DNA from: Candidatus Helarchaeota archaeon
Lineage (GTDB): Archaea > Asgardarchaeota > Lokiarchaeia > Helarchaeales > RDOG01
Assembly: GCA_019058315.1 (NCBI GenBank)
Contig: JAHPZH010000001.1
Span: 439,536 to 503,535 of the forward strand
DNA length: 64,000 bases
Direction of reading: 5' to 3'
Shown: positions 1 to 64,000 of the stretch, piece after piece
How positions within the stretch are numbered: the stretch's first letter is position 1
Layout of the letters: each line of letters opens with the position of its first letter
The notes under the pieces: generated by a model
The model's database searches: none
Told to the model about the DNA's origin: nothing
What the model saw: only the letters and a program-made list of their open reading frames with translations
Position numbers and translations under genes: made by a program

Positions 1-1
1 T

Positions 2-1117
2 TTTGAATTAAATTATGCAGATTTTAAAATATTATTAACAGATGGTGAGTTATCACGTTTTGCATTTATATTACAAGATAAACCAAGCGATAGTTTCCGT
101 AGCGTTGCACAAGAGACTGTGAATCAATTTGAGGGTGATTATCGTTCCTACCTTATAGATTGGGATGGTGCTGTAAAACCTTTTGGAACTGCAAATCGTC
201 TACTGGCAAGTAAATTTGAAATAGGGTTAAGTCAAGCTTTGAGAGTAAAAAAATTAAGTGAAAAAGAAATGAAACATCTTTCGGATTTATCAGCTGCTTT
301 AGTCAGAATCGCAAAAAGTCAGCAACAACAAAAAAGCGGTAAATTTTTCGTTAATGACATAATGCAAATAGCTGTACAAGCTAGAAAAGAACCTGATTAC
401 GAAATTTATTATGAAATTTACAATCTTTATAAGAATAGGATTCTAATACCAACTTCTAGAAAGGAGGCGTTGGTGGCTGCTAAAGAAATTATAACTCAAT
501 TTCCTCCTCCTGAAGAAAAAAAGGTTAAAGAAGATACAATTAAGAAGGAATCAAAGTTAATAAAAGGAATTTATGTATCCGACTTAATTGATGAAGAATA
601 TGAGAGATTAAGGCAAGAGATGGAATCTATGAGTCCAGCATACCAAAAAATATTTCAGAACGAAATTATGTTTTCTCCAGACGACAAAAGGACTGAAACC
701 GTAAAAAAAATGTTAAGTAAAAGAGAAAAACTACAAAAAAAATTGAACAATAATCTCTTGGACATAGAAAATCTATCAAACAAAGAAACTCCATCCTATT
801 CCGAGATATTTCAAAAAATGGAGGATAACAAAAGAATTTATGAGGATCTTGGAAACGAAGAAAAAGCTTTAATCACAGCTATGGAAATTCAAAAAGTTTT
901 AGAAAAATTTGAGAGTGTAAATGAAATTAAAAGCTTGAGAGTTGACTTATCTAATATTACATCACAAGCGAAAGAGGCAAATGAAAACCAAGAATTCCTA
1001 AAAGCCGCAATATTATATAGGAAAGCTGCAAGGATATATGTTGAATTCGGAAATTTTGAAGATGCCGAAAAATTAGGTGAAATAGCAAGCTATACCGAAC
1101 AAAAATTTACGAATTAA
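2..1117 (+). CDS. 5'-truncated protein: Asgard longin-like domain plus C-terminal helical (SNAP/TPR-like) domain
   Basis: Frame is open from position 2 (FELNYADFKILLTDGELSRFAFILQDKPS...FEGDY...DWDGAVKPF), so the GTG at 119 is internal. The C-terminal ~170 aa are similar to those of the next ORF. Confidence 0.6.
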   Translation, partial: FELNYADFKILLTDGELSRFAFILQDKPSDSFRSVAQETVNQFEGDYRSYLIDWDGAVKPFGTANRLLASKFEIGLSQALRVKKLSEKEMKHLSDLSAALVRIAKSQQQQKSGKFFVNDIMQIAVQARKEPDYEIYYEIYNLYKNRILIPTSRKEALVAAKEIITQFPPPEEKKVKEDTIKKESKLIKGIYVSDLIDEEYERLRQEMESMSPAYQKIFQNEIMFSPDDKRTETVKKMLSKREKLQKKLNNNLLDIENLSNKETPSYSEIFQKMEDNKRIYEDLGNEEKALITAMEIQKVLEKFESVNEIKSLRVDLSNITSQAKEANENQEFLKAAILYRKAARIYVEFGNFEDAEKLGEIASYTEQKFTN

Positions 1118-1288
1118 CTTGACTTTTATGAAATTCCTTTTTTTTTTTAATCAAAATTAATTATTTTCATGTAAATTTTTTAAAAGAATTAGAGGAAAAT
1201 AATATTATTCTAAATTTTTTAAATTATTTGAAACTATATTTTATAGTAGAAAATATAATATAAATTAATTAAATAAAATATAATTGGG

Positions 1289-2740
1289 ATGATAATGGAG
1301 AATATTAGAGATCCAAATGAAAAAAATGTAATTAGTAATTTAACGAAATATTTTGAATTAGAAACAACAGATTTTGAGGTTAATGAGAACGGAAACGTAG
1401 TCATACTCGATTTACATTGCGCAGATTTAGAAGATATTCCAAAAATAATTAGTGATCTTCCTCATTTAGAGGTAATACATTTACATGGAACAAAAATCAA
1501 GACGATAGAGGGATTAGATAAATTTCCAAATTTGGAAGAATTACATATATATGGTAATCAAATCAAAAAAATCAAGGGATTGGAGAATCTCTCTCAATTA
1601 AAAATAATAAATTTAGCGTATAATCAAATTAATAAGATAGAGGGGCTAGATAATCTCTCTCAATTACAGAAATTATTTTTAGAAGGCAATGAAATTAGTA
1701 AAATTGAGAATTTAGAACCCCTAGCTCAATTAAAAGTATTACGACTTGAAGCTAACAAAATTAAGAAAATTGAAGGAATAGGATCTCTTGCTTTACTACA
1801 AGAATTAGATCTATCTGACAATAAAATCGGGAAAATCGAAGGTCTAGAAAATGTTCCTTTACTTAGAACATTAAATCTTAGATTAAATGAGATTCAGAAA
1901 ATTGAAGGATTAGAACATCTGTCTCAATTAAAAACCTTGGACTTAAGAGTAAATTCGATTAAAAAGATAGAAGGCTTAGAAAAACTCACTCAATTAAAGA
2001 CATTGGATCTTAGACTTAATAAAATCACTAAATTAGAAGGATTAGATAATTGTACCCAATTAAAAAATTTAAGATTAGACAAAGAAAATTTAAGTGTGGC
2101 AGATCAAGTTTCATATGAAAAAGGAATAGCTGAAGCAACTGGACAAGTTCAACAAGGAGTAGCTGGAGTCGCTGGTCAAGTAACAGAGGAAATTCCAGCA
2201 GAAATCCATATTCCTAAACTAAAATTTGAGGAAGAAGATTTATTTAAAAAAGCATTACAATCAATGAGTGCAACCAACCAAAACCTATTGAAAAAAGAAA
2301 TTTTAGCAACACCAGATAATAAACGTGCATCTATAGTGAGAACTCTACTTAAGAGTAGAAAAAAATTAGATAAAGCACTTGAAACTAATGTTTCTGAAAT
2401 CGAAAAACTATTAAAAAAGAAAAAACCTCCATTAGAACAAATATTTCAAAAAATGGAAGCTTCAAAATCAATTTATGAAGAACTTGGAAATGAAGATAAA
2501 GCACAATCAACAGCTATGGAAATTGAAAAAATATTGAACAAATTCGATTCTATTTTAATAAAGAAAGAATTGAGTCGCGATGCAGCATTCAAAATAAAGG
2601 AAGCTAAAGCTGCGCTAAGCCGTAAAGATAATATAAAAGCAGCATTACTTTACAGAGATGCAGCCCGCTTATTTTTAGAAATAGGAAATCATGAACAAGC
2701 TGAGTTACTGAGACAAGATAGTATTAATTGTGAAGGTTGA
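1289..2740 (+). CDS. Leucine-rich repeat protein (SDS22/internalin-type) with C-terminal helical domain
   Basis: About ten 22-aa LxxLxLxxNxIxKIEGL repeats. Confidence 0.85.
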   Translation: MIMENIRDPNEKNVISNLTKYFELETTDFEVNENGNVVILDLHCADLEDIPKIISDLPHLEVIHLHGTKIKTIEGLDKFPNLEELHIYGNQIKKIKGLENLSQLKIINLAYNQINKIEGLDNLSQLQKLFLEGNEISKIENLEPLAQLKVLRLEANKIKKIEGIGSLALLQELDLSDNKIGKIEGLENVPLLRTLNLRLNEIQKIEGLEHLSQLKTLDLRVNSIKKIEGLEKLTQLKTLDLRLNKITKLEGLDNCTQLKNLRLDKENLSVADQVSYEKGIAEATGQVQQGVAGVAGQVTEEIPAEIHIPKLKFEEEDLFKKALQSMSATNQNLLKKEILATPDNKRASIVRTLLKSRKKLDKALETNVSEIEKLLKKKKPPLEQIFQKMEASKSIYEELGNEDKAQSTAMEIEKILNKFDSILIKKELSRDAAFKIKEAKAALSRKDNIKAALLYRDAARLFLEIGNHEQAELLRQDSINCEG

Positions 2741-2830
2741 GTTGTTTAATAAACATAGCTTTTTTTTATTTTTTTCACTTATCTAAGTATAATACAATTA
2801 TATATTATTAATAATTAGATAGTTTTTTTA

Positions 2831-4804
2831 ATGCCTTTCAAACTTTACGCTAATTATAAACCAACAGGAGATCAGCCCGATGCTATTCAAGGGTTGATCG
2901 AGGGTTTAAATAAAAATTATAAATACCAAACATTATTGGGAGTTACAGGAAGCGGAAAAACTTTTACTATGGCAAATATTATAGAGAAAATGCAACGCCC
3001 CACCATAGTTATTTCTCATAATAAAACTTTAGCGGCACAATTATATAGAGAGTTTAAAGAATACTTTCCAAAAAATGCTGTGGAGTATTTCGTTTCTTAT
3101 TATAGTTATTTTCAGCCAGAAGCATACATTCCAAGAACTGATACTTATATTGAAAAAGATTCTTCTATTAATGAAGAAATTGACAAAATGAGACTTTCAG
3201 CGACTGTTGCCCTTTCTACCAGAAGGGATGTTATCATTGTCGCTTCCGTCAGCTGCATATATGGTTTGGGATCTCCGGAGAACTATGGGAAACTCACCCT
3301 TAATTTAACTAAAGGTGAAGAAAAAGAAAGAAGCTTTTTAATAAAACAATTAGTAGAAATACAATATGATAGAAATGATATAGCATTTGAAAGGGGCAAA
3401 TTTAGAGTTCGTGGTGACACTATTGATATATTTCCCTCCTATTATGGAAACAAAGCAATAAGAGTAGAATTTTTTGGAGATGAGATTGAACAAATTTCTG
3501 AGATAGATGTATTGAAGGGAGAAATAATAACTAAATTAGACAAAGCCATTATTTTTCCAGCACGTCATTATGTTATCCCTAATGAAAATGTTGATGATGC
3601 AATTAAAGGAATTGAAAAAGAATTAGAAATTCGTTTAAAAGAACTCAAAAGTAATAATAAATTGCTGGAAGCTCAAAGATTAGAGCAAAGAACAAAATTT
3701 GACCTCGAAATGATTAAAGAAACTGGGTTCTGCTCTGGTGTGGAGAATTATTCTCTCTATTTCAGTAATAGAAAACCAGGATCACCTCCATATACATTAT
3801 TGGACTTTTTTCCAAATGATTATTTAATGTTTATAGATGAAAGTCATGTATCAATTCCTCAAATTCGTGGAATGTACTTCGGGGACAAATCTCGTAAAGA
3901 TAGTTTAATTGAATATGGATTTAGGTTGCCTTCTGCATGGGACAACCGTCCTCTTAAGTTTGACGAATTTGTTGAACACGTTAATCAAGTAATCTTCGTT
4001 TCAGCAACTCCTGCCGATTTCGAATTGAATAAAAGTCAACAAATTGCTGAATTAATAGTTCGTCCAACCGGTTTAATAGAGCCAGAAGTAATCGTTAGAC
4101 CTATAAAGGGACAGATTGATGATGTTGTTTCTGAAATCAAGAAAAGGGTTGAAAAGAACGAAAGGGTTTTAGTTACAACCCTAACTAAGAGGATGGCAGA
4201 GGAACTTACTGATTATATTAGAGACCTAAAAATTAATGCTAGATATTTGCATTCTGAAATTGACACAATTGAAAGAACGGAAATTCTTCGAGGTTTGCGT
4301 TTAGGGACTAAACAAGGAGGATTCGATGCTTTAATAGGTATTAATTTATTGAGAGAAGGTCTTGATCTGCCCGAAGTATCTCTCGTTTGTATTTTAGATG
4401 CGGATAAACCTGGTTATCTAAGGTCTGAAATGGCGTTAATACAGACTGCGGGACGTGCTTCTCGTAATCTTAATGGACAAGTTATTATGTATGCTGATGA
4501 TATATCAAGTGCTATGGAAGCAGCAATAAACGAAATAACTAGAAGAAGACAAAAACAGATAGATTATAATAAAAAGTATGACATAAAACCGAGAACCATT
4601 GTTAAACCAATCCAAGATATCCTCTATTCTGTTCCTAAAGTAGAACGATTTAAACCTCAAAAAATGTCTCCACAAGAAATTCTGAAGACCGTATCCCAAT
4701 TAGAAACAGATATGAGATATTATGCTGATAATTTAGAATTTGAGAAAGCTGCACTTATCCGGGATAAGATTATTCAATTGAAAGATCATTTAAAAAGAAA
4801 ATAA
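2831..4804 (+). CDS. uvrB: Excinuclease ABC subunit B
   Basis: GVTGSGKT Walker [28 protein letters not shown]-terminal UVR motif. Confidence 0.98.
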
Positions 4805-4886
4805 GTTCAATCTATTGACAGATTTTTTACTACAAAATTATTTTTATAGAATTAGAAAATCATAGTTATAAAAGTAATGATTCTAT

Positions 4887-5162
4887 TTGGTGAATTTTTT
4901 GGTAAATCACTATAAATTGCACGGTTTGAACATCCCTAAAGAAGTTATAGATAAAGTAAAATGTCCTAAATGCGGATTTTTATTCTCAAAAATGCATTCT
5001 AGAGCAATCTCTTGCATGGGATGCAAGAAGAGTGTAATTGGAGATTGTGGGTTTATTAGATGCCCTAGATGTGACCATGAAATTCCAGGAATAATAAATA
5101 AAAATTTTACAATAAAATTAAAGAGTTATTATGACCAGTTTGGCTGGTCATATAAGAGATAG
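4887..5162 (+). CDS. Small Cys-rich zinc-finger protein upstream of the corrinoid protein
   Basis: CPKC, CMGC, C-x4-CPRC; tightly linked to the next gene. Confidence 0.6.
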   Translation: MVNFLVNHYKLHGLNIPKEVIDKVKCPKCGFLFSKMHSRAISCMGCKKSVIGDCGFIRCPRCDHEIPGIINKNFTIKLKSYYDQFGWSYKR

Positions 5163-5195
5163 GACTCAATTTTATTATTTTAAGGTTGAAAAGCT

Positions 5196-5831
5196 ATGGA
5201 AAAGACTATTTTTGAAAAAATACAAGATTTCCTTGTAAGTTTAAAAATGGAAGAGTGCCTTACTTTAATTAAAAAAGGTATTAAAGAAAAGATCCCTGCT
5301 TATGAAATGATAATGAAAGGTATTTACGAAGCTATGAAGCAGATTGGTGAAAAATTTGAAAAAAGAGAATATTTTTTAGCAGAATTAATGTTTGCATCAA
5401 AAATAACGAACGAAGCAATCGAGTTATTAAAACCTCACTTAAATACTGCATTAGAAACATCAGGGAAAATACTGATTGGAACTGTTAGTGGAGATATGCA
5501 TGATATTGGGAAAAATATTGTTGGTACTTTATTAAAAACGAGTGGTATAGAAGTATATGACATTGGTGTAGATGTGCCAATTGAAGTTTGGATAGAAAAA
5601 ATTAAGGAAATAAAACCAAATATAGTTGGACTTTCTGGTTTGATGGCTGCTAGCGTTTCAAGCATGAGAAACACAATTCAGGCAATAGAAAAAAATCAAT
5701 TACGAGATAAAGTTAAAATTGTAATTGGTGGGGGAACTGTTTCACAAACAGTTGCTGATCAAATAGGGGCAGATGCATACGCGTATGATGCGATGGAGGG
5801 GTTAAAAATTATTAGAAAACTTTTAGATTGA
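5196..5831 (+). CDS. Corrinoid (B12-binding) methyl-carrier protein, MtaC/MttC-like
   Basis: Helical cap domain plus GDMHDIGKNIV (DxHxxG), GLSGL, IGGG. Confidence 0.93.
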   Translation: MEKTIFEKIQDFLVSLKMEECLTLIKKGIKEKIPAYEMIMKGIYEAMKQIGEKFEKREYFLAELMFASKITNEAIELLKPHLNTALETSGKILIGTVSGDMHDIGKNIVGTLLKTSGIEVYDIGVDVPIEVWIEKIKEIKPNIVGLSGLMAASVSSMRNTIQAIEKNQLRDKVKIVIGGGTVSQTVADQIGADAYAYDAMEGLKIIRKLLD

Positions 5832-5844
5832 GTGGTGAATATGA

Positions 5845-6912
5845 ATGTATGATTGGAAATCAAGAATAGAAAGAGTTTCAAATTCACTTTTAGGTGCAGA
5901 AGTCGATAGACCTCCATTTTTAATTATGGCAGCTGAACAAATGATAAGCCGTGTAATGGGTTGTACAATTCATGATTTATATAATGATGGGAAATATTGG
6001 GCAAAGGCTACTATTAAAACACAAGAATTTTTTGGTTCTGATGTTCCTTACGTATGTCTCGATCCCGCTTTACTCACTGCAGAAGCATTTGGAGCTAAAT
6101 TTATTCATCGAAAATATCTAACTTCGACTGCAACTCCCGAAGATAGATTGATTAAAACTCCAGAAGATGTAGACAAACTCGAAATTCCGGATTATAGTAA
6201 ATCAGGTTTATATCCAGAATTAGTTAAAGCCTTTAAATATTTGAAAGAATATACCCATAGCCCTGTAATCGATGGTTTCTTTTTTTCAGATTTAACTTGG
6301 GGTCCCATACAACAATTGAGAGGAGATCAAGCATGGATGGATTTTTATATGAATCCCGACCTACTTCCGAAGCTTGCAGAAAAAATTTATGAAGGAAATC
6401 TAGCCTTATTAGAATATTGGAGAAAAGAATTATGGCGTCCAATGATTGATTTAAACATTGCATATTTGGGAAATAAAGATATGGCTTCATACAAGGATTT
6501 TTGGGAGATTGAAGGAAAATGGATAAAAAAATTTAGACAAAAAACAGGTATGGGGGTAGTTCTTCATAATTGCGGGAGGCAGCCATACTGGGAAGGTATG
6601 ATAAAAGATATCAAGTTACTTGGAGTTCAAGCGACTTTTGATGAATTTGGTAATTCAGATGTAAATTATTGGAAGGAAATGAAGAAAAAACATAATATTT
6701 ATGTAATTGGAACTCTGAATCAAACAGGACCTACATTAACGGGTACTCCAGAGGATGTTGAAAAGGAAGTTATTGAAAATTTGGAAGCTTTAACTCCAGG
6801 TGGAAAGTTTATGTTATCCCATGGATGTGAAGTTGGCTGGGGAATACCTCTAGAAAATATAATGGCTGTTAAAACTGGTGTAGAAAAATTTTCAAAAATG
6901 GGTAACAAATAA
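5845..6912 (+). CDS. Uroporphyrinogen decarboxylase-superfamily methyltransferase (MtaA/CmuA-like)
   Basis: DRPP, AEAFG, LHNCG (HxC) and SHGCE Zn-ligand motifs; adjacent to the corrinoid protein. Confidence 0.8.
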   Translation: MYDWKSRIERVSNSLLGAEVDRPPFLIMAAEQMISRVMGCTIHDLYNDGKYWAKATIKTQEFFGSDVPYVCLDPALLTAEAFGAKFIHRKYLTSTATPEDRLIKTPEDVDKLEIPDYSKSGLYPELVKAFKYLKEYTHSPVIDGFFFSDLTWGPIQQLRGDQAWMDFYMNPDLLPKLAEKIYEGNLALLEYWRKELWRPMIDLNIAYLGNKDMASYKDFWEIEGKWIKKFRQKTGMGVVLHNCGRQPYWEGMIKDIKLLGVQATFDEFGNSDVNYWKEMKKKHNIYVIGTLNQTGPTLTGTPEDVEKEVIENLEALTPGGKFMLSHGCEVGWGIPLENIMAVKTGVEKFSKMGNK

Positions 6913-6981
6913 TTTACAGCAATTTGAGTATTAAATAAAATATAAATACGCAAACTTCTTTCTACTTTTAACTTACTTATA

Positions 6982-7566
6982 ATGCCGGTGACATTTTTGG
7001 AAGAATTGGAAGTAAAAGAAATACAATTTAAAATGAGCAGAGGTATGAGTCCATCTGGTAAACGTTACGAGTATAACACATTATTAATTTTCCAAGTAGA
7101 TAACAATGAACTCGAAATGGGTGTTGGACCAAAGAATTATCTGAGATTAAAAAGATTATGTGGTCAAGAGCTTGATTCTCTTGAAAAAGTTATGGAAAGT
7201 TCCATTATTGAAACTGATACAAAAAATAATCTATTTACATTTTTCAGCCATAAATTCATTCAGCCTAAATTAGAAATTTTATTTTCTGAAATTGAAAAAG
7301 TTATTATTGATAATATCACCGTAAGATTTGCCGTTTTAGGATATTATTTGCAAGCTTCCATTTATTTGATAAATAAACACGTAATAAATAATTTTGATTG
7401 CGGTGAAGCTGCAGTTATGGCTAAAGTCGCAAATAAAAAGATTTTCGTCCTTGAAGATGTATTGAAAAAGAGAGATAAATTTGAAAAAGAAAAAGAAAGA
7501 TATCAAAGAAAAATTATAAGAGAAAAAGAAAAAAGAGAAGAATTAAAACGTAGAATATATGGTTAA
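6982..7566 (+). CDS. Hypothetical protein
   Basis: 194-aa ORF with charged C-terminal helix; no family recognised. Confidence 0.6.
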   Translation: MPVTFLEELEVKEIQFKMSRGMSPSGKRYEYNTLLIFQVDNNELEMGVGPKNYLRLKRLCGQELDSLEKVMESSIIETDTKNNLFTFFSHKFIQPKLEILFSEIEKVIIDNITVRFAVLGYYLQASIYLINKHVINNFDCGEAAVMAKVANKKIFVLEDVLKKRDKFEKEKERYQRKIIREKEKREELKRRIYG

Positions 7567-7704
7567 ATGATTCCATAAACATTATAAACTTAAAAAACTA
7601 CTCTATATTTGATTTTATTTATAATATTTCATTTATTTCATAAACCCTTTTTTATTTAAACTAACTTTCAAATTGTATTATTAACATTTTAATTTGGTAT
7701 TTTA

Positions 7705-10527
7705 ATGACTAAAAATATCTTTGTGAAAGGTGCTAGAGAACATAATCTAAAAAATATCGACGTGGAAATACCTCGCAATAAATTAGTTGTTATTACAGGT
7801 ATTTCAGGTTCAGGAAAGTCTTCTTTAGCATTTGATACTATCTATGCAGAAGGGCAGAGAAGATATGTGGAAAGTCTTTCTGCATATGCTCGCCAATTTC
7901 TTGGAAAAATGATGAAACCAGATGTTGAGTATATCGAAGGGCTATCTCCTGCGATAGCAATCCAACAACGCCCACTTTCACACAATCCCAGAAGTACAGT
8001 GGGTACAGTAACCGAAATATTTGATTATTTAAGGTTACTTTTTGCAAGAATAGGAATCCCCCATTGTCATAATTGTGGTAAACCAATTAAACGACAAACA
8101 GTTCAAGAAATTGTTGATCAAATTTTAAATCTACCCGAACAAACTAAAATTATGGTTCTTGCCCCAGTAATTCGTGGACGAAAAGGTACTTATCAGAAAT
8201 TATTTACTGATTTAAAGAAAAAAGGTTTTGTTCGAGTTAAAGTTGATGATTCAATTTATAATTTGGATGAAAATATACCCCTAGATAAATACAAAAAACA
8301 CAATATTGACGTGATTGTCGATAGATTGGCTATCAAGTCTAAAATTAAGAAAATATTGACTGATTCAATTGAAACTGCTTTAAATTTGGCAGATAAAATT
8401 GTTAAAATCGAAGTAATAGATGAAAAATCCTCAAAAGAATTAATGTTCAGTCAACATTTTGCATGTTTAAATTGTAATCTTTCATTCGAAGAGTTAGAAC
8501 CGAGAAATTTTTCGTTTAACAGTCCATTTGGAAGTTGTCCTGTTTGTGAGGGACTTGGTAGTAGAATGGAAATTGATGCAGGTTTATTAATTCCAGATAA
8601 ATCCCTTTCAGTATATGATGGTGCTATAGCGGCTATAGGAGAATATCGAGATAATTATTATTTTCAAATGCTCGATTGTGTTGCAAATCATTATAATTTT
8701 AGCTTGGATACACCATTCCAAGAATTAGATGAGAAATTTCAAAAAATTATCCTATATGGTTCAAAAGATTCTATCAATTTCAAATTAGAAGGAAACATGA
8801 CTCATGAATATCGTAGAAGATTTGAAGGTATAATTAATGGCATGGAAAGAAGATATCGTGAAACAAAATCAGATTGGAGCAGAGCATATCATATGAAATT
8901 CATGACAAATCGGATTTGTCCTGAATGTAATGGTAAAAGGTTAAAACCTGAATCTTTAGCGGTCTTAATCAATAATAAATCAATTATGGATGTTTGCGAA
9001 TTATCTTGCACTCAGCTTCTAGAGTTTATTGAGAATCTAAAATTAACTGAACGAGAAAAAATTATCTCAAAAGAAGTTCTCAAAGAAATAAAACAAAGAT
9101 TAGAATTCTTGAAAAATGTTGGTTTAACATATTTAACTTTAGACAGAGAAGCAGGAACTCTTTCTGCTGGAGAATCTCAAAGAATTCATTTAGCAACTCA
9201 AATTGGTTCGAATCTAGTTGGAGTCCTTTATGTACTCGATGAACCAAGTATAGGTTTACATCAAAGAGATAATAAAAGATTATTAGAAACTTTAATTAAA
9301 TTACGAGATTTGGGAAATACTATTCTTGTTGTTGAACATGATCATGAAACTATTCTTACTGCAGATCATGTAATCGATCTTGGACCAGGAGCTGGAGAAC
9401 ATGGAGGTACTATAGTTGCATCGGGACCACCTGAAGTAATTATGGAAAATAAGAATTCATTAACTGGAAAATATTTAAGCGGAAAAGAAAAAATCGAGGT
9501 ACCAAAGGCACGACGGGAACCAAAAGGATGGCTTGAAATTAAAGGTGCCCAAGAACACAATCTAAAAAATATTGATGTAAAAATACCTCTTGGAACCTTT
9601 ACATGTATTACTGGAGTTAGTGGTGCCGGTAAAAGTACTCTTGTAAATGATATTCTATATAAAGTATTGGCAAAAAAAATTAATAGATCATCAGTTAAAC
9701 CCGGAAAACATTCTAAAATAACAGGAATCGAACAAATTGATAAAATTAATTTATGTGATCAATCTCCAATAGGTCGAACTCCGAGGTCTAACCCCGGAAC
9801 TTATACCAAAGTATTTGATGACATTCGAGCTTTATTTGCAAAAACCCCTGAGGCAAAAGCGAGAAGTTATAAACCTGGACGATTCAGTTTTAATGTTCGA
9901 GGAGGTAGATGTGAAGCTTGTCAAGGTTATGGCTTGGTAAGAATTGATATGTTTTTTCTTCCTCCTGTATATGTTCCCTGTGAAATCTGTAAAGGTGCTC
10001 GTTTTAATAGACAAACTTTAGAAATAAAATATAAAGGAAAGACGATAGAAGAGGTTCTAAATATGTCTGTAGAAGAAGGTCTAAAATTTTTTGAGAATAT
10101 CCCCAAAATTAAACGTAAACTCAAAATGTTATTTGATGTTGGGCTTGGATATATTAAAATTGGCCAATCCTCACCTACACTTAGTGGAGGAGAAGCACAA
10201 AGAATAAAGTTGGCTAGAGAATTAAGTAAGAAATCCACTGGTAATACTTTCTATATTCTTGATGAACCCACCACTGGTCTCTCTACGTATGATATTAAAA
10301 AACTTTTGAGTGTTTTACAAAGATTAATAGAAAAAGGAGAATGTAATTCTGTTCTGATTATTGAACATAATATGGATGTTATCAAATGTGCTGACTATAT
10401 AATTGATCTTGGACCTGAAGGTGGCGAAAATGGGGGAGAAATTGTTGCTGAGGGATCTCCAGAAAAAATTATTAAAAATGGAGAATCATATACTGGAGAA
10501 TTTCTAAAAGAGTATTTGAATAATTAG
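7705..10527 (+). CDS. uvrA: Excinuclease ABC subunit A
   Basis: GAREHNLKN, two ABC ATPase domains ([16 protein letters not shown]), zinc fingers, LSGGEAQR. Confidence 0.98.
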
Positions 10528-10537
10528 ACCAACTTTA

Positions 10538-10559
10538 GAAGATTTCCCAGCAAATCTTC
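10538..10559 (+). terminator. Hairpin just after uvrA
   Basis: GAAGATTT-cccagc-AAATCTTC, perfect 8-bp stem; a related copy lies at 11367-11388. Confidence 0.45.
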
Positions 10560-10674
10560 GCGCCAGAGTTATCTAATCTCAAAAAAGTGAAATTTGTGCA
10601 TTTTAAACAATAAAATATTAAAATAAATTAGAACATATTATAAACAATATATTTGAATTATTGGAGAATTCTCT

Positions 10675-11367
10675 TTGACTATCGAAATTAGGTTATCTGG
10701 CTTTCTCTATCTGGTTATCTTGGTTTTACAAATTGTAATGGCAGAGTTTGGTTATATATTAGAACCAAAGCCAAAGCATTATGACTCAGACGCTCAGTTA
10801 CCAAAGATTAATAAAAATCCAAAAAAATTTAAAATAAGCATCATATTAGCGCTTATAGAACATTTTAGCGTCATTATATTAGCTATAATGTTGTTTATTA
10901 CTTTTAATCCTTATAATATAATACTTGGAATCGTTTGGACCATCTTTCGATTAGCAGAAGGTTCGATCCAAGTCTATATTGAAAAGGACTACTGGGGAGT
11001 TCTCAATATAGCTAGACAATACCGAGTTGCTAGTGGTACGGAAAAAGATTCATTGAGTGATTCATATCGCAACATTCTTCAAACAAAAAGCTCTAGATTC
11101 GCATTTGGAATGATCTGTTGGGGCATTGGTACACTTGCATATTCAATCATGCTTGTTACCTATGAAGTAGTACCCCTAATTATAGGATGGTTAGGAATTG
11201 TTGCCAGCATTCCCATTGGCTTGGTTAATGGGATAAAACTTATAAAATCTAACTTTAAAGGCTATGAAGTTCTATCTTCCATCAGTGGTCTATTGGCAAT
11301 TATATTTGAAATAATCATCGGAGTATGGTTATTATTTTTTCAAAGGACTCAAAACCTATTTTTTTAG
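10675..11367 (+). CDS. DUF4386-like multi-pass membrane protein
   Basis: About six hydrophobic helices, FRLAEG and VPLIIGWLG motifs. Confidence 0.7.
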   Translation: MTIEIRLSGFLYLVILVLQIVMAEFGYILEPKPKHYDSDAQLPKINKNPKKFKISIILALIEHFSVIILAIMLFITFNPYNIILGIVWTIFRLAEGSIQVYIEKDYWGVLNIARQYRVASGTEKDSLSDSYRNILQTKSSRFAFGMICWGIGTLAYSIMLVTYEVVPLIIGWLGIVASIPIGLVNGIKLIKSNFKGYEVLSSISGLLAIIFEIIIGVWLLFFQRTQNLFF

Positions 11368-11419
11368 AAGATTTTCCAAGAAATTTTCAAAATAAATAAG
11401 CCTGGCAGATTTATATAAT

Positions 11420-11779
11420 TTAAATCTCACCAATAGTTCCAATATTCAATTTATTTTTCCTAAAATATTTTTCTATTTTTCTTGCGAGTTTTTTATATGT
11501 TTTTCCACGATATTTTATCTCATAACTATGTACTTCATAATTAAAGAGTATCATGATACCATATGTCTTATTTAACGGGTCTTTATATTTAATTAAGATT
11601 TCATTTTGCCCAACTTTTACCATCCGCTTAATTTTAGTCCTAGCTTGAGAGATTACAACCCCAAATTCTCCCTTATATAATGCGTCAACAAAATTTTTAA
11701 CAAATTCTTCCAATTGTGTCAACTGCGATAATATTGATAATATTGAAAACGTTTTATTGAAATAAATATCATAAGTCAA
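11420..11779 (-). CDS. Hypothetical protein
   Basis: 119-aa ORF filling the gap between + strand genes. Confidence 0.5.
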   Translation of the reverse strand: MTYDIYFNKTFSILSILSQLTQLEEFVKNFVDALYKGEFGVVISQARTKIKRMVKVGQNEILIKYKDPLNKTYGIMILFNYEVHSYEIKYRGKTYKKLARKIEKYFRKNKLNIGTIGEI

Positions 11780-11882
11780 ATATCGATTTTAGACTTATTA
11801 TTTTAAAACCTTTAATGGTGTTTATTTATCAGTTAACGATTAGATTTAATTTAATTCACTCCGCTTTTTGGAAGTTTAATTT

Positions 11883-13133
11883 TTGGGAATCTACAAATTA
11901 AAATGTTTATCTTGTAATCGAATTCTAGAAGATGATTATACTCTTAAATGTAATAGTTGTGATGCATTAATAAGGACAGAATATGAAAAAAAACAATTAG
12001 AATTAAGAAATGATCTCCCAGGTATATGGAAATATATAGATTGGCTTCCGGTAAGTGACTATTTCGAAACTGATTCTTCGATAAAAACATATAAGAGCGA
12101 AGCATTAGCAAAAGAACTTGGTTTATCCAATTTATATATTTCATGTGCTGGATACTTTCCTGAGATTGGCGTTAAAAACAAAGCTTGCTCATTTAAAGAA
12201 CTAGAGTCAGTTCCTACTTATCAACGGATGAAAGAAAAAAAGAAAAAAGGTGTTATTTTAGCCTCTGCTGGAAATACTGGCATTAGTTTTGCCTATATGT
12301 CTAAAATAACAAAAATTCCGGCTATAATTGTAATTCCTGAATCCGCCAAACTTTTAGTTCCTTATCCTGAAATAGATACTGTTGTATTAATAGCAGTTAA
12401 AGGTAATGATTATTTTAATGCTATTCATTTAGCATCAAGGATTAATAAAGAAGGATTTGTTCCTGAGGGTGGTGCAAGAAACATAGCTCGAAGGGATGGA
12501 ATGGCATTGGTTATGATAGATGCTGCGTTTACTTTAAAAACACTTCCAGACCATTATTTCCAAGCTGTTGGAAGCGGTACTGGAGCTGTCAGCGTCTGGG
12601 AAGCCACTCTACGTCTTCTTGATGATGGAAGGTTTGGAAAGAAAAAAATCAAACTACATGTATCACAAAACCATCCCTTCAATCCGATCCATAATGCTTG
12701 GGCCAGAAAAGCAAAAGAAATAGATATAGATAAAGATATGTTGAATGCTTTTGAAAATATAAGTAAGGTTAAAGCTACGATGTTGACTAATAGAAAGCCT
12801 CCTTATTCTATTGTAGGTGGAGTATATGATGCTTTAATTGATACCAATGGGGAAACTTATGCAGTTACCAATAAAGAGATAGATTCTGCTGCTAAACTAT
12901 TTTATGAATTAGAAGGTATTGATATTCCAGCCGAGCCTGCAGTTGCAGTAGGGTCTTTAATACAAGCAATTGAGCAAAAAAAGGTTAATCTTTCCGATAA
13001 AATTCTACTTAATTTAACCGCTGCTGGATTTGAGAGACTTAAAAAAGATCATGGTTTATACCCATTAAAACCAACATATGTAGCAAAAAATGAGCATATT
13101 CCAATTGAAGAACTACCTCTAAATGATTTATAG
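11883..13133 (+). CDS. Cysteate synthase (PLP-dependent, threonine synthase family)
   Basis: N-terminal CxxC pair, CSFKELE PLP lysine, ASAGNT, EGGARNIARRDG, YFQAVGSGTG; directly upstream of comDE. Confidence 0.88.
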   Translation: MGIYKLKCLSCNRILEDDYTLKCNSCDALIRTEYEKKQLELRNDLPGIWKYIDWLPVSDYFETDSSIKTYKSEALAKELGLSNLYISCAGYFPEIGVKNKACSFKELESVPTYQRMKEKKKKGVILASAGNTGISFAYMSKITKIPAIIVIPESAKLLVPYPEIDTVVLIAVKGNDYFNAIHLASRINKEGFVPEGGARNIARRDGMALVMIDAAFTLKTLPDHYFQAVGSGTGAVSVWEATLRLLDDGRFGKKKIKLHVSQNHPFNPIHNAWARKAKEIDIDKDMLNAFENISKVKATMLTNRKPPYSIVGGVYDALIDTNGETYAVTNKEIDSAAKLFYELEGIDIPAEPAVAVGSLIQAIEQKKVNLSDKILLNLTAAGFERLKKDHGLYPLKPTYVAKNEHIPIEELPLNDL

Positions 13134-13145
13134 GATTTTAAAAAT

Positions 13146-14279
13146 ATGGAACCAGAATTGGAAATTATTGAAATATTAAAGAAAAACCAAATAGATCTCG
13201 CTCTTTCTGTTCCTTGTGCAAAAATAAAAAATTTACTCATTTTAATATCCAAAGAATTTAAGCATATCCCACTAACCAGGGAAGAAGAGGGGGTTGGAAC
13301 TGCTGCTGGTGCTTATTTAGCTGGTCTAAAACCTGTATTATTAATTCAATCTGGAGGAATTGGTAATTCTATAAATGCACTTATGTCATTATCCAAAGCT
13401 TATAGTCTACCCTTACCTATTATAATATCTTGGAGAGGAATACATAAAGAAAAAATTGAAGCACAAAAACCTATGGGTCAACATCTAATTAGAATATTAG
13501 AAGGTTGTGAAATACCTTATCTAAAAGTGGAAACCCCTAAAGATATAGAGAAAATAGATCAAGCAATTAAAGATAGTTTTAAAATTGAAACTCCTTATGC
13601 AATATTATTATCTCCAAGAATTTGGGAATCTAGCAAATTAAAACCTCAGACCATTGAATATCCGAAAAGAACTTCTGCTCTCTCTCTCACTTATAATAAA
13701 ATCTTAAGACCACCGACTTTAACTCGATATGAGGCTATTCAAACTCTCGTGCCTTATCTAAAGGATAAAATTATAATTTCAAATATTGGAATCCCAAGCA
13801 AAGAATTATATCATCTTCTCGAACAACCCTCAAACTTTTATATGCTCGGAAGTCTTGGTATGGCATCATCAATTGGTCTCGGTGTAGCATTAGGAACCTC
13901 GAAAAAAGAAATAATTGTTCTTGATGGTGATGGAAGTCTGTTATATAATCCAAATGCTTTATGTATGATTGGAAATTTAAGTCCCAAAAATCTTACAATA
14001 ATAGCCTTGGATAATGGTACGCATGGTTCAACTGGTGATCAAATTACTGCTGCATATAATCAAGTAGATTTAGAATTACTAGCAAGAAGTTTTGGAATAA
14101 AAAATACTGCAAAAGTCTATATTAAAGATGAAATAACAATTATGATCGAAACATTACAACTAGGTCCTCGATTTATTCATGCCATCCTAAAACCAGGAAG
14201 AATGGATGTAAAAAATATTCCTTTATCACCTGAGACTATTAAAAAAAGATTTATGGACTATTTACGGATGCATGGTTAA
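13146..14279 (+). CDS. comDE: Fused sulfopyruvate decarboxylase alpha/beta (TPP)
   Basis: REEEGVG in the alpha part; NFYMLGSLG and GDGS...DNG TPP motif in the beta part. Confidence 0.9.
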   Translation: MEPELEIIEILKKNQIDLALSVPCAKIKNLLILISKEFKHIPLTREEEGVGTAAGAYLAGLKPVLLIQSGGIGNSINALMSLSKAYSLPLPIIISWRGIHKEKIEAQKPMGQHLIRILEGCEIPYLKVETPKDIEKIDQAIKDSFKIETPYAILLSPRIWESSKLKPQTIEYPKRTSALSLTYNKILRPPTLTRYEAIQTLVPYLKDKIIISNIGIPSKELYHLLEQPSNFYMLGSLGMASSIGLGVALGTSKKEIIVLDGDGSLLYNPNALCMIGNLSPKNLTIIALDNGTHGSTGDQITAAYNQVDLELLARSFGIKNTAKVYIKDEITIMIETLQLGPRFIHAILKPGRMDVKNIPLSPETIKKRFMDYLRMHG

Positions 14280-14282
14280 AAG

Positions 14283-14909
14283 ATGGAAAAAGAAAAAATT
14301 AAAAAAAATGATTTTATTAAAGAAATATTTAAAGACCCTCGAATTCCGGAAGAATTGGGCATAAATAGATGTATACAATGCGGAAATTGTTCAGCTTCAT
14401 GTCCTGCAGCTAGACATTCATCATATAGACCTAGAAAGATTATGCAAGAAATCCTTCTTGGAGCAAGGAATAATTTACTTGAAAATGAAGATATTTGGTT
14501 ATGTTATTCTTGTTTTTCATGTAATCTAAGATGCCCTAGAAATAATAATCCTGGCGTTATAATTCATGTTCTTAGACAATTAGCCTTAAAAGAAGGCCAT
14601 GGTTGGGAAAAAGTCGTTAAATTTAAATTTTATTTAGAAAGTCTACGAGATTCAGGTATAGGATGGTCTACCAAAGCTCAAACTATCGAATATTTTAAAG
14701 AATTAGAAAATGATTGGGTCGAAATCATAAAAAATATGCCTGAAGTTTTAAAAGAATTAAGTATGAATCCAAATAGTCCACGCGAATTGCCAAAAGAAGC
14801 AAGAGATCAAATAAAGAAAATTTTAGAATTAGCAAATATCAATGAGGATATTTCGGAATTTGAGGAGAAAGAAGAGAAAATTCAAAAACAGAAAAATGAA
14901 GAAAAATAG
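14283..14909 (+). CDS. hdrC: Heterodisulfide reductase subunit C
   Basis: CIQCGNCSASCP and CYSCFSCNLRCP 2x[4Fe-4S]. Confidence 0.92.
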   Translation: MEKEKIKKNDFIKEIFKDPRIPEELGINRCIQCGNCSASCPAARHSSYRPRKIMQEILLGARNNLLENEDIWLCYSCFSCNLRCPRNNNPGVIIHVLRQLALKEGHGWEKVVKFKFYLESLRDSGIGWSTKAQTIEYFKELENDWVEIIKNMPEVLKELSMNPNSPRELPKEARDQIKKILELANINEDISEFEEKEEKIQKQKNEEK

Positions 14910-14918
14910 GTATATAAA

Positions 14919-15857
14919 ATGGAAAAATTAATTCCCGATAAAGGTTACTATTTATTTAAAAGTTGTATGTTAGGATTAGAATATCCGGGGGCAGAAGAAT
15001 CTGTAAGATTCATTTATAAAAAATTAAATCTTGATTTTTTCGATGATCCCAGACAAAGTTGTTGTAGTGGTATGGGTATTAATCTCGATTTAGTATCTCC
15101 TTTAATAACAACTGTTTTAGCGGCGAGAAATTTTACATTGGCAAATCAATCAAATCATCCTTATATGACTACACTATGTTCTACTTGTTATGGAGTACTA
15201 AAAGAATCCTGTGAATGGATAGAAAAAGATATAAAATTAAAGAATAAGGTTGAGGAGATATTACAAAAAGCTAATTTGAATTTTAGAATGGAATATATGA
15301 AGCCTGAGAATGTATTTCACGCAATCGAAATATTTTATAAGTGGCGAGACAAAATTTCAGAACTTGTTAAATTAGATTTTAGTGGTATTAAAATTGCTAC
15401 ACATCATGGCTGTCATTTTTTCAAATTATTTCCTGATCAAGTAAAAGGAGATCCAGAAAATCTAACAATTATGGATGAATTGGTAAAATCTGTTGGTGCT
15501 GATTTAATAGTTTGGTATCCTGAAAAAAATTCATGTTGTGGTTCTGGCTTTCGCCACCGAATTATGAAAACCGAACTTGCTAATAATGCAGGTTTTGATA
15601 AATTAAAATCTGTAAAAAATGCAGGCGCAGAGATCTTGGTTAATATGTGTCCAATGTGCCACTTTCAATTTGATAGATATGAAAAAATCTATGAACAATT
15701 AAAAAATAAGGAATTGGGATTAATTCATTTGAATATTGCACAACTTATAGCTCTTGCATTAGGAGCAGATCCATATAAAATTGTTGGAATCCAAACACAT
15801 TCTATAAAGGTTGAACCTTTATTAAAAAAACTCGATATATTAATTAAGAATAAATGA
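14919..15857 (+). CDS. hdrB: Heterodisulfide reductase subunit B
   Basis: Two CCG domains (QSCCSG/CSTC; HGCH, SCCGSG/CPMC). Confidence 0.92.
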   Translation: MEKLIPDKGYYLFKSCMLGLEYPGAEESVRFIYKKLNLDFFDDPRQSCCSGMGINLDLVSPLITTVLAARNFTLANQSNHPYMTTLCSTCYGVLKESCEWIEKDIKLKNKVEEILQKANLNFRMEYMKPENVFHAIEIFYKWRDKISELVKLDFSGIKIATHHGCHFFKLFPDQVKGDPENLTIMDELVKSVGADLIVWYPEKNSCCGSGFRHRIMKTELANNAGFDKLKSVKNAGAEILVNMCPMCHFQFDRYEKIYEQLKNKELGLIHLNIAQLIALALGADPYKIVGIQTHSIKVEPLLKKLDILIKNK

Positions 15858-15873
15858 TTAGAAAGTTATTACC

Positions 15874-18222
15874 ATGTTTGAAATTTCCCCTCGTGTTGGT
15901 GTTTTCATTTGTAGATGTGGTCGAAACATAGCTGAAATTATTAATTTAGATGAGGTTATTCAGGAAATTAAGAAAGTTAAAGATGTAGTTTGTGTTGAGA
16001 CCAATACATTTATGTGTTCACTTCCTGGTCAAAGTCTTTTACAGAAAAAAATAATGGAATTAAGTTTAAATAGAATAGTGATTGCTGCTTGTAGTCTAAA
16101 AGTTCATAAAACTATGTTTGAAACCGTTCTAGAAAATGCACGTTTAAATCCTTATTTACTTGAAATCGCAAATATTCGTGAACAAGATTCGTGGGTGCAT
16201 CAAACAAACTCGAAAGAAGCAACTCAAAAAGCTATCTCCTTGATAAAAGGTGCTATTCATAAAGCAAGATATCTACAAAGTTTAGAAAATATACGGCAAC
16301 CAGTAAAGAAAAATGTGTTAGTCGTAGGTGGTGGGATTGCAGGGATATCTGCTTCAATATCATTAGCAAGAAGCGGGTATAATGTCTTTTTAGTAGAAAA
16401 AGATGTTACGATAGGTGGTAATATGGTAAAGTTAGTTAAGACTTACCCAGATGAAGAATGTGCGATGTGTACAATTTCTCCCTTGATGACAGAAATAGCT
16501 CAAAATCCCAATATAACACTCTATACAGGAGCTGAATTAAAAGAATGGACAGGTTCTGTGGGCAATTTTAATGTAATAATTCAACATAATCCAAGATATG
16601 TAGATATAAATAAGTGTCTTGCATGTGGAAATTGTGAAGTAGTTTGTCCAACAACAGTCACAGATGAATGGAATTGTAATTTAGGTACCAGAAAAGCTAT
16701 TTATAGAAGTTTCCCAGAAGCAGTTCCAAATGCATTTGCTATTGATGAAAAAAATTGTTTATTTTTAAAAAGTTCGAGAGAATCTAAAGTTTGTCAAAAA
16801 TGTGTTGATGTTTGTTCTGGTCATGCAATTAATTTTAATGAAAAACCAACGACGACAACTCTTGAAGTGGGATCCATTATTGTAACTACAGGACATAAAG
16901 ATTATGATCCCAGTTTAAAACCAAATTTAGGATATAACCGATACAAAGATGTAATAACTATAATGCAATGTGCTCGATTATTAGATATTAATGGACCTAC
17001 AAAGGGAATATTTAAACGCCCTTCAGATAATCAAATACCTAAAAGAGTAGTTTTTCTTCAATGTGTAGGTTCTCGAGATGAAAAACCATCTGGACATAAA
17101 TATTGTTCCAAAATTTGTTGTATGTCCGCTTTAAAGTATGCGAGTATGATTAAAAAAGGCTATAATACTGATGTTGTAATTAGTTATACCGATATAAGAG
17201 CCACAGGATTTAATGAAAATTATTATAGATATGTTCAGGATTTAGGAGTTCGATTTATAAGAGGTAAAGTTTCGGACGTATATAAAGAGAATGGAAGTTT
17301 GACAGTAAGATTAGAAGACACTTTATCTGGCAAAATGTTGGAATTAGAGACGGATTTGATTGTCTTATCCACAGCATTAGAACCTTCATTAGGCACCGTT
17401 GAAATTGCAAAAAATTTAGGTCTATTAACAACAGAAGACAGTTTTGTTAAAGAAGATCATTTGAAACTACGCCCAATAAATACTAGTATCCAAGGTATTT
17501 TTGCAGCAGGAACTGCTCTGGGACCTAAGGACATAGCAGAATCTGTTTCACAAGCAAGTGGTGCCGCTAGTAAAGTAGAGGAAATCCTAAGAAAAGGTAT
17601 TATTGAAATTCCTCCCGAAATAGCCTTTGTCCACCCTGAAAAATGTACTGGTTGTGGTAGATGTATCGAAATATGTCCCTATCAAGCAATTGAAAAAATA
17701 AATGAAATAATTTATATCAAACCTCTCGTTTGCACTGGTTGTGGTGCATGTGTTCCTGAATGCCCCGAGAACGCTTTAGATCTAACACATTTAACCGAAA
17801 GGCAACTTTTATCTCAAATTGATGGGATTCTATCTGATAATACCATGAAACCAATTATCCTTGCATTTTTAGAAAGTAGCATGGCTTATAGTGCAGCAGA
17901 TAATGCTGGAATAAAAAAAATCCAATATCCTCCTAATATAAGAATAATAGCAGTCCCTTCTACAGCCTATATTAAATTAGAACATATTCTTTATGCATTC
18001 GAAAAAGGAGCGGACGGCATCTTATTAGGCGAAGGTCCTGAAGAAGGACCTGTGGGTAAAGTTATCCCAATTATGGATGAAAGAATTAAAAAATATGCCA
18101 AAAAATTGGAGGAAAAAGGAATAGATCCATTCAAATTATGGTTTAACAAAATATATATAACAGAAGGGGAGAAGCTAGTTGATCTTTTTAAAACCTTTAC
18201 AGATTCATTGGATGAGGATTAA
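15874..18222 (+). CDS. hdrA: Heterodisulfide reductase subunit A with fused Cys-less MvhD-like domain
   Basis: CRCG, ANIREQDSWVH, GGGIAG FAD site, QCVGSRD/YCSKICC, ferredoxin domains, C-terminal GADG MvhD-like fold. Confidence 0.95.
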   Translation: MFEISPRVGVFICRCGRNIAEIINLDEVIQEIKKVKDVVCVETNTFMCSLPGQSLLQKKIMELSLNRIVIAACSLKVHKTMFETVLENARLNPYLLEIANIREQDSWVHQTNSKEATQKAISLIKGAIHKARYLQSLENIRQPVKKNVLVVGGGIAGISASISLARSGYNVFLVEKDVTIGGNMVKLVKTYPDEECAMCTISPLMTEIAQNPNITLYTGAELKEWTGSVGNFNVIIQHNPRYVDINKCLACGNCEVVCPTTVTDEWNCNLGTRKAIYRSFPEAVPNAFAIDEKNCLFLKSSRESKVCQKCVDVCSGHAINFNEKPTTTTLEVGSIIVTTGHKDYDPSLKPNLGYNRYKDVITIMQCARLLDINGPTKGIFKRPSDNQIPKRVVFLQCVGSRDEKPSGHKYCSKICCMSALKYASMIKKGYNTDVVISYTDIRATGFNENYYRYVQDLGVRFIRGKVSDVYKENGSLTVRLEDTLSGKMLELETDLIVLSTALEPSLGTVEIAKNLGLLTTEDSFVKEDHLKLRPINTSIQGIFAAGTALGPKDIAESVSQASGAASKVEEILRKGIIEIPPEIAFVHPEKCTGCGRCIEICPYQAIEKINEIIYIKPLVCTGCGACVPECPENALDLTHLTERQLLSQIDGILSDNTMKPIILAFLESSMAYSAADNAGIKKIQYPPNIRIIAVPSTAYIKLEHILYAFEKGADGILLGEGPEEGPVGKVIPIMDERIKKYAKKLEEKGIDPFKLWFNKIYITEGEKLVDLFKTFTDSLDED

Positions 18223-18311
18223 ATAATTTTTTAAACTAATTTTTAAACCATAAAAACTTAAGAAGATTGTATTCTAATTATTACCAAATTTTTATTAAAA
18301 TGTGATAAAAG

Positions 18312-19247
18312 ATGGTAAGACCTTTAAAATATCTCTTAATTAAAGAATACGAAGAAACTAAGCCTGAAGAGTTGCCAAACCTTCCACTTGAAGCTATTGA
18401 AGGAATTGTTGAAGAGGATATGATAGGATTTAAAGAAATGGATATTAATAACCTTACTGAGCTTTCCGAAGCAAAATTTTCAAAATTAAAGGGAAAAGAA
18501 CTTAGTGATTATAAGGTTAATAAGGGAATTTCTTATGCGATAGATATAATGATTCAATCAAACGAACCCGGTGTTCATGAAGAAATTATGCCCCTAGATG
18601 AGTTACTAATTAGAGAATACGAACCCACTCCACCGAAAGATTTAGCTGATTTACCTACAGTTGCTATTGAAGGCGTAGCTCCGAGAGGTGAGAAATTATT
18701 AAAAGAAATTGGTATAAAAACAGTCAAAGAATTTGCAGATTCAGATATAAAAAAGATAAAAACATCAAAGCTCTATGATTGGGAAGCAGAGAAATATTTA
18801 GAATATGCAAGATGGATAATAAATTATGCTGATGAGAAAATTAAGAAGCCAGATACGGAAAATATTGAATTTAAAACTAAAGGAGATAATTTGATCCTTA
18901 CATTCGATAAAACAAAAGAATTCGGTCCATCAGCCACGGGTAAAACGATTATTGTTGCCCATTCTCATGGAGGTCAACGAATTAAGGGGACTGATCTGAG
19001 TTTCGGAATGTATGCATATAAATATCCAACGAAAAAGGCAATAAAACAAAAAAAAGTTAAAGAAATGCAAAATATAGCTATAAAAGTTGCTGGTAATATT
19101 GTAACACTAACAGTTAACATGAAAGAAGATTATGGTTCTTCAGCCTCAGGCAAAAGTTCGATAGTCGCATCATCCAGAGGAAATAAGCTAATTGAAGATA
19201 CTGGGGTGTATGTAGGTTTAAATGTTTACAGGCAAGAAAAGAAATAA
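18312..19247 (+). CDS. Hypothetical protein with A-A-B-B internal duplication
   Basis: Two PLxxLLIxEYE...LPxxAIEG (HhH-like) units and two NI...G-x-S-x-x-GK[TS]xIVA...G..G..VY units. Confidence 0.7.
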   Translation: MVRPLKYLLIKEYEETKPEELPNLPLEAIEGIVEEDMIGFKEMDINNLTELSEAKFSKLKGKELSDYKVNKGISYAIDIMIQSNEPGVHEEIMPLDELLIREYEPTPPKDLADLPTVAIEGVAPRGEKLLKEIGIKTVKEFADSDIKKIKTSKLYDWEAEKYLEYARWIINYADEKIKKPDTENIEFKTKGDNLILTFDKTKEFGPSATGKTIIVAHSHGGQRIKGTDLSFGMYAYKYPTKKAIKQKKVKEMQNIAIKVAGNIVTLTVNMKEDYGSSASGKSSIVASSRGNKLIEDTGVYVGLNVYRQEKK

Positions 19248-19474
19248 ATAAAACAGGGAATAACTTTACTATATGAAATTTTTTTCTCTTTTTTTAGAGT
19301 TTTTTATTTTTAATAGAAAATTAAGTTGTTATAGTCATTTTTTAAATTCTTTAACAAGATTTACATTATAAAAAAAAAGAGATAACATTATTATATTTTT
19401 ATAATATTCAGATTTGGAATTAATCTCGTTGGTATAAAATCTTTAAAACCTGTTTAATAGAAGAGTAGTTAATA

Positions 19475-20743
19475 ATGAAGGAACGAAGTGTTGAAGAAAT
19501 TCAAGAAAAAATAAATGAGGGGAAAGCTAATATATTTACTGCACAAGAATTGTGCGATTTAATTAATAAAGGGGAGAAAATCGATTTTGAGGATATAGAT
19601 GTCATAACTACTGCAACGAAAGGTCTAATGAGTGGGACTACTGCAATTGTTTCATTCAGAGTCTCAGAACCTAAGAAATTCCAAAAAGCAAAGAAAATGA
19701 CTCTTAATGGAATTCCTGCTTATGTAGGTCCATGTCCTAATGAATATCTAGGGGTTGTAGATGCTATAATTTTTGGTACAGAGCATAGTTTAGAAAATCC
19801 CAACTATGGTGGGGGTCACCTATTTCGCGATCTTATTGAAAACAAAGAAATAGATGTTATAGTAGAGACAATTGAAAATATGGAAATAAAAAGTAAAGTA
19901 AAGCTTCAAGATATGGGCTATGCTAAAATGCTTGCAATAAGAAATGCATTTAAAAATTATTTAGCATTTGTGAACCCGACTCATAATCCAGTAAAAACTA
20001 TTTTTTCAGCTACTGATTTTAAAGGTCCTCTTTATGAGGCAACTTTTTGCGGTTGTGGGGCATTAAATCCCATTCAAAATGATCCTGAAATGGAAGTATT
20101 TGGAATAGGAACACCCATTTTAATGAATGGTGCCAAAGGATATATCATAGGGGAAGGTACTAGAAGTACTAAAGAAAAACCGAATTTAACAGCAATTGCC
20201 GATATAAAAAACATGAAACCCGAATATGCTGGAGGATTCATGACTTCTGCAGGTCCAGAAGTAATTAATACATGGGCAGTCCCCATACCTATTTTAAATG
20301 AGAAAATTTTAAATAATGTAAAGAAATTAGACAAAGATATTCATTTAACAATAGTGGATGTAGTTGGTAGAGGTCCTCTCGGAGAAACCACATATGGAGA
20401 AGTTTGGAAAAAGGGATATTCAATAGATTTTAAAGAAAATGGCTGTAAAAATTGTCCTAATTTAGAAACATGTAAAATTGATGAAATTTGCCCCACTAAT
20501 GCATTCGTTAAAGATAAAGGAATCGATAAATCTCTTTGTTTTAATTGTGGAACGTGTTTGATTCATTGTGTCCAAGACGCCTTCGAAGGAAATATGAGCA
20601 CAATTAAGCTTGGTAATAAAGAAATTCCAATAGTGTGCCGCCAATCTGATAGAATGGGTGCAATTAAATTAGCTGATGAACTAAAAAACCTTATTTTAAA
20701 AGATAAATTTCCGTTAGTCAAACCTACTGATAAAATTTATTAA
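19475..20743 (+). CDS. Methanogenesis marker 16 metalloprotein (DUF39 + ferredoxin), candidate CoM synthase ComF
   Basis: MSGT, GPCPNE, YGGGHLF, GCGALNPIQNDP, CRQSDR, internal ferredoxin Cys motifs, no CBS domains; near comDE. Confidence 0.82.
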   Translation: MKERSVEEIQEKINEGKANIFTAQELCDLINKGEKIDFEDIDVITTATKGLMSGTTAIVSFRVSEPKKFQKAKKMTLNGIPAYVGPCPNEYLGVVDAIIFGTEHSLENPNYGGGHLFRDLIENKEIDVIVETIENMEIKSKVKLQDMGYAKMLAIRNAFKNYLAFVNPTHNPVKTIFSATDFKGPLYEATFCGCGALNPIQNDPEMEVFGIGTPILMNGAKGYIIGEGTRSTKEKPNLTAIADIKNMKPEYAGGFMTSAGPEVINTWAVPIPILNEKILNNVKKLDKDIHLTIVDVVGRGPLGETTYGEVWKKGYSIDFKENGCKNCPNLETCKIDEICPTNAFVKDKGIDKSLCFNCGTCLIHCVQDAFEGNMSTIKLGNKEIPIVCRQSDRMGAIKLADELKNLILKDKFPLVKPTDKIY

Positions 20744-20833
20744 ATATGCTTAATTACTCCTAAATATAAACGTTAAGGACTTAAGTGAAGAAAATAGCTC
20801 TAATTATAATAAATTTTATGGAGAAATACAAAT

Positions 20834-21256
20834 TTGCTAACAAATGAAGAATTAAAAAAATATATAAAAAAAATTTCTGATTATATGAAAAATGCTGATG
20901 CCCAACAATCCCAAACTTGTGGTTATTTAAGAGATCTTTCGAATGTTTTTCATTCAATTTCATTTCTTAAACAAAATGGTAATTATGGCATGATGGATTC
21001 AGCAATTTTCCAATTTCAATCAACACTTTCACAAGTACCTCAAGACCTAAAATCTGAAGTTAGCCAAAAACTAAGGGAACTAACCTTAAATTTTTCTCGG
21101 CAATTAGATACAATCGTTGAAAACATTACAGACCTGGAAAATGGAAGCATTGATATTTTTAAAGCTATTGCTAACTTATTCCTATGTGTTGAAAACTTAT
21201 TTAGATTAAAAGATTCAATTGGATCCTATCCAAGACCTGCACCCTTTCCTATGTAA
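20834..21256 (+). CDS. Hypothetical helical protein, tandem paralog 1
   Basis: 140 aa, TTG start, ends RPAPFPM. Confidence 0.75.
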   Translation: MLTNEELKKYIKKISDYMKNADAQQSQTCGYLRDLSNVFHSISFLKQNGNYGMMDSAIFQFQSTLSQVPQDLKSEVSQKLRELTLNFSRQLDTIVENITDLENGSIDIFKAIANLFLCVENLFRLKDSIGSYPRPAPFPM

Positions 21257-21316
21257 TTCGTTATTATAATAAGAAGGATAGTTAGAATAATATAAGAAAC
21301 AAAGAGGATTTTTAAT

Positions 21317-21739
21317 TTGCTGACAAATGAAGAATTGAAAGAAAATATGCTAAAAATAGCAGATTATATGAAAAAACCTGATGCACAAAATTCCCAAATA
21401 AGTGTGTATTTAAAAAATCTCTCAAATACTTTTTATGCGTTATTAATTGTTAAAGATAACGGAAATTATGCTATGTTACAAGCTGTGATTATTCAATTTC
21501 AAATGACACTTCAACAAATGCCTCAAGATATAAAATCAGATATTAAACAAAAACTCAGAGAATTATTTCTAAATTTTTCTCGAGAATTAAGTATTATTGC
21601 TGAAAATTTAGCACAGTTAGATAGCGGAAATATGGAAATTTATAAAGCTACTTCTAATTTATATCTTTATGTTAATAAATTGTTTAAATTAAAAGAATTA
21701 ACTGTTTCCTATCAAAGACCTGCACCTTTTCCTATGTAA
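21317..21739 (+). CDS. Hypothetical helical protein, tandem paralog 2
   Basis: 140 aa, colinear with the previous ORF, ends RPAPFPM. Confidence 0.75.
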   Translation: MLTNEELKENMLKIADYMKKPDAQNSQISVYLKNLSNTFYALLIVKDNGNYAMLQAVIIQFQMTLQQMPQDIKSDIKQKLRELFLNFSRELSIIAENLAQLDSGNMEIYKATSNLYLYVNKLFKLKELTVSYQRPAPFPM

Positions 21740-21769
21740 TTCCTTTTTTCTAATTAGAGAGCGTTCAAA

Positions 21770-22504
21770 TTGGAATTTTATGAAGAATTTATTGAAAAAT
21801 ATGATAAGTTAGTCTCTTGGGAGAATAGAGTTACAAGAGAATCAAATTTCTATAAAACAGTTTTTTCTAATAATGATGTTAAAACAATATTGGACTGTGC
21901 TTGTGGAACAGGACATCATGTTATTATGTTAAAACAAATGGGATATGATGTCAAAGGGTCTGATATTTCTCCTGCAATGATTCAAAAAGCTAAAAGTAAT
22001 TCTGATAAATTAGGTTTGAAGATTCCATTAAAAATCTCTGATTTTAAAAATATTTCTAAAATATATAGTGAACAATTTGATGCAGTAATTTGTGTTGGCA
22101 ATTCTTTACCACATTTGTTTACAAACAAGGAAATTTTTGAGGCTCTTAGCGAAATATATAAAGTTCTAAGGCAAAATGGTATTTTTATTTTGGAGCAAAG
22201 AAATTATGATAAATTAACTAAGTTCCAAACTCGGTTTTTTCCAGTTACTTTCAGAGAAGACGAGATTTTTTTCTATGTCCTGGATTATTTTCCAAAAAAA
22301 ATTGTTTTTAATGTAATTGATTTAGAAATTAATTCCAAAAAATTTCATGTTTTTACTACAGAATATAATCCAATCAAAAAAGAAAATTTAGTAGAATTAT
22401 TAGAAAAATCTGGATTTAAGAACTTTAAATACCATCAAGATCATGAATTCAGCGAATTTAATATAGAAAAAAGTGATAATTTAATTATAATTTGCAAAAA
22501 GTAG
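21770..22504 (+). CDS. Class I SAM-dependent methyltransferase (glycine/sarcosine N-methyltransferase-like)
   Basis: ILDCACGTG, FDAVICVGNSLPHL, RNYD. Confidence 0.85.
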   Translation: MEFYEEFIEKYDKLVSWENRVTRESNFYKTVFSNNDVKTILDCACGTGHHVIMLKQMGYDVKGSDISPAMIQKAKSNSDKLGLKIPLKISDFKNISKIYSEQFDAVICVGNSLPHLFTNKEIFEALSEIYKVLRQNGIFILEQRNYDKLTKFQTRFFPVTFREDEIFFYVLDYFPKKIVFNVIDLEINSKKFHVFTTEYNPIKKENLVELLEKSGFKNFKYHQDHEFSEFNIEKSDNLIIICKK

Positions 22505-22527
22505 GACTTTCACTAAAAAAATCAATT

Positions 22528-22719
22528 TTAATTAGATTTCTTATCCTTTTTTTGTTCGACAAAGCTTAACAAGTCAGTCTGAGATTTATAATAACATTTT
22601 TCACAAAGCCAAATTTTAGTTACTAATTTAGCTGGGCCATGAAATCCTTTAGCAGGCTTCTTTTTTATAATATAATGAGTGGCTTGAATATTTGGATGAT
22701 TTTTACAATAATGTTTCAT
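22528..22719 (-). CDS. Small zinc-binding protein with PIP-box-like motif
   Basis: CKNH...CEKC, QTDLLSFV; 9 bp downstream of the RING gene. Confidence 0.55.
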   Translation of the reverse strand: MKHYCKNHPNIQATHYIIKKKPAKGFHGPAKLVTKIWLCEKCYYKSQTDLLSFVEQKKDKKSN

Positions 22720-22728
22720 ATTAATCTA

Positions 22729-25236
22729 CTAAATCCATCTAAAAACATTTGAACAAACAGGACATCTTTTATGTTGATCCACATAAGCGATAATACAGTC
22801 CTTATGGAATGGTGTATTACAATTCTCACACTTGGTATATGCATGGGTCTCAATATTTGTATAACATATAGCGCATAGATTTCCACTAATGAGTTGATAT
22901 TCTTCTAATTCTTCATAATTAACTTTCTTTAATGGTATGAATTTGGAATCTGAAATCTCTCCTTTTATAATTCCTCTATCAAGGAGTTCTCTAAGCCAAG
23001 ATTCCATTTCACGTAAATTAATCTCAAATTTATTTGCCAGTTCTTTGAGTCTTATTTCATCAATTGAACTGAGAAAAATTTGTATTTTTCTTATATCAAG
23101 AGCCCTTATTTTATCTAATTCGTCAAGACTTCTCAACCTATCCAAATTTCCAATATTTGCTATTGTGTCTTGAATATAATAATCATTTGAAATATAACCT
23201 TTTATTTCTTCGTTAAGTATTAACTCTTCTAATATATTTTCCAATTCACTAACTGGATATCTGCATTTTTCAGCTAATTTGCTTAAATGTATGCTTTTAT
23301 ATATTTTAGAATATTTTTTCAATTTACTTTTTACTAATTCTACATCTTGAGTTTCCGCAATAAATTCATTTCCTCTCAATACTTCCTCTTCTTCACTAAA
23401 TTCCTGAATAGATTGAGGAATTTCAAAAACATCAGAAAATAAATTCTCAAATTTATCTTGCACTTTAACCAAAGCTGATATTGCTACACGATTATTGGGA
23501 TCAATTTCAATAATCTTATTTAAAGCATTCATCGCTTTCGGATAATCTTTTATAAAAATTCCATAAGTTTTTGCTTTTTCAAACCAGATATCAGTATTTT
23601 GAGGATTGATTTCAAGTGCTTGGTCCAATATTTCAATCGATTTTTGTGGATCATTTAATTTTTTATAAACCGAACTTAATTTTATCCAAGAATTAACATA
23701 TTTAGGGTCTATCTCAAGAACTTTTTCAAAATATTTAATAGCATCTTCAAAGTTTTTAAATTCTATCTCTTTTTCCCCAATTTTATGCCAAAATGAAGTT
23801 ATAGGTAATTTTATACTTTTTAGTCTTTCTTTAGATGTTGTAATGGCGGAATCAGAAGGATTTCCACGAATAAAAATATTTTTCTGACTTAATAAGTAAT
23901 TTAATACCACATTTTCATAACCTAATTCATTTAATGTTTCAAAGCATTCAAAGGTCTCTCTATAATCTTTTAAATAAAAATAAGCAATTCCCATACTTAA
24001 CCATGCTTCAATATTTCTCTCGTCCATTTTAATGATTTTTCTAAATAAAAGAATTGCTTTTTTGTAATATTTTAATTCCAAATAAGCAGATGCCTTATTA
24101 AACCAAAAAAATATCATTTCTGAACTAACTTTCAACAATCTAACTCTTCTTCTATCAAGTCCTTTTACTCTAAATGAATCTTCTATATGCCGTATAACTT
24201 CTAAATCTCTTAATTTAATTAATTTTGTTGCAGCTGAATGCCTAACTGCATAATCTTTGTCTTTTAAAGCTATAAACAAAAAAAATAATACTCTTAAATT
24301 AATTAATGCTGCCAAACTTTCTACAATTGCTTTCCTAATTTCACTATCTTCATCATTTAATAATTTAATTAATGGTCTTATTGCCCCTTTATCGCCTATC
24401 TCCCCCAAAGCTTTTATAGCAGCATATTTCAAATCTCTATCTTTATCTTCTAAAGTTTCAATTAAAGGTTCTACGGCTTTTATATAACCAAGCTTTCCTA
24501 AGCTAAAAGCTGCACTACATCTAACAGTTACGTCACTATCTTTTAAAGCTTCAATTAAAGGATCCACAGCCCTCTCATCATTAAGTTTACCCAAACTTTC
24601 TGCTACAACATACCGAATCTCTGATCTTTCATCCTTCAAACACTCGATCAAAGGTAAAGTTGCTGATAAATCGCCAAAATTGCCTAAACTTCTAGCAATA
24701 AGAAATCTTATCGACCAATCATCATCTTTTAATCCTTTTATAAAAGCTTCAATTATTATATCCTTTTTTAAATTTGCTAGACTTTGAGCAGCTACCCACC
24801 TAACCCCTTCATACTCATCATGCAACAAAGCATCAATTAATGGTTCAATCACCCTCGGGCTATCAAATTTAGACAATTTCTTTGCCGCAGAAAATCTAAC
24901 AAAATGATTTTCACCCTTTAATGCATCAATTAAAGGGGTAATTAGCTGTTTATCATTATATTCGGCTAACCAATTTGCTAAAAACCACTTTAACGCACCA
25001 GTATCTTCTTTAAATAAAGGTAACAATTTTTCGGCTGCATTTGAATCCCCTAAAATACTCAAGCTTTTAGCTGCATTAGAACGAACTAAATAATCATTAT
25101 CTTTCAAAGCTTTAATTAAAGGTTTTACTGCCTTAAAATCACCGAGTTTACCTAGCTTTTTTGCTGCCTTTCGGCGTTTAACCTCATCAGCATTATTTAA
25201 TCTTTCTATTAAAGAACTTAATTCCTCTTCCGACAT
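22729..25236 (-). CDS. HEAT-repeat/TPR/double PCI (winged helix)/RING protein, putative E3 ligase scaffold
   Basis: About eleven PBS-lyase HEAT repeats, TPRs, two LxxLA...E..L..LI....IKGxI PCI motifs, C-terminal C4HC3 RING. Confidence 0.85.
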   Translation of the reverse strand: MSEEELSSLIERLNNADEVKRRKAAKKLGKLGDFKAVKPLIKALKDNDYLVRSNAAKSLSILGDSNAAEKLLPLFKEDTGALKWFLANWLAEYNDKQLITPLIDALKGENHFVRFSAAKKLSKFDSPRVIEPLIDALLHDEYEGVRWVAAQSLANLKKDIIIEAFIKGLKDDDWSIRFLIARSLGNFGDLSATLPLIECLKDERSEIRYVVAESLGKLNDERAVDPLIEALKDSDVTVRCSAAFSLGKLGYIKAVEPLIETLEDKDRDLKYAAIKALGEIGDKGAIRPLIKLLNDEDSEIRKAIVESLAALINLRVLFFLFIALKDKDYAVRHSAATKLIKLRDLEVIRHIEDSFRVKGLDRRRVRLLKVSSEMIFFWFNKASAYLELKYYKKAILLFRKIIKMDERNIEAWLSMGIAYFYLKDYRETFECFETLNELGYENVVLNYLLSQKNIFIRGNPSDSAITTSKERLKSIKLPITSFWHKIGEKEIEFKNFEDAIKYFEKVLEIDPKYVNSWIKLSSVYKKLNDPQKSIEILDQALEINPQNTDIWFEKAKTYGIFIKDYPKAMNALNKIIEIDPNNRVAISALVKVQDKFENLFSDVFEIPQSIQEFSEEEEVLRGNEFIAETQDVELVKSKLKKYSKIYKSIHLSKLAEKCRYPVSELENILEELILNEEIKGYISNDYYIQDTIANIGNLDRLRSLDELDKIRALDIRKIQIFLSSIDEIRLKELANKFEINLREMESWLRELLDRGIIKGEISDSKFIPLKKVNYEELEEYQLISGNLCAICYTNIETHAYTKCENCNTPFHKDCIIAYVDQHKRCPVCSNVFRWI

Positions 25237-25453
25237 GATCGATTTTCTTCGTTTATTTTAAATTATTGATGATTCCCAATAATATCCTTATTTTATGATA
25301 TTTATAATATATGAATCGCTAAAAAACTTATAAAATCTTATTAGATTTATCTTAAAATTTAAATAATTTTTCTCAAGTTTACAACCATTAACATTTTTAC
25401 TCCAAAGTTATAACTAGTATATTATGGGATATTTCCTTTAGGAGTTTTACATT

Positions 25454-26722
25454 ATGATTTCCAATCGAATTAAGCTCACAATAATTTTAACCATAGCTTG
25501 GTTCTTTACAGTGTGTGATAGATATGTTACACAATTGCTATTTCCCGTTTTTGAGAGCCTCTTTTATATTGACAATCCATTAGTACTAATTGTGTCTACA
25601 GAAGCTGTGTGGTGGGCAGCTTATTCTACATCTGCTATTATTGGCGGTATATTATCTGATAAATTCTTAAGGAAGAATATGATTTCAATAACTTTGTTAT
25701 TTTACTTTGTAAATACTTTCTTAATTTCTTTTGCCACAAATTTTGTGGTTTTTATCTTTTTTAGGATAATGAGTGGTTTATTTGCTGGTGCTTTTTTCCC
25801 ATTAGCTATTACTATAGTCTCTGATGCATACCCCGAAAAAGATATGAAATCTAAAGCTAATGGTTTATTCGTTTCGGGTGCAGTTTTTGCAAATGCAATA
25901 GCCCCAGGAATTATAGGAGAATTAATTATTGGGACAAATAACTATTTATTCGCCAACGAATGGCTTCCTAAACACTTCACAATTGTTGGAAATTGGGGTC
26001 TTATTTATCAAATCTTTTCTATTCCACTTTTAATTATGGCTTTTATTGTACATATCGGATTTGACGAACATGAAGTAATTCAAGATATAGATAAATCTGA
26101 TAAACCACCAATTCGTTCTCTATTCAATAGAAATGTAAATATTTTAATAATTTTTGTAACTTTAGACCTCTTTGAATTATGGACGCTTCAACAATGGCTT
26201 CCCTACCTCTTTGCAGTTTATTTTCTTACCGGGTTCTCTGGAGCTGGAACAACATCAACAGCTGCTGGAATAATTGGTGCATTTGGAGCAGTTACTTTTG
26301 GATTGATTGGTGGCAGTCAAAGTGCAAAATCAGATAAAAAGAAGGGAAACAAAATAACACTTGTGGTTGCTGTTTGTGGAGATATAATAGGATTGCTTAT
26401 ATTTATATCTTTAGGAACTTTAATACCACGAGGACCCAATAGCGCTATTTTCGCGATGATTGCTATAATGCTTGTAATTTTTGCAGGAACTGGAGAATAT
26501 GCAGCATTATATACACTTATTACTGAAAGTGTTCCTCCTTCTGTAAGTGGTAAAACTATGGGTTTATGTATCGGTATTGCTAATTTCGCAACAGTGGGTG
26601 GCTTAATAATTCAGGGAATTGTAGGTACTAATTCACCAACTATTTTGATAATTTTATGGATACCAATAGCAGCAGCAATTATACAATTACCAATTAGCTA
26701 TTTATATAATCCGACAGATTAA
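25454..26722 (+). CDS. MFS transporter
   Basis: About twelve TM helices, GGILSDKFLRK motif A. Confidence 0.9.
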   Translation: MISNRIKLTIILTIAWFFTVCDRYVTQLLFPVFESLFYIDNPLVLIVSTEAVWWAAYSTSAIIGGILSDKFLRKNMISITLLFYFVNTFLISFATNFVVFIFFRIMSGLFAGAFFPLAITIVSDAYPEKDMKSKANGLFVSGAVFANAIAPGIIGELIIGTNNYLFANEWLPKHFTIVGNWGLIYQIFSIPLLIMAFIVHIGFDEHEVIQDIDKSDKPPIRSLFNRNVNILIIFVTLDLFELWTLQQWLPYLFAVYFLTGFSGAGTTSTAAGIIGAFGAVTFGLIGGSQSAKSDKKKGNKITLVVAVCGDIIGLLIFISLGTLIPRGPNSAIFAMIAIMLVIFAGTGEYAALYTLITESVPPSVSGKTMGLCIGIANFATVGGLIIQGIVGTNSPTILIILWIPIAAAIIQLPISYLYNPTD

Positions 26723-26939
26723 ATTTCAAAGGACCATAATGATTAAAACAAAAAATTCTTTTAAGTTCAATGATATGCAATGAAACTTACGTATAATATC
26801 TAGGGTCTATTTAATTAGTAGGGATTAATAACCTTTCTAGGACTAATTCTAATCATAAGAGGAGAAATTAATCGGAAAAAACAAAAAAAAGAAAGATAGT
26901 ATTATTAAGTCGAAAATTCATTTCTAATTAGAGAAATTT

Positions 26940-28391
26940 TTGAGAGAGCACCAAATGGACCTTAAGGAAAAGTTAATGACAATTCCGGAGAAACCTGGCT
27001 GTTATTTTTTCAAAAATAATAATGATATCATATATATTGGAAAAGCTATATCATTGAAGAAACGAGTAAATTCTTATTTTAATATTCCACAATCTAGCTC
27101 TCCAAAACTTGAAGCTTTAGTATCAGAAATTACAGATATTGAGTGGAATATTACAAATTCCGAAATCGAAGCCCTTCTATTGGAATCACAATTAATAAAG
27201 CAACATCAACCTAAATATAACAAACGGGCTAAGGATGACAAAAGTTTTCCTTATGTTCATATTACTGATGAACCTTTTCCTAGAATTCTTATAAAAAGAT
27301 TAATTAAAAATGCTGATCGGAAACCTGGAAAATATTTTGGACCTTTTACTGATGTCAAAGCACTCCGTCAGACATTAAGATTTATATTCAAAACATTTCC
27401 CGCAGCAAATTGCTCAAAATCTGTCGATAAACAAAAAAGATTCTGTTTAAAATATCAATATCACTTATGTTCTGCACCATGTGTCAAAAAAATTAGTAAA
27501 AATGAGTATAATAATCGTATTAATCTAATTTGTAAACTCTTATCCGGTCAAAAAGAATCCCTATTAAAAGAATTATATACAGATATGGAAGCTGCTTCAA
27601 AAAATCTAGATTTTGAAAAAGCCGCAGAAATAAGGGATCAAATTTTCGCACTAGAGAAATCTATCAGAAATGTAGCAATTACTAGCACTGAATCAGATCT
27701 TGAAACAATTTCAGAAGGTGTAAAAGAATTAAAAAAATCATTGGATTTAGAAAAAAACCCATATAGAATAGCCGGCTTTGATATTTCTAACATTGGAGGA
27801 ACCCTTGCTACAGGTTCTCTCGTAATTTTCGAAAATGGGTTACCAAAAAAAGAAGATTATCGAAGATTTAGAATTAAACAAACTGGTCCTGATGACGTTG
27901 CTATGATAAAGGAACTGATTGATAGAAGATATAAACGTGTCTTGAATGAAAATCTACAGTTACCAGATCTAATTTTAATAGATGGCGGAAAAGGTCAAGT
28001 AAATGCAGCTTCAAGTATCTTAAAAAAATATGATTTAGAAATACCTGTAATAGGGTTGGCAAAAAAAGATGAATCTATATTTTTTCCTCAAAAATCAGAT
28101 CCACTGAATCTTTCAAGAAACTCAAAGGCATTATTTCTATTAGAACGAGTCAGAGATGAAGCACATAGGTTTGCTATCTCCTATCATAAGAAATTAAGAC
28201 AAAAAACTATTAAAAGATCAATTCTAGAAGATATTCCTGGGATTGGGAAAAAAATAAGTGAAAAATTAATAAATTATTTTGGGTCAGTTGAGAAAATTAA
28301 ACAAGCTTCATTAGAAGAATTAAAAACCGTTCCAAGGTTAAGTGATAAATTAGCAGAAAAAATATATAGTTATTTTCATAATTCTCTCTGA
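26940..28391 (+). CDS. uvrC: Excinuclease ABC subunit C
   Basis: PGCY/IYIGKA GIY-YIG, UVR motif, FDISN, LIDGGKGQ, RDEAHRFA, HhH. Confidence 0.97.
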   Translation: MREHQMDLKEKLMTIPEKPGCYFFKNNNDIIYIGKAISLKKRVNSYFNIPQSSSPKLEALVSEITDIEWNITNSEIEALLLESQLIKQHQPKYNKRAKDDKSFPYVHITDEPFPRILIKRLIKNADRKPGKYFGPFTDVKALRQTLRFIFKTFPAANCSKSVDKQKRFCLKYQYHLCSAPCVKKISKNEYNNRINLICKLLSGQKESLLKELYTDMEAASKNLDFEKAAEIRDQIFALEKSIRNVAITSTESDLETISEGVKELKKSLDLEKNPYRIAGFDISNIGGTLATGSLVIFENGLPKKEDYRRFRIKQTGPDDVAMIKELIDRRYKRVLNENLQLPDLILIDGGKGQVNAASSILKKYDLEIPVIGLAKKDESIFFPQKSDPLNLSRNSKALFLLERVRDEAHRFAISYHKKLRQKTIKRSILEDIPGIGKKISEKLINYFGSVEKIKQASLEELKTVPRLSDKLAEKIYSYFHNSL

Positions 28392-28429
28392 ATAATCTTT
28401 AAAAATTAATTTCAGCTTGGAGAATTTTT

Positions 28430-29218
28430 ATGCTCAACTATTATATGTCACGATATACCACAGATACTATCTATAACTTCGAATTTTTAGTTGTTATCAT
28501 AATATTTTTGGTTTTATTAATATTATGGAAAAAAACTGGAGAAAAAAATTCTCTAAAAGTATATATTTTAACAGGAATACTACATTCAATAATTGAATTA
28601 GTTGGTGAAGGTTCTGGAACCCGCGTAATTTCGACAACATATCTTTTTGGTATAATACAAATAGGATATCCATTTACAGCATTTATTTTAGGATTTTTTG
28701 AAGGTGGACTATTTTGTCTAATGGGATATCATGTTGTTCGAATATTAATGAATAAGGATGGTTTTTCATTAAAATTTACAGCAATTTTATCAATTATATT
28801 TCTCATATTTAGTACATTAGGGGCAATTAATGCAAGAATGTCGTTGAGATCCAATCCCTTTGCTATTATTATTACCAGAAGAGAAATTTTCTCCATTGGG
28901 GCAATAATTCTTTTAATAATCTCCTTCATTGTTTCATTTGGTTATTTTTTTCTAAAAAAGAATATCCCTTCTGGCCATAGAATTAGTCTAATATATTTTT
29001 ACTTAGGAGTGATCTTCTTTACAGCCGTATTAATAGTACCACTTCATGTAGGTGGTGTCCGTTTTATAGAAGTCTATCAAAATTTTGTTTTTATGCATGC
29101 AAGCTTCATCGAACAATTAATTGTCATGTATGGTTATAGTATAGTTCTAGAGGCGGCTGGATTTTTTTTACCGTTCTATGTAATTATCTATCATTTTAAT
29201 CTAATAGAATTAGAATAA
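28430..29218 (+). CDS. Multi-pass membrane protein
   Basis: About seven hydrophobic segments. Confidence 0.7.
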   Translation: MLNYYMSRYTTDTIYNFEFLVVIIIFLVLLILWKKTGEKNSLKVYILTGILHSIIELVGEGSGTRVISTTYLFGIIQIGYPFTAFILGFFEGGLFCLMGYHVVRILMNKDGFSLKFTAILSIIFLIFSTLGAINARMSLRSNPFAIIITRREIFSIGAIILLIISFIVSFGYFFLKKNIPSGHRISLIYFYLGVIFFTAVLIVPLHVGGVRFIEVYQNFVFMHASFIEQLIVMYGYSIVLEAAGFFLPFYVIIYHFNLIELE

Positions 29219-29228
29219 TGAAAACAAG

Positions 29229-29864
29229 ATGGACCAAATTAAAAAAGAAATCAGATTCAAAATTCCCTTTTATGAGCAAGGATATAACGAATGTGGTCCA
29301 ATTTGCTTGAAAATGGTTCTTGAATATTTTGGAGAACATCATTCGGTATTGGAATTAAAAAATTTAGTTGAGAGTGATTCAACAGGAACCACATGGGCTA
29401 TTGGACTGGTAAAGGCAGCAGCTTCACTAGGATTTAAAGTGGACTTTTATACGACTTATTTGGGAGTTAATCCTGATAACTATAGCTTGATGTATTATGT
29501 TACACAAACAGATGGTTATAAGGAATCAAAGGTTAAAGTAAAAAAAATTATTGATATTATATCGAGAGATCCGAGAGTTACACTTATAGAAAAAGCTCTA
29601 ACACTTGAAGAAATTTTAAAAAAAATTAATGAGGATTGTACAGTGATTTCAGAAGTCAATTGGTGTTCAGTTATAAGGGAAAACGGATATCTCGGACATT
29701 TTATTGTGATTGTCGGATATGATAAAAAAAATGTTTATATCCATCAAATTCTGCCTGGAAACCCCCAACCTTATTTTCCAATAAAAAGAAATGTTTTTAA
29801 TAAAGCTCGGAATCAACTCGGAACAGATCAGAATTTAATTTTTATTTATAGAAAAGAAAAATGA
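29229..29864 (+). CDS. Peptidase C39-like (papain-fold) protein
   Basis: Q-x4-CGPICLKMVL and GHFIVIVGYD. Confidence 0.8.
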   Translation: MDQIKKEIRFKIPFYEQGYNECGPICLKMVLEYFGEHHSVLELKNLVESDSTGTTWAIGLVKAAASLGFKVDFYTTYLGVNPDNYSLMYYVTQTDGYKESKVKVKKIIDIISRDPRVTLIEKALTLEEILKKINEDCTVISEVNWCSVIRENGYLGHFIVIVGYDKKNVYIHQILPGNPQPYFPIKRNVFNKARNQLGTDQNLIFIYRKEK

Positions 29865-29890
29865 GTTACAGAAGATCTTGGTTTAAATAA

Positions 29891-30352
29891 TTAAATGATT
29901 AAATAATTATGTATTAGATCTTCAACTAATTTTTCTTCATAGTTTATACCAAAGTTAAATAAAAGAGCTAAACCTATTGCTATTAATATAAGAACAAATC
30001 CAGCCATTAAATCAATAATTCTATGCGTAGTATGTTCTATACCAATTATAAAAAATGCAATACTCATTAATAATAAGAAAATAGGTATTAAAATCTGTAA
30101 AGTTTTATACATAGAAGTTATCATCTTAATATAAATCGTTGTTTCCCCATTCCCTTCAAAACTGATGATTCCAGTTCTTTTAGCAGGAATTAAGGCTGGG
30201 TGTATATATAAATTCTTGTAAAAATTCTCAATTAAAAATTCAATTTGAGATTCACTCTCTTCCAATATGTAGAAATCTGAATTTTGGTCAAATAATTGAA
30301 TAATTTTTTCTTTACAATTTCTTACAGGTAATTCTATTTTTTTAGAACGCAA
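29891..30352 (-). CDS. Two-TM membrane protein, tandem paralog
   Basis: CKEKIIQLF, KRTG-I-SFEG-GET shared with the neighbour. Confidence 0.7.
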   Translation of the reverse strand: MRSKKIELPVRNCKEKIIQLFDQNSDFYILEESESQIEFLIENFYKNLYIHPALIPAKRTGIISFEGNGETTIYIKMITSMYKTLQILIPIFLLLMSIAFFIIGIEHTTHRIIDLMAGFVLILIAIGLALLFNFGINYEEKLVEDLIHNYLII

Positions 30353-30401
30353 AATAATTTAACCTTTATTAATTATTAATCATTTTAAATTCTTCTTTTA
30401 A

Positions 30402-30890
30402 CTAATGTTCTGCTGTTAAAAAATCAAAAATTATATCCTCAATTAATTTCTCTTCACGTCTTATACCCCAGCTGAAGAAATAATAAAAACCTATTGCGGT
30501 TAATATAAATATCAACCCAGGAATTAAATTATGAAGAGCATGCATTTTATATTTTACAAGAGTAAAGATATATAAAAATATACCAAAACCACTCATTATT
30601 AAAAAGTTAATAGGAATTACTAACCTTAAAATATTATACATTGTGCTTTTTATTTTTATTTTAATTTGGGTTTCTCCATCCCCTTCAAAACTGATGGTTC
30701 CAGTTCTTTTAACAGGTATTAGTCCATAGGCTCGTTCTACATTTTTGATAAAATCCTTAATTAAAATTTTAAATTGAAAATTATTTTCTTCTGATATGTG
30801 AAAACCTGCTCTTTGGTTAAATAATTGAATAATTTTTTCCTTACAAATTTTTAATGGTAAAGATATTCTTATAGAACCCAAATAATTCAC
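30402..30890 (-). CDS. Two-TM membrane protein, tandem paralog
   Basis: Colinear with 29891-30352. Confidence 0.7.
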   Translation of the reverse strand: MNYLGSIRISLPLKICKEKIIQLFNQRAGFHISEENNFQFKILIKDFIKNVERAYGLIPVKRTGTISFEGDGETQIKIKIKSTMYNILRLVIPINFLIMSGFGIFLYIFTLVKYKMHALHNLIPGLIFILTAIGFYYFFSWGIRREEKLIEDIIFDFLTAEH

Positions 30891-30903
30891 CCCTTATTAA
30901 TAA

Positions 30904-32091
30904 TTAGAATCCTCTTTCACGATATGCTTCTCTTTGGATAAGATAAAGCATAACGTTCCGAGTTCCACCACCAATTTCTAATAGAGGGGCATCTCTGGCA
31001 AAACGTTCCATAGGGTGTTCTTTGGTATATCCGATTCCACCCATTAATTGAATTCCTTCTTTAGCAATCCAATTTGCAGAGTGACAAGCATAATATTTCG
31101 CCATTGAAGCAATTTTTGTTGCTCGAATATTACTTATCCTATCAAGGGTTCTCGCAGCTTGGATTGTAAGTGCACGTGCTGCTTCTATTCTGGTAGCCAT
31201 ATCTGCAATTATAAAACTAACCCCTTCAAAGCCTCTTATTTCCCGGTCGAACTGAATTCTCTCTGTGCTATAACGTAATGCTGTTTCAAATGCGGCTTTA
31301 GCAACTCCCACTCCTTGTCCCGCAATAGCGACACGTTCAGAATTAAGTTCATCCATTAAGACTTTAAATCCATAATTTTCATCTGCAATCCTATTTTCAG
31401 CTGGTACAGCAACATTTTTAAATCGAAGATGGGAAATTCGGGTTCCATTTAATCCCATCAATTCATAATCTTTCTCAACAGTAAATCCTTTCATTCCTTT
31501 TTCTACAATAAAAGCTGTCATTCCAGTTTTTGGACGAGTTATTGGTAAGGGCGTCGTAATAGCGAATAAACAAATATAATCAGCCTGACTACCATTTGTA
31601 ATGAATCTTTTTTCACCATTAATAATATAATAATCTCCCTCTCTATGTGCTCTGGTCTTCATGCCCGCAGCATCTGAACCTACATCAGGTTCCGTAATTC
31701 CTATCGCCCCAATTTTCTCGCCTTTTATTAAGGGTGTAAGAAATTTTTCTTTCTGTTCATGCGTTCCAAATCGATTTAAAGGCATACCACAAAGATGAAC
31801 AGAAGCTAATCGAGATAGATCCAAAGCAAAATTTATTGCACTAAGTTCCTCGGCAATAATAGTATCCCCGATGACTCCAAATTCGGAACCTCCATATTCT
31901 TTCGGATGCAAGACCCGAAGAAAACCACGTTTTCCTAACTCACGGATAATATTTCTTATAGTATCATAAGATTTTGATTTCTCAATTTCGTTTACTTTAG
32001 GAGCAACATATTCTTCTGCAAATTGCTTTATTTCTTCTTTGAGTTCTAACTCTTCCTTTGAAAGAAATACACTCAAGGGACCATTCCTCAT
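30904..32091 (-). CDS. Acyl-CoA dehydrogenase
   Basis: ITEPDVGSD, NGEKRFITNG, IQLMGGIGY, ERFARD. Confidence 0.95.
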   Translation of the reverse strand: MRNGPLSVFLSKEELELKEEIKQFAEEYVAPKVNEIEKSKSYDTIRNIIRELGKRGFLRVLHPKEYGGSEFGVIGDTIIAEELSAINFALDLSRLASVHLCGMPLNRFGTHEQKEKFLTPLIKGEKIGAIGITEPDVGSDAAGMKTRAHREGDYYIINGEKRFITNGSQADYICLFAITTPLPITRPKTGMTAFIVEKGMKGFTVEKDYELMGLNGTRISHLRFKNVAVPAENRIADENYGFKVLMDELNSERVAIAGQGVGVAKAAFETALRYSTERIQFDREIRGFEGVSFIIADMATRIEAARALTIQAARTLDRISNIRATKIASMAKYYACHSANWIAKEGIQLMGGIGYTKEHPMERFARDAPLLEIGGGTRNVMLYLIQREAYRERGF

Positions 32092-32335
32092 TTTAATATT
32101 TTTAATTTTTTCAAATTTAAATTAGTAAATATAACTTAAAGTAATTTACAGTGCATAAAAATGACCCATTTGTATTTAATAAAAAATAATATAAAATGCA
32201 AATTGTACCAAAATAAAAACTTTTAAAAGCAGGAGAATTAACAAAAAACAAAATTATTGATAAGAATTGCAAAACTCATAATGTTAAAGACCCTACTCTC
32301 TTTTATGTGAGGTTTTAGTAATCTTTAAATTGAAT

Positions 32336-32560
32336 TCATAGGTCTCTATATTTCTTTTTACGTTTTTCAGTTTTACTTTTCTTTAATAATTCCGAATAAC
32401 GAACATCAAACCTTATAAAATAAGTTCGACCACAAGCCTTACATGTAGCCTCTTTTATTTCATTATCCAGATAAACTGCCGCCCCACAAACGCAATGAAT
32501 ATCAAGAGAATATTTGAATTCATTAAAATATACCCTCGATTCATCTATAACCCGTGTCAT
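32336..32560 (-). CDS. Small zinc-ribbon protein
   Basis: CVCG...CKACG, basic tail, GAAGTGA upstream. Confidence 0.6.
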   Translation of the reverse strand: MTRVIDESRVYFNEFKYSLDIHCVCGAAVYLDNEIKEATCKACGRTYFIRFDVRYSELLKKSKTEKRKKKYRDL

Positions 32561-32682
32561 TCACTTCACTTTTTTCAAAAATTAAAAAACAAATATGATA
32601 TTTTTCAAATTAAAATAATAATATAAAATCTTCTAATTATTTAAGATACCCCTAATATTGGAATTTATATCATAACTAGATT

Positions 32683-33456
32683 TTATTTTTGAGTTAGACT
32701 ATTTTCACATGAAAATAACTTATTATAGTAACAATTCTTGCATTTTTTTTGACTTTTATGATTTCTTTCGATATAATAAGGGTCCTTACATTCATTAATC
32801 ATTTCTAGTAATTGGTTCGCCGAATTCAAGATATTTAGGAAATTGAAAGGTATAAAGTAAATTTGATTGTTATAATTTCTGAAAAAATCTGAAGGATTTA
32901 CCATTAAATCTTCCATAAAGTCTCTTTTATTAGTAGTATAACCCAAAATGGGATTCCCAATTTTATAATTTACTAGTTTTTTGAGAAGAAATTGATAATT
33001 TTCTAAAAATTCAAAACCTATTTTAATCTGGTATTTCCTTCTTTCCCGATATAAAAATCGAAATAATAAAAGATTATAAATTACCACAAGGTTTTTATCA
33101 CTTTTATAAGCAGAATTTGGAATCTTTTTCACTCTTTTAATATTTAAGACATGAATTGTCTCGGATTTTTCATTAAATAATATGAAATCTACAGATCCCA
33201 CCAAACAAAAATCTTTATCAACAAAAAGTGTTGTTTTTTGTTCGAAATTATTTGCAATGATTGTAAATTCATCTTTTATTATAGGTTCATTAATATCGAA
33301 TAATTTTGAGACATGTTGATAATTATTTTCATTAAATTGACTAATATTTTGACTTCTTGGAATTGGTCTTCCCCAAAATTTTGCTGTACAATGACAAAAA
33401 TGCCATTCTTTTAAAAAACTAATTGGAATATGCCGTATACTCAATCTACTTACCAA
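32683..33456 (-). CDS. Solo Cas4-like PD-(D/E)xK/Fe-S protein, divergent
   Basis: N-terminal EWHFC, GSVDFI...VLNIK, C-terminal CKNC-x7-C. Confidence 0.55.
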   Translation of the reverse strand: MVSRLSIRHIPISFLKEWHFCHCTAKFWGRPIPRSQNISQFNENNYQHVSKLFDINEPIIKDEFTIIANNFEQKTTLFVDKDFCLVGSVDFILFNEKSETIHVLNIKRVKKIPNSAYKSDKNLVVIYNLLLFRFLYRERRKYQIKIGFEFLENYQFLLKKLVNYKIGNPILGYTTNKRDFMEDLMVNPSDFFRNYNNQIYFIPFNFLNILNSANQLLEMINECKDPYYIERNHKSQKKCKNCYYNKLFSCENSLTQK

Positions 33457-33500
33457 TAATTAGGTAAGTCCTTACTTTTTAAACCCATCAAAAAATTGTA

Positions 33501-34097
33501 TTATTGCCAATATTTTCCTTGTGCACAAGAAATACAAAGATTTTTTCCATCTTTTTTAATAACTCTAGTTGCCATTACTCCCTCATGACAATTCTCACAA
33601 ATAATAGTATTAAAAATTTGGGCTTCAGGTGGAATTTTCATTTGAACATTTTCAATTTTAAGGTAATCGCTTTGAGGCCTTTCTAATATTTTAAACATTA
33701 TCTTTTTTAGGAATTCTTTTCTTTCATCAGCGTTCAGGTTTTTCATTTCTTCACGCAAATCGCCTAAAATATTCCTTATTTGTGAAAAATCAAAACTCAA
33801 CCGAATTCCTTTTCCTGTAGTTCTATTAAATATTGTTGCAGCAGTTTTTCCATAATCTTTTAAAATCAAATTTCCTTTTCCTAGTGATGTGCCTAAAACA
33901 ATTTGAAGTGCGTCCACCATACAAGATTGCCCTTCCGAAATCGTAACTACTTCTTCATCAATGGATCTTGATGCTGCCAATTCTTTTAATGCGATAATCC
34001 CGATAATCATACCAGAAAGTAACCCAGGACAACTATGTCCATGAAATTCAACAGCTTTATCCCATAATCCAGTAATATCTAAATCCATATTCATCAT
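33501..34097 (-). CDS. FmdE-family protein with C-terminal zinc finger
   Basis: FHGHSCPG, CMVDALQ, GKGNL, CENC...CISC. Confidence 0.92.
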   Translation of the reverse strand: MMNMDLDITGLWDKAVEFHGHSCPGLLSGMIIGIIALKELAASRSIDEEVVTISEGQSCMVDALQIVLGTSLGKGNLILKDYGKTAATIFNRTTGKGIRLSFDFSQIRNILGDLREEMKNLNADERKEFLKKIMFKILERPQSDYLKIENVQMKIPPEAQIFNTIICENCHEGVMATRVIKKDGKNLCISCAQGKYWQ

Positions 34098-34235
34098 CTC
34101 TATAAATTGGGCTGTATATACTATCTCTAAATTAAAATAATATTATGTATTTGATATAATATATTAGTGAAAATCATAATAAAAAATTAAGTAAAAATAG
34201 GTATTAATAGAAAAAAATAGAAGAAAAAAGGAAAA

Positions 34236-34427
34236 TTAATCTGTTTCTACTTCAATAGCATTCTCTGGACATTGATCTTGGCAAGCTAAGCATTCAATGC
34301 ACTCGTCTTCTGCGACAACTTTAGTTTTCCCAGCAGCGTCATCAAGCTCATATACTCCACTAGGACAAACATCAACGCACGTTCCACAACCAGTACATTT
34401 CTCAAAATCCACTTTTATTTTCGGCAA
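34236..34427 (-). CDS. 2x[4Fe-4S] ferredoxin
   Basis: CTGCGTCVDVCP and CIECLACQDQCP. Confidence 0.93.
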   Translation of the reverse strand: MPKIKVDFEKCTGCGTCVDVCPSGVYELDDAAGKTKVVAEDECIECLACQDQCPENAIEVETD

Positions 34428-34482
34428 ATCTCTTCACCTATTTCATCTTTCTCATACACATTATTAGAGGAGGAAATTCTAA

Positions 34483-34674
34483 TTAATCTCCTTGCACTTC
34501 AATGGCCCCTTCTGGACATTGATCAGCACAAGCAAGACACTCTATACATTCATCCTCATTAACTCTACTTGTCTTTCCGGTGGCATCATTTAATTCAAAT
34601 ACTCCACTTGGACAGACATCAACGCAGGTTCCACAACCTGTACACTTTTCATCGTCAACTATTATCTTTGGCAT
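34483..34674 (-). CDS. 2x[4Fe-4S] ferredoxin (tandem duplicate)
   Basis: CTGCGTCVDVCP and CIECLACADQCP. Confidence 0.93.
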   Translation of the reverse strand: MPKIIVDDEKCTGCGTCVDVCPSGVFELNDATGKTSRVNEDECIECLACADQCPEGAIEVQGD

Positions 34675-34737
34675 TTTTCATCATTTCCTTCAATTTTTAC
34701 TTTGAAATTTTCTAAAAAAACAATATTTTAACTGTTA

Positions 34738-36138
34738 TTATATTTTTTTATACCAAATCGTTTTATTAGGTAAATCTTTAACTTCTAAATTTAATTTATT
34801 CAATTCGTCACGAATCTTATCTGATAAAGCATAATCTTTACTTTGCCTCGCTTCTTGTCTTATTGTCAAAATTAGATCTACTAATTTGTCTGAAATACCT
34901 TCTTTATTTTCCAAAAAGATACCAAGAATACTCCCTAATTCCCATAATAATTTATGAGCTTGTTCCATTATTTCTGGATTTACAATTTCACCCTTTTGAG
35001 TTATTTTATTTATTTCTCGTGCTAATGTCTGTAAATGAGATAGAGCAAGAGGTGTATTAAAATCATCATCCATCGCGAGGATAAATTCAGATTGGGTTTG
35101 TTGAATGAGTTTTTTCAAATCTTCCGTTAGACTTTTTGAGTAATCTTTATTATCTATAAGATGTGCATTTCTTGAAGCCTCTAAAGCTACAAAAAATTTT
35201 TCAAGGACATTTTGGGCATGATCCAAATTCTCGTCACTAAATTCCATTGGTTTTCGATAATGAGTTGAAATTAAAAAACAACGGAGATTTTCTGGAGACC
35301 TTTTTTCCAATACTTCTTGAATTGTAAAGAAGTTCTTTAATGATTTTGACATTTTTTCCTTATTAACTGTTAAAAATCCATTATGGATCCAATATCTAAC
35401 AAATTTCTTACCGGTATATGCCTCAGTTTGGGCAATTTCATTCTCATGATGAGGAAACACTAAATCTTGACCACCCCCATGGATATCAAGAGTGCTTCCT
35501 AGATATTTTGTTGACATTACACTGCATTCAATATGCCAACCTGGTCTTCCAAGTCCCCAAGGTGATTCCCAAAATGGTTCATCTTCTTTTTTTCTCTTCC
35601 ACAAAGCAAAATCTTTGGGATTTCGCTTATCTGGGGAATCTTCACTGTCTATTAGTTCTTCAAATGGTTTTCTTGATAATTTGCCATAATCTTGGAAGGA
35701 ATCTACCGCAAAATATACATTTCCATTTGATTCATATGCAAATCCTTTTTGAATAAGAATTTTAATTGCTTCAATCATATCAGGAATGTGTTGAGTAGCT
35801 CGTGGAAAATAATCTGCTGATAATGCCCTCAATTTCTTCATATCTCTAAAATATAATTCTGTATATTTATCAGCAAGTTCATAAATCGTTAAATTTTCCT
35901 CATGAGCTCTTTTTATTATTTTATCATCAATATCTGTTAAATTTTGAATGTATGTTACATCAAAACCCCTAAATTTGAGATATCTATACATAATATCAAA
36001 AAAAACATAGGACCTAGCATGACCTATATGAGAAAAATCGTATACCGTCGGTCCACAAACATACATTTTAACTTTGCTTTTCTCTAAAGGAACAAAATCT
36101 TCTTTTTTTCCCGTTAAGTCATTAAAAAGTTTTAGCAT
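34738..36138 (-). CDS. cysS: Cysteine--tRNA ligase
   Basis: CGPTVY, HIGH, GRPGWHIECS, HHENE, KMSKS. Confidence 0.98.
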   Translation of the reverse strand: MLKLFNDLTGKKEDFVPLEKSKVKMYVCGPTVYDFSHIGHARSYVFFDIMYRYLKFRGFDVTYIQNLTDIDDKIIKRAHEENLTIYELADKYTELYFRDMKKLRALSADYFPRATQHIPDMIEAIKILIQKGFAYESNGNVYFAVDSFQDYGKLSRKPFEELIDSEDSPDKRNPKDFALWKRKKEDEPFWESPWGLGRPGWHIECSVMSTKYLGSTLDIHGGGQDLVFPHHENEIAQTEAYTGKKFVRYWIHNGFLTVNKEKMSKSLKNFFTIQEVLEKRSPENLRCFLISTHYRKPMEFSDENLDHAQNVLEKFFVALEASRNAHLIDNKDYSKSLTEDLKKLIQQTQSEFILAMDDDFNTPLALSHLQTLAREINKITQKGEIVNPEIMEQAHKLLWELGSILGIFLENKEGISDKLVDLILTIRQEARQSKDYALSDKIRDELNKLNLEVKDLPNKTIWYKKI

Positions 36139-36205
36139 TAAAGTTTTTCCTTAAATTATTTAAATTTTTTAATGAAAGAAATTTATATTCTTCCTTTAAA
36201 TATTT

Positions 36206-36281
36206 TGGAGCGGACGGAGATATTTGAAATCTCGTGCATACAGCTCTGCAGGCTGTTTCCTAACCACTCGGACACGTCCGC
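36206..36281 (-). tRNA. tRNA-Cys(GCA), CCA encoded
   Basis: GCGGACG/CGTCCGC acceptor stem, ACAGC-CTGCAGA-GCTGT anticodon arm, GAGAT-TTCAAAT-ATCTC T arm, U73, CCA. Confidence 0.9.
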
Positions 36282-36398
36282 AAGTTCGAATTATATTATT
36301 CGAATATATAACATTATTATATAATATTTATTGAAAAATTAGATAAAAATAATGGTATAATTAAAAATTTTTAAGGTTTGATATCTGTCATAAATTCT

Positions 36399-37166
36399 TT
36401 ATTTATTATTTTTTTTCATAATTCCATTCCTAAAAACGTATATTGCCCAACCTTGTGTATCTCTACCCCAACACAGATATAACTTCTTCCATTTTTTAAT
36501 TCGCGATATGATTTCTGCGAGATCTTTGTCGTCAGGATTTGATCTTACATAATCATCTACTGCCCACCATTGGAATGTCTCATAATGATCCCAATCATCA
36601 TGATTGCTTACTAAAGTATAAAGACAGGTTAATCCTTCTTCCTCCCCTAACTTCATATTTTCATAATGTGAGTGGAAAGTTTCTTTCTTTATTCTCTCTG
36701 CTTTCAAATATTCTTCACTTGGCTCTTTTAACCAAAAAGGTTCTCCAATTAAAATTAGCCCATCTTGTTTTGTCCACTTTTTTAAAGCTTTTATGGTTCC
36801 CAAATAACCATTATATATCCAACTTGCACCTATACACATGGTTACATCAAAAAGTTCAGATGCTTCAGGTTTATATTTTGCACCATCCATTTCTAAAAAT
36901 TTTATATTTGATTTAGGGACTCGTTTTTGTTGTTTTTCCAAACAATTTTTTACAAAAAAAGGTGATATATCAACTCCAATGCCTGATATATCATAAAGTT
37001 CTGCTAACCTGATTAGAAATTCTCCTTTTCCACAAGCTATGTCTAATACATATGCCCCTCGTTTTAATTTGAGAAAACCACAAAGCTTTTCAAACTTTTC
37101 CTTATTCATTGGATTACATAAAAAGTGATTTTTATGAGTAATTGCATAATATTTCCACATGTCCAA
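36399..37166 (-). CDS. Class I SAM-dependent methyltransferase
   Basis: VLDIACGKGE, GVDIS, CIGASW, WDHYE. Confidence 0.88.
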   Translation of the reverse strand: MDMWKYYAITHKNHFLCNPMNKEKFEKLCGFLKLKRGAYVLDIACGKGEFLIRLAELYDISGIGVDISPFFVKNCLEKQQKRVPKSNIKFLEMDGAKYKPEASELFDVTMCIGASWIYNGYLGTIKALKKWTKQDGLILIGEPFWLKEPSEEYLKAERIKKETFHSHYENMKLGEEEGLTCLYTLVSNHDDWDHYETFQWWAVDDYVRSNPDDKDLAEIISRIKKWKKLYLCWGRDTQGWAIYVFRNGIMKKNNK

Positions 37167-37263
37167 TAAATTTCACCTAAATTAAGTAAATCATAGATTT
37201 TTTATATTTACTCATTATTAAATAATTCTGATAATAATTTTAAGTTAGAAATGAATAAATTAA

Positions 37264-37506
37264 TTGAGAAAAATGAAAATTCCAGATCGAATAATTATTG
37301 ATGTTGAGGTGTGTGCTGGCAAGCCATGCATTCGTGGCACACGTTTAACTGTTGATTTTATTTTAGAATTACTAGCTATGGGTTGGGAATATAAAAAAAT
37401 CCAGGAAGAATATGATATTGAATATGAAGACATCCTTGCGGTTCTAGATTATGCACGGCAAATAATAAGTGACGAAAAAGTATACAAAATTGGTACTGAA
37501 ACATAA
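37264..37506 (+). CDS. DUF433 antitoxin
   Basis: AGKPCIRGTRLTV...EDILAVLDYA. Confidence 0.9.
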   Translation: MRKMKIPDRIIIDVEVCAGKPCIRGTRLTVDFILELLAMGWEYKKIQEEYDIEYEDILAVLDYARQIISDEKVYKIGTET

Positions 37507-37564
37507 AATCCTATTTTTATAACAGATTTATTCCTGTCATCTTGTAATTTTAGGAAATGAATCA

Positions 37565-37930
37565 ATGAAATTATCTTTAATACTTGATGAAAACATTCCA
37601 AAGTCAACAATGGAGAGCTTAGAGAAAGTTGGTTTTCAAATTTTTTCAATTAGACAAAACAGACCTGGAATTACTGACAAAGAAATTGTAAAATTAAGTG
37701 AAAAAAAGAAACAACCAATTATTATTCTTGATAAAGATTTTGGATATTTAGTTTATAATCAGAATCTAAAGCCATATTGTGTGATGTTAATTAGAATTAA
37801 ACCTCAACAACCGGACCAAATATTTGAAGCTATATCAACTGTGTTAAAGTGGATAGAAAAAGAAAATATTGATTTAAACCGAAAATTTATTGTATTTGAT
37901 GGAAAATCTTTAAGAATTCGAAAAATATAA
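37565..37930 (+). CDS. DUF5615 PIN-like toxin
   Basis: ILDENIP, ITDKEI, LDKDFG; follows DUF433. Confidence 0.88.
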   Translation: MKLSLILDENIPKSTMESLEKVGFQIFSIRQNRPGITDKEIVKLSEKKKQPIIILDKDFGYLVYNQNLKPYCVMLIRIKPQQPDQIFEAISTVLKWIEKENIDLNRKFIVFDGKSLRIRKI

Positions 37931-37982
37931 CTATTAAAGTCTCATTAAAGAAATATTTGCTTAAAAAAATGGAGGACAAATA

Positions 37983-39497
37983 ATGAAGGTTGAAGTGGAA
38001 AAAGATTCGCTCTTGAATGTCGAAGCAGAATCTTTAGTAATTAGTATATTTGAAAACATAGAAGATTCAAAACACCTTATAGATGAAATAGATAAAAAGT
38101 TGGATGGAACTATAAAGGAAAGAATAGAAATTGGTGATTTTAAAGGAAAAATTGGAGAAATATCAATCATATACACCCATAATAAGATTCCCACTAAAAG
38201 AATTTTATTGATTGGTCTTGGTAAAAAAGAAGAGTTAGATTATGAAAAAATTAGGCGAATTAATGGAATTGTAATAAAGAAAATTAGGAATTCTGAGGTT
38301 AAAAAATATAAAATCTGGTTAATGGGATCAGAAAAACCCGATCTAAAAGTTGAACAAATAGCCCAAGCAATCATAGAAGGAGCTATATTAGGAAATTATA
38401 AATTTTATAGACATAAGACAGAAAAATTAGAAGAAATTAAGTTAATTGAAGAAATAACTGTTGTTTATAATGATTTAATTGATGAAATTAAAAATGGAGT
38501 TCGAACTGGCCAAATAATTGCTGAGGCAACAAATTTTACTAAAGATCTGACTAATGAACCAGCAAATATTGCAACTCCGACTTATATTGCAGAACAAACA
38601 AAATTAATGGCAGATGAATTAGGAATTAAATGTACCATTTTTGGGGAAAAAGAAATAGAAGAAATGAAAATGGGTTCCTTCCTATCTGTCGCTAAGGGGA
38701 GTAATGAACCCTGTAAATTAGTAGTTTTAGATTATAATCCTAAACAGAATTTAGAAACCATAGTTTTAATCGGAAAAGGTATTACTTTCGATACTGGTGG
38801 CATATCCATCAAGCCAGCAATGGGTATGTGGGAAATGAAGCAAGATATGGCTGGTGCAGCAGCTGTTATTGGAACCCTAAAAGCTATTGCACAATTAAAA
38901 ATTCCACTTCATATTGTGGGAATTACTCCACTTACAGAAAATACACCTGGTGGGAAAGATCCTAATTTACCAGGAGATATCGTTAAGAGCCGTAAAGGAA
39001 AGACGATTGAAATTTTACATACCGATGCTGAAGGTCGATTAATCCTTATTGATGCATTAGATTATGCCAATGAATTCAAACCCAAAATAGTTCTAGATAT
39101 TGCTACTCTAACTGGTGCATGCGCTGTTGCCCTTGGAATTTACGCTTCTGGACTTTTCACTACAGATGATGATCTTGCAGAAAAATTAATTAAAGCTGGA
39201 GAAGAGACCCAAGAACGTTTATGGAGGCTTCCATTATGGGAAGATCACGAGAAAATTATGGAAAGCAAGATTGCAGATGTTAGAAATATTAATCCAAGTC
39301 GCAAAGACGGAGCTGGAGCTTCTAATGCAGCAGGATTTTTAAAACATTTCATTGGGGATTATAGATGGGCACATATTGATATAGCTGGTACCGATTTGGT
39401 ATCAAAGGGGAAAGATTACACCCCTCTTGGAGCATCAGGAGTTGGTGTTCGCTTATTTGTCCAATTTATAAAAAATTGGAGTAAAAAATCTAATTAA
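37983..39497 (+). CDS. pepA: Leucyl aminopeptidase (M17)
   Basis: GKGITFDTGG, MKQDMAG, HTDAEGRL, DIATLTG, WAHIDIAG. Confidence 0.95.
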   Translation: MKVEVEKDSLLNVEAESLVISIFENIEDSKHLIDEIDKKLDGTIKERIEIGDFKGKIGEISIIYTHNKIPTKRILLIGLGKKEELDYEKIRRINGIVIKKIRNSEVKKYKIWLMGSEKPDLKVEQIAQAIIEGAILGNYKFYRHKTEKLEEIKLIEEITVVYNDLIDEIKNGVRTGQIIAEATNFTKDLTNEPANIATPTYIAEQTKLMADELGIKCTIFGEKEIEEMKMGSFLSVAKGSNEPCKLVVLDYNPKQNLETIVLIGKGITFDTGGISIKPAMGMWEMKQDMAGAAAVIGTLKAIAQLKIPLHIVGITPLTENTPGGKDPNLPGDIVKSRKGKTIEILHTDAEGRLILIDALDYANEFKPKIVLDIATLTGACAVALGIYASGLFTTDDDLAEKLIKAGEETQERLWRLPLWEDHEKIMESKIADVRNINPSRKDGAGASNAAGFLKHFIGDYRWAHIDIAGTDLVSKGKDYTPLGASGVGVRLFVQFIKNWSKKSN

Positions 39498-39540
39498 CAA
39501 TATTAAAAATAATGCAAAATCGTAGGAAAAACTAATTTTA

Positions 39541-39563
39541 TACACTTGGTTCTCAAAAGTGTA
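39541..39563. promoter_or_regulatory. Inverted repeat between pepA and the Ubl gene
   Basis: TACACTT-9nt-AAGTGTA. Confidence 0.3.
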
Positions 39564-39616
39564 GAAAAATAACTAAATATTTTCCACACTCCTATAATCT
39601 TAAATAATTGACATAG

Positions 39617-39883
39617 GTGGTAAAAATGGTAAATTATCGATTCAGATTATTAGGAGTTCCCCCAGATCAAGCAGTAAAAACTGGAGATATTGATGTTAAT
39701 CAAAATGTTGCAGAGGCTAAAAAGGTAATAAGAAAATTATATAAATTAAACCCTATTTTGTCGCTTCAATTCATCCATAAAGGTAAAGTTTTACCTAATA
39801 ATGTTAGATTTGCTAGCTTAGGTATAATGCCACAAAAAGATGTAATAACAGTAATGGTAAGTCAAGTAGGGGGAAAAAATTAA
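39617..39883 (+). CDS. Ubiquitin-like (beta-grasp) protein ending GG-KN
   Basis: LQFIHKGKVL (cf. ubiquitin LIFAGKQL), LGI...ITVM, VGGKN terminus. Confidence 0.8.
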   Translation: MVKMVNYRFRLLGVPPDQAVKTGDIDVNQNVAEAKKVIRKLYKLNPILSLQFIHKGKVLPNNVRFASLGIMPQKDVITVMVSQVGGKN

Positions 39884-39956
39884 TTTCTTCTATTTTCAAT
39901 TTTTATTTATCGTAACTATTAACAATATTTGAAATGATAGAAGAGATGAAATAAGA

Positions 39957-40169
39957 ATGGACGAAAATTTAAAAGGATCAATTATGGCAGGAGTTATGGG
40001 GGCAATAATGGGTTTTATTATGAGTTTTTTTATAACCTTATTCTTAATACCACTCCCTGATACTGAAATCTCAAATGCGTTGTATAATGGAATGAGTGGC
40101 CTCATTAGTGGATTTATGGGTGGTTTCATGGGATTAATTATATATTTCAGAAGAAAAAAAGATGTGTAG
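39957..40169 (+). CDS. Small two-TM Gly/Met-rich membrane protein
   Basis: Two GxxxG-rich helices, basic C-terminus. Confidence 0.6.
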   Translation: MDENLKGSIMAGVMGAIMGFIMSFFITLFLIPLPDTEISNALYNGMSGLISGFMGGFMGLIIYFRRKKDV

Positions 40170-40294
40170 AAAAGCCATGAAATTTATCCCTAATAAATAA
40201 TCTTTATTCTTTATTATTTAACTAAAACAAAAAAAAAACTCATCTGATCTTATTTTTCTAAAAGATGTAGAAAAAAAAGTATAATTTGGAAGAT

Positions 40295-40765
40295 TTAATC
40301 AATTGCCACTTTCGTTTTTGTTCTCTTTATTGGTGCATTTATTTGAAGGATACCTTTCTTGAAATTTGCTTTTATATCGTCAATATTTATCTTCACAGGT
40401 AATCTGAGTATTTTATGGAAATATTGAAAAGTTTTTTGAAAAGAATTTGTTCCCCATTTTTCAAATTTAACTTCTGATTTCATTTTTGCTTCGATTTCGA
40501 TTGAATCATCAGTGGCATTTATTTCAATATTCTCTTTATCTACATTAGGTAAATCTGCTGTTAAAATAACCTCATCCTTTGTAATTCTGTAATCCATAAG
40601 CGGTTGCAGACAACAGAGTTCGTTGTCCCAACTAGGCGAGAAAGAGCTTAAACTAAACATATCTCTAAATTTACGTTCCATATTTTCAAAAAGATCATCA
40701 TATAGGTCAAATATTGACTTTCTATGTCGCATAATTTTCATGTCTTTTTCATTTTCTTCGCTCAT
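40295..40765 (-). CDS. Small heat shock protein (Hsp20)
   Basis: ADLPNVDKENIEI, LPVKI...ANFKKGILQI. Confidence 0.92.
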   Translation of the reverse strand: MSEENEKDMKIMRHRKSIFDLYDDLFENMERKFRDMFSLSSFSPSWDNELCCLQPLMDYRITKDEVILTADLPNVDKENIEINATDDSIEIEAKMKSEVKFEKWGTNSFQKTFQYFHKILRLPVKINIDDIKANFKKGILQINAPIKRTKTKVAID

Positions 40766-40774
40766 TTTTCCACC

Positions 40775-41524
40775 TCACCCGTACATAGCTGGTAAATCAA
40801 CAGCAGTCATTCCTGGCACCTGTTTCGGCATTTCTTCTTGGGTTCGAGCCATAATATCACGTAATTTAATACGTAGTTCTTCAGCTTTATCCAATAATTC
40901 TTGAATATCTATATTAGTACCTATTATTTTATTTAGATCGGTTACAAGATTTGCTGACGCTTGAGGATCTGGATATTGAGCAAACGTTTCCACACCAAGG
41001 GCTATAATTGGCAACTCCTGCTTTACTGCTTCCCAAACTATAGCAGCGTGCATACCCGCTAGAATACCTGTATCAATAGATTTAATATCTTTTTCTTTTA
41101 GTAGCTTTTCATGATCGACGTTATTTGAATTAGCAAATGTTCCGGGAGTTTCTATATTTAAGCGATTAGGCACAGGGATCCCGTATAAACTAATAACTTT
41201 TTTAATATTTTTTTCTTTTAGCCATTTTACTAAAGCTCTTGCTAGGGGATTTATTGCATTTGTAGGAATTGGAATTTCGCTAATAATAACGGTGATCTCA
41301 TCATTTGAATAAATTCTTATAGGTGATTGAAATTTTCCTCCATGCATTACAACTAAAGGTGGAAATAAATCGCTTTGTATGTGTCCTTTTTCCGACAACT
41401 TCAAAGTTTCAATTATATGCATACAACTTATAAGCCCTACTAGTCCAACGTCTGGAAATCCAATTAGAACTGACTGAGATTTAGGACTAATACCTTCAAT
41501 AATTTCAACTGAATCTTCGGTCAT
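40775..41524 (-). CDS. PAC2-family proteasome assembly chaperone
   Basis: GFPDVGLVGLI, PIRIY, YPDP, C-terminal MYG HbYX motif. Confidence 0.9.
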   Translation of the reverse strand: MTEDSVEIIEGISPKSQSVLIGFPDVGLVGLISCMHIIETLKLSEKGHIQSDLFPPLVVMHGGKFQSPIRIYSNDEITVIISEIPIPTNAINPLARALVKWLKEKNIKKVISLYGIPVPNRLNIETPGTFANSNNVDHEKLLKEKDIKSIDTGILAGMHAAIVWEAVKQELPIIALGVETFAQYPDPQASANLVTDLNKIIGTNIDIQELLDKAEELRIKLRDIMARTQEEMPKQVPGMTAVDLPAMYG

Positions 41525-41883
41525 GTTATTCCTTCCATAATTAGAGTTAGTATTTCTATTACTAAGTTATAAATTTTTTAAATAAAAATGATATCTTTTT
41601 CAAAAAATAAAATAAATTTTCCAAATTGAATAAAATTTGATTATTTTTTTGAATTTATTAATATTATTTATTAAATATCATGAAGTTAATTTCTCAATAT
41701 ATTGGATAGCAAAAAATTTTATTGATTTCTTATATTATATATAATTTTTCTGCATTTTAGTTTTAAGTCACACCTTGTTAGTAACCTTTATATACTATGG
41801 TTATATAAATTATCTTAATGGGTAATTTACTCACAAGTTGTGAAAAAACTAAAAAATAAATTTCAAAAAATGGAAGGATAAAA

Positions 41884-42534
41884 ATGCTATCAAACCTGGA
41901 TTTAAATGATTTCTTTAATTTTGCTGGAACAAAAAAGAAACCAAAAGTCATTGAAATAAAAGAAGAGGATTATATAAAATTAAAAGAAAAATCCGAAAAA
42001 TATGATGAATTGCTTACCGAATATAAGAACCTAGAAAGAAAACTTGAAGCATTTGAGAATGATCAAGAGAAATTAAAAGAAAAAACTGAACTATCAGAGA
42101 AATATTTTAATGCATTAGTAAGATTACAAGCCGAATTTGATAATTATCAGAAAATATCTGAAAGAGAAAACCAAAAATTCAAAAAATTCGCATTAAAAAA
42201 CATACTGATTGAACTATTAAAACTACATGACGATTTACAAAGAGCTATAAATTCAGCACAGGGAAAAAAAGACTTTAAATCTATACATCAAGGCCTTCAA
42301 ATGATTCTTAATAATTTAAAAAAATTGCTAGAAAATGAAGGAGTAAAGCCTATAGAAGCTGAAGGCGAAATTTTTGATCCATCTAAACATCATGTTTGTA
42401 TGGTAGAATCAATTAAAGACAACGTTGAGATACCTGAAGATACTGTTTTGGAAGAAATTGAAAAAGGTTATTATTATAAAGATGCAGTATTGAGACCTTC
42501 TATGGTTAAAATCGCAAAATTTGTGAGTAATTAA
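41884..42534 (+). CDS. grpE: Nucleotide exchange factor GrpE
   Basis: RLQAEFDNY, FDPSKH, KGY...LRPSMVKI. Confidence 0.95.
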   Translation: MLSNLDLNDFFNFAGTKKKPKVIEIKEEDYIKLKEKSEKYDELLTEYKNLERKLEAFENDQEKLKEKTELSEKYFNALVRLQAEFDNYQKISERENQKFKKFALKNILIELLKLHDDLQRAINSAQGKKDFKSIHQGLQMILNNLKKLLENEGVKPIEAEGEIFDPSKHHVCMVESIKDNVEIPEDTVLEEIEKGYYYKDAVLRPSMVKIAKFVSN

Positions 42535-42591
42535 ATCAAACTAATCAAATAAAGTGAAATTATAAAAAATTAAATAAGGATGTGAAAATAA

Positions 42592-44454
42592 ATGGGTAAA
42601 GTTATAGGAATTGATTTAGGAACTTCTAACTCAGCCGCAGCTGTTGTGATTGGAGGAAAACCTACCATAATTCCAGCCGCTGAGGGTGTTACTTTAGGAG
42701 GCAAAGCATTTCCGTCAGTAATTGCATTTACAAAAGATGGACAAAGATTAGTCGGTGAACCTGCCAGAAGACAAGCGATTTCAAATCCTGATAGGACAAT
42801 TACCGCTATAAAGAGAAAAATGGGAACATCATACAAAGTAACTATTGATGGTAAATCATATAGCCCACAAGAAATTTCCGCTATGTTACTTCGAAAAATC
42901 AAAGATGATGCAAGTGCATTTTTGGGAGAAGAAGTTACAGATGTAATAATTACAGTCCCCGCTTATTTTAATGATAATCAAAGACAAGCAACTAAAGATG
43001 CGGGTAAAATTGCAGGGCTTAATGTAAAAAGATTGATTAATGAACCTACAGCAGCAGCATTTGCTTATGGACTGGATAAAGGCAATATAAATTTGAAGAT
43101 TGTAGTTTTAGATCTTGGTGGCGGAACTTTCGATGTGACCATAATGGATATGGGAGAAGGTGTTTTCCAAGTTGCTTCTACTTCAGGAGATACTGCACTA
43201 GGCGGAACAGATATGGATAAACTACTTGTTGAATATATAGTCAAAGATTTTCAAAGAGAACAAGGAATTGATTTACGAAACGATTCTATGGCAATGCAGA
43301 GGGTTCGAGAAGCTGCAGAAAAAGCAAAAATTGAACTTTCAACTTCATTACAAACTGATATAAATCTTCCATATGTTACTGCGGATAATAATGGACCGAA
43401 ACACATGAATTTGACTCTAACAAGAGCTAAACTCGAAGAAATTATTGAACCTGTTTTAAGCAGACTAGATGCGCCAATAAGAAAAGCATTAAAGGATGCA
43501 GATCTAAATCCTGACAAAATTGATAAAATTCTACTTGTTGGCGGACCTACTAGAATGCCAATTGTGAGAAAGAAATTTGCAGATATATTAGGAAAAGAGC
43601 CAGAACGAGGAATAGATCCTATGGAAGCAGTGGCTATCGGTGCATCAATACAAGGAGGAGTTCTCACAGGTGAAGTTGATAAAATGGTTTTATTAGATAT
43701 TACTCCCTTAACTTTAGGGGTAGAAACCTTAGGTGGTGTCCGAACTCCATTAATTGATAGAGGTACTACAATTCCAACAGAAAAAAGTGAGATTTTTACG
43801 ACCGCAGCAGATAATCAGCCAGCAGTAGAAATTAACGTTTTGCAAGGAGAACGTCATATGGCAAGAGATAATATATCCTTAGGCAAATTCCACCTGGTTG
43901 GAATACCGCCTGCACCAAGAGGTGTTCCTCAAATTGAGGTCAAATTTGAAATCGATGTAAACGGAATTCTAAATGTGTCGGCAAAGGACCTAGCAACTGG
44001 AAAAGCAAATGCTATTACAATTACGGCATCTACAAAAATGGCAGATGAGGAAATAAAAAAGAAAATTCATGAAGCGGAACAATACGCAGAAGAAGATAGA
44101 AGACAAAAAGAACTTATTGAAGCTAAAAATCATGCAGAATCGCTAATTTATCAAGTAGAGAAAATATTAAGAGAAAATGAAGCAAAAGTTGGAGATTTAA
44201 AGCCACAGATTGAGCAAAAAATACTATCATTAAAAGGTGCAATCGAGAGTAACGATTTACAAAGGATCAAATCAGGAATGGAAGATTTGCAAAGATCTAT
44301 GCACGAAGTTTCAGCGAGAATGTATGGACAACAAACCGGTCCACAACCAGGGTATGAGCAAACTTACACTCCCCCACACGAGACAGAAGAAGAACAATAT
44401 AGAAAAGCCTCCGCACAAGACGATGTAGTTGATGCTGATTTCGAAGTAGCGTAA
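42592..44454 (+). CDS. dnaK: Chaperone DnaK (Hsp70)
   Basis: [30 protein letters not shown]. Confidence 0.99.
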
Positions 44455-44543
44455 TAATTCCACATACATCTTTTATTTTTTTCAAACTATAAAAAATCGT
44501 CAGACTTTCATTCAAAAAATATTTTTAAATAAAGATTAAACAT

Positions 44544-44623
44544 GGGGTCGTAGTCCTAAGTGGTTATAGACACCGACGTTGACACGTTCGGAGATGCGGG
44601 TTCGATTCCTGCCGATCCCCCCA
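44544..44623 (+). tRNA. Atypical tRNA-like gene, closest to tRNA-Val(GAC)
   Basis: GGGGTCG/CGATCCC acceptor stem, GCGGG-TTCGATT-CCTGC T arm, CCA; 19-nt irregular anticodon arm and C73. Confidence 0.7.
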
Positions 44624-44685
44624 AATTAAAAAGATATTAATGAGTAAATGTTAAAATAAAATAAATTTATGATTATTAATTAGGT

Positions 44686-45063
44686 GTGTATATGGATACT
44701 AGACTTAAAGAAGAGATTCAAATTGCTGAAGCTATTATTCGTAAAGCTAATCAAATATTAAAGGAAAAAGAATCAGCAGTTGGGGATCTTAAACCGGTTA
44801 TTGAAAAGAAAATAAAAACCTTAAAAGATGCTATTAATAATAGAGATATTAATTTAATTCAAAACACTATGGATGAACTACAAGTTCCTATTAGTGAACT
44901 TTCATCTAGAATTTATGAACCCACACAAAAAAAAGAAGATCCTCTAGAATGTGATACTTGCCAAGTTAGTTTCAAGCTACCACCAGGGTTAGCTCCAAAA
45001 ACCACTAAAAAGAAAAAAGACAAAGATAAAGAAGAGATGGATGCAGATTTAGAAATAAATTAA
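44686..45063 (+). CDS. Stand-alone DnaK C-terminal lid-like protein
   Basis: VGDLKPxIExKI..LK.AI and DAD[LF]E shared with the adjacent DnaK C-terminus. Confidence 0.8.
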   Translation: MYMDTRLKEEIQIAEAIIRKANQILKEKESAVGDLKPVIEKKIKTLKDAINNRDINLIQNTMDELQVPISELSSRIYEPTQKKEDPLECDTCQVSFKLPPGLAPKTTKKKKDKDKEEMDADLEIN

Positions 45064-45074
45064 TGATATGAAAA

Positions 45075-45143
45075 AAAACTCCTTCAAATTTCCCCTACAG
45101 TTATTCTAAAAGAATAATAGGGAAGGATATTTACGAAGGTTTT
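45075..45143 (+). promoter_or_regulatory. Long imperfect hairpin upstream of the dnaJ ribosome-binding site
   Basis: CCTTC..CCCTA..TTATTCT-aaa-AGAATAA-TAGGG..GAAGG, followed by AAGAGGT. Confidence 0.4.
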
Positions 45144-45157
45144 AAGAGGTAAATAAA

Positions 45158-46162
45158 TTGGTTAAAGATTATTATAAAATACTAGGCATTGATAAAAATG
45201 CGTCAAAAGAAGAAATTAAACGTGCATTTCGCAAAATGGCACGAAAATATCATCCAGATGTGAATCCAGGTGATAAAAGTGCTGAAGAAAAATTTAAAGA
45301 AGTAAATGCAGCTTACATGTTATTAACAGATGATAAAAAACGAGAAATGTACGATAAATTTGGGGTTGTAGAGGGTGATCCTTCAAGTTATCAGCAAGGG
45401 CCTGGCCCTGGAGGTGGCTTTCGAAGAGGACCGGGCGGGTCTTACACTTATACCGGTGGACCTGGTGGTATTAATCTTGAAGATCTATTTAGAAATATAG
45501 GAGGACAATCGGGACGTAGATCTAGTGGAGGCTCTCCATTTGAGGATTTTGACGTCTTTAGTGATCTAGGCGATATTTTTAATGTGTTTAGAGGGCAACA
45601 AAGAGGTCCTGGACGCACAGGGGCGAGAATGCCCCAATCTGGAGAAGATTTACGTTATGACATGGAAATAGATTTTCAAGAAGCATACTTCGGTGCCGAA
45701 AAAACAATTAGATTTAAGAAACCGGATACAAATAAAGAAAAAACTATTAAGGTTAAAATTCCAAGAGGTATACATCCAAATCAAAAATTAAGAATAACTA
45801 ATGAAGGTATGCCTGGTAAAAGGGGAGGTCCTGCTGGGGATTTATATATTTCTGTAAATATTAAACCACATCCTTATTTTAAAAGAAAGGGTGATGATTT
45901 ATATTATGAAACAGAAATTCCATTTACTCTAGCTGCGTTAGGAGGAAAAATTTCAGTTCCCAGCATGGAAGGAAATTTAAGCTTGAAAGTTCCTCCAGGA
46001 ACACAAGATTTAACAACATTTAGATTAAAAAATCAAGGTTTTTATGGAATAGGTTCAGAAAATAGAGGTAATTTATTAATTAAAGTTAAAATTAAAGTCC
46101 CCAAAGATCTGAATCCAAAACAGAAAAGATTAATAGAAGATTTACAAGCTTTAGGTTTATAA
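45158..46162 (+). CDS. dnaJ: DnaJ class B (no zinc finger)
   Basis: J-domain HPD, G/F-rich linker, GDLY C-terminal domain, no CxxCxGxG. Confidence 0.92.
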   Translation: MVKDYYKILGIDKNASKEEIKRAFRKMARKYHPDVNPGDKSAEEKFKEVNAAYMLLTDDKKREMYDKFGVVEGDPSSYQQGPGPGGGFRRGPGGSYTYTGGPGGINLEDLFRNIGGQSGRRSSGGSPFEDFDVFSDLGDIFNVFRGQQRGPGRTGARMPQSGEDLRYDMEIDFQEAYFGAEKTIRFKKPDTNKEKTIKVKIPRGIHPNQKLRITNEGMPGKRGGPAGDLYISVNIKPHPYFKRKGDDLYYETEIPFTLAALGGKISVPSMEGNLSLKVPPGTQDLTTFRLKNQGFYGIGSENRGNLLIKVKIKVPKDLNPKQKRLIEDLQALGL

Positions 46163-46214
46163 TTGAAAAGGATGATAATTTTTATTCATATTTATTAAAG
46201 AGGAGTGAAAATAA

Positions 46215-48824
46215 ATGTTAAGTTTTGATAAATTCACTGTTAAAGTTCAAGAAGCATTTTTAAGTGCTCGTTCGATTGCACAACAATCTAATCACCAAGC
46301 CATAACTCCAGAACACTTTTTATTTGCCCTTCTACAACAAACTGAAGGGATTGCAATTCCTATTCTTCAAAAAATTGGAATTAATCCCCAAAATTTAATT
46401 AATGATTTAAATCAAGAAATTGGTAAAATTCCAAAAGTAACAGGTTCTGGAGCAACAGAAGTTTTTATTTCACCCGAATTAAAAAATATTCTAGAAAATG
46501 CTTGGAAAGAAGCAGAAACTTTTCACGATCAATATCTATCAGTTGAACACATATTAATTGCCTTATCCGAATATCCTAATTCACAGGCAAGTAGGTTATT
46601 GAAAAAATATGGGATAGATAAGGATAAAATTCTATTAGCTCTAAAAGATATTCGAGGTGCTCACACTATTACTGATCAAGATCCAGAAGGAAAATATCAA
46701 GCTTTACAAAAATATGCTCGAAATCTTACTGATTTAGCGAGAAGAGGAAAATTAGATCCTGTAATTGGACGTGATGATGAAATAAGACGGATTATGCATA
46801 TTCTTTCTCGTCGTACAAAAAATAATCCCGTTTTAATAGGAGAAGCTGGGGTAGGAAAAACTGCAATAGTTGAAGGTCTTGCTAGAAGAATTGCCAATGG
46901 AGATGTTCCTGATTCACTTAAGAATAAGGAAGTAATATCTTTAGATCTTGGGGCATTAGTTGCAGGGACAAAATATAGAGGAGAATTTGAAGATCGATTA
47001 AAAGCTGTGTTGAAAGAAATCAACGCAGGTGCTGGAAAGTTTGTCCTATTCATAGATGAACTTCATACACTTGTAGGTGCCGGAGCTGCTGAAGGCGCAA
47101 TTGACGCATCAAATATGTTGAAACCAGCACTTGCAAGGGGTGAATTAAGATGTGTAGGTGCCACTACTATTAATGAATATCGAAAATATATTGAAAAAGA
47201 TGCAGCTTTGACAAGAAGATTTCAAACTGTTCAAGTTTCAGAACCTAGTGTTGAAGATACTATCGCGATCTTAAGAGGTCTAAAAGAAAAATATGAAATT
47301 CATCACGGTATTAGAATTTCTGATGCTGCTATAATTGCAGCGGCAACACTTTCTCATCGCTATATCACTGATAGATTTCTCCCAGATAAAGCTATAGACC
47401 TTATCGATGAAGCCGCATCTCGTCTAAGAATTGAAATTGATAGTATGCCTACTGAAATAGATGAAATTGAACGAAAAATTATCCATTATGAGATTCAAAA
47501 AGAAGCTTTGAAGAAGGAAATTGAAGATAAAACTTGTGCAGAAAAAATCCAGAAAATTGACAAAGAATTAGCTGAACTAAGACAAAAAAGTGATACCTTA
47601 AAAGCTCAATGGCAAAATGAGAAAAAAATAATTTCAAAAATTTCAGAAATAAAAGAAAAACTTGAGAATTCTCGTTATGAAGCTGAAAAAGCTGAGAGAA
47701 TGGGTGAATTAGGAAGAGCTGCTGAATTAAAATATGGGGTTATTACAAATCTAGAGAAAGAGCTTGAAGAAAATAATCAAAAATTAGAAGAAATTCAAAA
47801 AAATAAAACCATGTTAAAGCAAGAAGTTGACGCTGAAGATATTGCCAAGATAGTATCTCAATGGACTGGAGTCCCTGTTTCCCGGATGATGGAGGGAGAA
47901 CGCCAAAAATTATTACAAATGGAAGATCGATTAAAACAAAGGGTTGTTGGTCAGGATCATGCATTGGAAAAGGTTTCAAATGCAATAAGACGTGGTAGAG
48001 CAGGAATCCAAGACCCAAATAGACCAATTGGAATATTTATATTTCTCGGACCAACAGGAGTAGGAAAAACCGAGACTGCAAAAGCATTAGCCGAATTCCT
48101 ATTTGACGATGAAGCTGCTATGGTACGTATAGATATGTCTGAATTTATGGAGAAACATAGCGTTGCAAGATTAATTGGGGCCCCTCCAGGATATGTTGGC
48201 TATGATGAAGGTGGTTATTTAACAGAAGCTGTTAGAAGAAGGCCTTATTCTGTAATTCTTTTTGATGAAATTGAAAAGGCGCACCCTGAAGTGTTTAATA
48301 TATTACTCCAAATTATGGATGATGGACGACTTACTGATGGACATGGGAGGACTATAGATTTTAAAAACACCGTCATAATAATGACCTCAAATATCGGCAC
48401 AGAATTATTTACTCAAGAAAAAACCGAAAAACTAAGTGAACGAGATGCTGAGATACGCAATGAAATGAAAAAATATTTCAAACCTGAATTTTTAAATCGA
48501 ATTGATGACATAATTACATTTAACTTCTTAGATCAATCATTAATAAAACAAATCGTGGACATTCAGATAAAAAAATTAAATAAAATACTATATGAACAAA
48601 AAATTCAAATTGAATTAACTGATAAAGCTAAAGAATTTTTAGCTTGGCAAGGATATGAACCAGATTTTGGAGCTAGACCTCTTAAAAGGGCAATCCAAAA
48701 ATATATTCAAAACCCCTTATCCTTAAAATTACTAGATGGCGAATTCTTGGAAGGAGATATAATCAAAGTGGACTGGAAAAAAGATGAAATTTTGGACTTT
48801 GAGAAAACTGGAGAGCTGGAATAA
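46215..48824 (+). CDS. clpB: Disaggregase ClpB
   Basis: Clp N domain, GEAGVGKT and [11 protein letters not shown]+ modules, long middle coiled coil. Confidence 0.97.
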
Positions 48825-48850
48825 TTTAGTGGAATTAAAAAATTAAATAA

Positions 48851-48870
48851 AATTATGTTAAAACATAATT
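48851..48870. promoter_or_regulatory. Perfect inverted repeat after clpB
   Basis: AATTATGTT-aa-AACATAATT. Confidence 0.3.
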
Positions 48871-49193
48871 AAAGATGGAATTAAAGTATAAAAATCTTCA
48901 ATATATTGTATTTATGTCATATAACTTATTTTTCAATTTTTTTACTATAAAAAATTACTTTAAACTAAAAAAAAATCTAAACAGTATGAAAATATGTTAT
49001 TATATGCACAAATCTGTTAAATTATTTTATCAAAATTTAATGCGCCATTACAAAAACTTAAATATAACGCCGTCATATATACAAATAACGATGTAATTTT
49101 TTGCTGTATCAGATAAATTTTTAAATACTAAAGTATTAATAATAAATTGAGATATTATAATATTAAAATATAATAATAAACAAATATAACAGT

Positions 49194-50156
49194 GTGATTT
49201 ATTTGGCAACAGATGCCGTAAAAACAAAAGTTGTAAAAGATAAAAGAGATAAGGTAATATGCCCTGAATGTTTCAATGAAACAAATATAATTTCCGATTT
49301 CAGTACGGGCGATCAAATATGTGGGGAGTGTGGATTAGTTATTTCTGAAAAAATTATTGACCAAGGACCTGAATGGCGTGCCTTTAATGTAGCAGAACGA
49401 GATAAAAGAGCACGTACTGGAAGTCCTATTAGTATGACGGTCTTCGATAAAGGACTATCAACGATGATAGATTCTCACGATAAAGATTATTATGGCAATA
49501 AAATCAAACCCAAAAAGCGAGCACAAATATATCGCATGCGTAAATGGGATAATAGAACTAGAATACACGATGCAATAGCCAAAAACCTATCTAAAGCTAT
49601 GTCGGAACTAGATAGATTATCTTCTCAACTTGAAATCCCAAAAGATATTAAACAAGAAGCTGCATTCCTATATCGAAAGGCTCTCGATAGTGGAAAAATA
49701 AAAGGAAGAAATATAGCAGGAATGATGACAGCTGCCTTATATGCTGCTTGTCGTCTGCGTAATATGCCTCGTACTTTTGATGATTTTCAAAGATTTTCAA
49801 AACTAAGTAAAAAATCATTAAGAAAATTTTATAGAATTTTTGTAGAGACTATGAGCATTAAAGTCCCCCTTGCTGACCCTAAGAGTTACATTCCAAGATT
49901 TTGTGCGGCTTTAAAACTATCTATCCATGTTCAAAACAAGGTATATGAGATATTGAGTGATATTAAAGGGAAAAATATAAGTTCGGGAAGAGATCCCACA
50001 AAACTTGCCGCAGCAGCCATATATATTGCAGGAATTTTAGAGGGCGAAAAACGCACACAGAAAGAAATTGCCCAAGTGGCAAATATTTCTGAAGTTACTT
50101 TAAGAAACAGATATAAAGAAATCGCAAAGATTTTGAAAATAAGGCTGGAATTTTAA
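49194..50156 (+). CDS. tfb: Transcription initiation factor IIB
   Basis: CPEC/CGEC zinc ribbon, IDQGPEWRAF, two cyclin repeats, SEVTLRNRYKEI. Confidence 0.96.
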   Translation: MIYLATDAVKTKVVKDKRDKVICPECFNETNIISDFSTGDQICGECGLVISEKIIDQGPEWRAFNVAERDKRARTGSPISMTVFDKGLSTMIDSHDKDYYGNKIKPKKRAQIYRMRKWDNRTRIHDAIAKNLSKAMSELDRLSSQLEIPKDIKQEAAFLYRKALDSGKIKGRNIAGMMTAALYAACRLRNMPRTFDDFQRFSKLSKKSLRKFYRIFVETMSIKVPLADPKSYIPRFCAALKLSIHVQNKVYEILSDIKGKNISSGRDPTKLAAAAIYIAGILEGEKRTQKEIAQVANISEVTLRNRYKEIAKILKIRLEF

Positions 50157-50234
50157 TCATTTTTTATTTGTGGGATCTCCACTTTTCTTTTTTTTTCAAA
50201 ATAAGATAATATATGTTTTTAAAATATGAGATAA

Positions 50235-50999
50235 TTATTTTTCTGAGGATTTTTTACTCATTTGGACCATATCTTCAATCTCATCACATGTAGGTTTATC
50301 AGGACAAGTATCACACTCCCATTCATTGTCACAGTCACTACGAATCTTTTCTAATCTCTCTTTCATTACTTTTTGAAATAATTTTGAATATTTACCACGA
50401 ACTTTTTTTGCTATTTGCTCAAGGTCTTGAACATCTTCTCGACTTGAAGTTACAAAAATAGTTTCTATTTTTTCTATTAAAGGGAATTTTGTCTTGAAAA
50501 TATGCATGTATGCTCTACCAATATTTTCAAATGAAATTCCTTTTTGTACTACATTCTTACTAATTCTACACCACAATTTCTGGGGAACCGTCCGTATCAT
50601 AAATCCTTCTATTTGATCCCCAACAAATTGTGCTCGTTCGAGTGATTTGTATTGATCATCGGTGATGTGTGCTCCCCCAATTAATAATACTTGACCAAAA
50701 TCAAGAGCTTGCCCATTAGCTTCTGGAATGTCTGGACCAATTAAAGTAATTTTCCCATCATCCATTAAATGAGGAAAATTAATAATAACAATAAAAGCAC
50801 ATGATGCAGTTTGTGGAGAACCTAATTCTACATAAGTGTCTTCTTTTAATAAGATATTTTCTCCCGCTCCAGGTCCCACTTTAAAAGGCAACCCCTCTAA
50901 TAAATTATTAGGATCACATTTAAATTCCCTAAAAGCGTCTTTTTTATTTTCTCTTTCCGCTAAATAATTTCTAATATCGTCCAAAAACATATTATTCAA
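50235..50999 (-). CDS. Short acetyl-CoA synthase beta (CdhC)-related protein
   Basis: DTYVELG, DGKITLIGPDI, EGFM, WCRISK, C-terminal CDTC-x5-C; much shorter than full ACS beta. Confidence 0.6.
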   Translation of the reverse strand: MNNMFLDDIRNYLAERENKKDAFREFKCDPNNLLEGLPFKVGPGAGENILLKEDTYVELGSPQTASCAFIVIINFPHLMDDGKITLIGPDIPEANGQALDFGQVLLIGGAHITDDQYKSLERAQFVGDQIEGFMIRTVPQKLWCRISKNVVQKGISFENIGRAYMHIFKTKFPLIEKIETIFVTSSREDVQDLEQIAKKVRGKYSKLFQKVMKERLEKIRSDCDNEWECDTCPDKPTCDEIEDMVQMSKKSSEK

Positions 51000-51043
51000 T
51001 TCAGGATTTTCTTAAGAAATATTTCTATAATTTTCTAATATAA

Positions 51044-51071
51044 AAAGAATAAAAAGAAAAATATAACTTAT
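51044..51071 (+). repeat. 28-bp direct repeat, copy 1
   Basis: AAAGAATAAAAAGAAAAATATAACTTAT, identical to 53667-53694. Confidence 0.75.
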
Positions 51072-51122
51072 CCATATCTATAATAAAAATAAGATTAAAC
51101 CTTTACTTTTCATATAACCCCT

Positions 51123-51311
51123 CTATTCAAAATCAATCACCTTTTCTTCAATTCCATGTCTTATAGCCATAAAAGGATATTCAATAGGATCGATTTCAAT
51201 AATTCCCATTCTCATTATAAAGAAGTAAGTAAAGATAAAAAACATTAAGCTTCCAATTCCTCCAATTATTAATAAAGCTCGGTTTTTAGGATAATCAATT
51301 ATTTTGCTCAT
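51123..51311 (-). pseudogene. Short partial paralog of the adjacent membrane protein
   Basis: KIIDYPKNRALLIIGGIGSLMFF matches KIIYHTKNRSLLLIGGIGSIMFF in 51363-52829. Confidence 0.55.
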
Positions 51312-51362
51312 AATAACTCACCTATAAGCATTTTTGGTTCTTTATAAATTATCATTCAATTT

Positions 51363-52829
51363 CTAATCCTCCTCCTTAAAGAGATCAGGATCAAGTTCAC
51401 GCTCACCAATTTTTTCCCAATAACTTTTTTCTTTAGCTTTTTCTGATTTTTTTTCTTTTACTTTCTCTAATGGTTTTTTTTCAATTTCTATGGGTTCTTC
51501 CTTTTTGTTCTCCTTTTTTTGTGCTTTTATTTCATCTGTTTTTTTTAATTCTCTATCTTTTTGTACCTTTTTATCTGTTTTTTGGTTATAAGTTACAGTT
51601 TTAGATGTGGATCCAATAAAAAAAGTTATACCTATTAGGATACAGGAATAAATCAGCAATCCAAATGAAAACACCCAAAAATTAAAAAGACCTATCCCAA
51701 AAAAAAATCCTCTTCGAAAATAATATATAATAAAAATCGATAAGAAGAAGCCAATTATTGTAATAATGCTTGTGATTATATTAACTATTCCAGTAATAGC
51801 GGTAAAAGTCGGAAATCTTGTATCCTTTTTTATTTTTAATAATCCTATACTTATTAGAATAAAAAATGTATAAAGGAAAGGAAATCCAAAGTAAATTAGA
51901 TAAATAATTAAACTGAAATGATAATTAAATCCAATATTCATTGTAAAAAATATTCCTAAAGTAATGCTTGAAATTAGAGAAAAAATAAAAGCAGTTTTTG
52001 CTAACTTACTTTCATATTGTTTATGATAGCCTAGAATTGCAACACCCATTAAAACTTCTCCTACGATAAGAAGAATAGAAAATATAAACGTCCAAAATTT
52101 AAATGTATAAAAATCATAAATTCTATTACTTACAACAATTATAGGAAAAGGTATAGGAAAAGGAGAAGGTTGGTTACCAATAATTGTTATTCTAATAATA
52201 AAGAAGAACGTAAAGAAAAAAAACATTATACTTCCAATTCCCCCAATTAATAATAAACTTCTATTTTTAGTATGATAAATTATCTTTTTTGGTTTTTTAC
52301 CAATTACTCCACTCCATAAATACATTTTACTACTGAAAATAACACTAAGAACTGCTGAAATTATGTTTAGGAAGGAGAAAATTAACATCCAAATTGGCAT
52401 TTTTGGATAATTATAAAAAAGGAGAAATGAGAAAATTGGAACGTGTTCTGCTTCAGAATAAACAGGCAAATAAAGAATAACGAGACCAAAATTTAAATCA
52501 TATCGGAATGTTGAAGCACCCCAGAAGAAAAATATTAAAATCGAATTTACGAGAATAAAAATCCAGGTAAATAATCCCAGAGAAGAAAATTTTCTTGGAA
52601 TTTTAGTTTTATTAAGTGTAGCAGTAATATATCCAATATGTAGACAAAAACTAATTATGTTAAGAGTCAAAAATATACTTAAGATTGGGATTTCATTTGG
52701 TAGTGCTATCTCATGTACTGATATCAATACAATCAATTGTAATATTTGCGAAACAATTAGAATAGTAATAATTCTATTAAAAATTTGTGTAAGTTCATCT
52801 TTACTCCTCAATTTAATACCCTCATTCAA
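51363..52829 (-). CDS. Multi-pass membrane protein with Lys/Glu-rich tail
   Basis: About ten hydrophobic segments. Confidence 0.75.
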   Translation of the reverse strand: MNEGIKLRSKDELTQIFNRIITILIVSQILQLIVLISVHEIALPNEIPILSIFLTLNIISFCLHIGYITATLNKTKIPRKFSSLGLFTWIFILVNSILIFFFWGASTFRYDLNFGLVILYLPVYSEAEHVPIFSFLLFYNYPKMPIWMLIFSFLNIISAVLSVIFSSKMYLWSGVIGKKPKKIIYHTKNRSLLLIGGIGSIMFFFFTFFFIIRITIIGNQPSPFPIPFPIIVVSNRIYDFYTFKFWTFIFSILLIVGEVLMGVAILGYHKQYESKLAKTAFIFSLISSITLGIFFTMNIGFNYHFSLIIYLIYFGFPFLYTFFILISIGLLKIKKDTRFPTFTAITGIVNIITSIITIIGFFLSIFIIYYFRRGFFFGIGLFNFWVFSFGLLIYSCILIGITFFIGSTSKTVTYNQKTDKKVQKDRELKKTDEIKAQKKENKKEEPIEIEKKPLEKVKEKKSEKAKEKSYWEKIGERELDPDLFKEED

Positions 52830-53148
52830 AATGAAATTGAAGCTGTTTAAATTTGGAATCCTATATATTAGTTTTAAATGATATTTACTAAATTTTCAAC
52901 TTATCCTCTAAATTTCCTTTAAGTAATGTGCTTTTACATTTAAGCTAACTTGTTATTAAATTTTGTGAAGTAAAAGGAAGTAACTATTTTTTAATATCCT
53001 TATTATCCAATTTTAAAAACTTGTCATATATTCCAATCCTCTTAATTGTTTTAATTTACTATTTAATTTCTCTCCTTGAAGGATTCAAAACACCAAAAAC
53101 TATTTTAATTAGTTTAGTTCTTAAAATTAACTGGATAAGGTTAAAAAA

Positions 53149-53616
53149 TTGTCAAGTAGAGAAAGGTTTATCACCGAATATTGTCCTCATTGCGGGTTAA
53201 GTTTAATATCAGATAAATTAACAAAGAATTGTCCAAATTGTGGATATCAGGTTACTATCACGAATAAAGACCTAAAGAACATGATGCCACCAGAAGGAAA
53301 AGCGTTGGTCTACATAATACGTCCACAAATTCAAGGCTCATTAGTTGTATTTAAAAATTATATTAATGAACGTTATATTGGAGCCACAAAGGGTAGAAAA
53401 TTTCTTTATGAAATATTAGAGCCAGGAATGTATACTATTACTTCAAAGGCAGAAAAATATAACTCTCTCGAACTAGAAGCCGAACCTAATAAAATTTATT
53501 TTATAAAACAAAACTTGAAAATGGGAATCTGGATGATGAGAGTTCAATTAGAATTGATAAATGAGGTAAAAGGTCGCAAATTATTGAAAAAATGCAAATT
53601 ATTCACAAAATATTAA
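53149..53616 (+). CDS. Zinc-ribbon plus DUF2846-like domain protein
   Basis: CPHCG/CPNCG then ALVYIIRP...LEPGMYTI...IYFIKQ. Confidence 0.7.
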   Translation: MSSRERFITEYCPHCGLSLISDKLTKNCPNCGYQVTITNKDLKNMMPPEGKALVYIIRPQIQGSLVVFKNYINERYIGATKGRKFLYEILEPGMYTITSKAEKYNSLELEAEPNKIYFIKQNLKMGIWMMRVQLELINEVKGRKLLKKCKLFTKY

Positions 53617-53666
53617 ATATTAAAAATTTTACATTCAATTCTCAACCTCAAGGGTTATTAAAATAT

Positions 53667-53694
53667 AAAGAATAAAAAGAAAAATATAACTTAT
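53667..53694 (+). repeat. 28-bp direct repeat, copy 2
   Basis: Identical to 51044-51071. Confidence 0.75.
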
Positions 53695-53786
53695 TTTTCA
53701 AATAATTAAAGAATAGAAATTAAATATTATTGAAAAAATAAAAATAAGAATGAAAAGAAGAATTTCGAAATCTATGAGATGATTAT

Positions 53787-54050
53787 ATGACTCGATACGA
53801 AGCATTTTTATGCAATGACTGTGGTTGGGGCAGTAAGAAAGATAACTGCGTCAAATGTGGTAAATGGATAGGATCCTCTGGCGTCCCCGCTATATTGTGC
53901 GACGATTGTGGGTGGGGCTCTAAAAAAGACGACTGTGTGAAATGTGGAAAGTGGATGGGTTCAACCAAAATCCCAGCAATGCTATGCAATGATTGTGGAT
54001 GGGGCTCAAAAAAAGATAATTGTGCAAAATGTGGTAGATGGGCTCCCTAA
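53787..54050 (+). CDS. Threefold-repeat 12-Cys zinc protein, PHF5/Rds3-like
   Basis: Three units of period 29 aa, LCxDCGWGSKKDxCxKCG; synonymous divergence between the DNA repeats. Confidence 0.75.
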   Translation: MTRYEAFLCNDCGWGSKKDNCVKCGKWIGSSGVPAILCDDCGWGSKKDDCVKCGKWMGSTKIPAMLCNDCGWGSKKDNCAKCGRWAP

Positions 54051-54131
54051 TACTCGTATACATTATATCTTATAATTTTTTCATTTTTCATTATTTAAGT
54101 TTTTAAAATTTGAATATAATTAGGTACTTAG

Positions 54132-54881
54132 ATGAAGCTTAATAAATTACAAATATCCATCATTGCTTGTGGTTGGTTTTATTCAGCATATTTTGCAATC
54201 TGGGCTTTTATTGTGTATTCCACAAGCAATCCCTATAATGCTTATGGATATGGGCTGGCAGGAACATTTATTGGTGGAATTACGAAGGCATTGACTTTCT
54301 TCTTCGTTAATGGATTAATAATTCTTGTTAGTTCTATTCTAATTATCCTTGATAATCGTCAAAGACAAGATGAAATAGATCGGGCTCTTCAAAAAACTGA
54401 TTATATACGGATAATTCTTTTAATAGTTGCATTCTTTTTTGCCCTTCCTTGGTTATTTGCGATTCATGGAATATTTATTTCAGACATCCCTATATTAAAT
54501 TTAATATTTTTAGGAAGGCAACCGGGAATTCTCGGCACAAACTTTTTTGATTATATTTATCCTTCCGTACACCTCGGATTGCATCATGGTACAGATGGTT
54601 ATTTACATATTTCTTATGCCATCCTTCTTTCAATCCTAATTTTCAAAATGAAAAATCCAATAATTCGTAATGTCTCAATTTTTGGAATGGGTTTTCTAGC
54701 ATCTTACGGTCTTATTGCATATTTGGAGGATATTTTTCATGAACAAATTCTAAAACGAGGTTTTCTTCCTCCTATTTGGCATTTAATAAAATTATTTTAT
54801 GATTATGGCATATTCTTTGGACTAATATTCGGATTAATAATTTTAATTTTTGGAGTGTATTATTTTCACGAAAAAGAATAA
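54132..54881 (+). CDS. Membrane protein
   Basis: About six TM segments with VHLGLHHG motif. Confidence 0.7.
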   Translation: MKLNKLQISIIACGWFYSAYFAIWAFIVYSTSNPYNAYGYGLAGTFIGGITKALTFFFVNGLIILVSSILIILDNRQRQDEIDRALQKTDYIRIILLIVAFFFALPWLFAIHGIFISDIPILNLIFLGRQPGILGTNFFDYIYPSVHLGLHHGTDGYLHISYAILLSILIFKMKNPIIRNVSIFGMGFLASYGLIAYLEDIFHEQILKRGFLPPIWHLIKLFYDYGIFFGLIFGLIILIFGVYYFHEKE

Positions 54882-54890
54882 GAGCTATTA

Positions 54891-55085
54891 TCATCTAGTA
54901 TCGAAAATAAATACAAGAATGGAGCAAATCCCAAACCCTAAAAATATAAGCCCCTCATTAAGAAAATAGCCAAAACTAGGTACAATTAATAAAAGAATGA
55001 GTAAGAATCCACCTAAACCAGTAAAAGAGATACCTAGGATTAGGAAAAAATATTTTTCTAAAGTCGATTTCCTTCTGACTGACAC
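54891..55085 (-). CDS. Small two-TM protein
   Basis: 64 aa, two hydrophobic helices. Confidence 0.5.
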   Translation of the reverse strand: MSVRRKSTLEKYFFLILGISFTGLGGFLLILLLIVPSFGYFLNEGLIFLGFGICSILVFIFDTR

Positions 55086-55121
55086 TATTTTCTACCATAA
55101 TATATTTTTGAATTATTTATC

Positions 55122-55199
55122 GAATTATTTAACGGGCACAAACCGCTGGTCAATTATTTCTTCAAAGATTTATAAAAATAATTTCATCCCAAATAATTC
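55122..55199 (-). promoter_or_regulatory. Eukaryote-type SECIS element in the 3' UTR
   Basis: GAAUUAUUU/AAAUAAUUC helix I, AUGAA.../...UGAC core, ~9-10 bp helix II, apical AAA; 14 nt after the stop of the UGA-containing gene. Confidence 0.8.
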
Positions 55200-55213
55200 T
55201 ATTATTCTTAAAT

Positions 55214-55852
55214 TTAGCTTGGTTTATTTTTAAGATAAACATTTTCGAATATTTGTTTAAAAGTTTCAATTGGTTGACAGCCTGCAAATAATGCTTTTTT
55301 TATATTACCTGCTATAAAGGCGGGAACTGCAGAAATTCCATAAGAAAAAGCCTCTTGTTTCGATTGTTCAACAATAGGAGTAAATAATCCCGTATTTAAT
55401 TCTTCCTCAAGTTCTTCGATATTTAAACCCGTTTCAGCAGCTACGTTTAAAATAACTTTTAGTTTTTCTATGTCTTTCATATCTAAGAAGTAGGCTTTAT
55501 ACATCAAATCCTGAAACATCTCATATTTTTCAGGTTGTAATCTAGCAAATTCAGCTGCTTCAAGTGCTAATCTTGATTTGGATAATGCATTTGGAAGCTT
55601 GATTGAGATATTATTAGTATTTGCAATTTTTTCAATTCGTTTCCAAAAAGATTTAATATAATCATTTACATCAATCGGCAAAAAGGACATTGCCAAATCT
55701 GCTTCAAGCCCCTTTGGATGAAGTTCATATGGTTTCCACGTAATTAACAATTTATATTCTCCTTCTGCATCAATCTTTTTAAGAATCTCCTTAGCTAAAT
55801 AACACCATGGTCAAATAAAATCAAACCAAGCAATAATATTAATTTCTTTCAA
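55214..55852 (-). CDS. DsbA/FrnE-family selenoprotein (UPWC active site)
   Basis: TTG at 55852 after GGAGTGA; MKEINIIAWFDFI-TGA(55813-55811)-PWCY in frame with the listed 178-aa ORF; PYELHP, GISAVPAF, GCQP. Confidence 0.9.
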
Positions 55853-56158
55853 TATATCACTCCGATATTTTATTAATTAGACTAAATATTTCTTTTAATT
55901 TATTCACTATTTTAAAGTTAAAAACATAATATAAAAAATATATTTTAATTTGTTCAATTTAAGTTCAATCTTTGTATATTATTTTATTCTTTATTAAAAT
56001 TCTTAATAATTAATTTAAATTCGTTACACTCCCGAAATGTCCATCAATTCGAAATTTTGTCGACATTTTCTTTGTCAAAAAGACTTATAAGACAAAAGAA
56101 ATAATATATCTCAAACAATTTCAATTTTTAACACCGGGATACTAAAGGAAGTTTTAGA

Positions 56159-56587
56159 ACGAATCACGAGGAAAATAATGGCTCAGTTCCCGATTGGGTA
56201 AAAAACCTTTTTAAGGATATTTCTCCAGAGTCATCAAAAGGCGAAATTCAAGAAGCTCATGATTGGGCAAAGGAAATTATTCGGACCACTGAACAGAAAA
56301 AATCCCGAGACCCATATTGGATAGAATACCCTCTAATACAACGAGAGGCAAAATTATTAGAAGGTGAACATCTTAAAATTTATGGGTATATTCGTTCCAA
56401 TCCCACTTATGATTTAAATAATCTCTTTTTAAGAAGTGGTTGTGAAGAAAATAAATTCTTTAAAATAGTTAATGATTTAATTAACTACAATTATTTGAGA
56501 ATATTTTTTGTTTATTACTCCCTTGATTATACAAATCGACAATCTGCTTCTCCATTTTTAAGAATGAAAAAAAAAGCAGTAACATAA
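56159..56587 (+). CDS. Hypothetical protein with winged-helix-like C-terminal half; non-canonical (ACG) or lost start
   Basis: Stop-free frame 56132-56587 (151 codons); AAAGGAAG 7 nt before ACG. Confidence 0.5.
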   Translation, partial: TNHEENNGSVPDWVKNLFKDISPESSKGEIQEAHDWAKEIIRTTEQKKSRDPYWIEYPLIQREAKLLEGEHLKIYGYIRSNPTYDLNNLFLRSGCEENKFFKIVNDLINYNYLRIFFVYYSLDYTNRQSASPFLRMKKKAVT

Positions 56588-56627
56588 TGGATTCAAATTA
56601 GTATTAGAATATGGGAGGAAGAAATTT

Positions 56628-56993
56628 TTGACAGATATGTCCAATAAATCTAAATTAGATGATATAAGAAAACTTATTGAGCTTATGGGCGCAAAAAATA
56701 TCGCACGGCAATCGTTCGATTTTATTTTACAATCTTATAAGGAACAAGACCCTGAGATATATGAAATTTTAGAAAAAAGAATTAATTTAGAAGAATTGAT
56801 TGTTGAAATTTTGACTAATGTATATAATAAATATTTCACTGAAGCTGAAATTGAAGAATTGATACGTTTTTATGAAAGTTCGCTTGGAAAAAAATTATTG
56901 AGCTTAAGCCCTAAAATGTTTCAGGAAGCTGCGCAAATGGCTCAAGAACATGTTCAGAAAAAATTAGAAGAATATACGGATTATTTCTCTTAA
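56628..56993 (+). CDS. DUF2059-like protein
   Basis: YNKYFTEAEIEELIRFYESSLGKKL. Confidence 0.8.
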   Translation: MTDMSNKSKLDDIRKLIELMGAKNIARQSFDFILQSYKEQDPEIYEILEKRINLEELIVEILTNVYNKYFTEAEIEELIRFYESSLGKKLLSLSPKMFQEAAQMAQEHVQKKLEEYTDYFS

Positions 56994-58081
56994 TAAAAAT
57001 CTTTAATTTTTTTAGATAGTTTATCAATTTCCTTTTGTAGGTGTTCATAATCTTCCAATTTTAAACCTTTCATTTTGCTTTTCGCTTCTAATATTCCTAA
57101 TTTCTGAATTAGTCTATTTAATTCTTCTTTTCTTTTTTCTTCAGTTTGTTTTAAAAAATTAACTATAAAATATGCTCCACTTTGATAGAGTTCCTTGTCC
57201 TCTTTTGATAAAAGCTCTGGACTAAGTTTAAAGTTCAATAAATTTTCTAATTTACCTAGTCCCTCAATTTTTTTTATTTTATTATTTGCCAGATATAAAT
57301 CCTTTAAATTCTTCAGATTTTCTAATCCCTCAATATTCATAATCTGATTATTACTAATTCCAAGACTAGTTAAGTTTCTTAGGTTTGTTAATCCTTCAAT
57401 TTTTTTAATCTGATTATTATTTAACCATAATTCATTTAAATTCGGGAGAGTATAAAGGCCCTCTATTTTTTGAATTTTATTGAAATCAGCACTTAATAAT
57501 TCTAAATTCTTAAGATTACTTAGACCTTCTATTTTTGTGATATCATTATTGTATATAAATAACTTTTTTAGATTGATGAGATAATCTAATCCTTCAATTT
57601 TTTTTATTTTATTATGGTGAATACTCAGTTCTTCCAAGTTTTTGAGATTATCCAATCCCTCAATTTTTTGAATATTGTTATTACCAATCCAAAGAATTAT
57701 TAAATCTGAAAGGTTTTCAAGGCCTTCTATTCGTTCTATTTGATTATTATATAAGCTCAATTTTACTAATTGTTTTAGGTTATCAAGCCCCTCAATTTTG
57801 GTAATTTTATTTGTAGATATATGTAAACATTCTAGTTGGGACAGATTTTCTAATCTCTCTATTTTTATAATTTGATTCGAATTAAGATTTAATTCCCTTA
57901 AATGTGTTAAACTCTCAATATTTTTAGGAATTTCTGTCAAATCACTATGAAATAAACTAAACTTTACTACATATCCATTTTTATCAATATCAAGTTGATA
58001 GGAAGCTAATTTATATTTATCATTCAATTTCGAAATTACTTCTCTTTCTTGCGTATCCTTAATTTCTTGGATTGCTTTCAT
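56990..58081 (-). CDS. Leucine-rich repeat protein (SDS22/internalin-type)
   Basis: About ten 22-aa NxIxKIEGL repeats plus C-terminal helix. Confidence 0.88.
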   Translation of the reverse strand: MKAIQEIKDTQEREVISKLNDKYKLASYQLDIDKNGYVVKFSLFHSDLTEIPKNIESLTHLRELNLNSNQIIKIERLENLSQLECLHISTNKITKIEGLDNLKQLVKLSLYNNQIERIEGLENLSDLIILWIGNNNIQKIEGLDNLKNLEELSIHHNKIKKIEGLDYLINLKKLFIYNNDITKIEGLSNLKNLELLSADFNKIQKIEGLYTLPNLNELWLNNNQIKKIEGLTNLRNLTSLGISNNQIMNIEGLENLKNLKDLYLANNKIKKIEGLGKLENLLNFKLSPELLSKEDKELYQSGAYFIVNFLKQTEEKRKEELNRLIQKLGILEAKSKMKGLKLEDYEHLQKEIDKLSKKIKDFY

Positions 58082-58224
58082 TGAAAATCCCTATTAGTAA
58101 TATGCCTTTAAACTCAAATAATTCTTAGTATTATGAATTATCTTAATAATTTATACGATAAAATAATTTAGGATATAATTAAAAGTAGTTTTTTAAATTG
58201 TTTAGTTAAAATTGGAAGTAATAT

Positions 58225-59073
58225 TTAAAAATCCCATTTCTTTAATTTTCTTTTCTTGGGTTTCGCTGTTTTCTTTAATAATTCATCCTTAGCAATCAAT
58301 GCTGCACCTAATGCACCAATTATCTGAGGATCTATGGGGACTTGTAAAAGTTTCATTCCTAATTTTTCTTCAAGAGCTTTTTTCACACCGATATTTTTAG
58401 CTACGCCACCTGTTATAGTCAGATCAGGTTCTAATCCAACCCTATTAATTAATGACATTGTCCGGCTAGCTATTGATTGATGCAGTCCTGCAACTATATC
58501 TACGACTCTTTTGCCTTCTGCAACTAAACTGACTACTTCTGATTCTGCAAAAACACTACATTGTGAAGTTATCAGTGCTGGGCGTTTAGATTTTAAAGAT
58601 AATGGTCCTAATTCATCAAGAGTAGTCTCAAGAGCTTTTGCCATAACTTCTAAAAATCTACCTGTACCAGCAGCGCATTTATCATTCATTGCAAAATCTA
58701 CTAATTTTCCAGTTTTATCAATTTTAATGACTTTGCAATCTTGACCCCCAATATCCACTATTGTGCGTACAGAAGGAAGAAAATGATGCGCTCCTCGCCC
58801 ATGACAAGTGATTTCTGAAATATTTTGATTCGCAAAGGGAACACGGACACGCCCGTAACCTGTGCCCACAATAAATTCAATATCATCTCGAGTTAAGCCG
58901 GTTTCTTGAAGTACTTCATCCATTGCATCATTTGAAGTCTTAGATGGGAGGATTCTTGTAGGTACTACTGAACTTGCTAATATAACCGGTTCATCGGAAT
59001 TATCTTCACCATTAAATTTAAGAAGAACTGCCTTTCCGGTTAGAGAACCGACATCAATTCCAGCAACAATCAA
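58225..59073 (-). CDS. 2-hydroxyacyl-CoA dehydratase activase (HgdC/BadFG-family ATPase)
   Basis: GIDVGS, TGYGR, DIGGQD, NDKCAAGTGRFL, CSVFAESE, GGVAKN. Confidence 0.93.
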   Translation of the reverse strand: MIVAGIDVGSLTGKAVLLKFNGEDNSDEPVILASSVVPTRILPSKTSNDAMDEVLQETGLTRDDIEFIVGTGYGRVRVPFANQNISEITCHGRGAHHFLPSVRTIVDIGGQDCKVIKIDKTGKLVDFAMNDKCAAGTGRFLEVMAKALETTLDELGPLSLKSKRPALITSQCSVFAESEVVSLVAEGKRVVDIVAGLHQSIASRTMSLINRVGLEPDLTITGGVAKNIGVKKALEEKLGMKLLQVPIDPQIIGALGAALIAKDELLKKTAKPKKRKLKKWDF

Positions 59074-59277
59074 ATGCGCAACCTCGAAATTTTAAAAAAG
59101 TAATAGACAAATTAAGCTTCAAGTAATTCTAAGTAATTAATTTTTTAAAAGTAATTATAATAGGTTTGATAATTAGTTAAGATTTCAATTAGAAATGTAT
59201 TAGAATTACAAAAGTTTATAATTATTTTATCGATAAAATTAATTAATGAATCGAAATTGTTTTTGAGGATTATTTAA

Positions 59278-60060
59278 TTGGTGAAAAACAATTTAAATAA
59301 AAGGGTAATTGCCGTTGTGGGTAAGGGTGGGACTGGAAAGACTATAACTACTGCATTAATGGCTAAAATCATAGCTAGAAGTAAAAAATATAAGTTATTC
59401 CTGATTGATGCAGATCCAGCAATGGCACATCTAGCAAGGGTTTTAGGTTTAGATGTTTCCAAAACTTTAGAAGACATTCGTGATGAAATAATAGAAGTTG
59501 CAGGTAGAAAGATAACAGAAGAAAAAGAAGAAATGGTTAGAACTTTGGATTACAAAGTATTTGATGCGTTAGTAGAGGGAAAAGAATTCTCGTTATTAGC
59601 AATGGGTAGACCTGAAGGACCTGGCTGTTTTTGTCCTGCTAATGTCTTATTAAGGAAAAGTATTGAGGTTTTATCCAAATACTTTGATATTATGTTAATC
59701 GACTGTGAAGCAGGTTTAGAGCATATTAATAGAAAAGTGATACGAAATATTGATACCTTAATTATGGTTTCAGACTCTACTATTAGGGGAGTACAGACTG
59801 CAGAAGCTATAAATAAAGTCTCTGAGAAATTTACTAAAAGTAAAAATACAGGACTTGTAATTAATAGGGTAAAAAATTCAGCAGAAACAATTCAAAAATA
59901 TGCAGAAAAAGTGGGTTTAAAGATATTAGGATTAATACCTGAAGATCCTTACATTACTGAATTAGATAATTCTGGTGGAACTTTAAAAGATCTCCCTGAA
60001 GATAGCCCTACTATAAGGGCTGTTGAAAAAATAATAAAAAATATTGGTATCGAACTTTAA
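59278..60060 (+). CDS. cooC: CooC/AcsF-type nickel-insertion ATPase
   Basis: GKGGTGKT, IDADP, GPGCFC, DCEAGLEH. Confidence 0.88.
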   Translation: MVKNNLNKRVIAVVGKGGTGKTITTALMAKIIARSKKYKLFLIDADPAMAHLARVLGLDVSKTLEDIRDEIIEVAGRKITEEKEEMVRTLDYKVFDALVEGKEFSLLAMGRPEGPGCFCPANVLLRKSIEVLSKYFDIMLIDCEAGLEHINRKVIRNIDTLIMVSDSTIRGVQTAEAINKVSEKFTKSKNTGLVINRVKNSAETIQKYAEKVGLKILGLIPEDPYITELDNSGGTLKDLPEDSPTIRAVEKIIKNIGIEL

Positions 60061-60779
60061 ATTAATTTTAAAGCTTCTTTTTGTTTTGAAATTAAGATTT
60101 TAATACCTTTTTCTGCTACATTTAATACTTCATCTAAGAGTTCTCTAGAGAAAGGCTCAATTTCAGCAGTTGCTTGAATCTCAACAAATTTTCCTGATTC
60201 AGTCATAATACAATTAAAATCAACATTAACCATGGAATCTTCCTGGTAATTCAAATCTAATAAAATTTGACTATCTGTAATTCCCGCGCTTATGGCTGCT
60301 ATAAATTCTATAATTGGATTCTCTGAAATTATATTATTCTCTAATAAATGATTCACTGCATCATAAAGCGCAATAAAAGCTCCTGTAATGGATGCAGTTC
60401 GTGTCCCTCCATCTGCTTGAATGACATCACAATCAATATAAACTGATCTTTCCCCTAATTTGTCTAGATCAATAGCAGCTCTTAAAGATCTACCAATTAA
60501 TCGTGAAATCTCCATTGTTCTGCCATGAATGTGACCTATCCTGCTTTCCCGCTCGTTTCTCGTATGGGTGGCCCTTGGAAGCATGGCATATTGAGCTGTT
60601 AACCATCCACTTCCTTTTCCCATCATCCATGGAGGTACTCTTTCAAGAACGCTCGCACAGCAAAGAACTTTTGTATCTCCAAATTCTATCAAGACATTAC
60701 CTTCTGGAAATTTAACAAAATTTCTTGTTATTGTCACAGTTCGTAATTCATCAAACTTTCTCTTATCTACTCGTTCCAT
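60057..60779 (-). CDS. rph: Bacterial-type ribonuclease PH
   Basis: GWLTAQYAMLPRAT, GRTMEISRLIGRSLR, DCDVIQADGGTRTASITG. Confidence 0.93.
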   Translation of the reverse strand: MERVDKRKFDELRTVTITRNFVKFPEGNVLIEFGDTKVLCCASVLERVPPWMMGKGSGWLTAQYAMLPRATHTRNERESRIGHIHGRTMEISRLIGRSLRAAIDLDKLGERSVYIDCDVIQADGGTRTASITGAFIALYDAVNHLLENNIISENPIIEFIAAISAGITDSQILLDLNYQEDSMVNVDFNCIMTESGKFVEIQATAEIEPFSRELLDEVLNVAEKGIKILISKQKEALKLI

Positions 60780-60900
60780 TTAAAAAATTTCCTTAATTTA
60801 TAAAATTGTATTAAATAAAACTTATTTGCTAATTGTTAAATTAAAACTTTTTAACTATTAATTATTATGGCTCATAACTCAAAAAAAATGAGGTTTTTTC

Positions 60901-61836
60901 ATGATAATTGACTTCCACACACACATTTGGACCGAAAAAATGGTTTCTCCAGGATATAAAAAATATCTAAATAATTTTTCGGAAATATCACATGTAGATA
61001 CTAATCAATATAAAGCAGATCCAAATAATCTAATTGAAGATTTGGATGAAGCGGAAATTGATAAGGCTGTTATATTCATTTCAGATTATTCGTTCACGGA
61101 AGCCAAAATGGCAACGTCTATTGAAGACTATATTAATTTTGTAATTAAAAGCTGTGATGAATATAATGATAAATTTATCGGATTAGTGGGTGTAGACCCC
61201 AGACATGGAGAGAAAGCACTAGATTTGATCAAATATGGAATTGAACAAGGTTTGAAAGGTTTAGTCTTAACTCCTACTACTGGGTTTTTTCTAAATGATA
61301 AAATTGTAACTCCTCTTTATGACCTTGCTCAAGAATTAAAAATTCCTATTATAATTCATGATTTTGAACTTGTTCCAATGCCATTTGCTATCAAATATAT
61401 CGACCCTTTTACTCTTGATGATGTATTAATGAAATATCCTGATGTAAAATTTGTTCTAGCACCAATTGGTATGGCAACTGGTCAAACAATAATGATGATA
61501 GCAATACGGCATTTAACTCATGTATATGGAGAAATTTCGGGGTTTACTACACAATTTCTGGTTAATAAAATGCCTGATATGTTTATCGTCCAGCCATTAG
61601 GGATGTCAAAAGCACTCTATGGATCCGAAAATATGCTTTTTGGTAGTAATTGGCCATTTTTTGAAAATGTAGTTCGCCTTAAGGAATGGACCCAGAAAAT
61701 TAGAAACGCAAAACTTCCTTTACTCATGAGACCTCTTGGATTCCCAAGCTTAGAGGACGAAGATAGGGAGAATATTTTAGGATTAAATGCCGCTAAGCTT
61801 TTTGGGGTAAAAATTGAGCGTCGCAAAAAGAAATAA
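60901..61836 (+). CDS. Amidohydrolase_2 family TIM-barrel protein
   Basis: IIDFHTH, PIIIH, LFGSNWP, ILGLNAAKL. Confidence 0.85.
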   Translation: MIIDFHTHIWTEKMVSPGYKKYLNNFSEISHVDTNQYKADPNNLIEDLDEAEIDKAVIFISDYSFTEAKMATSIEDYINFVIKSCDEYNDKFIGLVGVDPRHGEKALDLIKYGIEQGLKGLVLTPTTGFFLNDKIVTPLYDLAQELKIPIIIHDFELVPMPFAIKYIDPFTLDDVLMKYPDVKFVLAPIGMATGQTIMMIAIRHLTHVYGEISGFTTQFLVNKMPDMFIVQPLGMSKALYGSENMLFGSNWPFFENVVRLKEWTQKIRNAKLPLLMRPLGFPSLEDEDRENILGLNAAKLFGVKIERRKKK

Positions 61837-61889
61837 ATTTATATTTAATACTATATCTTTTTATAAGACTTCTTAAGAATGATTATATC

Positions 61890-62663
61890 ATGAAAAATTT
61901 GTACAGCGAACATACAATTATTAAAGAAAGTGATATTTTTATTAAGTCAGACCTCAAACTCGCCATAGATAAGGCGATTGAATCTATTAAAAAAAATCGT
62001 AAGATCTTAGAAAGATATATCAAAAAACATCCCGATTTTAAAAGTTCTTTTAAACCGATTAAGATTAATAAAGATGCTCCTCTAATAATAAGAATGATGG
62101 CTCTAGCTGCAGAAAAATCGGAAGTAGGACCGATGGCTGCAGTTGCTGGTGCATTAGCTGATTTGGGATTGGATGATATGCGTAAAATCGAAGCTAAGGT
62201 TTGTGTTATTGAGAATGGAGGGGAGATAAGTGCTTATTCCAATATCCAAATAGATGTTGGAATTTATGCTGGTGAATCAATTCTATCTGAGAAAATAGGA
62301 TTTAGATTGAATCCAAAGGATTTTCCTATAGGTATTGGAACAAGCTCAGGAACTGTAGGTCATGCATTTAGTTTCGGAGTTGCGGATGCTGCTATAGCAA
62401 TTGCGGATAATGCAACACTTGCTGATGCTGCGGCAACAGCAATAGGAAATGAAGTACGTGGAAAAGATCGGGAAAAATCTATACAAAATGGTCTAGAAGT
62501 TGCAGAGACTATTGAAGGAGTTAGAGGTGCCTTTATAATACTTGGAGATAAAGCTGGTACTGTTGGAAAGCTTCCACAATTTATAAAAATTAAAGGAAAA
62601 AAATGGGAACTCGTAAAGCAAAAATTAGATTTTTTACCAGATTACATAAGAGATTTTTATTAA
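61890..62663 (+). CDS. UPF0280 / ApbE-like protein
   Basis: GPMAAVAG, ENGGEI, TSSGTVGH, ADAAAT. Confidence 0.9.
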   Translation: MKNLYSEHTIIKESDIFIKSDLKLAIDKAIESIKKNRKILERYIKKHPDFKSSFKPIKINKDAPLIIRMMALAAEKSEVGPMAAVAGALADLGLDDMRKIEAKVCVIENGGEISAYSNIQIDVGIYAGESILSEKIGFRLNPKDFPIGIGTSSGTVGHAFSFGVADAAIAIADNATLADAAATAIGNEVRGKDREKSIQNGLEVAETIEGVRGAFIILGDKAGTVGKLPQFIKIKGKKWELVKQKLDFLPDYIRDFY

Positions 62664-62716
62664 ACTGTGTTCAAAATCTATTTCTCTGAGGATGTGATTA
62701 TGAGAAAACAAGACCC

Positions 62717-62890
62717 TTATTTTACGAAGTGATCAATTTTTCTTTGTATTGTTGGTTCAAATTTGTCACATTTAATTGGTAATTTAGCTATATACTCCTT
62801 GTTAAGTTCACAATAGGCTAACCTACTAATTTTTCCCCATTTGCACTTACTACACATGTTTTCAATTTTTCTTTTTATCTTTATGGTCAA
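62717..62890 (-). CDS. 57-aa four-Cys micro-protein with PIP-box-like tail
   Basis: MTIKIKRKIENMCSKCKWGKISRLAYCELNKEYIAKLPIKCDKFEPTIQRKIDHFVK; below the ORF-track length cutoff. Confidence 0.5.
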   Translation of the reverse strand: MTIKIKRKIENMCSKCKWGKISRLAYCELNKEYIAKLPIKCDKFEPTIQRKIDHFVK

Positions 62891-63156
62891 AAATCGTTCT
62901 CCAAAATATTAGACTAATAGAATTAAGGATTAAAACATATTATAATTTAATTACTTATTGTCGGTGATAATAAGGATAAACAATATAATCTTTGATGAAT
63001 TTATTGATTACTTGGACAAATGACATTTTAAGTTGAAAAAATTTTTTAATTTTAACCTTCTTTTATTATTCTGCTATAATAATTTTTTATTTTAAGTGGA
63101 TTAATAAGAATTTAATATAAAAATAGTTTTATTATTTTTTAAAAAGGATGATTATT

Positions 63157-64000
63157 ATGCCTCAATTTACCTATGGAGATCTTCCGGACAGTCTAATTCC
63201 AAAAAAACTTTGGACTTTAGGTCGCCATGTATGGACTGTATGTAAGGAACTTGGTTATGATTATATTGTGGAAAAATTTGACCTAGCAATAGATAAAGTA
63301 ACATATGATATTTTTAAATTAAGATTGGATAATGCTATTCAAACTGCTAGAGCTGTAATGGAAGGAAAAGTAGAACAAGCTGATAAAACTCCTGCATTTA
63401 GCTTATTTCCTCCTGGAAATATTATCCGATCTGATTTGCAACAAGGAAGTATGAAACTTCTATATGGTGAGAGTTGCGATATTGCAGCAATAAGTGTTAG
63501 AGACGATATAAATGAGGCATTTTTGATTATAAATTGCCATCTAGAAGATGGAATTCCCGTAGATTGGTGGCTATTAGGTCATTCAGACGAAATTTTTGAT
63601 AGAAGACATCGAAAATTAGGCTACAAATTTAGAGATTTACCTAAGCACTCAAAAAAATTATCAGAATTAGGATTTCGATTTCAAGATGTCTTAAAAGATA
63701 TTCGTAATGAACGTACTCCTGAATGGGGGGCATCGCCAATGATTTGTTTAATTAATTGGGTTATGTCATCTTGGAATTTCATATGGGAGATCAGCTCATG
63801 GGAAGTTTATGCTTCACTTTTCGATGGTTTAGCGGCAAAAAGTGTTCATGGTATGCCAGATAATGCTTATGAATACATACCTTCTCTTCCTTTACTGAAT
63901 TCAATGATATATATGGGTCGAAAGAATTTTACCCTTAGGTTTGCGGGACTAATGACTGGACATCTTTTATGTTGGCATGGCATGGAACCAGAAATTTATC
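63157..64000 (+). CDS. 3'-truncated hypothetical protein
   Basis: Open frame MPQFTYGDLPD...DGIPVDWW...RNERTPEW runs off the window end; alternative ATG at 63148. Confidence 0.75.
   Translation, partial: MPQFTYGDLPDSLIPKKLWTLGRHVWTVCKELGYDYIVEKFDLAIDKVTYDIFKLRLDNAIQTARAVMEGKVEQADKTPAFSLFPPGNIIRSDLQQGSMKLLYGESCDIAAISVRDDINEAFLIINCHLEDGIPVDWWLLGHSDEIFDRRHRKLGYKFRDLPKHSKKLSELGFRFQDVLKDIRNERTPEWGASPMICLINWVMSSWNFIWEISSWEVYASLFDGLAAKSVHGMPDNAYEYIPSLPLLNSMIYMGRKNFTLRFAGLMTGHLLCWHGMEPEIY

Follow-up and report, generated by a model that had tools for sequence, protein, structure and literature searches.

The window analysed here, a stretch of 64,000 nucleotides from a Candidatus Helarchaeota genome, contains seven plus-strand open reading frames that encode, in order, cysteate synthase (cs), a fused sulfopyruvate decarboxylase (ComDE), the three subunits HdrC, HdrB and HdrA, a hypothetical protein and MMP16/ComF, a putative coenzyme M (CoM) synthase. 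The genes from cs through hdrA are separated by 12, 3, 9 and 16 bp, and gaps of 89 and 227 bp then flank the hypothetical gene. Gene identities were judged by curated NCBIfam models with equivalog cut-offs, and the identities and coordinates given by an earlier sequence-only reading, including the 3-16 bp spacing as far as hdrA, were borne out. That reading had also placed the aminotransferase step outside the window. In agreement with this, no aminotransferase was found among the scanned window ORFs (1289-37166), and eight class I/II aminotransferases are encoded elsewhere in the genome.

With the hypothetical gene left out, the order cs-comDE-hdrC-hdrB-hdrA-comF was also observed in ten other Helarchaeales contigs, and the arrangement is therefore not due to chance. 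MMP16 shares the block with cs-comDE in the window and in all ten of these contigs; in several of the ten, hdrA and comF either overlap or have 4-5 bp between them. These six genes form a conserved Helarchaeales module. The flanks of the block differ among the ten contigs, and its occurrence in at least three flanking contexts indicates that it moves as a unit. Such mobility would fit an explanation in which the Hdr genes are linked without function, having come along during assembly or transfer of the block and persisting by inertia, as would the absence of Hdr from cs-comDE pairs elsewhere in Asgard. We regard this explanation as quite improbable because gene order and tight spacing are preserved across two families in which protein identity is only 55-67%. 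In addition, HdrB-like genes are rare (12 in the 5.8 Mb genome), which puts chance adjacency at an estimated ~1-2% per locus.

The hypothetical gene (18312..19247, plus strand), located between hdrA and MMP16, is missing in all ten related clusters and is a lineage-specific insertion outside the conserved module. Its 311-aa product contains internal repeats, gave no family match and no Atlas hit, and has a poor predicted fold (mean pLDDT 39) and one partial paralogue on C2. T-rich tracts were noticed 3' of this gene.

Cysteate synthase (11883..13133, plus strand; 416 aa, TTG start) scored 508 bits with TIGR03844 (cut-off 324.9) and 74 bits at best with threonine synthase models. Among the control genomes this model was passed only in M. 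acetivorans, and the separate ThrC-like genes of the genome (C11:87507 and C11:796246) reached only 88 and 50 bits with it. Threonine synthase, which the sequence-only reading had named as the alternative identity, was thus ruled out by these scores, and the enzyme is predicted to convert phosphoserine and sulfite to cysteate. ComDE (13146..14279, plus strand; 377 aa) matches TIGR03845 over its alpha half (residues 6-160; 207 bits, cut-off 148) and narrowly passes TIGR03846 over its beta half (residues 194-373; 224.8 bits, cut-off 221.5). Its score with the phosphonopyruvate decarboxylase (Ppd) model, 224.9 bits, lies under the cut-off of 312.5, and no match to PEP mutase (TIGR02320) was found in the 94% complete genome; on these grounds phosphonopyruvate decarboxylase, the alternative named for this gene, was rejected as well. 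Among genome contigs, the only ComDE relatives found were cs-comDE pairs of bacteria (43-47% identity) and one weaker match, a lone gene at 29% identity in an Actinokineospora genome bin. At one Nitrospiraceae cs-comDE locus (L004), no Hdr-like module was observed upstream of the pair. ComA is absent in all seven Helarchaeales genomes, so that only the type-2 route is present in the order. The model matches support the assignment of these genes to a predicted type-2 (phosphoserine) CoM route plus ComF.

MMP16/ComF (19475..20743, plus strand; 422 aa) consists of a COG1900d domain into which a two-cluster ferredoxin domain is inserted. It scored 510 bits with TIGR03287 (cut-off 364), and its HcyBio match covers residues 18-414. 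The ferredoxin segment holds eight cysteines at 324-365, seven of which are invariant in seven orthologues. C87, C192 and C194 (C192-x-C194) are invariant in the same number of orthologues, and their offsets, compared unaligned, resemble those of the cysteines conserved in COG1900d, which are numbered Cys95 and Cys200/202 in M. acetivorans (PMC12068725). The protein shares the COG1900/HcyBio fold family with L-ASST (MA1821-22, COG1900a plus a small ferredoxin protein), which catalyses an analogous aldehyde-to-thiol reaction needing electrons and a sulfur donor (PMC12068725). Unlike L-ASST, however, the window protein passes the MMP16 model, and a separate L-ASST-type paralogue is present in the genome (C9:183750-184757); the L-aspartate semialdehyde sulfurtransferase identity, the third that had been raised as an alternative, was therefore ruled out. 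The ComF step requires 2-4 electrons and a sulfur donor of unknown identity, MMP16 mutants show odd behaviour, and MMP16 commonly clusters with sulfoacetaldehyde genes (PMC12068725).

The HdrC-like subunit (14283..14909, plus strand; 208 aa) carries two CX2CX2CX3C motifs with cysteines at 30, 33, 36, 40 and 74, 77, 80, 84, and its top matches are HdrC models (153.5 bits, cut-off 350). The HdrB-like catalytic subunit (14919..15857, plus strand; 312 aa) has two CCG domains with cysteines at 16, 48, 49, 87, 90 and 165, 206, 207, 244, 247. It scored 360 bits with NF041780 (cut-off 450) and aligns over its full length to two solved HdrB chains, 8rvu_b and 5odc_B, and retains the cysteine motifs. 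The third subunit, an HdrA-like flavoprotein fused to an MvhD-like domain (15874..18222, plus strand; 782 aa), scored 865 bits with the HdrA model (cut-off 1300) and 845 bits with the HdrA2 model (cut-off 1100), and its residues 5-655 match 5odc_A with 590 bits. In HdrA, the FAD motif (GGGIAG) is invariant across seven orthologues, as are the groups of Fe-S cysteines. All three subunits find their best matches among Hdr models, yet all three score under the equivalog cut-offs.

The C-terminal MvhD-like domain of HdrA (17848..18222, plus strand) aligns to MvhD (5odc_D, E 7e-13), but each MvhD cysteine in the aligned stretch is substituted. Beyond residue 640, cysteines are entirely lacking in all seven orthologues whereas the C5 paralogue retains five. 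We assume that the MvhD cysteines aligned here bind the [2Fe-2S] cluster through which electrons usually enter. The in-block proteins thus resemble the methanogen HdrABC-MvhAGD complex (5odc, 8rvu, 7bkb) in full-length alignment and in their CCG, HdrC cysteine and HdrA FAD and Fe-S motifs, but differ from it in the fusion of MvhD to HdrA, with loss of every cysteine that aligns to those of MvhD, in their scores under the cut-offs and in that no hydrogenase or formate dehydrogenase genes adjoin the block Hdr. An MvhD-like fusion is also found in HdrA2B2C2 of M. acetivorans, where the MvhD-fused HdrA is ferredoxin- and F420H2-dependent (PMC5296606), and HdrA2 is among the top models for the in-block HdrA. 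The latter differs from HdrA2 in its score below 1100 and in its cysteine-free domain. The C5:447321 paralogue is a better fit to HdrA2, with 1066 bits, its cysteines kept and a polyferredoxin gene after it.

A search of the genome for mcr/acr and cfb genes found three divergent mcrA (acrA-like) homologues with scores of 542-560 bits, all under the MCR cut-off of 768, together with two A2 activator genes, one of which lies directly 3' of acrA, and adjacent CfbC/CfbD-like genes. Divergent mcrA genes were observed in all seven genomes of the order and in none of the 393 other sampled Asgard genomes, and close homologues carry the NCBI name Helarchaeota. The prediction of a Helarchaeales-like organism with an alkyl-CoM reductase (Acr) therefore held, and the three mcrA, two A2 and CfbCD-like genes suggest that CoM is made here for alkane metabolism. 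The sequence-only reading had also offered CoM as a general thiol, and one may think of CoM or a sulfonate intermediate in a general thiol or osmolyte role apart from alkyl-CoM reductase, since at least 13 Asgard genomes without mcrA have cs-comDE, and one of these also has MMP16. With the Acr genes present this role is not needed for the genome at hand; furthermore, within Asgard the block with Hdr genes was seen only in the Acr-bearing order, and we consider the general-thiol role very improbable.

Among the reference genomes, the three with cs-comDE are the only ones to contain orthologues of HdrB (59-64% identity) and HdrA (66-67% identity) from the block. In four other Acr-bearing Helarchaeales genomes this Hdr is missing, with best matches of 30-32% for HdrB and 40-45% for HdrA; these absences rest on bins that are 82-94% complete and on only seven reference genomes, and the lineages are related. 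The genome itself holds other HdrCBA/HdrCB sets, and HdrCBA sets other than that of the block are widespread. Wherever the context of a member of this paralogue is known (eleven cases), the gene sits in the block, which also argues against persistence by inertia. We propose that the in-block Hdr is a dedicated paralogue and not the general heterodisulfide reductase of the cell.

The distribution of this paralogue bears on whether the in-block Hdr recycles CoM-S-S-CoB for the Acr cycle and was placed in the CoM operon only to co-regulate supply and recycling. CoM-S-S-CoB is still a plausible substrate because, among named proteins, the in-block HdrB is closest to true methanogen HdrB (41-44% identity) and all the catalytic cysteine motifs are retained, which at the same time counts against a role in CoM supply. 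The HdrB tree places the in-block proteins in a Helarchaeales-only clade (98% support), sister to a clade that includes Methanobacteriales HdrB; it is a quick search with several long branches and does not separate substrates. The similarity to solved HdrABC extends over the full length, regulation of hdrABC is coupled to that of cs/comDE in M. acetivorans (PMC12068725, PMC12713407), and Hdr activity is needed by all Acr organisms (PMC6478937). Against recycling are the four Acr-bearing genomes without the paralogue, in the presence of widespread other HdrCBA sets, and an MvhD-like domain in which no cysteine aligns to those of MvhD. The coupling of CoM synthesis to disulfide recycling that had been read from the sequence is thus not clearly supported in the form of simple CoM-S-S-CoB recycling, and this role for the in-block Hdr, though a real possibility, seems to us somewhat doubtful.

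Fused HdrCB genes were found to adjoin MMP16 in three other archaeal lineages (L122, L158 and the Hadarchaeales L159), which between them cover both CoM routes; the L122 locus is known from tblastn and partial annotation only. One of these loci is a ComA-ComB-ComD-ComE operon. As in the block, MMP16 has a CCG-domain Hdr module as its direct neighbour within a CoM operon. Unlike in the block, HdrC and HdrB form a single protein of 470-540 aa, their HdrB belongs to a separate clade, and no HdrA was found within 6 kb on either side at L158 and L159. The independent HdrCB-MMP16 adjacency in these lineages is a further point against mere linkage, and the absence of HdrA from the fusions counts against recycling. 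The Hadarchaeales case does not separate a recycling from a supply role as its genome also has acrA-like genes, in addition to 16 CCG domain matches in several proteins.

The paralogue distribution, the loss of the MvhD cysteines and the HdrCB-MMP16 loci together favour an Hdr for CoM synthesis or homeostasis over a main recycling enzyme. Its substrate and role are what we infer here: the module would supply CoM to an alkane-activating archaeon and its Hdr would serve the CoM supply arm, a proposal on which we are evenly poised. In this scheme Cs would form cysteate from phosphoserine and sulfite, an aminotransferase encoded elsewhere would yield sulfopyruvate, ComDE would convert this to sulfoacetaldehyde and MMP16/ComF would form CoM by reductive thiolation. 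The in-block Hdr could then act as a ferredoxin-linked disulfide/persulfide reductase of the supply arm, either by supplying the ComF step with electrons or by reducing a CoM mixed disulfide or persulfide to CoM-SH, and in either mode the size and redox state of the newly made CoM pool would be determined by this Hdr. Studies of M. acetivorans are of relevance here as total CoM is ~41% lower and cs/comDE are induced in the absence of hdrABC (PMC12713407), while hdrABC is induced by CoM starvation (PMC12068725). However, 35 of the 53 MMP16 loci with enough flank have no nearby Hdr, among them a non-Acr Asgard genome with cs-comDE-MMP16, and three Helarchaeales genomes have MMP16 without this Hdr. 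Furthermore, M. jannaschii MMP16 alone was reported to enable CoM formation from sulfoacetaldehyde in E. coli (PMC12068725).

More tentatively, and with some doubt, an HdrB/HdrC-type CCG module might be the missing partner of MMP16/ComF in many archaea, making CoM synthase a two-part system. The partner would include HdrA in Helarchaeales and be a fused HdrCB elsewhere, and during the reductive thiolation of sulfoacetaldehyde it might act as electron donor or as the reductant of a persulfide or mixed-disulfide intermediate. The cysteine-free MvhD-like domain of Helarchaeales would then be a docking piece and not an electron carrier.

Among the closest known systems is the type-2 locus of M. 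acetivorans, where cs (MA3297), comDE (MA3298) and MMP16/comF (MA3299) represent the same three families, with ComDE likewise fused (PMC12068725, PMC12713407). In contrast to that locus, hdrC, hdrB and hdrA lie here between comDE and comF, and the host is an Asgard alkane oxidiser and not a methanogen; hdrA1C1B1 of M. acetivorans (MA3126-3128) is unlinked to the CoM locus and co-regulated only. The presence of cs, comDE and MMP16 in some Helarchaeales is already given in a published supplementary table and is not new. New are the recurring six-gene block, the private Hdr paralogue, the cysteine loss in the MvhD-like domain and the HdrCB-MMP16 loci of other lineages. The last step of CoM synthesis is the least understood part of a cofactor pathway on which methane and alkane metabolism in all archaea depends, and a conserved block with an unusual Hdr copy hints that Hdr-type proteins assist in this step. 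The private paralogue, the HdrCB-MMP16 pattern and the cysteine-less electron-entry domain offer a concrete candidate for a ComF partner. The block also indicates which Helarchaeales can make their own CoM and which probably rely on another route or on uptake, and this is relevant to cultivation attempts.

The nearest relatives of the in-block HdrB outside Helarchaeales were noticed in different settings. P0023 is encoded on a contig of 2.7 kb and has no ComDE gene upstream, and P0024 and P0028, which belong to different clades, are suggestively located amid ThiS/ThiF/TusA/DsrE sulfur-carrier genes.

Between positions 11883 and 20743 the window holds seven ORFs, all in one orientation, with spacings of 12, 3, 9 and 16 bp, then 89 bp before an ORF of 311 aa and 227 bp before MMP16. 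The Pfam domains found along this block are PALP, TPP_N with TPP_C, a 4Fe-4S dicluster, two CCG, FAD/ferredoxin/FlpD and HcyBio. Trusted NCBIfam cut-offs were exceeded by three of the ORFs: cysteate synthase (cs), which is the first (508 bits against 324.9); the fused sulfopyruvate decarboxylase ComDE, which carries both halves in a single protein of 377 aa (207 against 148 and 224.8 against 221.5); and MMP16 (ComF, the putative coenzyme M synthase), which is the last (510 against 364). The HdrC, HdrB and HdrA models were the best matches of the three middle genes but the equivalog cut-offs were missed (153.5/350, 360/450 and 865/1300 bits respectively). The ORF positions, gaps and curated models thus show the gene description of the sequence-only reading to be accurate, and none of the three misassignments that it had considered was observed. 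Threonine synthase models reached at most 74 bits on the cysteate synthase and the genome encodes its own ThrC-like genes elsewhere; the phosphonopyruvate decarboxylase model remained under its cut-off on ComDE and no PEP mutase was detectable in this 94% complete genome; MMP16 is distinct from an L-aspartate semialdehyde sulfurtransferase-type COG1900 gene on contig C9. Of the control genomes, M. acetivorans alone passed on cysteate synthase, and only the two methanogens passed the ComD and MMP16 models.

The assembly comprises 5.79 Mb in 12 contigs with about 30% G+C, and NCBI names on close HdrB homologues are Candidatus Helarchaeota or Promethearchaeota. LRR and HEAT/TPR/PCI/RING proteins are also encoded in the window. 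Three full-length mcrA homologues score 542-560 bits, where the cut-off for true MCR is 768 bits, and such homologues were observed in all seven reference genomes of the order Helarchaeales and in none of the remaining 393 Asgard genomes (sample of 400). Two component-A2 genes lie above the cut-off, one of them directly 3' of an acrA-like (divergent mcrA) gene, and on contig C12 a NifH-like gene adjoins a NifD-like gene, the arrangement that CfbC/CfbD would be expected to show in F430 synthesis. These acrA-like, A2 and CfbC/CfbD-like genes bear out the earlier suggestion of Helarchaeales-type alkyl-CoM reductase (Acr) metabolism, and the evidence is good that the block provides coenzyme M (CoM) for these reductases. 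ComA was not found in any of the seven genomes of the order, which therefore lack the phosphoenolpyruvate route. Elsewhere in the genome are eight genes for class I/II aminotransferases that could account for the missing transamination.

The order cs-comDE-hdrC-hdrB-hdrA-MMP16 was also observed in two more Helarchaeales reference genomes and in eight further metagenome or assembly contigs, with protein identities of 51-85% among the copies and at least three different flanking contexts. The Hdr of the block is a paralogue private to it; the genome has 12 HdrB-like and about 20 HdrA-like genes. Two further HdrC-HdrB sets are found on contigs C11, where the set lies downstream of three HGD-D genes and the gene of an activator ATPase, and C5 (HdrC-HdrB-HdrA(MvhD)-polyferredoxin). 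Only the three reference genomes with cs-comDE contain orthologues of the HdrB (59-64% identity) and HdrA (66-67%) of the block, a pattern drawn from few and related genomes in bins that are 82-94% complete. The four other reference genomes all have acrA-like genes and three of them have MMP16; their best HdrB reaches 30-32% and their best HdrA 40-45%. Clear homologues of the C5-type HdrB (39-55% identity) are present in five of the seven genomes. In the HdrB tree the in-block clade is monophyletic (98% SH-aLRT) with a sister group that includes Methanobacteriales HdrB, and all 11 members with readable context sit in the block.

The C11 pair (C11:75907-81856, L072 9908-15857) lacks HdrA; its HdrB gives the top score on the canonical model (448 bits), the three upstream genes are of the 2-hydroxyacyl-CoA dehydratase type and the activator is of the BcrAD type. 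Two to three in-frame TGA codons, possibly encoding selenocysteine, occur in several of the HdrA-like genes (e.g. C3:41573-43513, C11:388537-390477 and C5:663781-665709). The nearest HdrB relatives beyond Helarchaeales and methanogens (loci L070 and L071) sit among ThiS, ThiF, TusA, DsrE/DsrH and PALP genes, which suggests Hdr-like modules in sulfur-carrier pathways.

In known Mvh-Hdr complexes the MvhD domain bears a [2Fe-2S] cluster, which is the entry for electrons from hydrogenase or formate dehydrogenase. All the cysteine motifs of the solved Hdr enzymes are retained in the in-block HdrB and HdrC, as are the FAD and Fe-S motifs in HdrA. The C-terminal MvhD-like domain of HdrA can still be aligned with MvhD of PDB 5odc but every cysteine in the aligned stretch is replaced, and none was found in this domain in any of the seven orthologues, while five are retained in the C5 paralogue. 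The mechanism of the in-block Hdr must therefore differ in some respect from that of the canonical bifurcating enzyme. The simplest inference from these motifs is that it may be a ferredoxin-linked disulfide reductase, or that the degenerate domain may serve a docking role. The catalytic site of the in-block HdrB resembles that of true HdrB, which would suit a plain recycling enzyme that is merely co-regulated with CoM synthesis.

Hdr genes beside MMP16 were surveyed in 80 metagenome loci with MMP16 relatives together with the loci fetched earlier, which were scored for nearby HdrB-like genes; in 53 loci the sequence on either side was long enough for this. The Helarchaeales arrangement was found in 12 of these and a fused HdrCB directly adjoining MMP16 in six, while 35 had no Hdr nearby. 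The latter include a clade of 20 loci with a divergent cs-comDE/MMP16 layout, which we regard as that of Methanosarcina. The fused proteins group in an HdrB clade of their own and occur in three arrangements: HdrCB-MMP16-cs-class III aminotransferase (L122 type), HdrCB-MMP16-acetyltransferase-ComA-ComB-ComD-ComE (L158), and HdrCB divergent from MMP16-cs-comDE (L159) in a Hadarchaeales genome where acrA-like genes are also present. The Hdr module abuts MMP16 in all four lineages, and we estimate chance adjacency to be unlikely because HdrB-like genes are rare (12 in 5.8 Mb in the genome of the window). The Hdr-adjacent state requires about eight changes on the MMP16 tree, so that the link was gained or lost repeatedly. 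The class III aminotransferase of L122 (12795-14069), a locus from a different archaeal lineage, sits directly 3' of HdrCB-MMP16-cs and is a candidate enzyme for the cysteate-to-sulfopyruvate step.

We favour, at about even probability, a role of the in-block Hdr on the supply side of CoM, since the paralogue follows the biosynthetic genes and not Acr, the usual electron entry is lost and distant lineages also have Hdr modules next to MMP16. The Hdr would pass electrons to the ComF step or, alternatively, would reduce a CoM persulfide or mixed disulfide. Plain recycling remains a serious explanation, to which we give a probability well short of even: besides the resemblance of the catalytic site, many MMP16 genes have no Hdr nearby and MMP16 is reported to work on its own in E. 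coli. In M. acetivorans, MMP16 is the primary CoM synthase, its reaction needs two or four electrons and an unknown sulfur species, and cs, comDE and hdrABC are induced under CoM starvation (Chadwick et al. 2025, PMC12068725). When hdrABC is deleted, cs/comDE are induced and total CoM falls from 28.2 to 16.7 nmol per mg (Buan laboratory, PMC12713407). The S1 Table of PMC12068725 already gives comDE, cysteate synthase and MMP16 for Helarchaeales genomes, as well as HEL-GB-B with MMP16 alone and HEL-GB-A with none of the three, a pattern which agrees with our counts; HdrB or HdrC beside MMP16 is not mentioned in its main text. The Helarchaeota paper mentions hdrABC solely as heterodisulfide recycling (PMC6478937). 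Our literature search found no paper joining Helarchaeales with CoM biosynthesis or MMP16 with HdrB.

CoM genes were also observed apart from the Hdr block. As an example, G006, a genome of the same family as that of the window, has no cs-comDE, and immediately upstream of its MMP16 are genes for a short-chain dehydrogenase and a ThDP enzyme (L047 9936-13808). The latter (575 aa) is acetolactate-synthase/Xsc-like and lies under all curated cut-offs, and the pair may form an alternative route to sulfoacetaldehyde. Cysteate synthase above the cut-off was found in 13 Asgard genomes outside the order without mcrA, mostly adjoining ComDE (L050-L064); MMP16 was looked for in five of these and was not found in four representatives. 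The fifth, G398, carries cs-comDE-MMP16, and no mcrA was detected in this genome, which is 87% complete.

None of the other block copies has a gene between hdrA and MMP16, which in several copies overlap by one base or are 4-5 bp apart; the 311-aa ORF is thus an insertion specific to the genome of the window. No family, Atlas neighbour or usable fold was obtained for it, and a single partial paralogue lies on contig C2. T-rich tracts lie 3' of it and MMP16 may thus have its own promoter here. Downstream of MMP16 are tandem 140-aa paralogues of no family (20834-21256 and 21317-21739, 57% identical), followed by a glycine/sarcosine N-methyltransferase-like gene (21770-22504); all three are missing from the locus of the closest relative. 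Bacterial-type uvrB (2831-4804), uvrA (7705-10527) and uvrC (26940-28391) flank the block, and the closest relative shares the uvrA, HEAT/TPR/RING and MFS flanks. Between uvrB and uvrA, 5 kb upstream of the block, lie genes for a 211-aa corrinoid-binding protein with B12-binding domains and, after it, a 355-aa member of the URO-D family (5196-6912). We take URO-D to be the family of MtaA/MtbA-type methylcobalamin:CoM methyltransferases, and the pair is a possible alkyl or methyl transferase linked to CoM. Downstream of the block, the reverse strand encodes an acyl-CoA dehydrogenase (30904-32091), which would presumably fit the beta-oxidation that has been proposed in Helarchaeota. It also encodes a protein that combines an FmdE domain with a DksA-type zinc finger (33501-34097). 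The 835-aa protein encoded at 22729-25236 on the reverse strand, with HEAT, TPR and PCI domains and a C-terminal RING finger, has a eukaryote-like architecture. In a second Helarchaeales family, a divergent PycTM-domain gene precedes the block in four of five loci (L068, L074, L075 and L076, not L066), and a DUF362 gene directly follows it in L068, L074 and L076 and lies farther off in L066.
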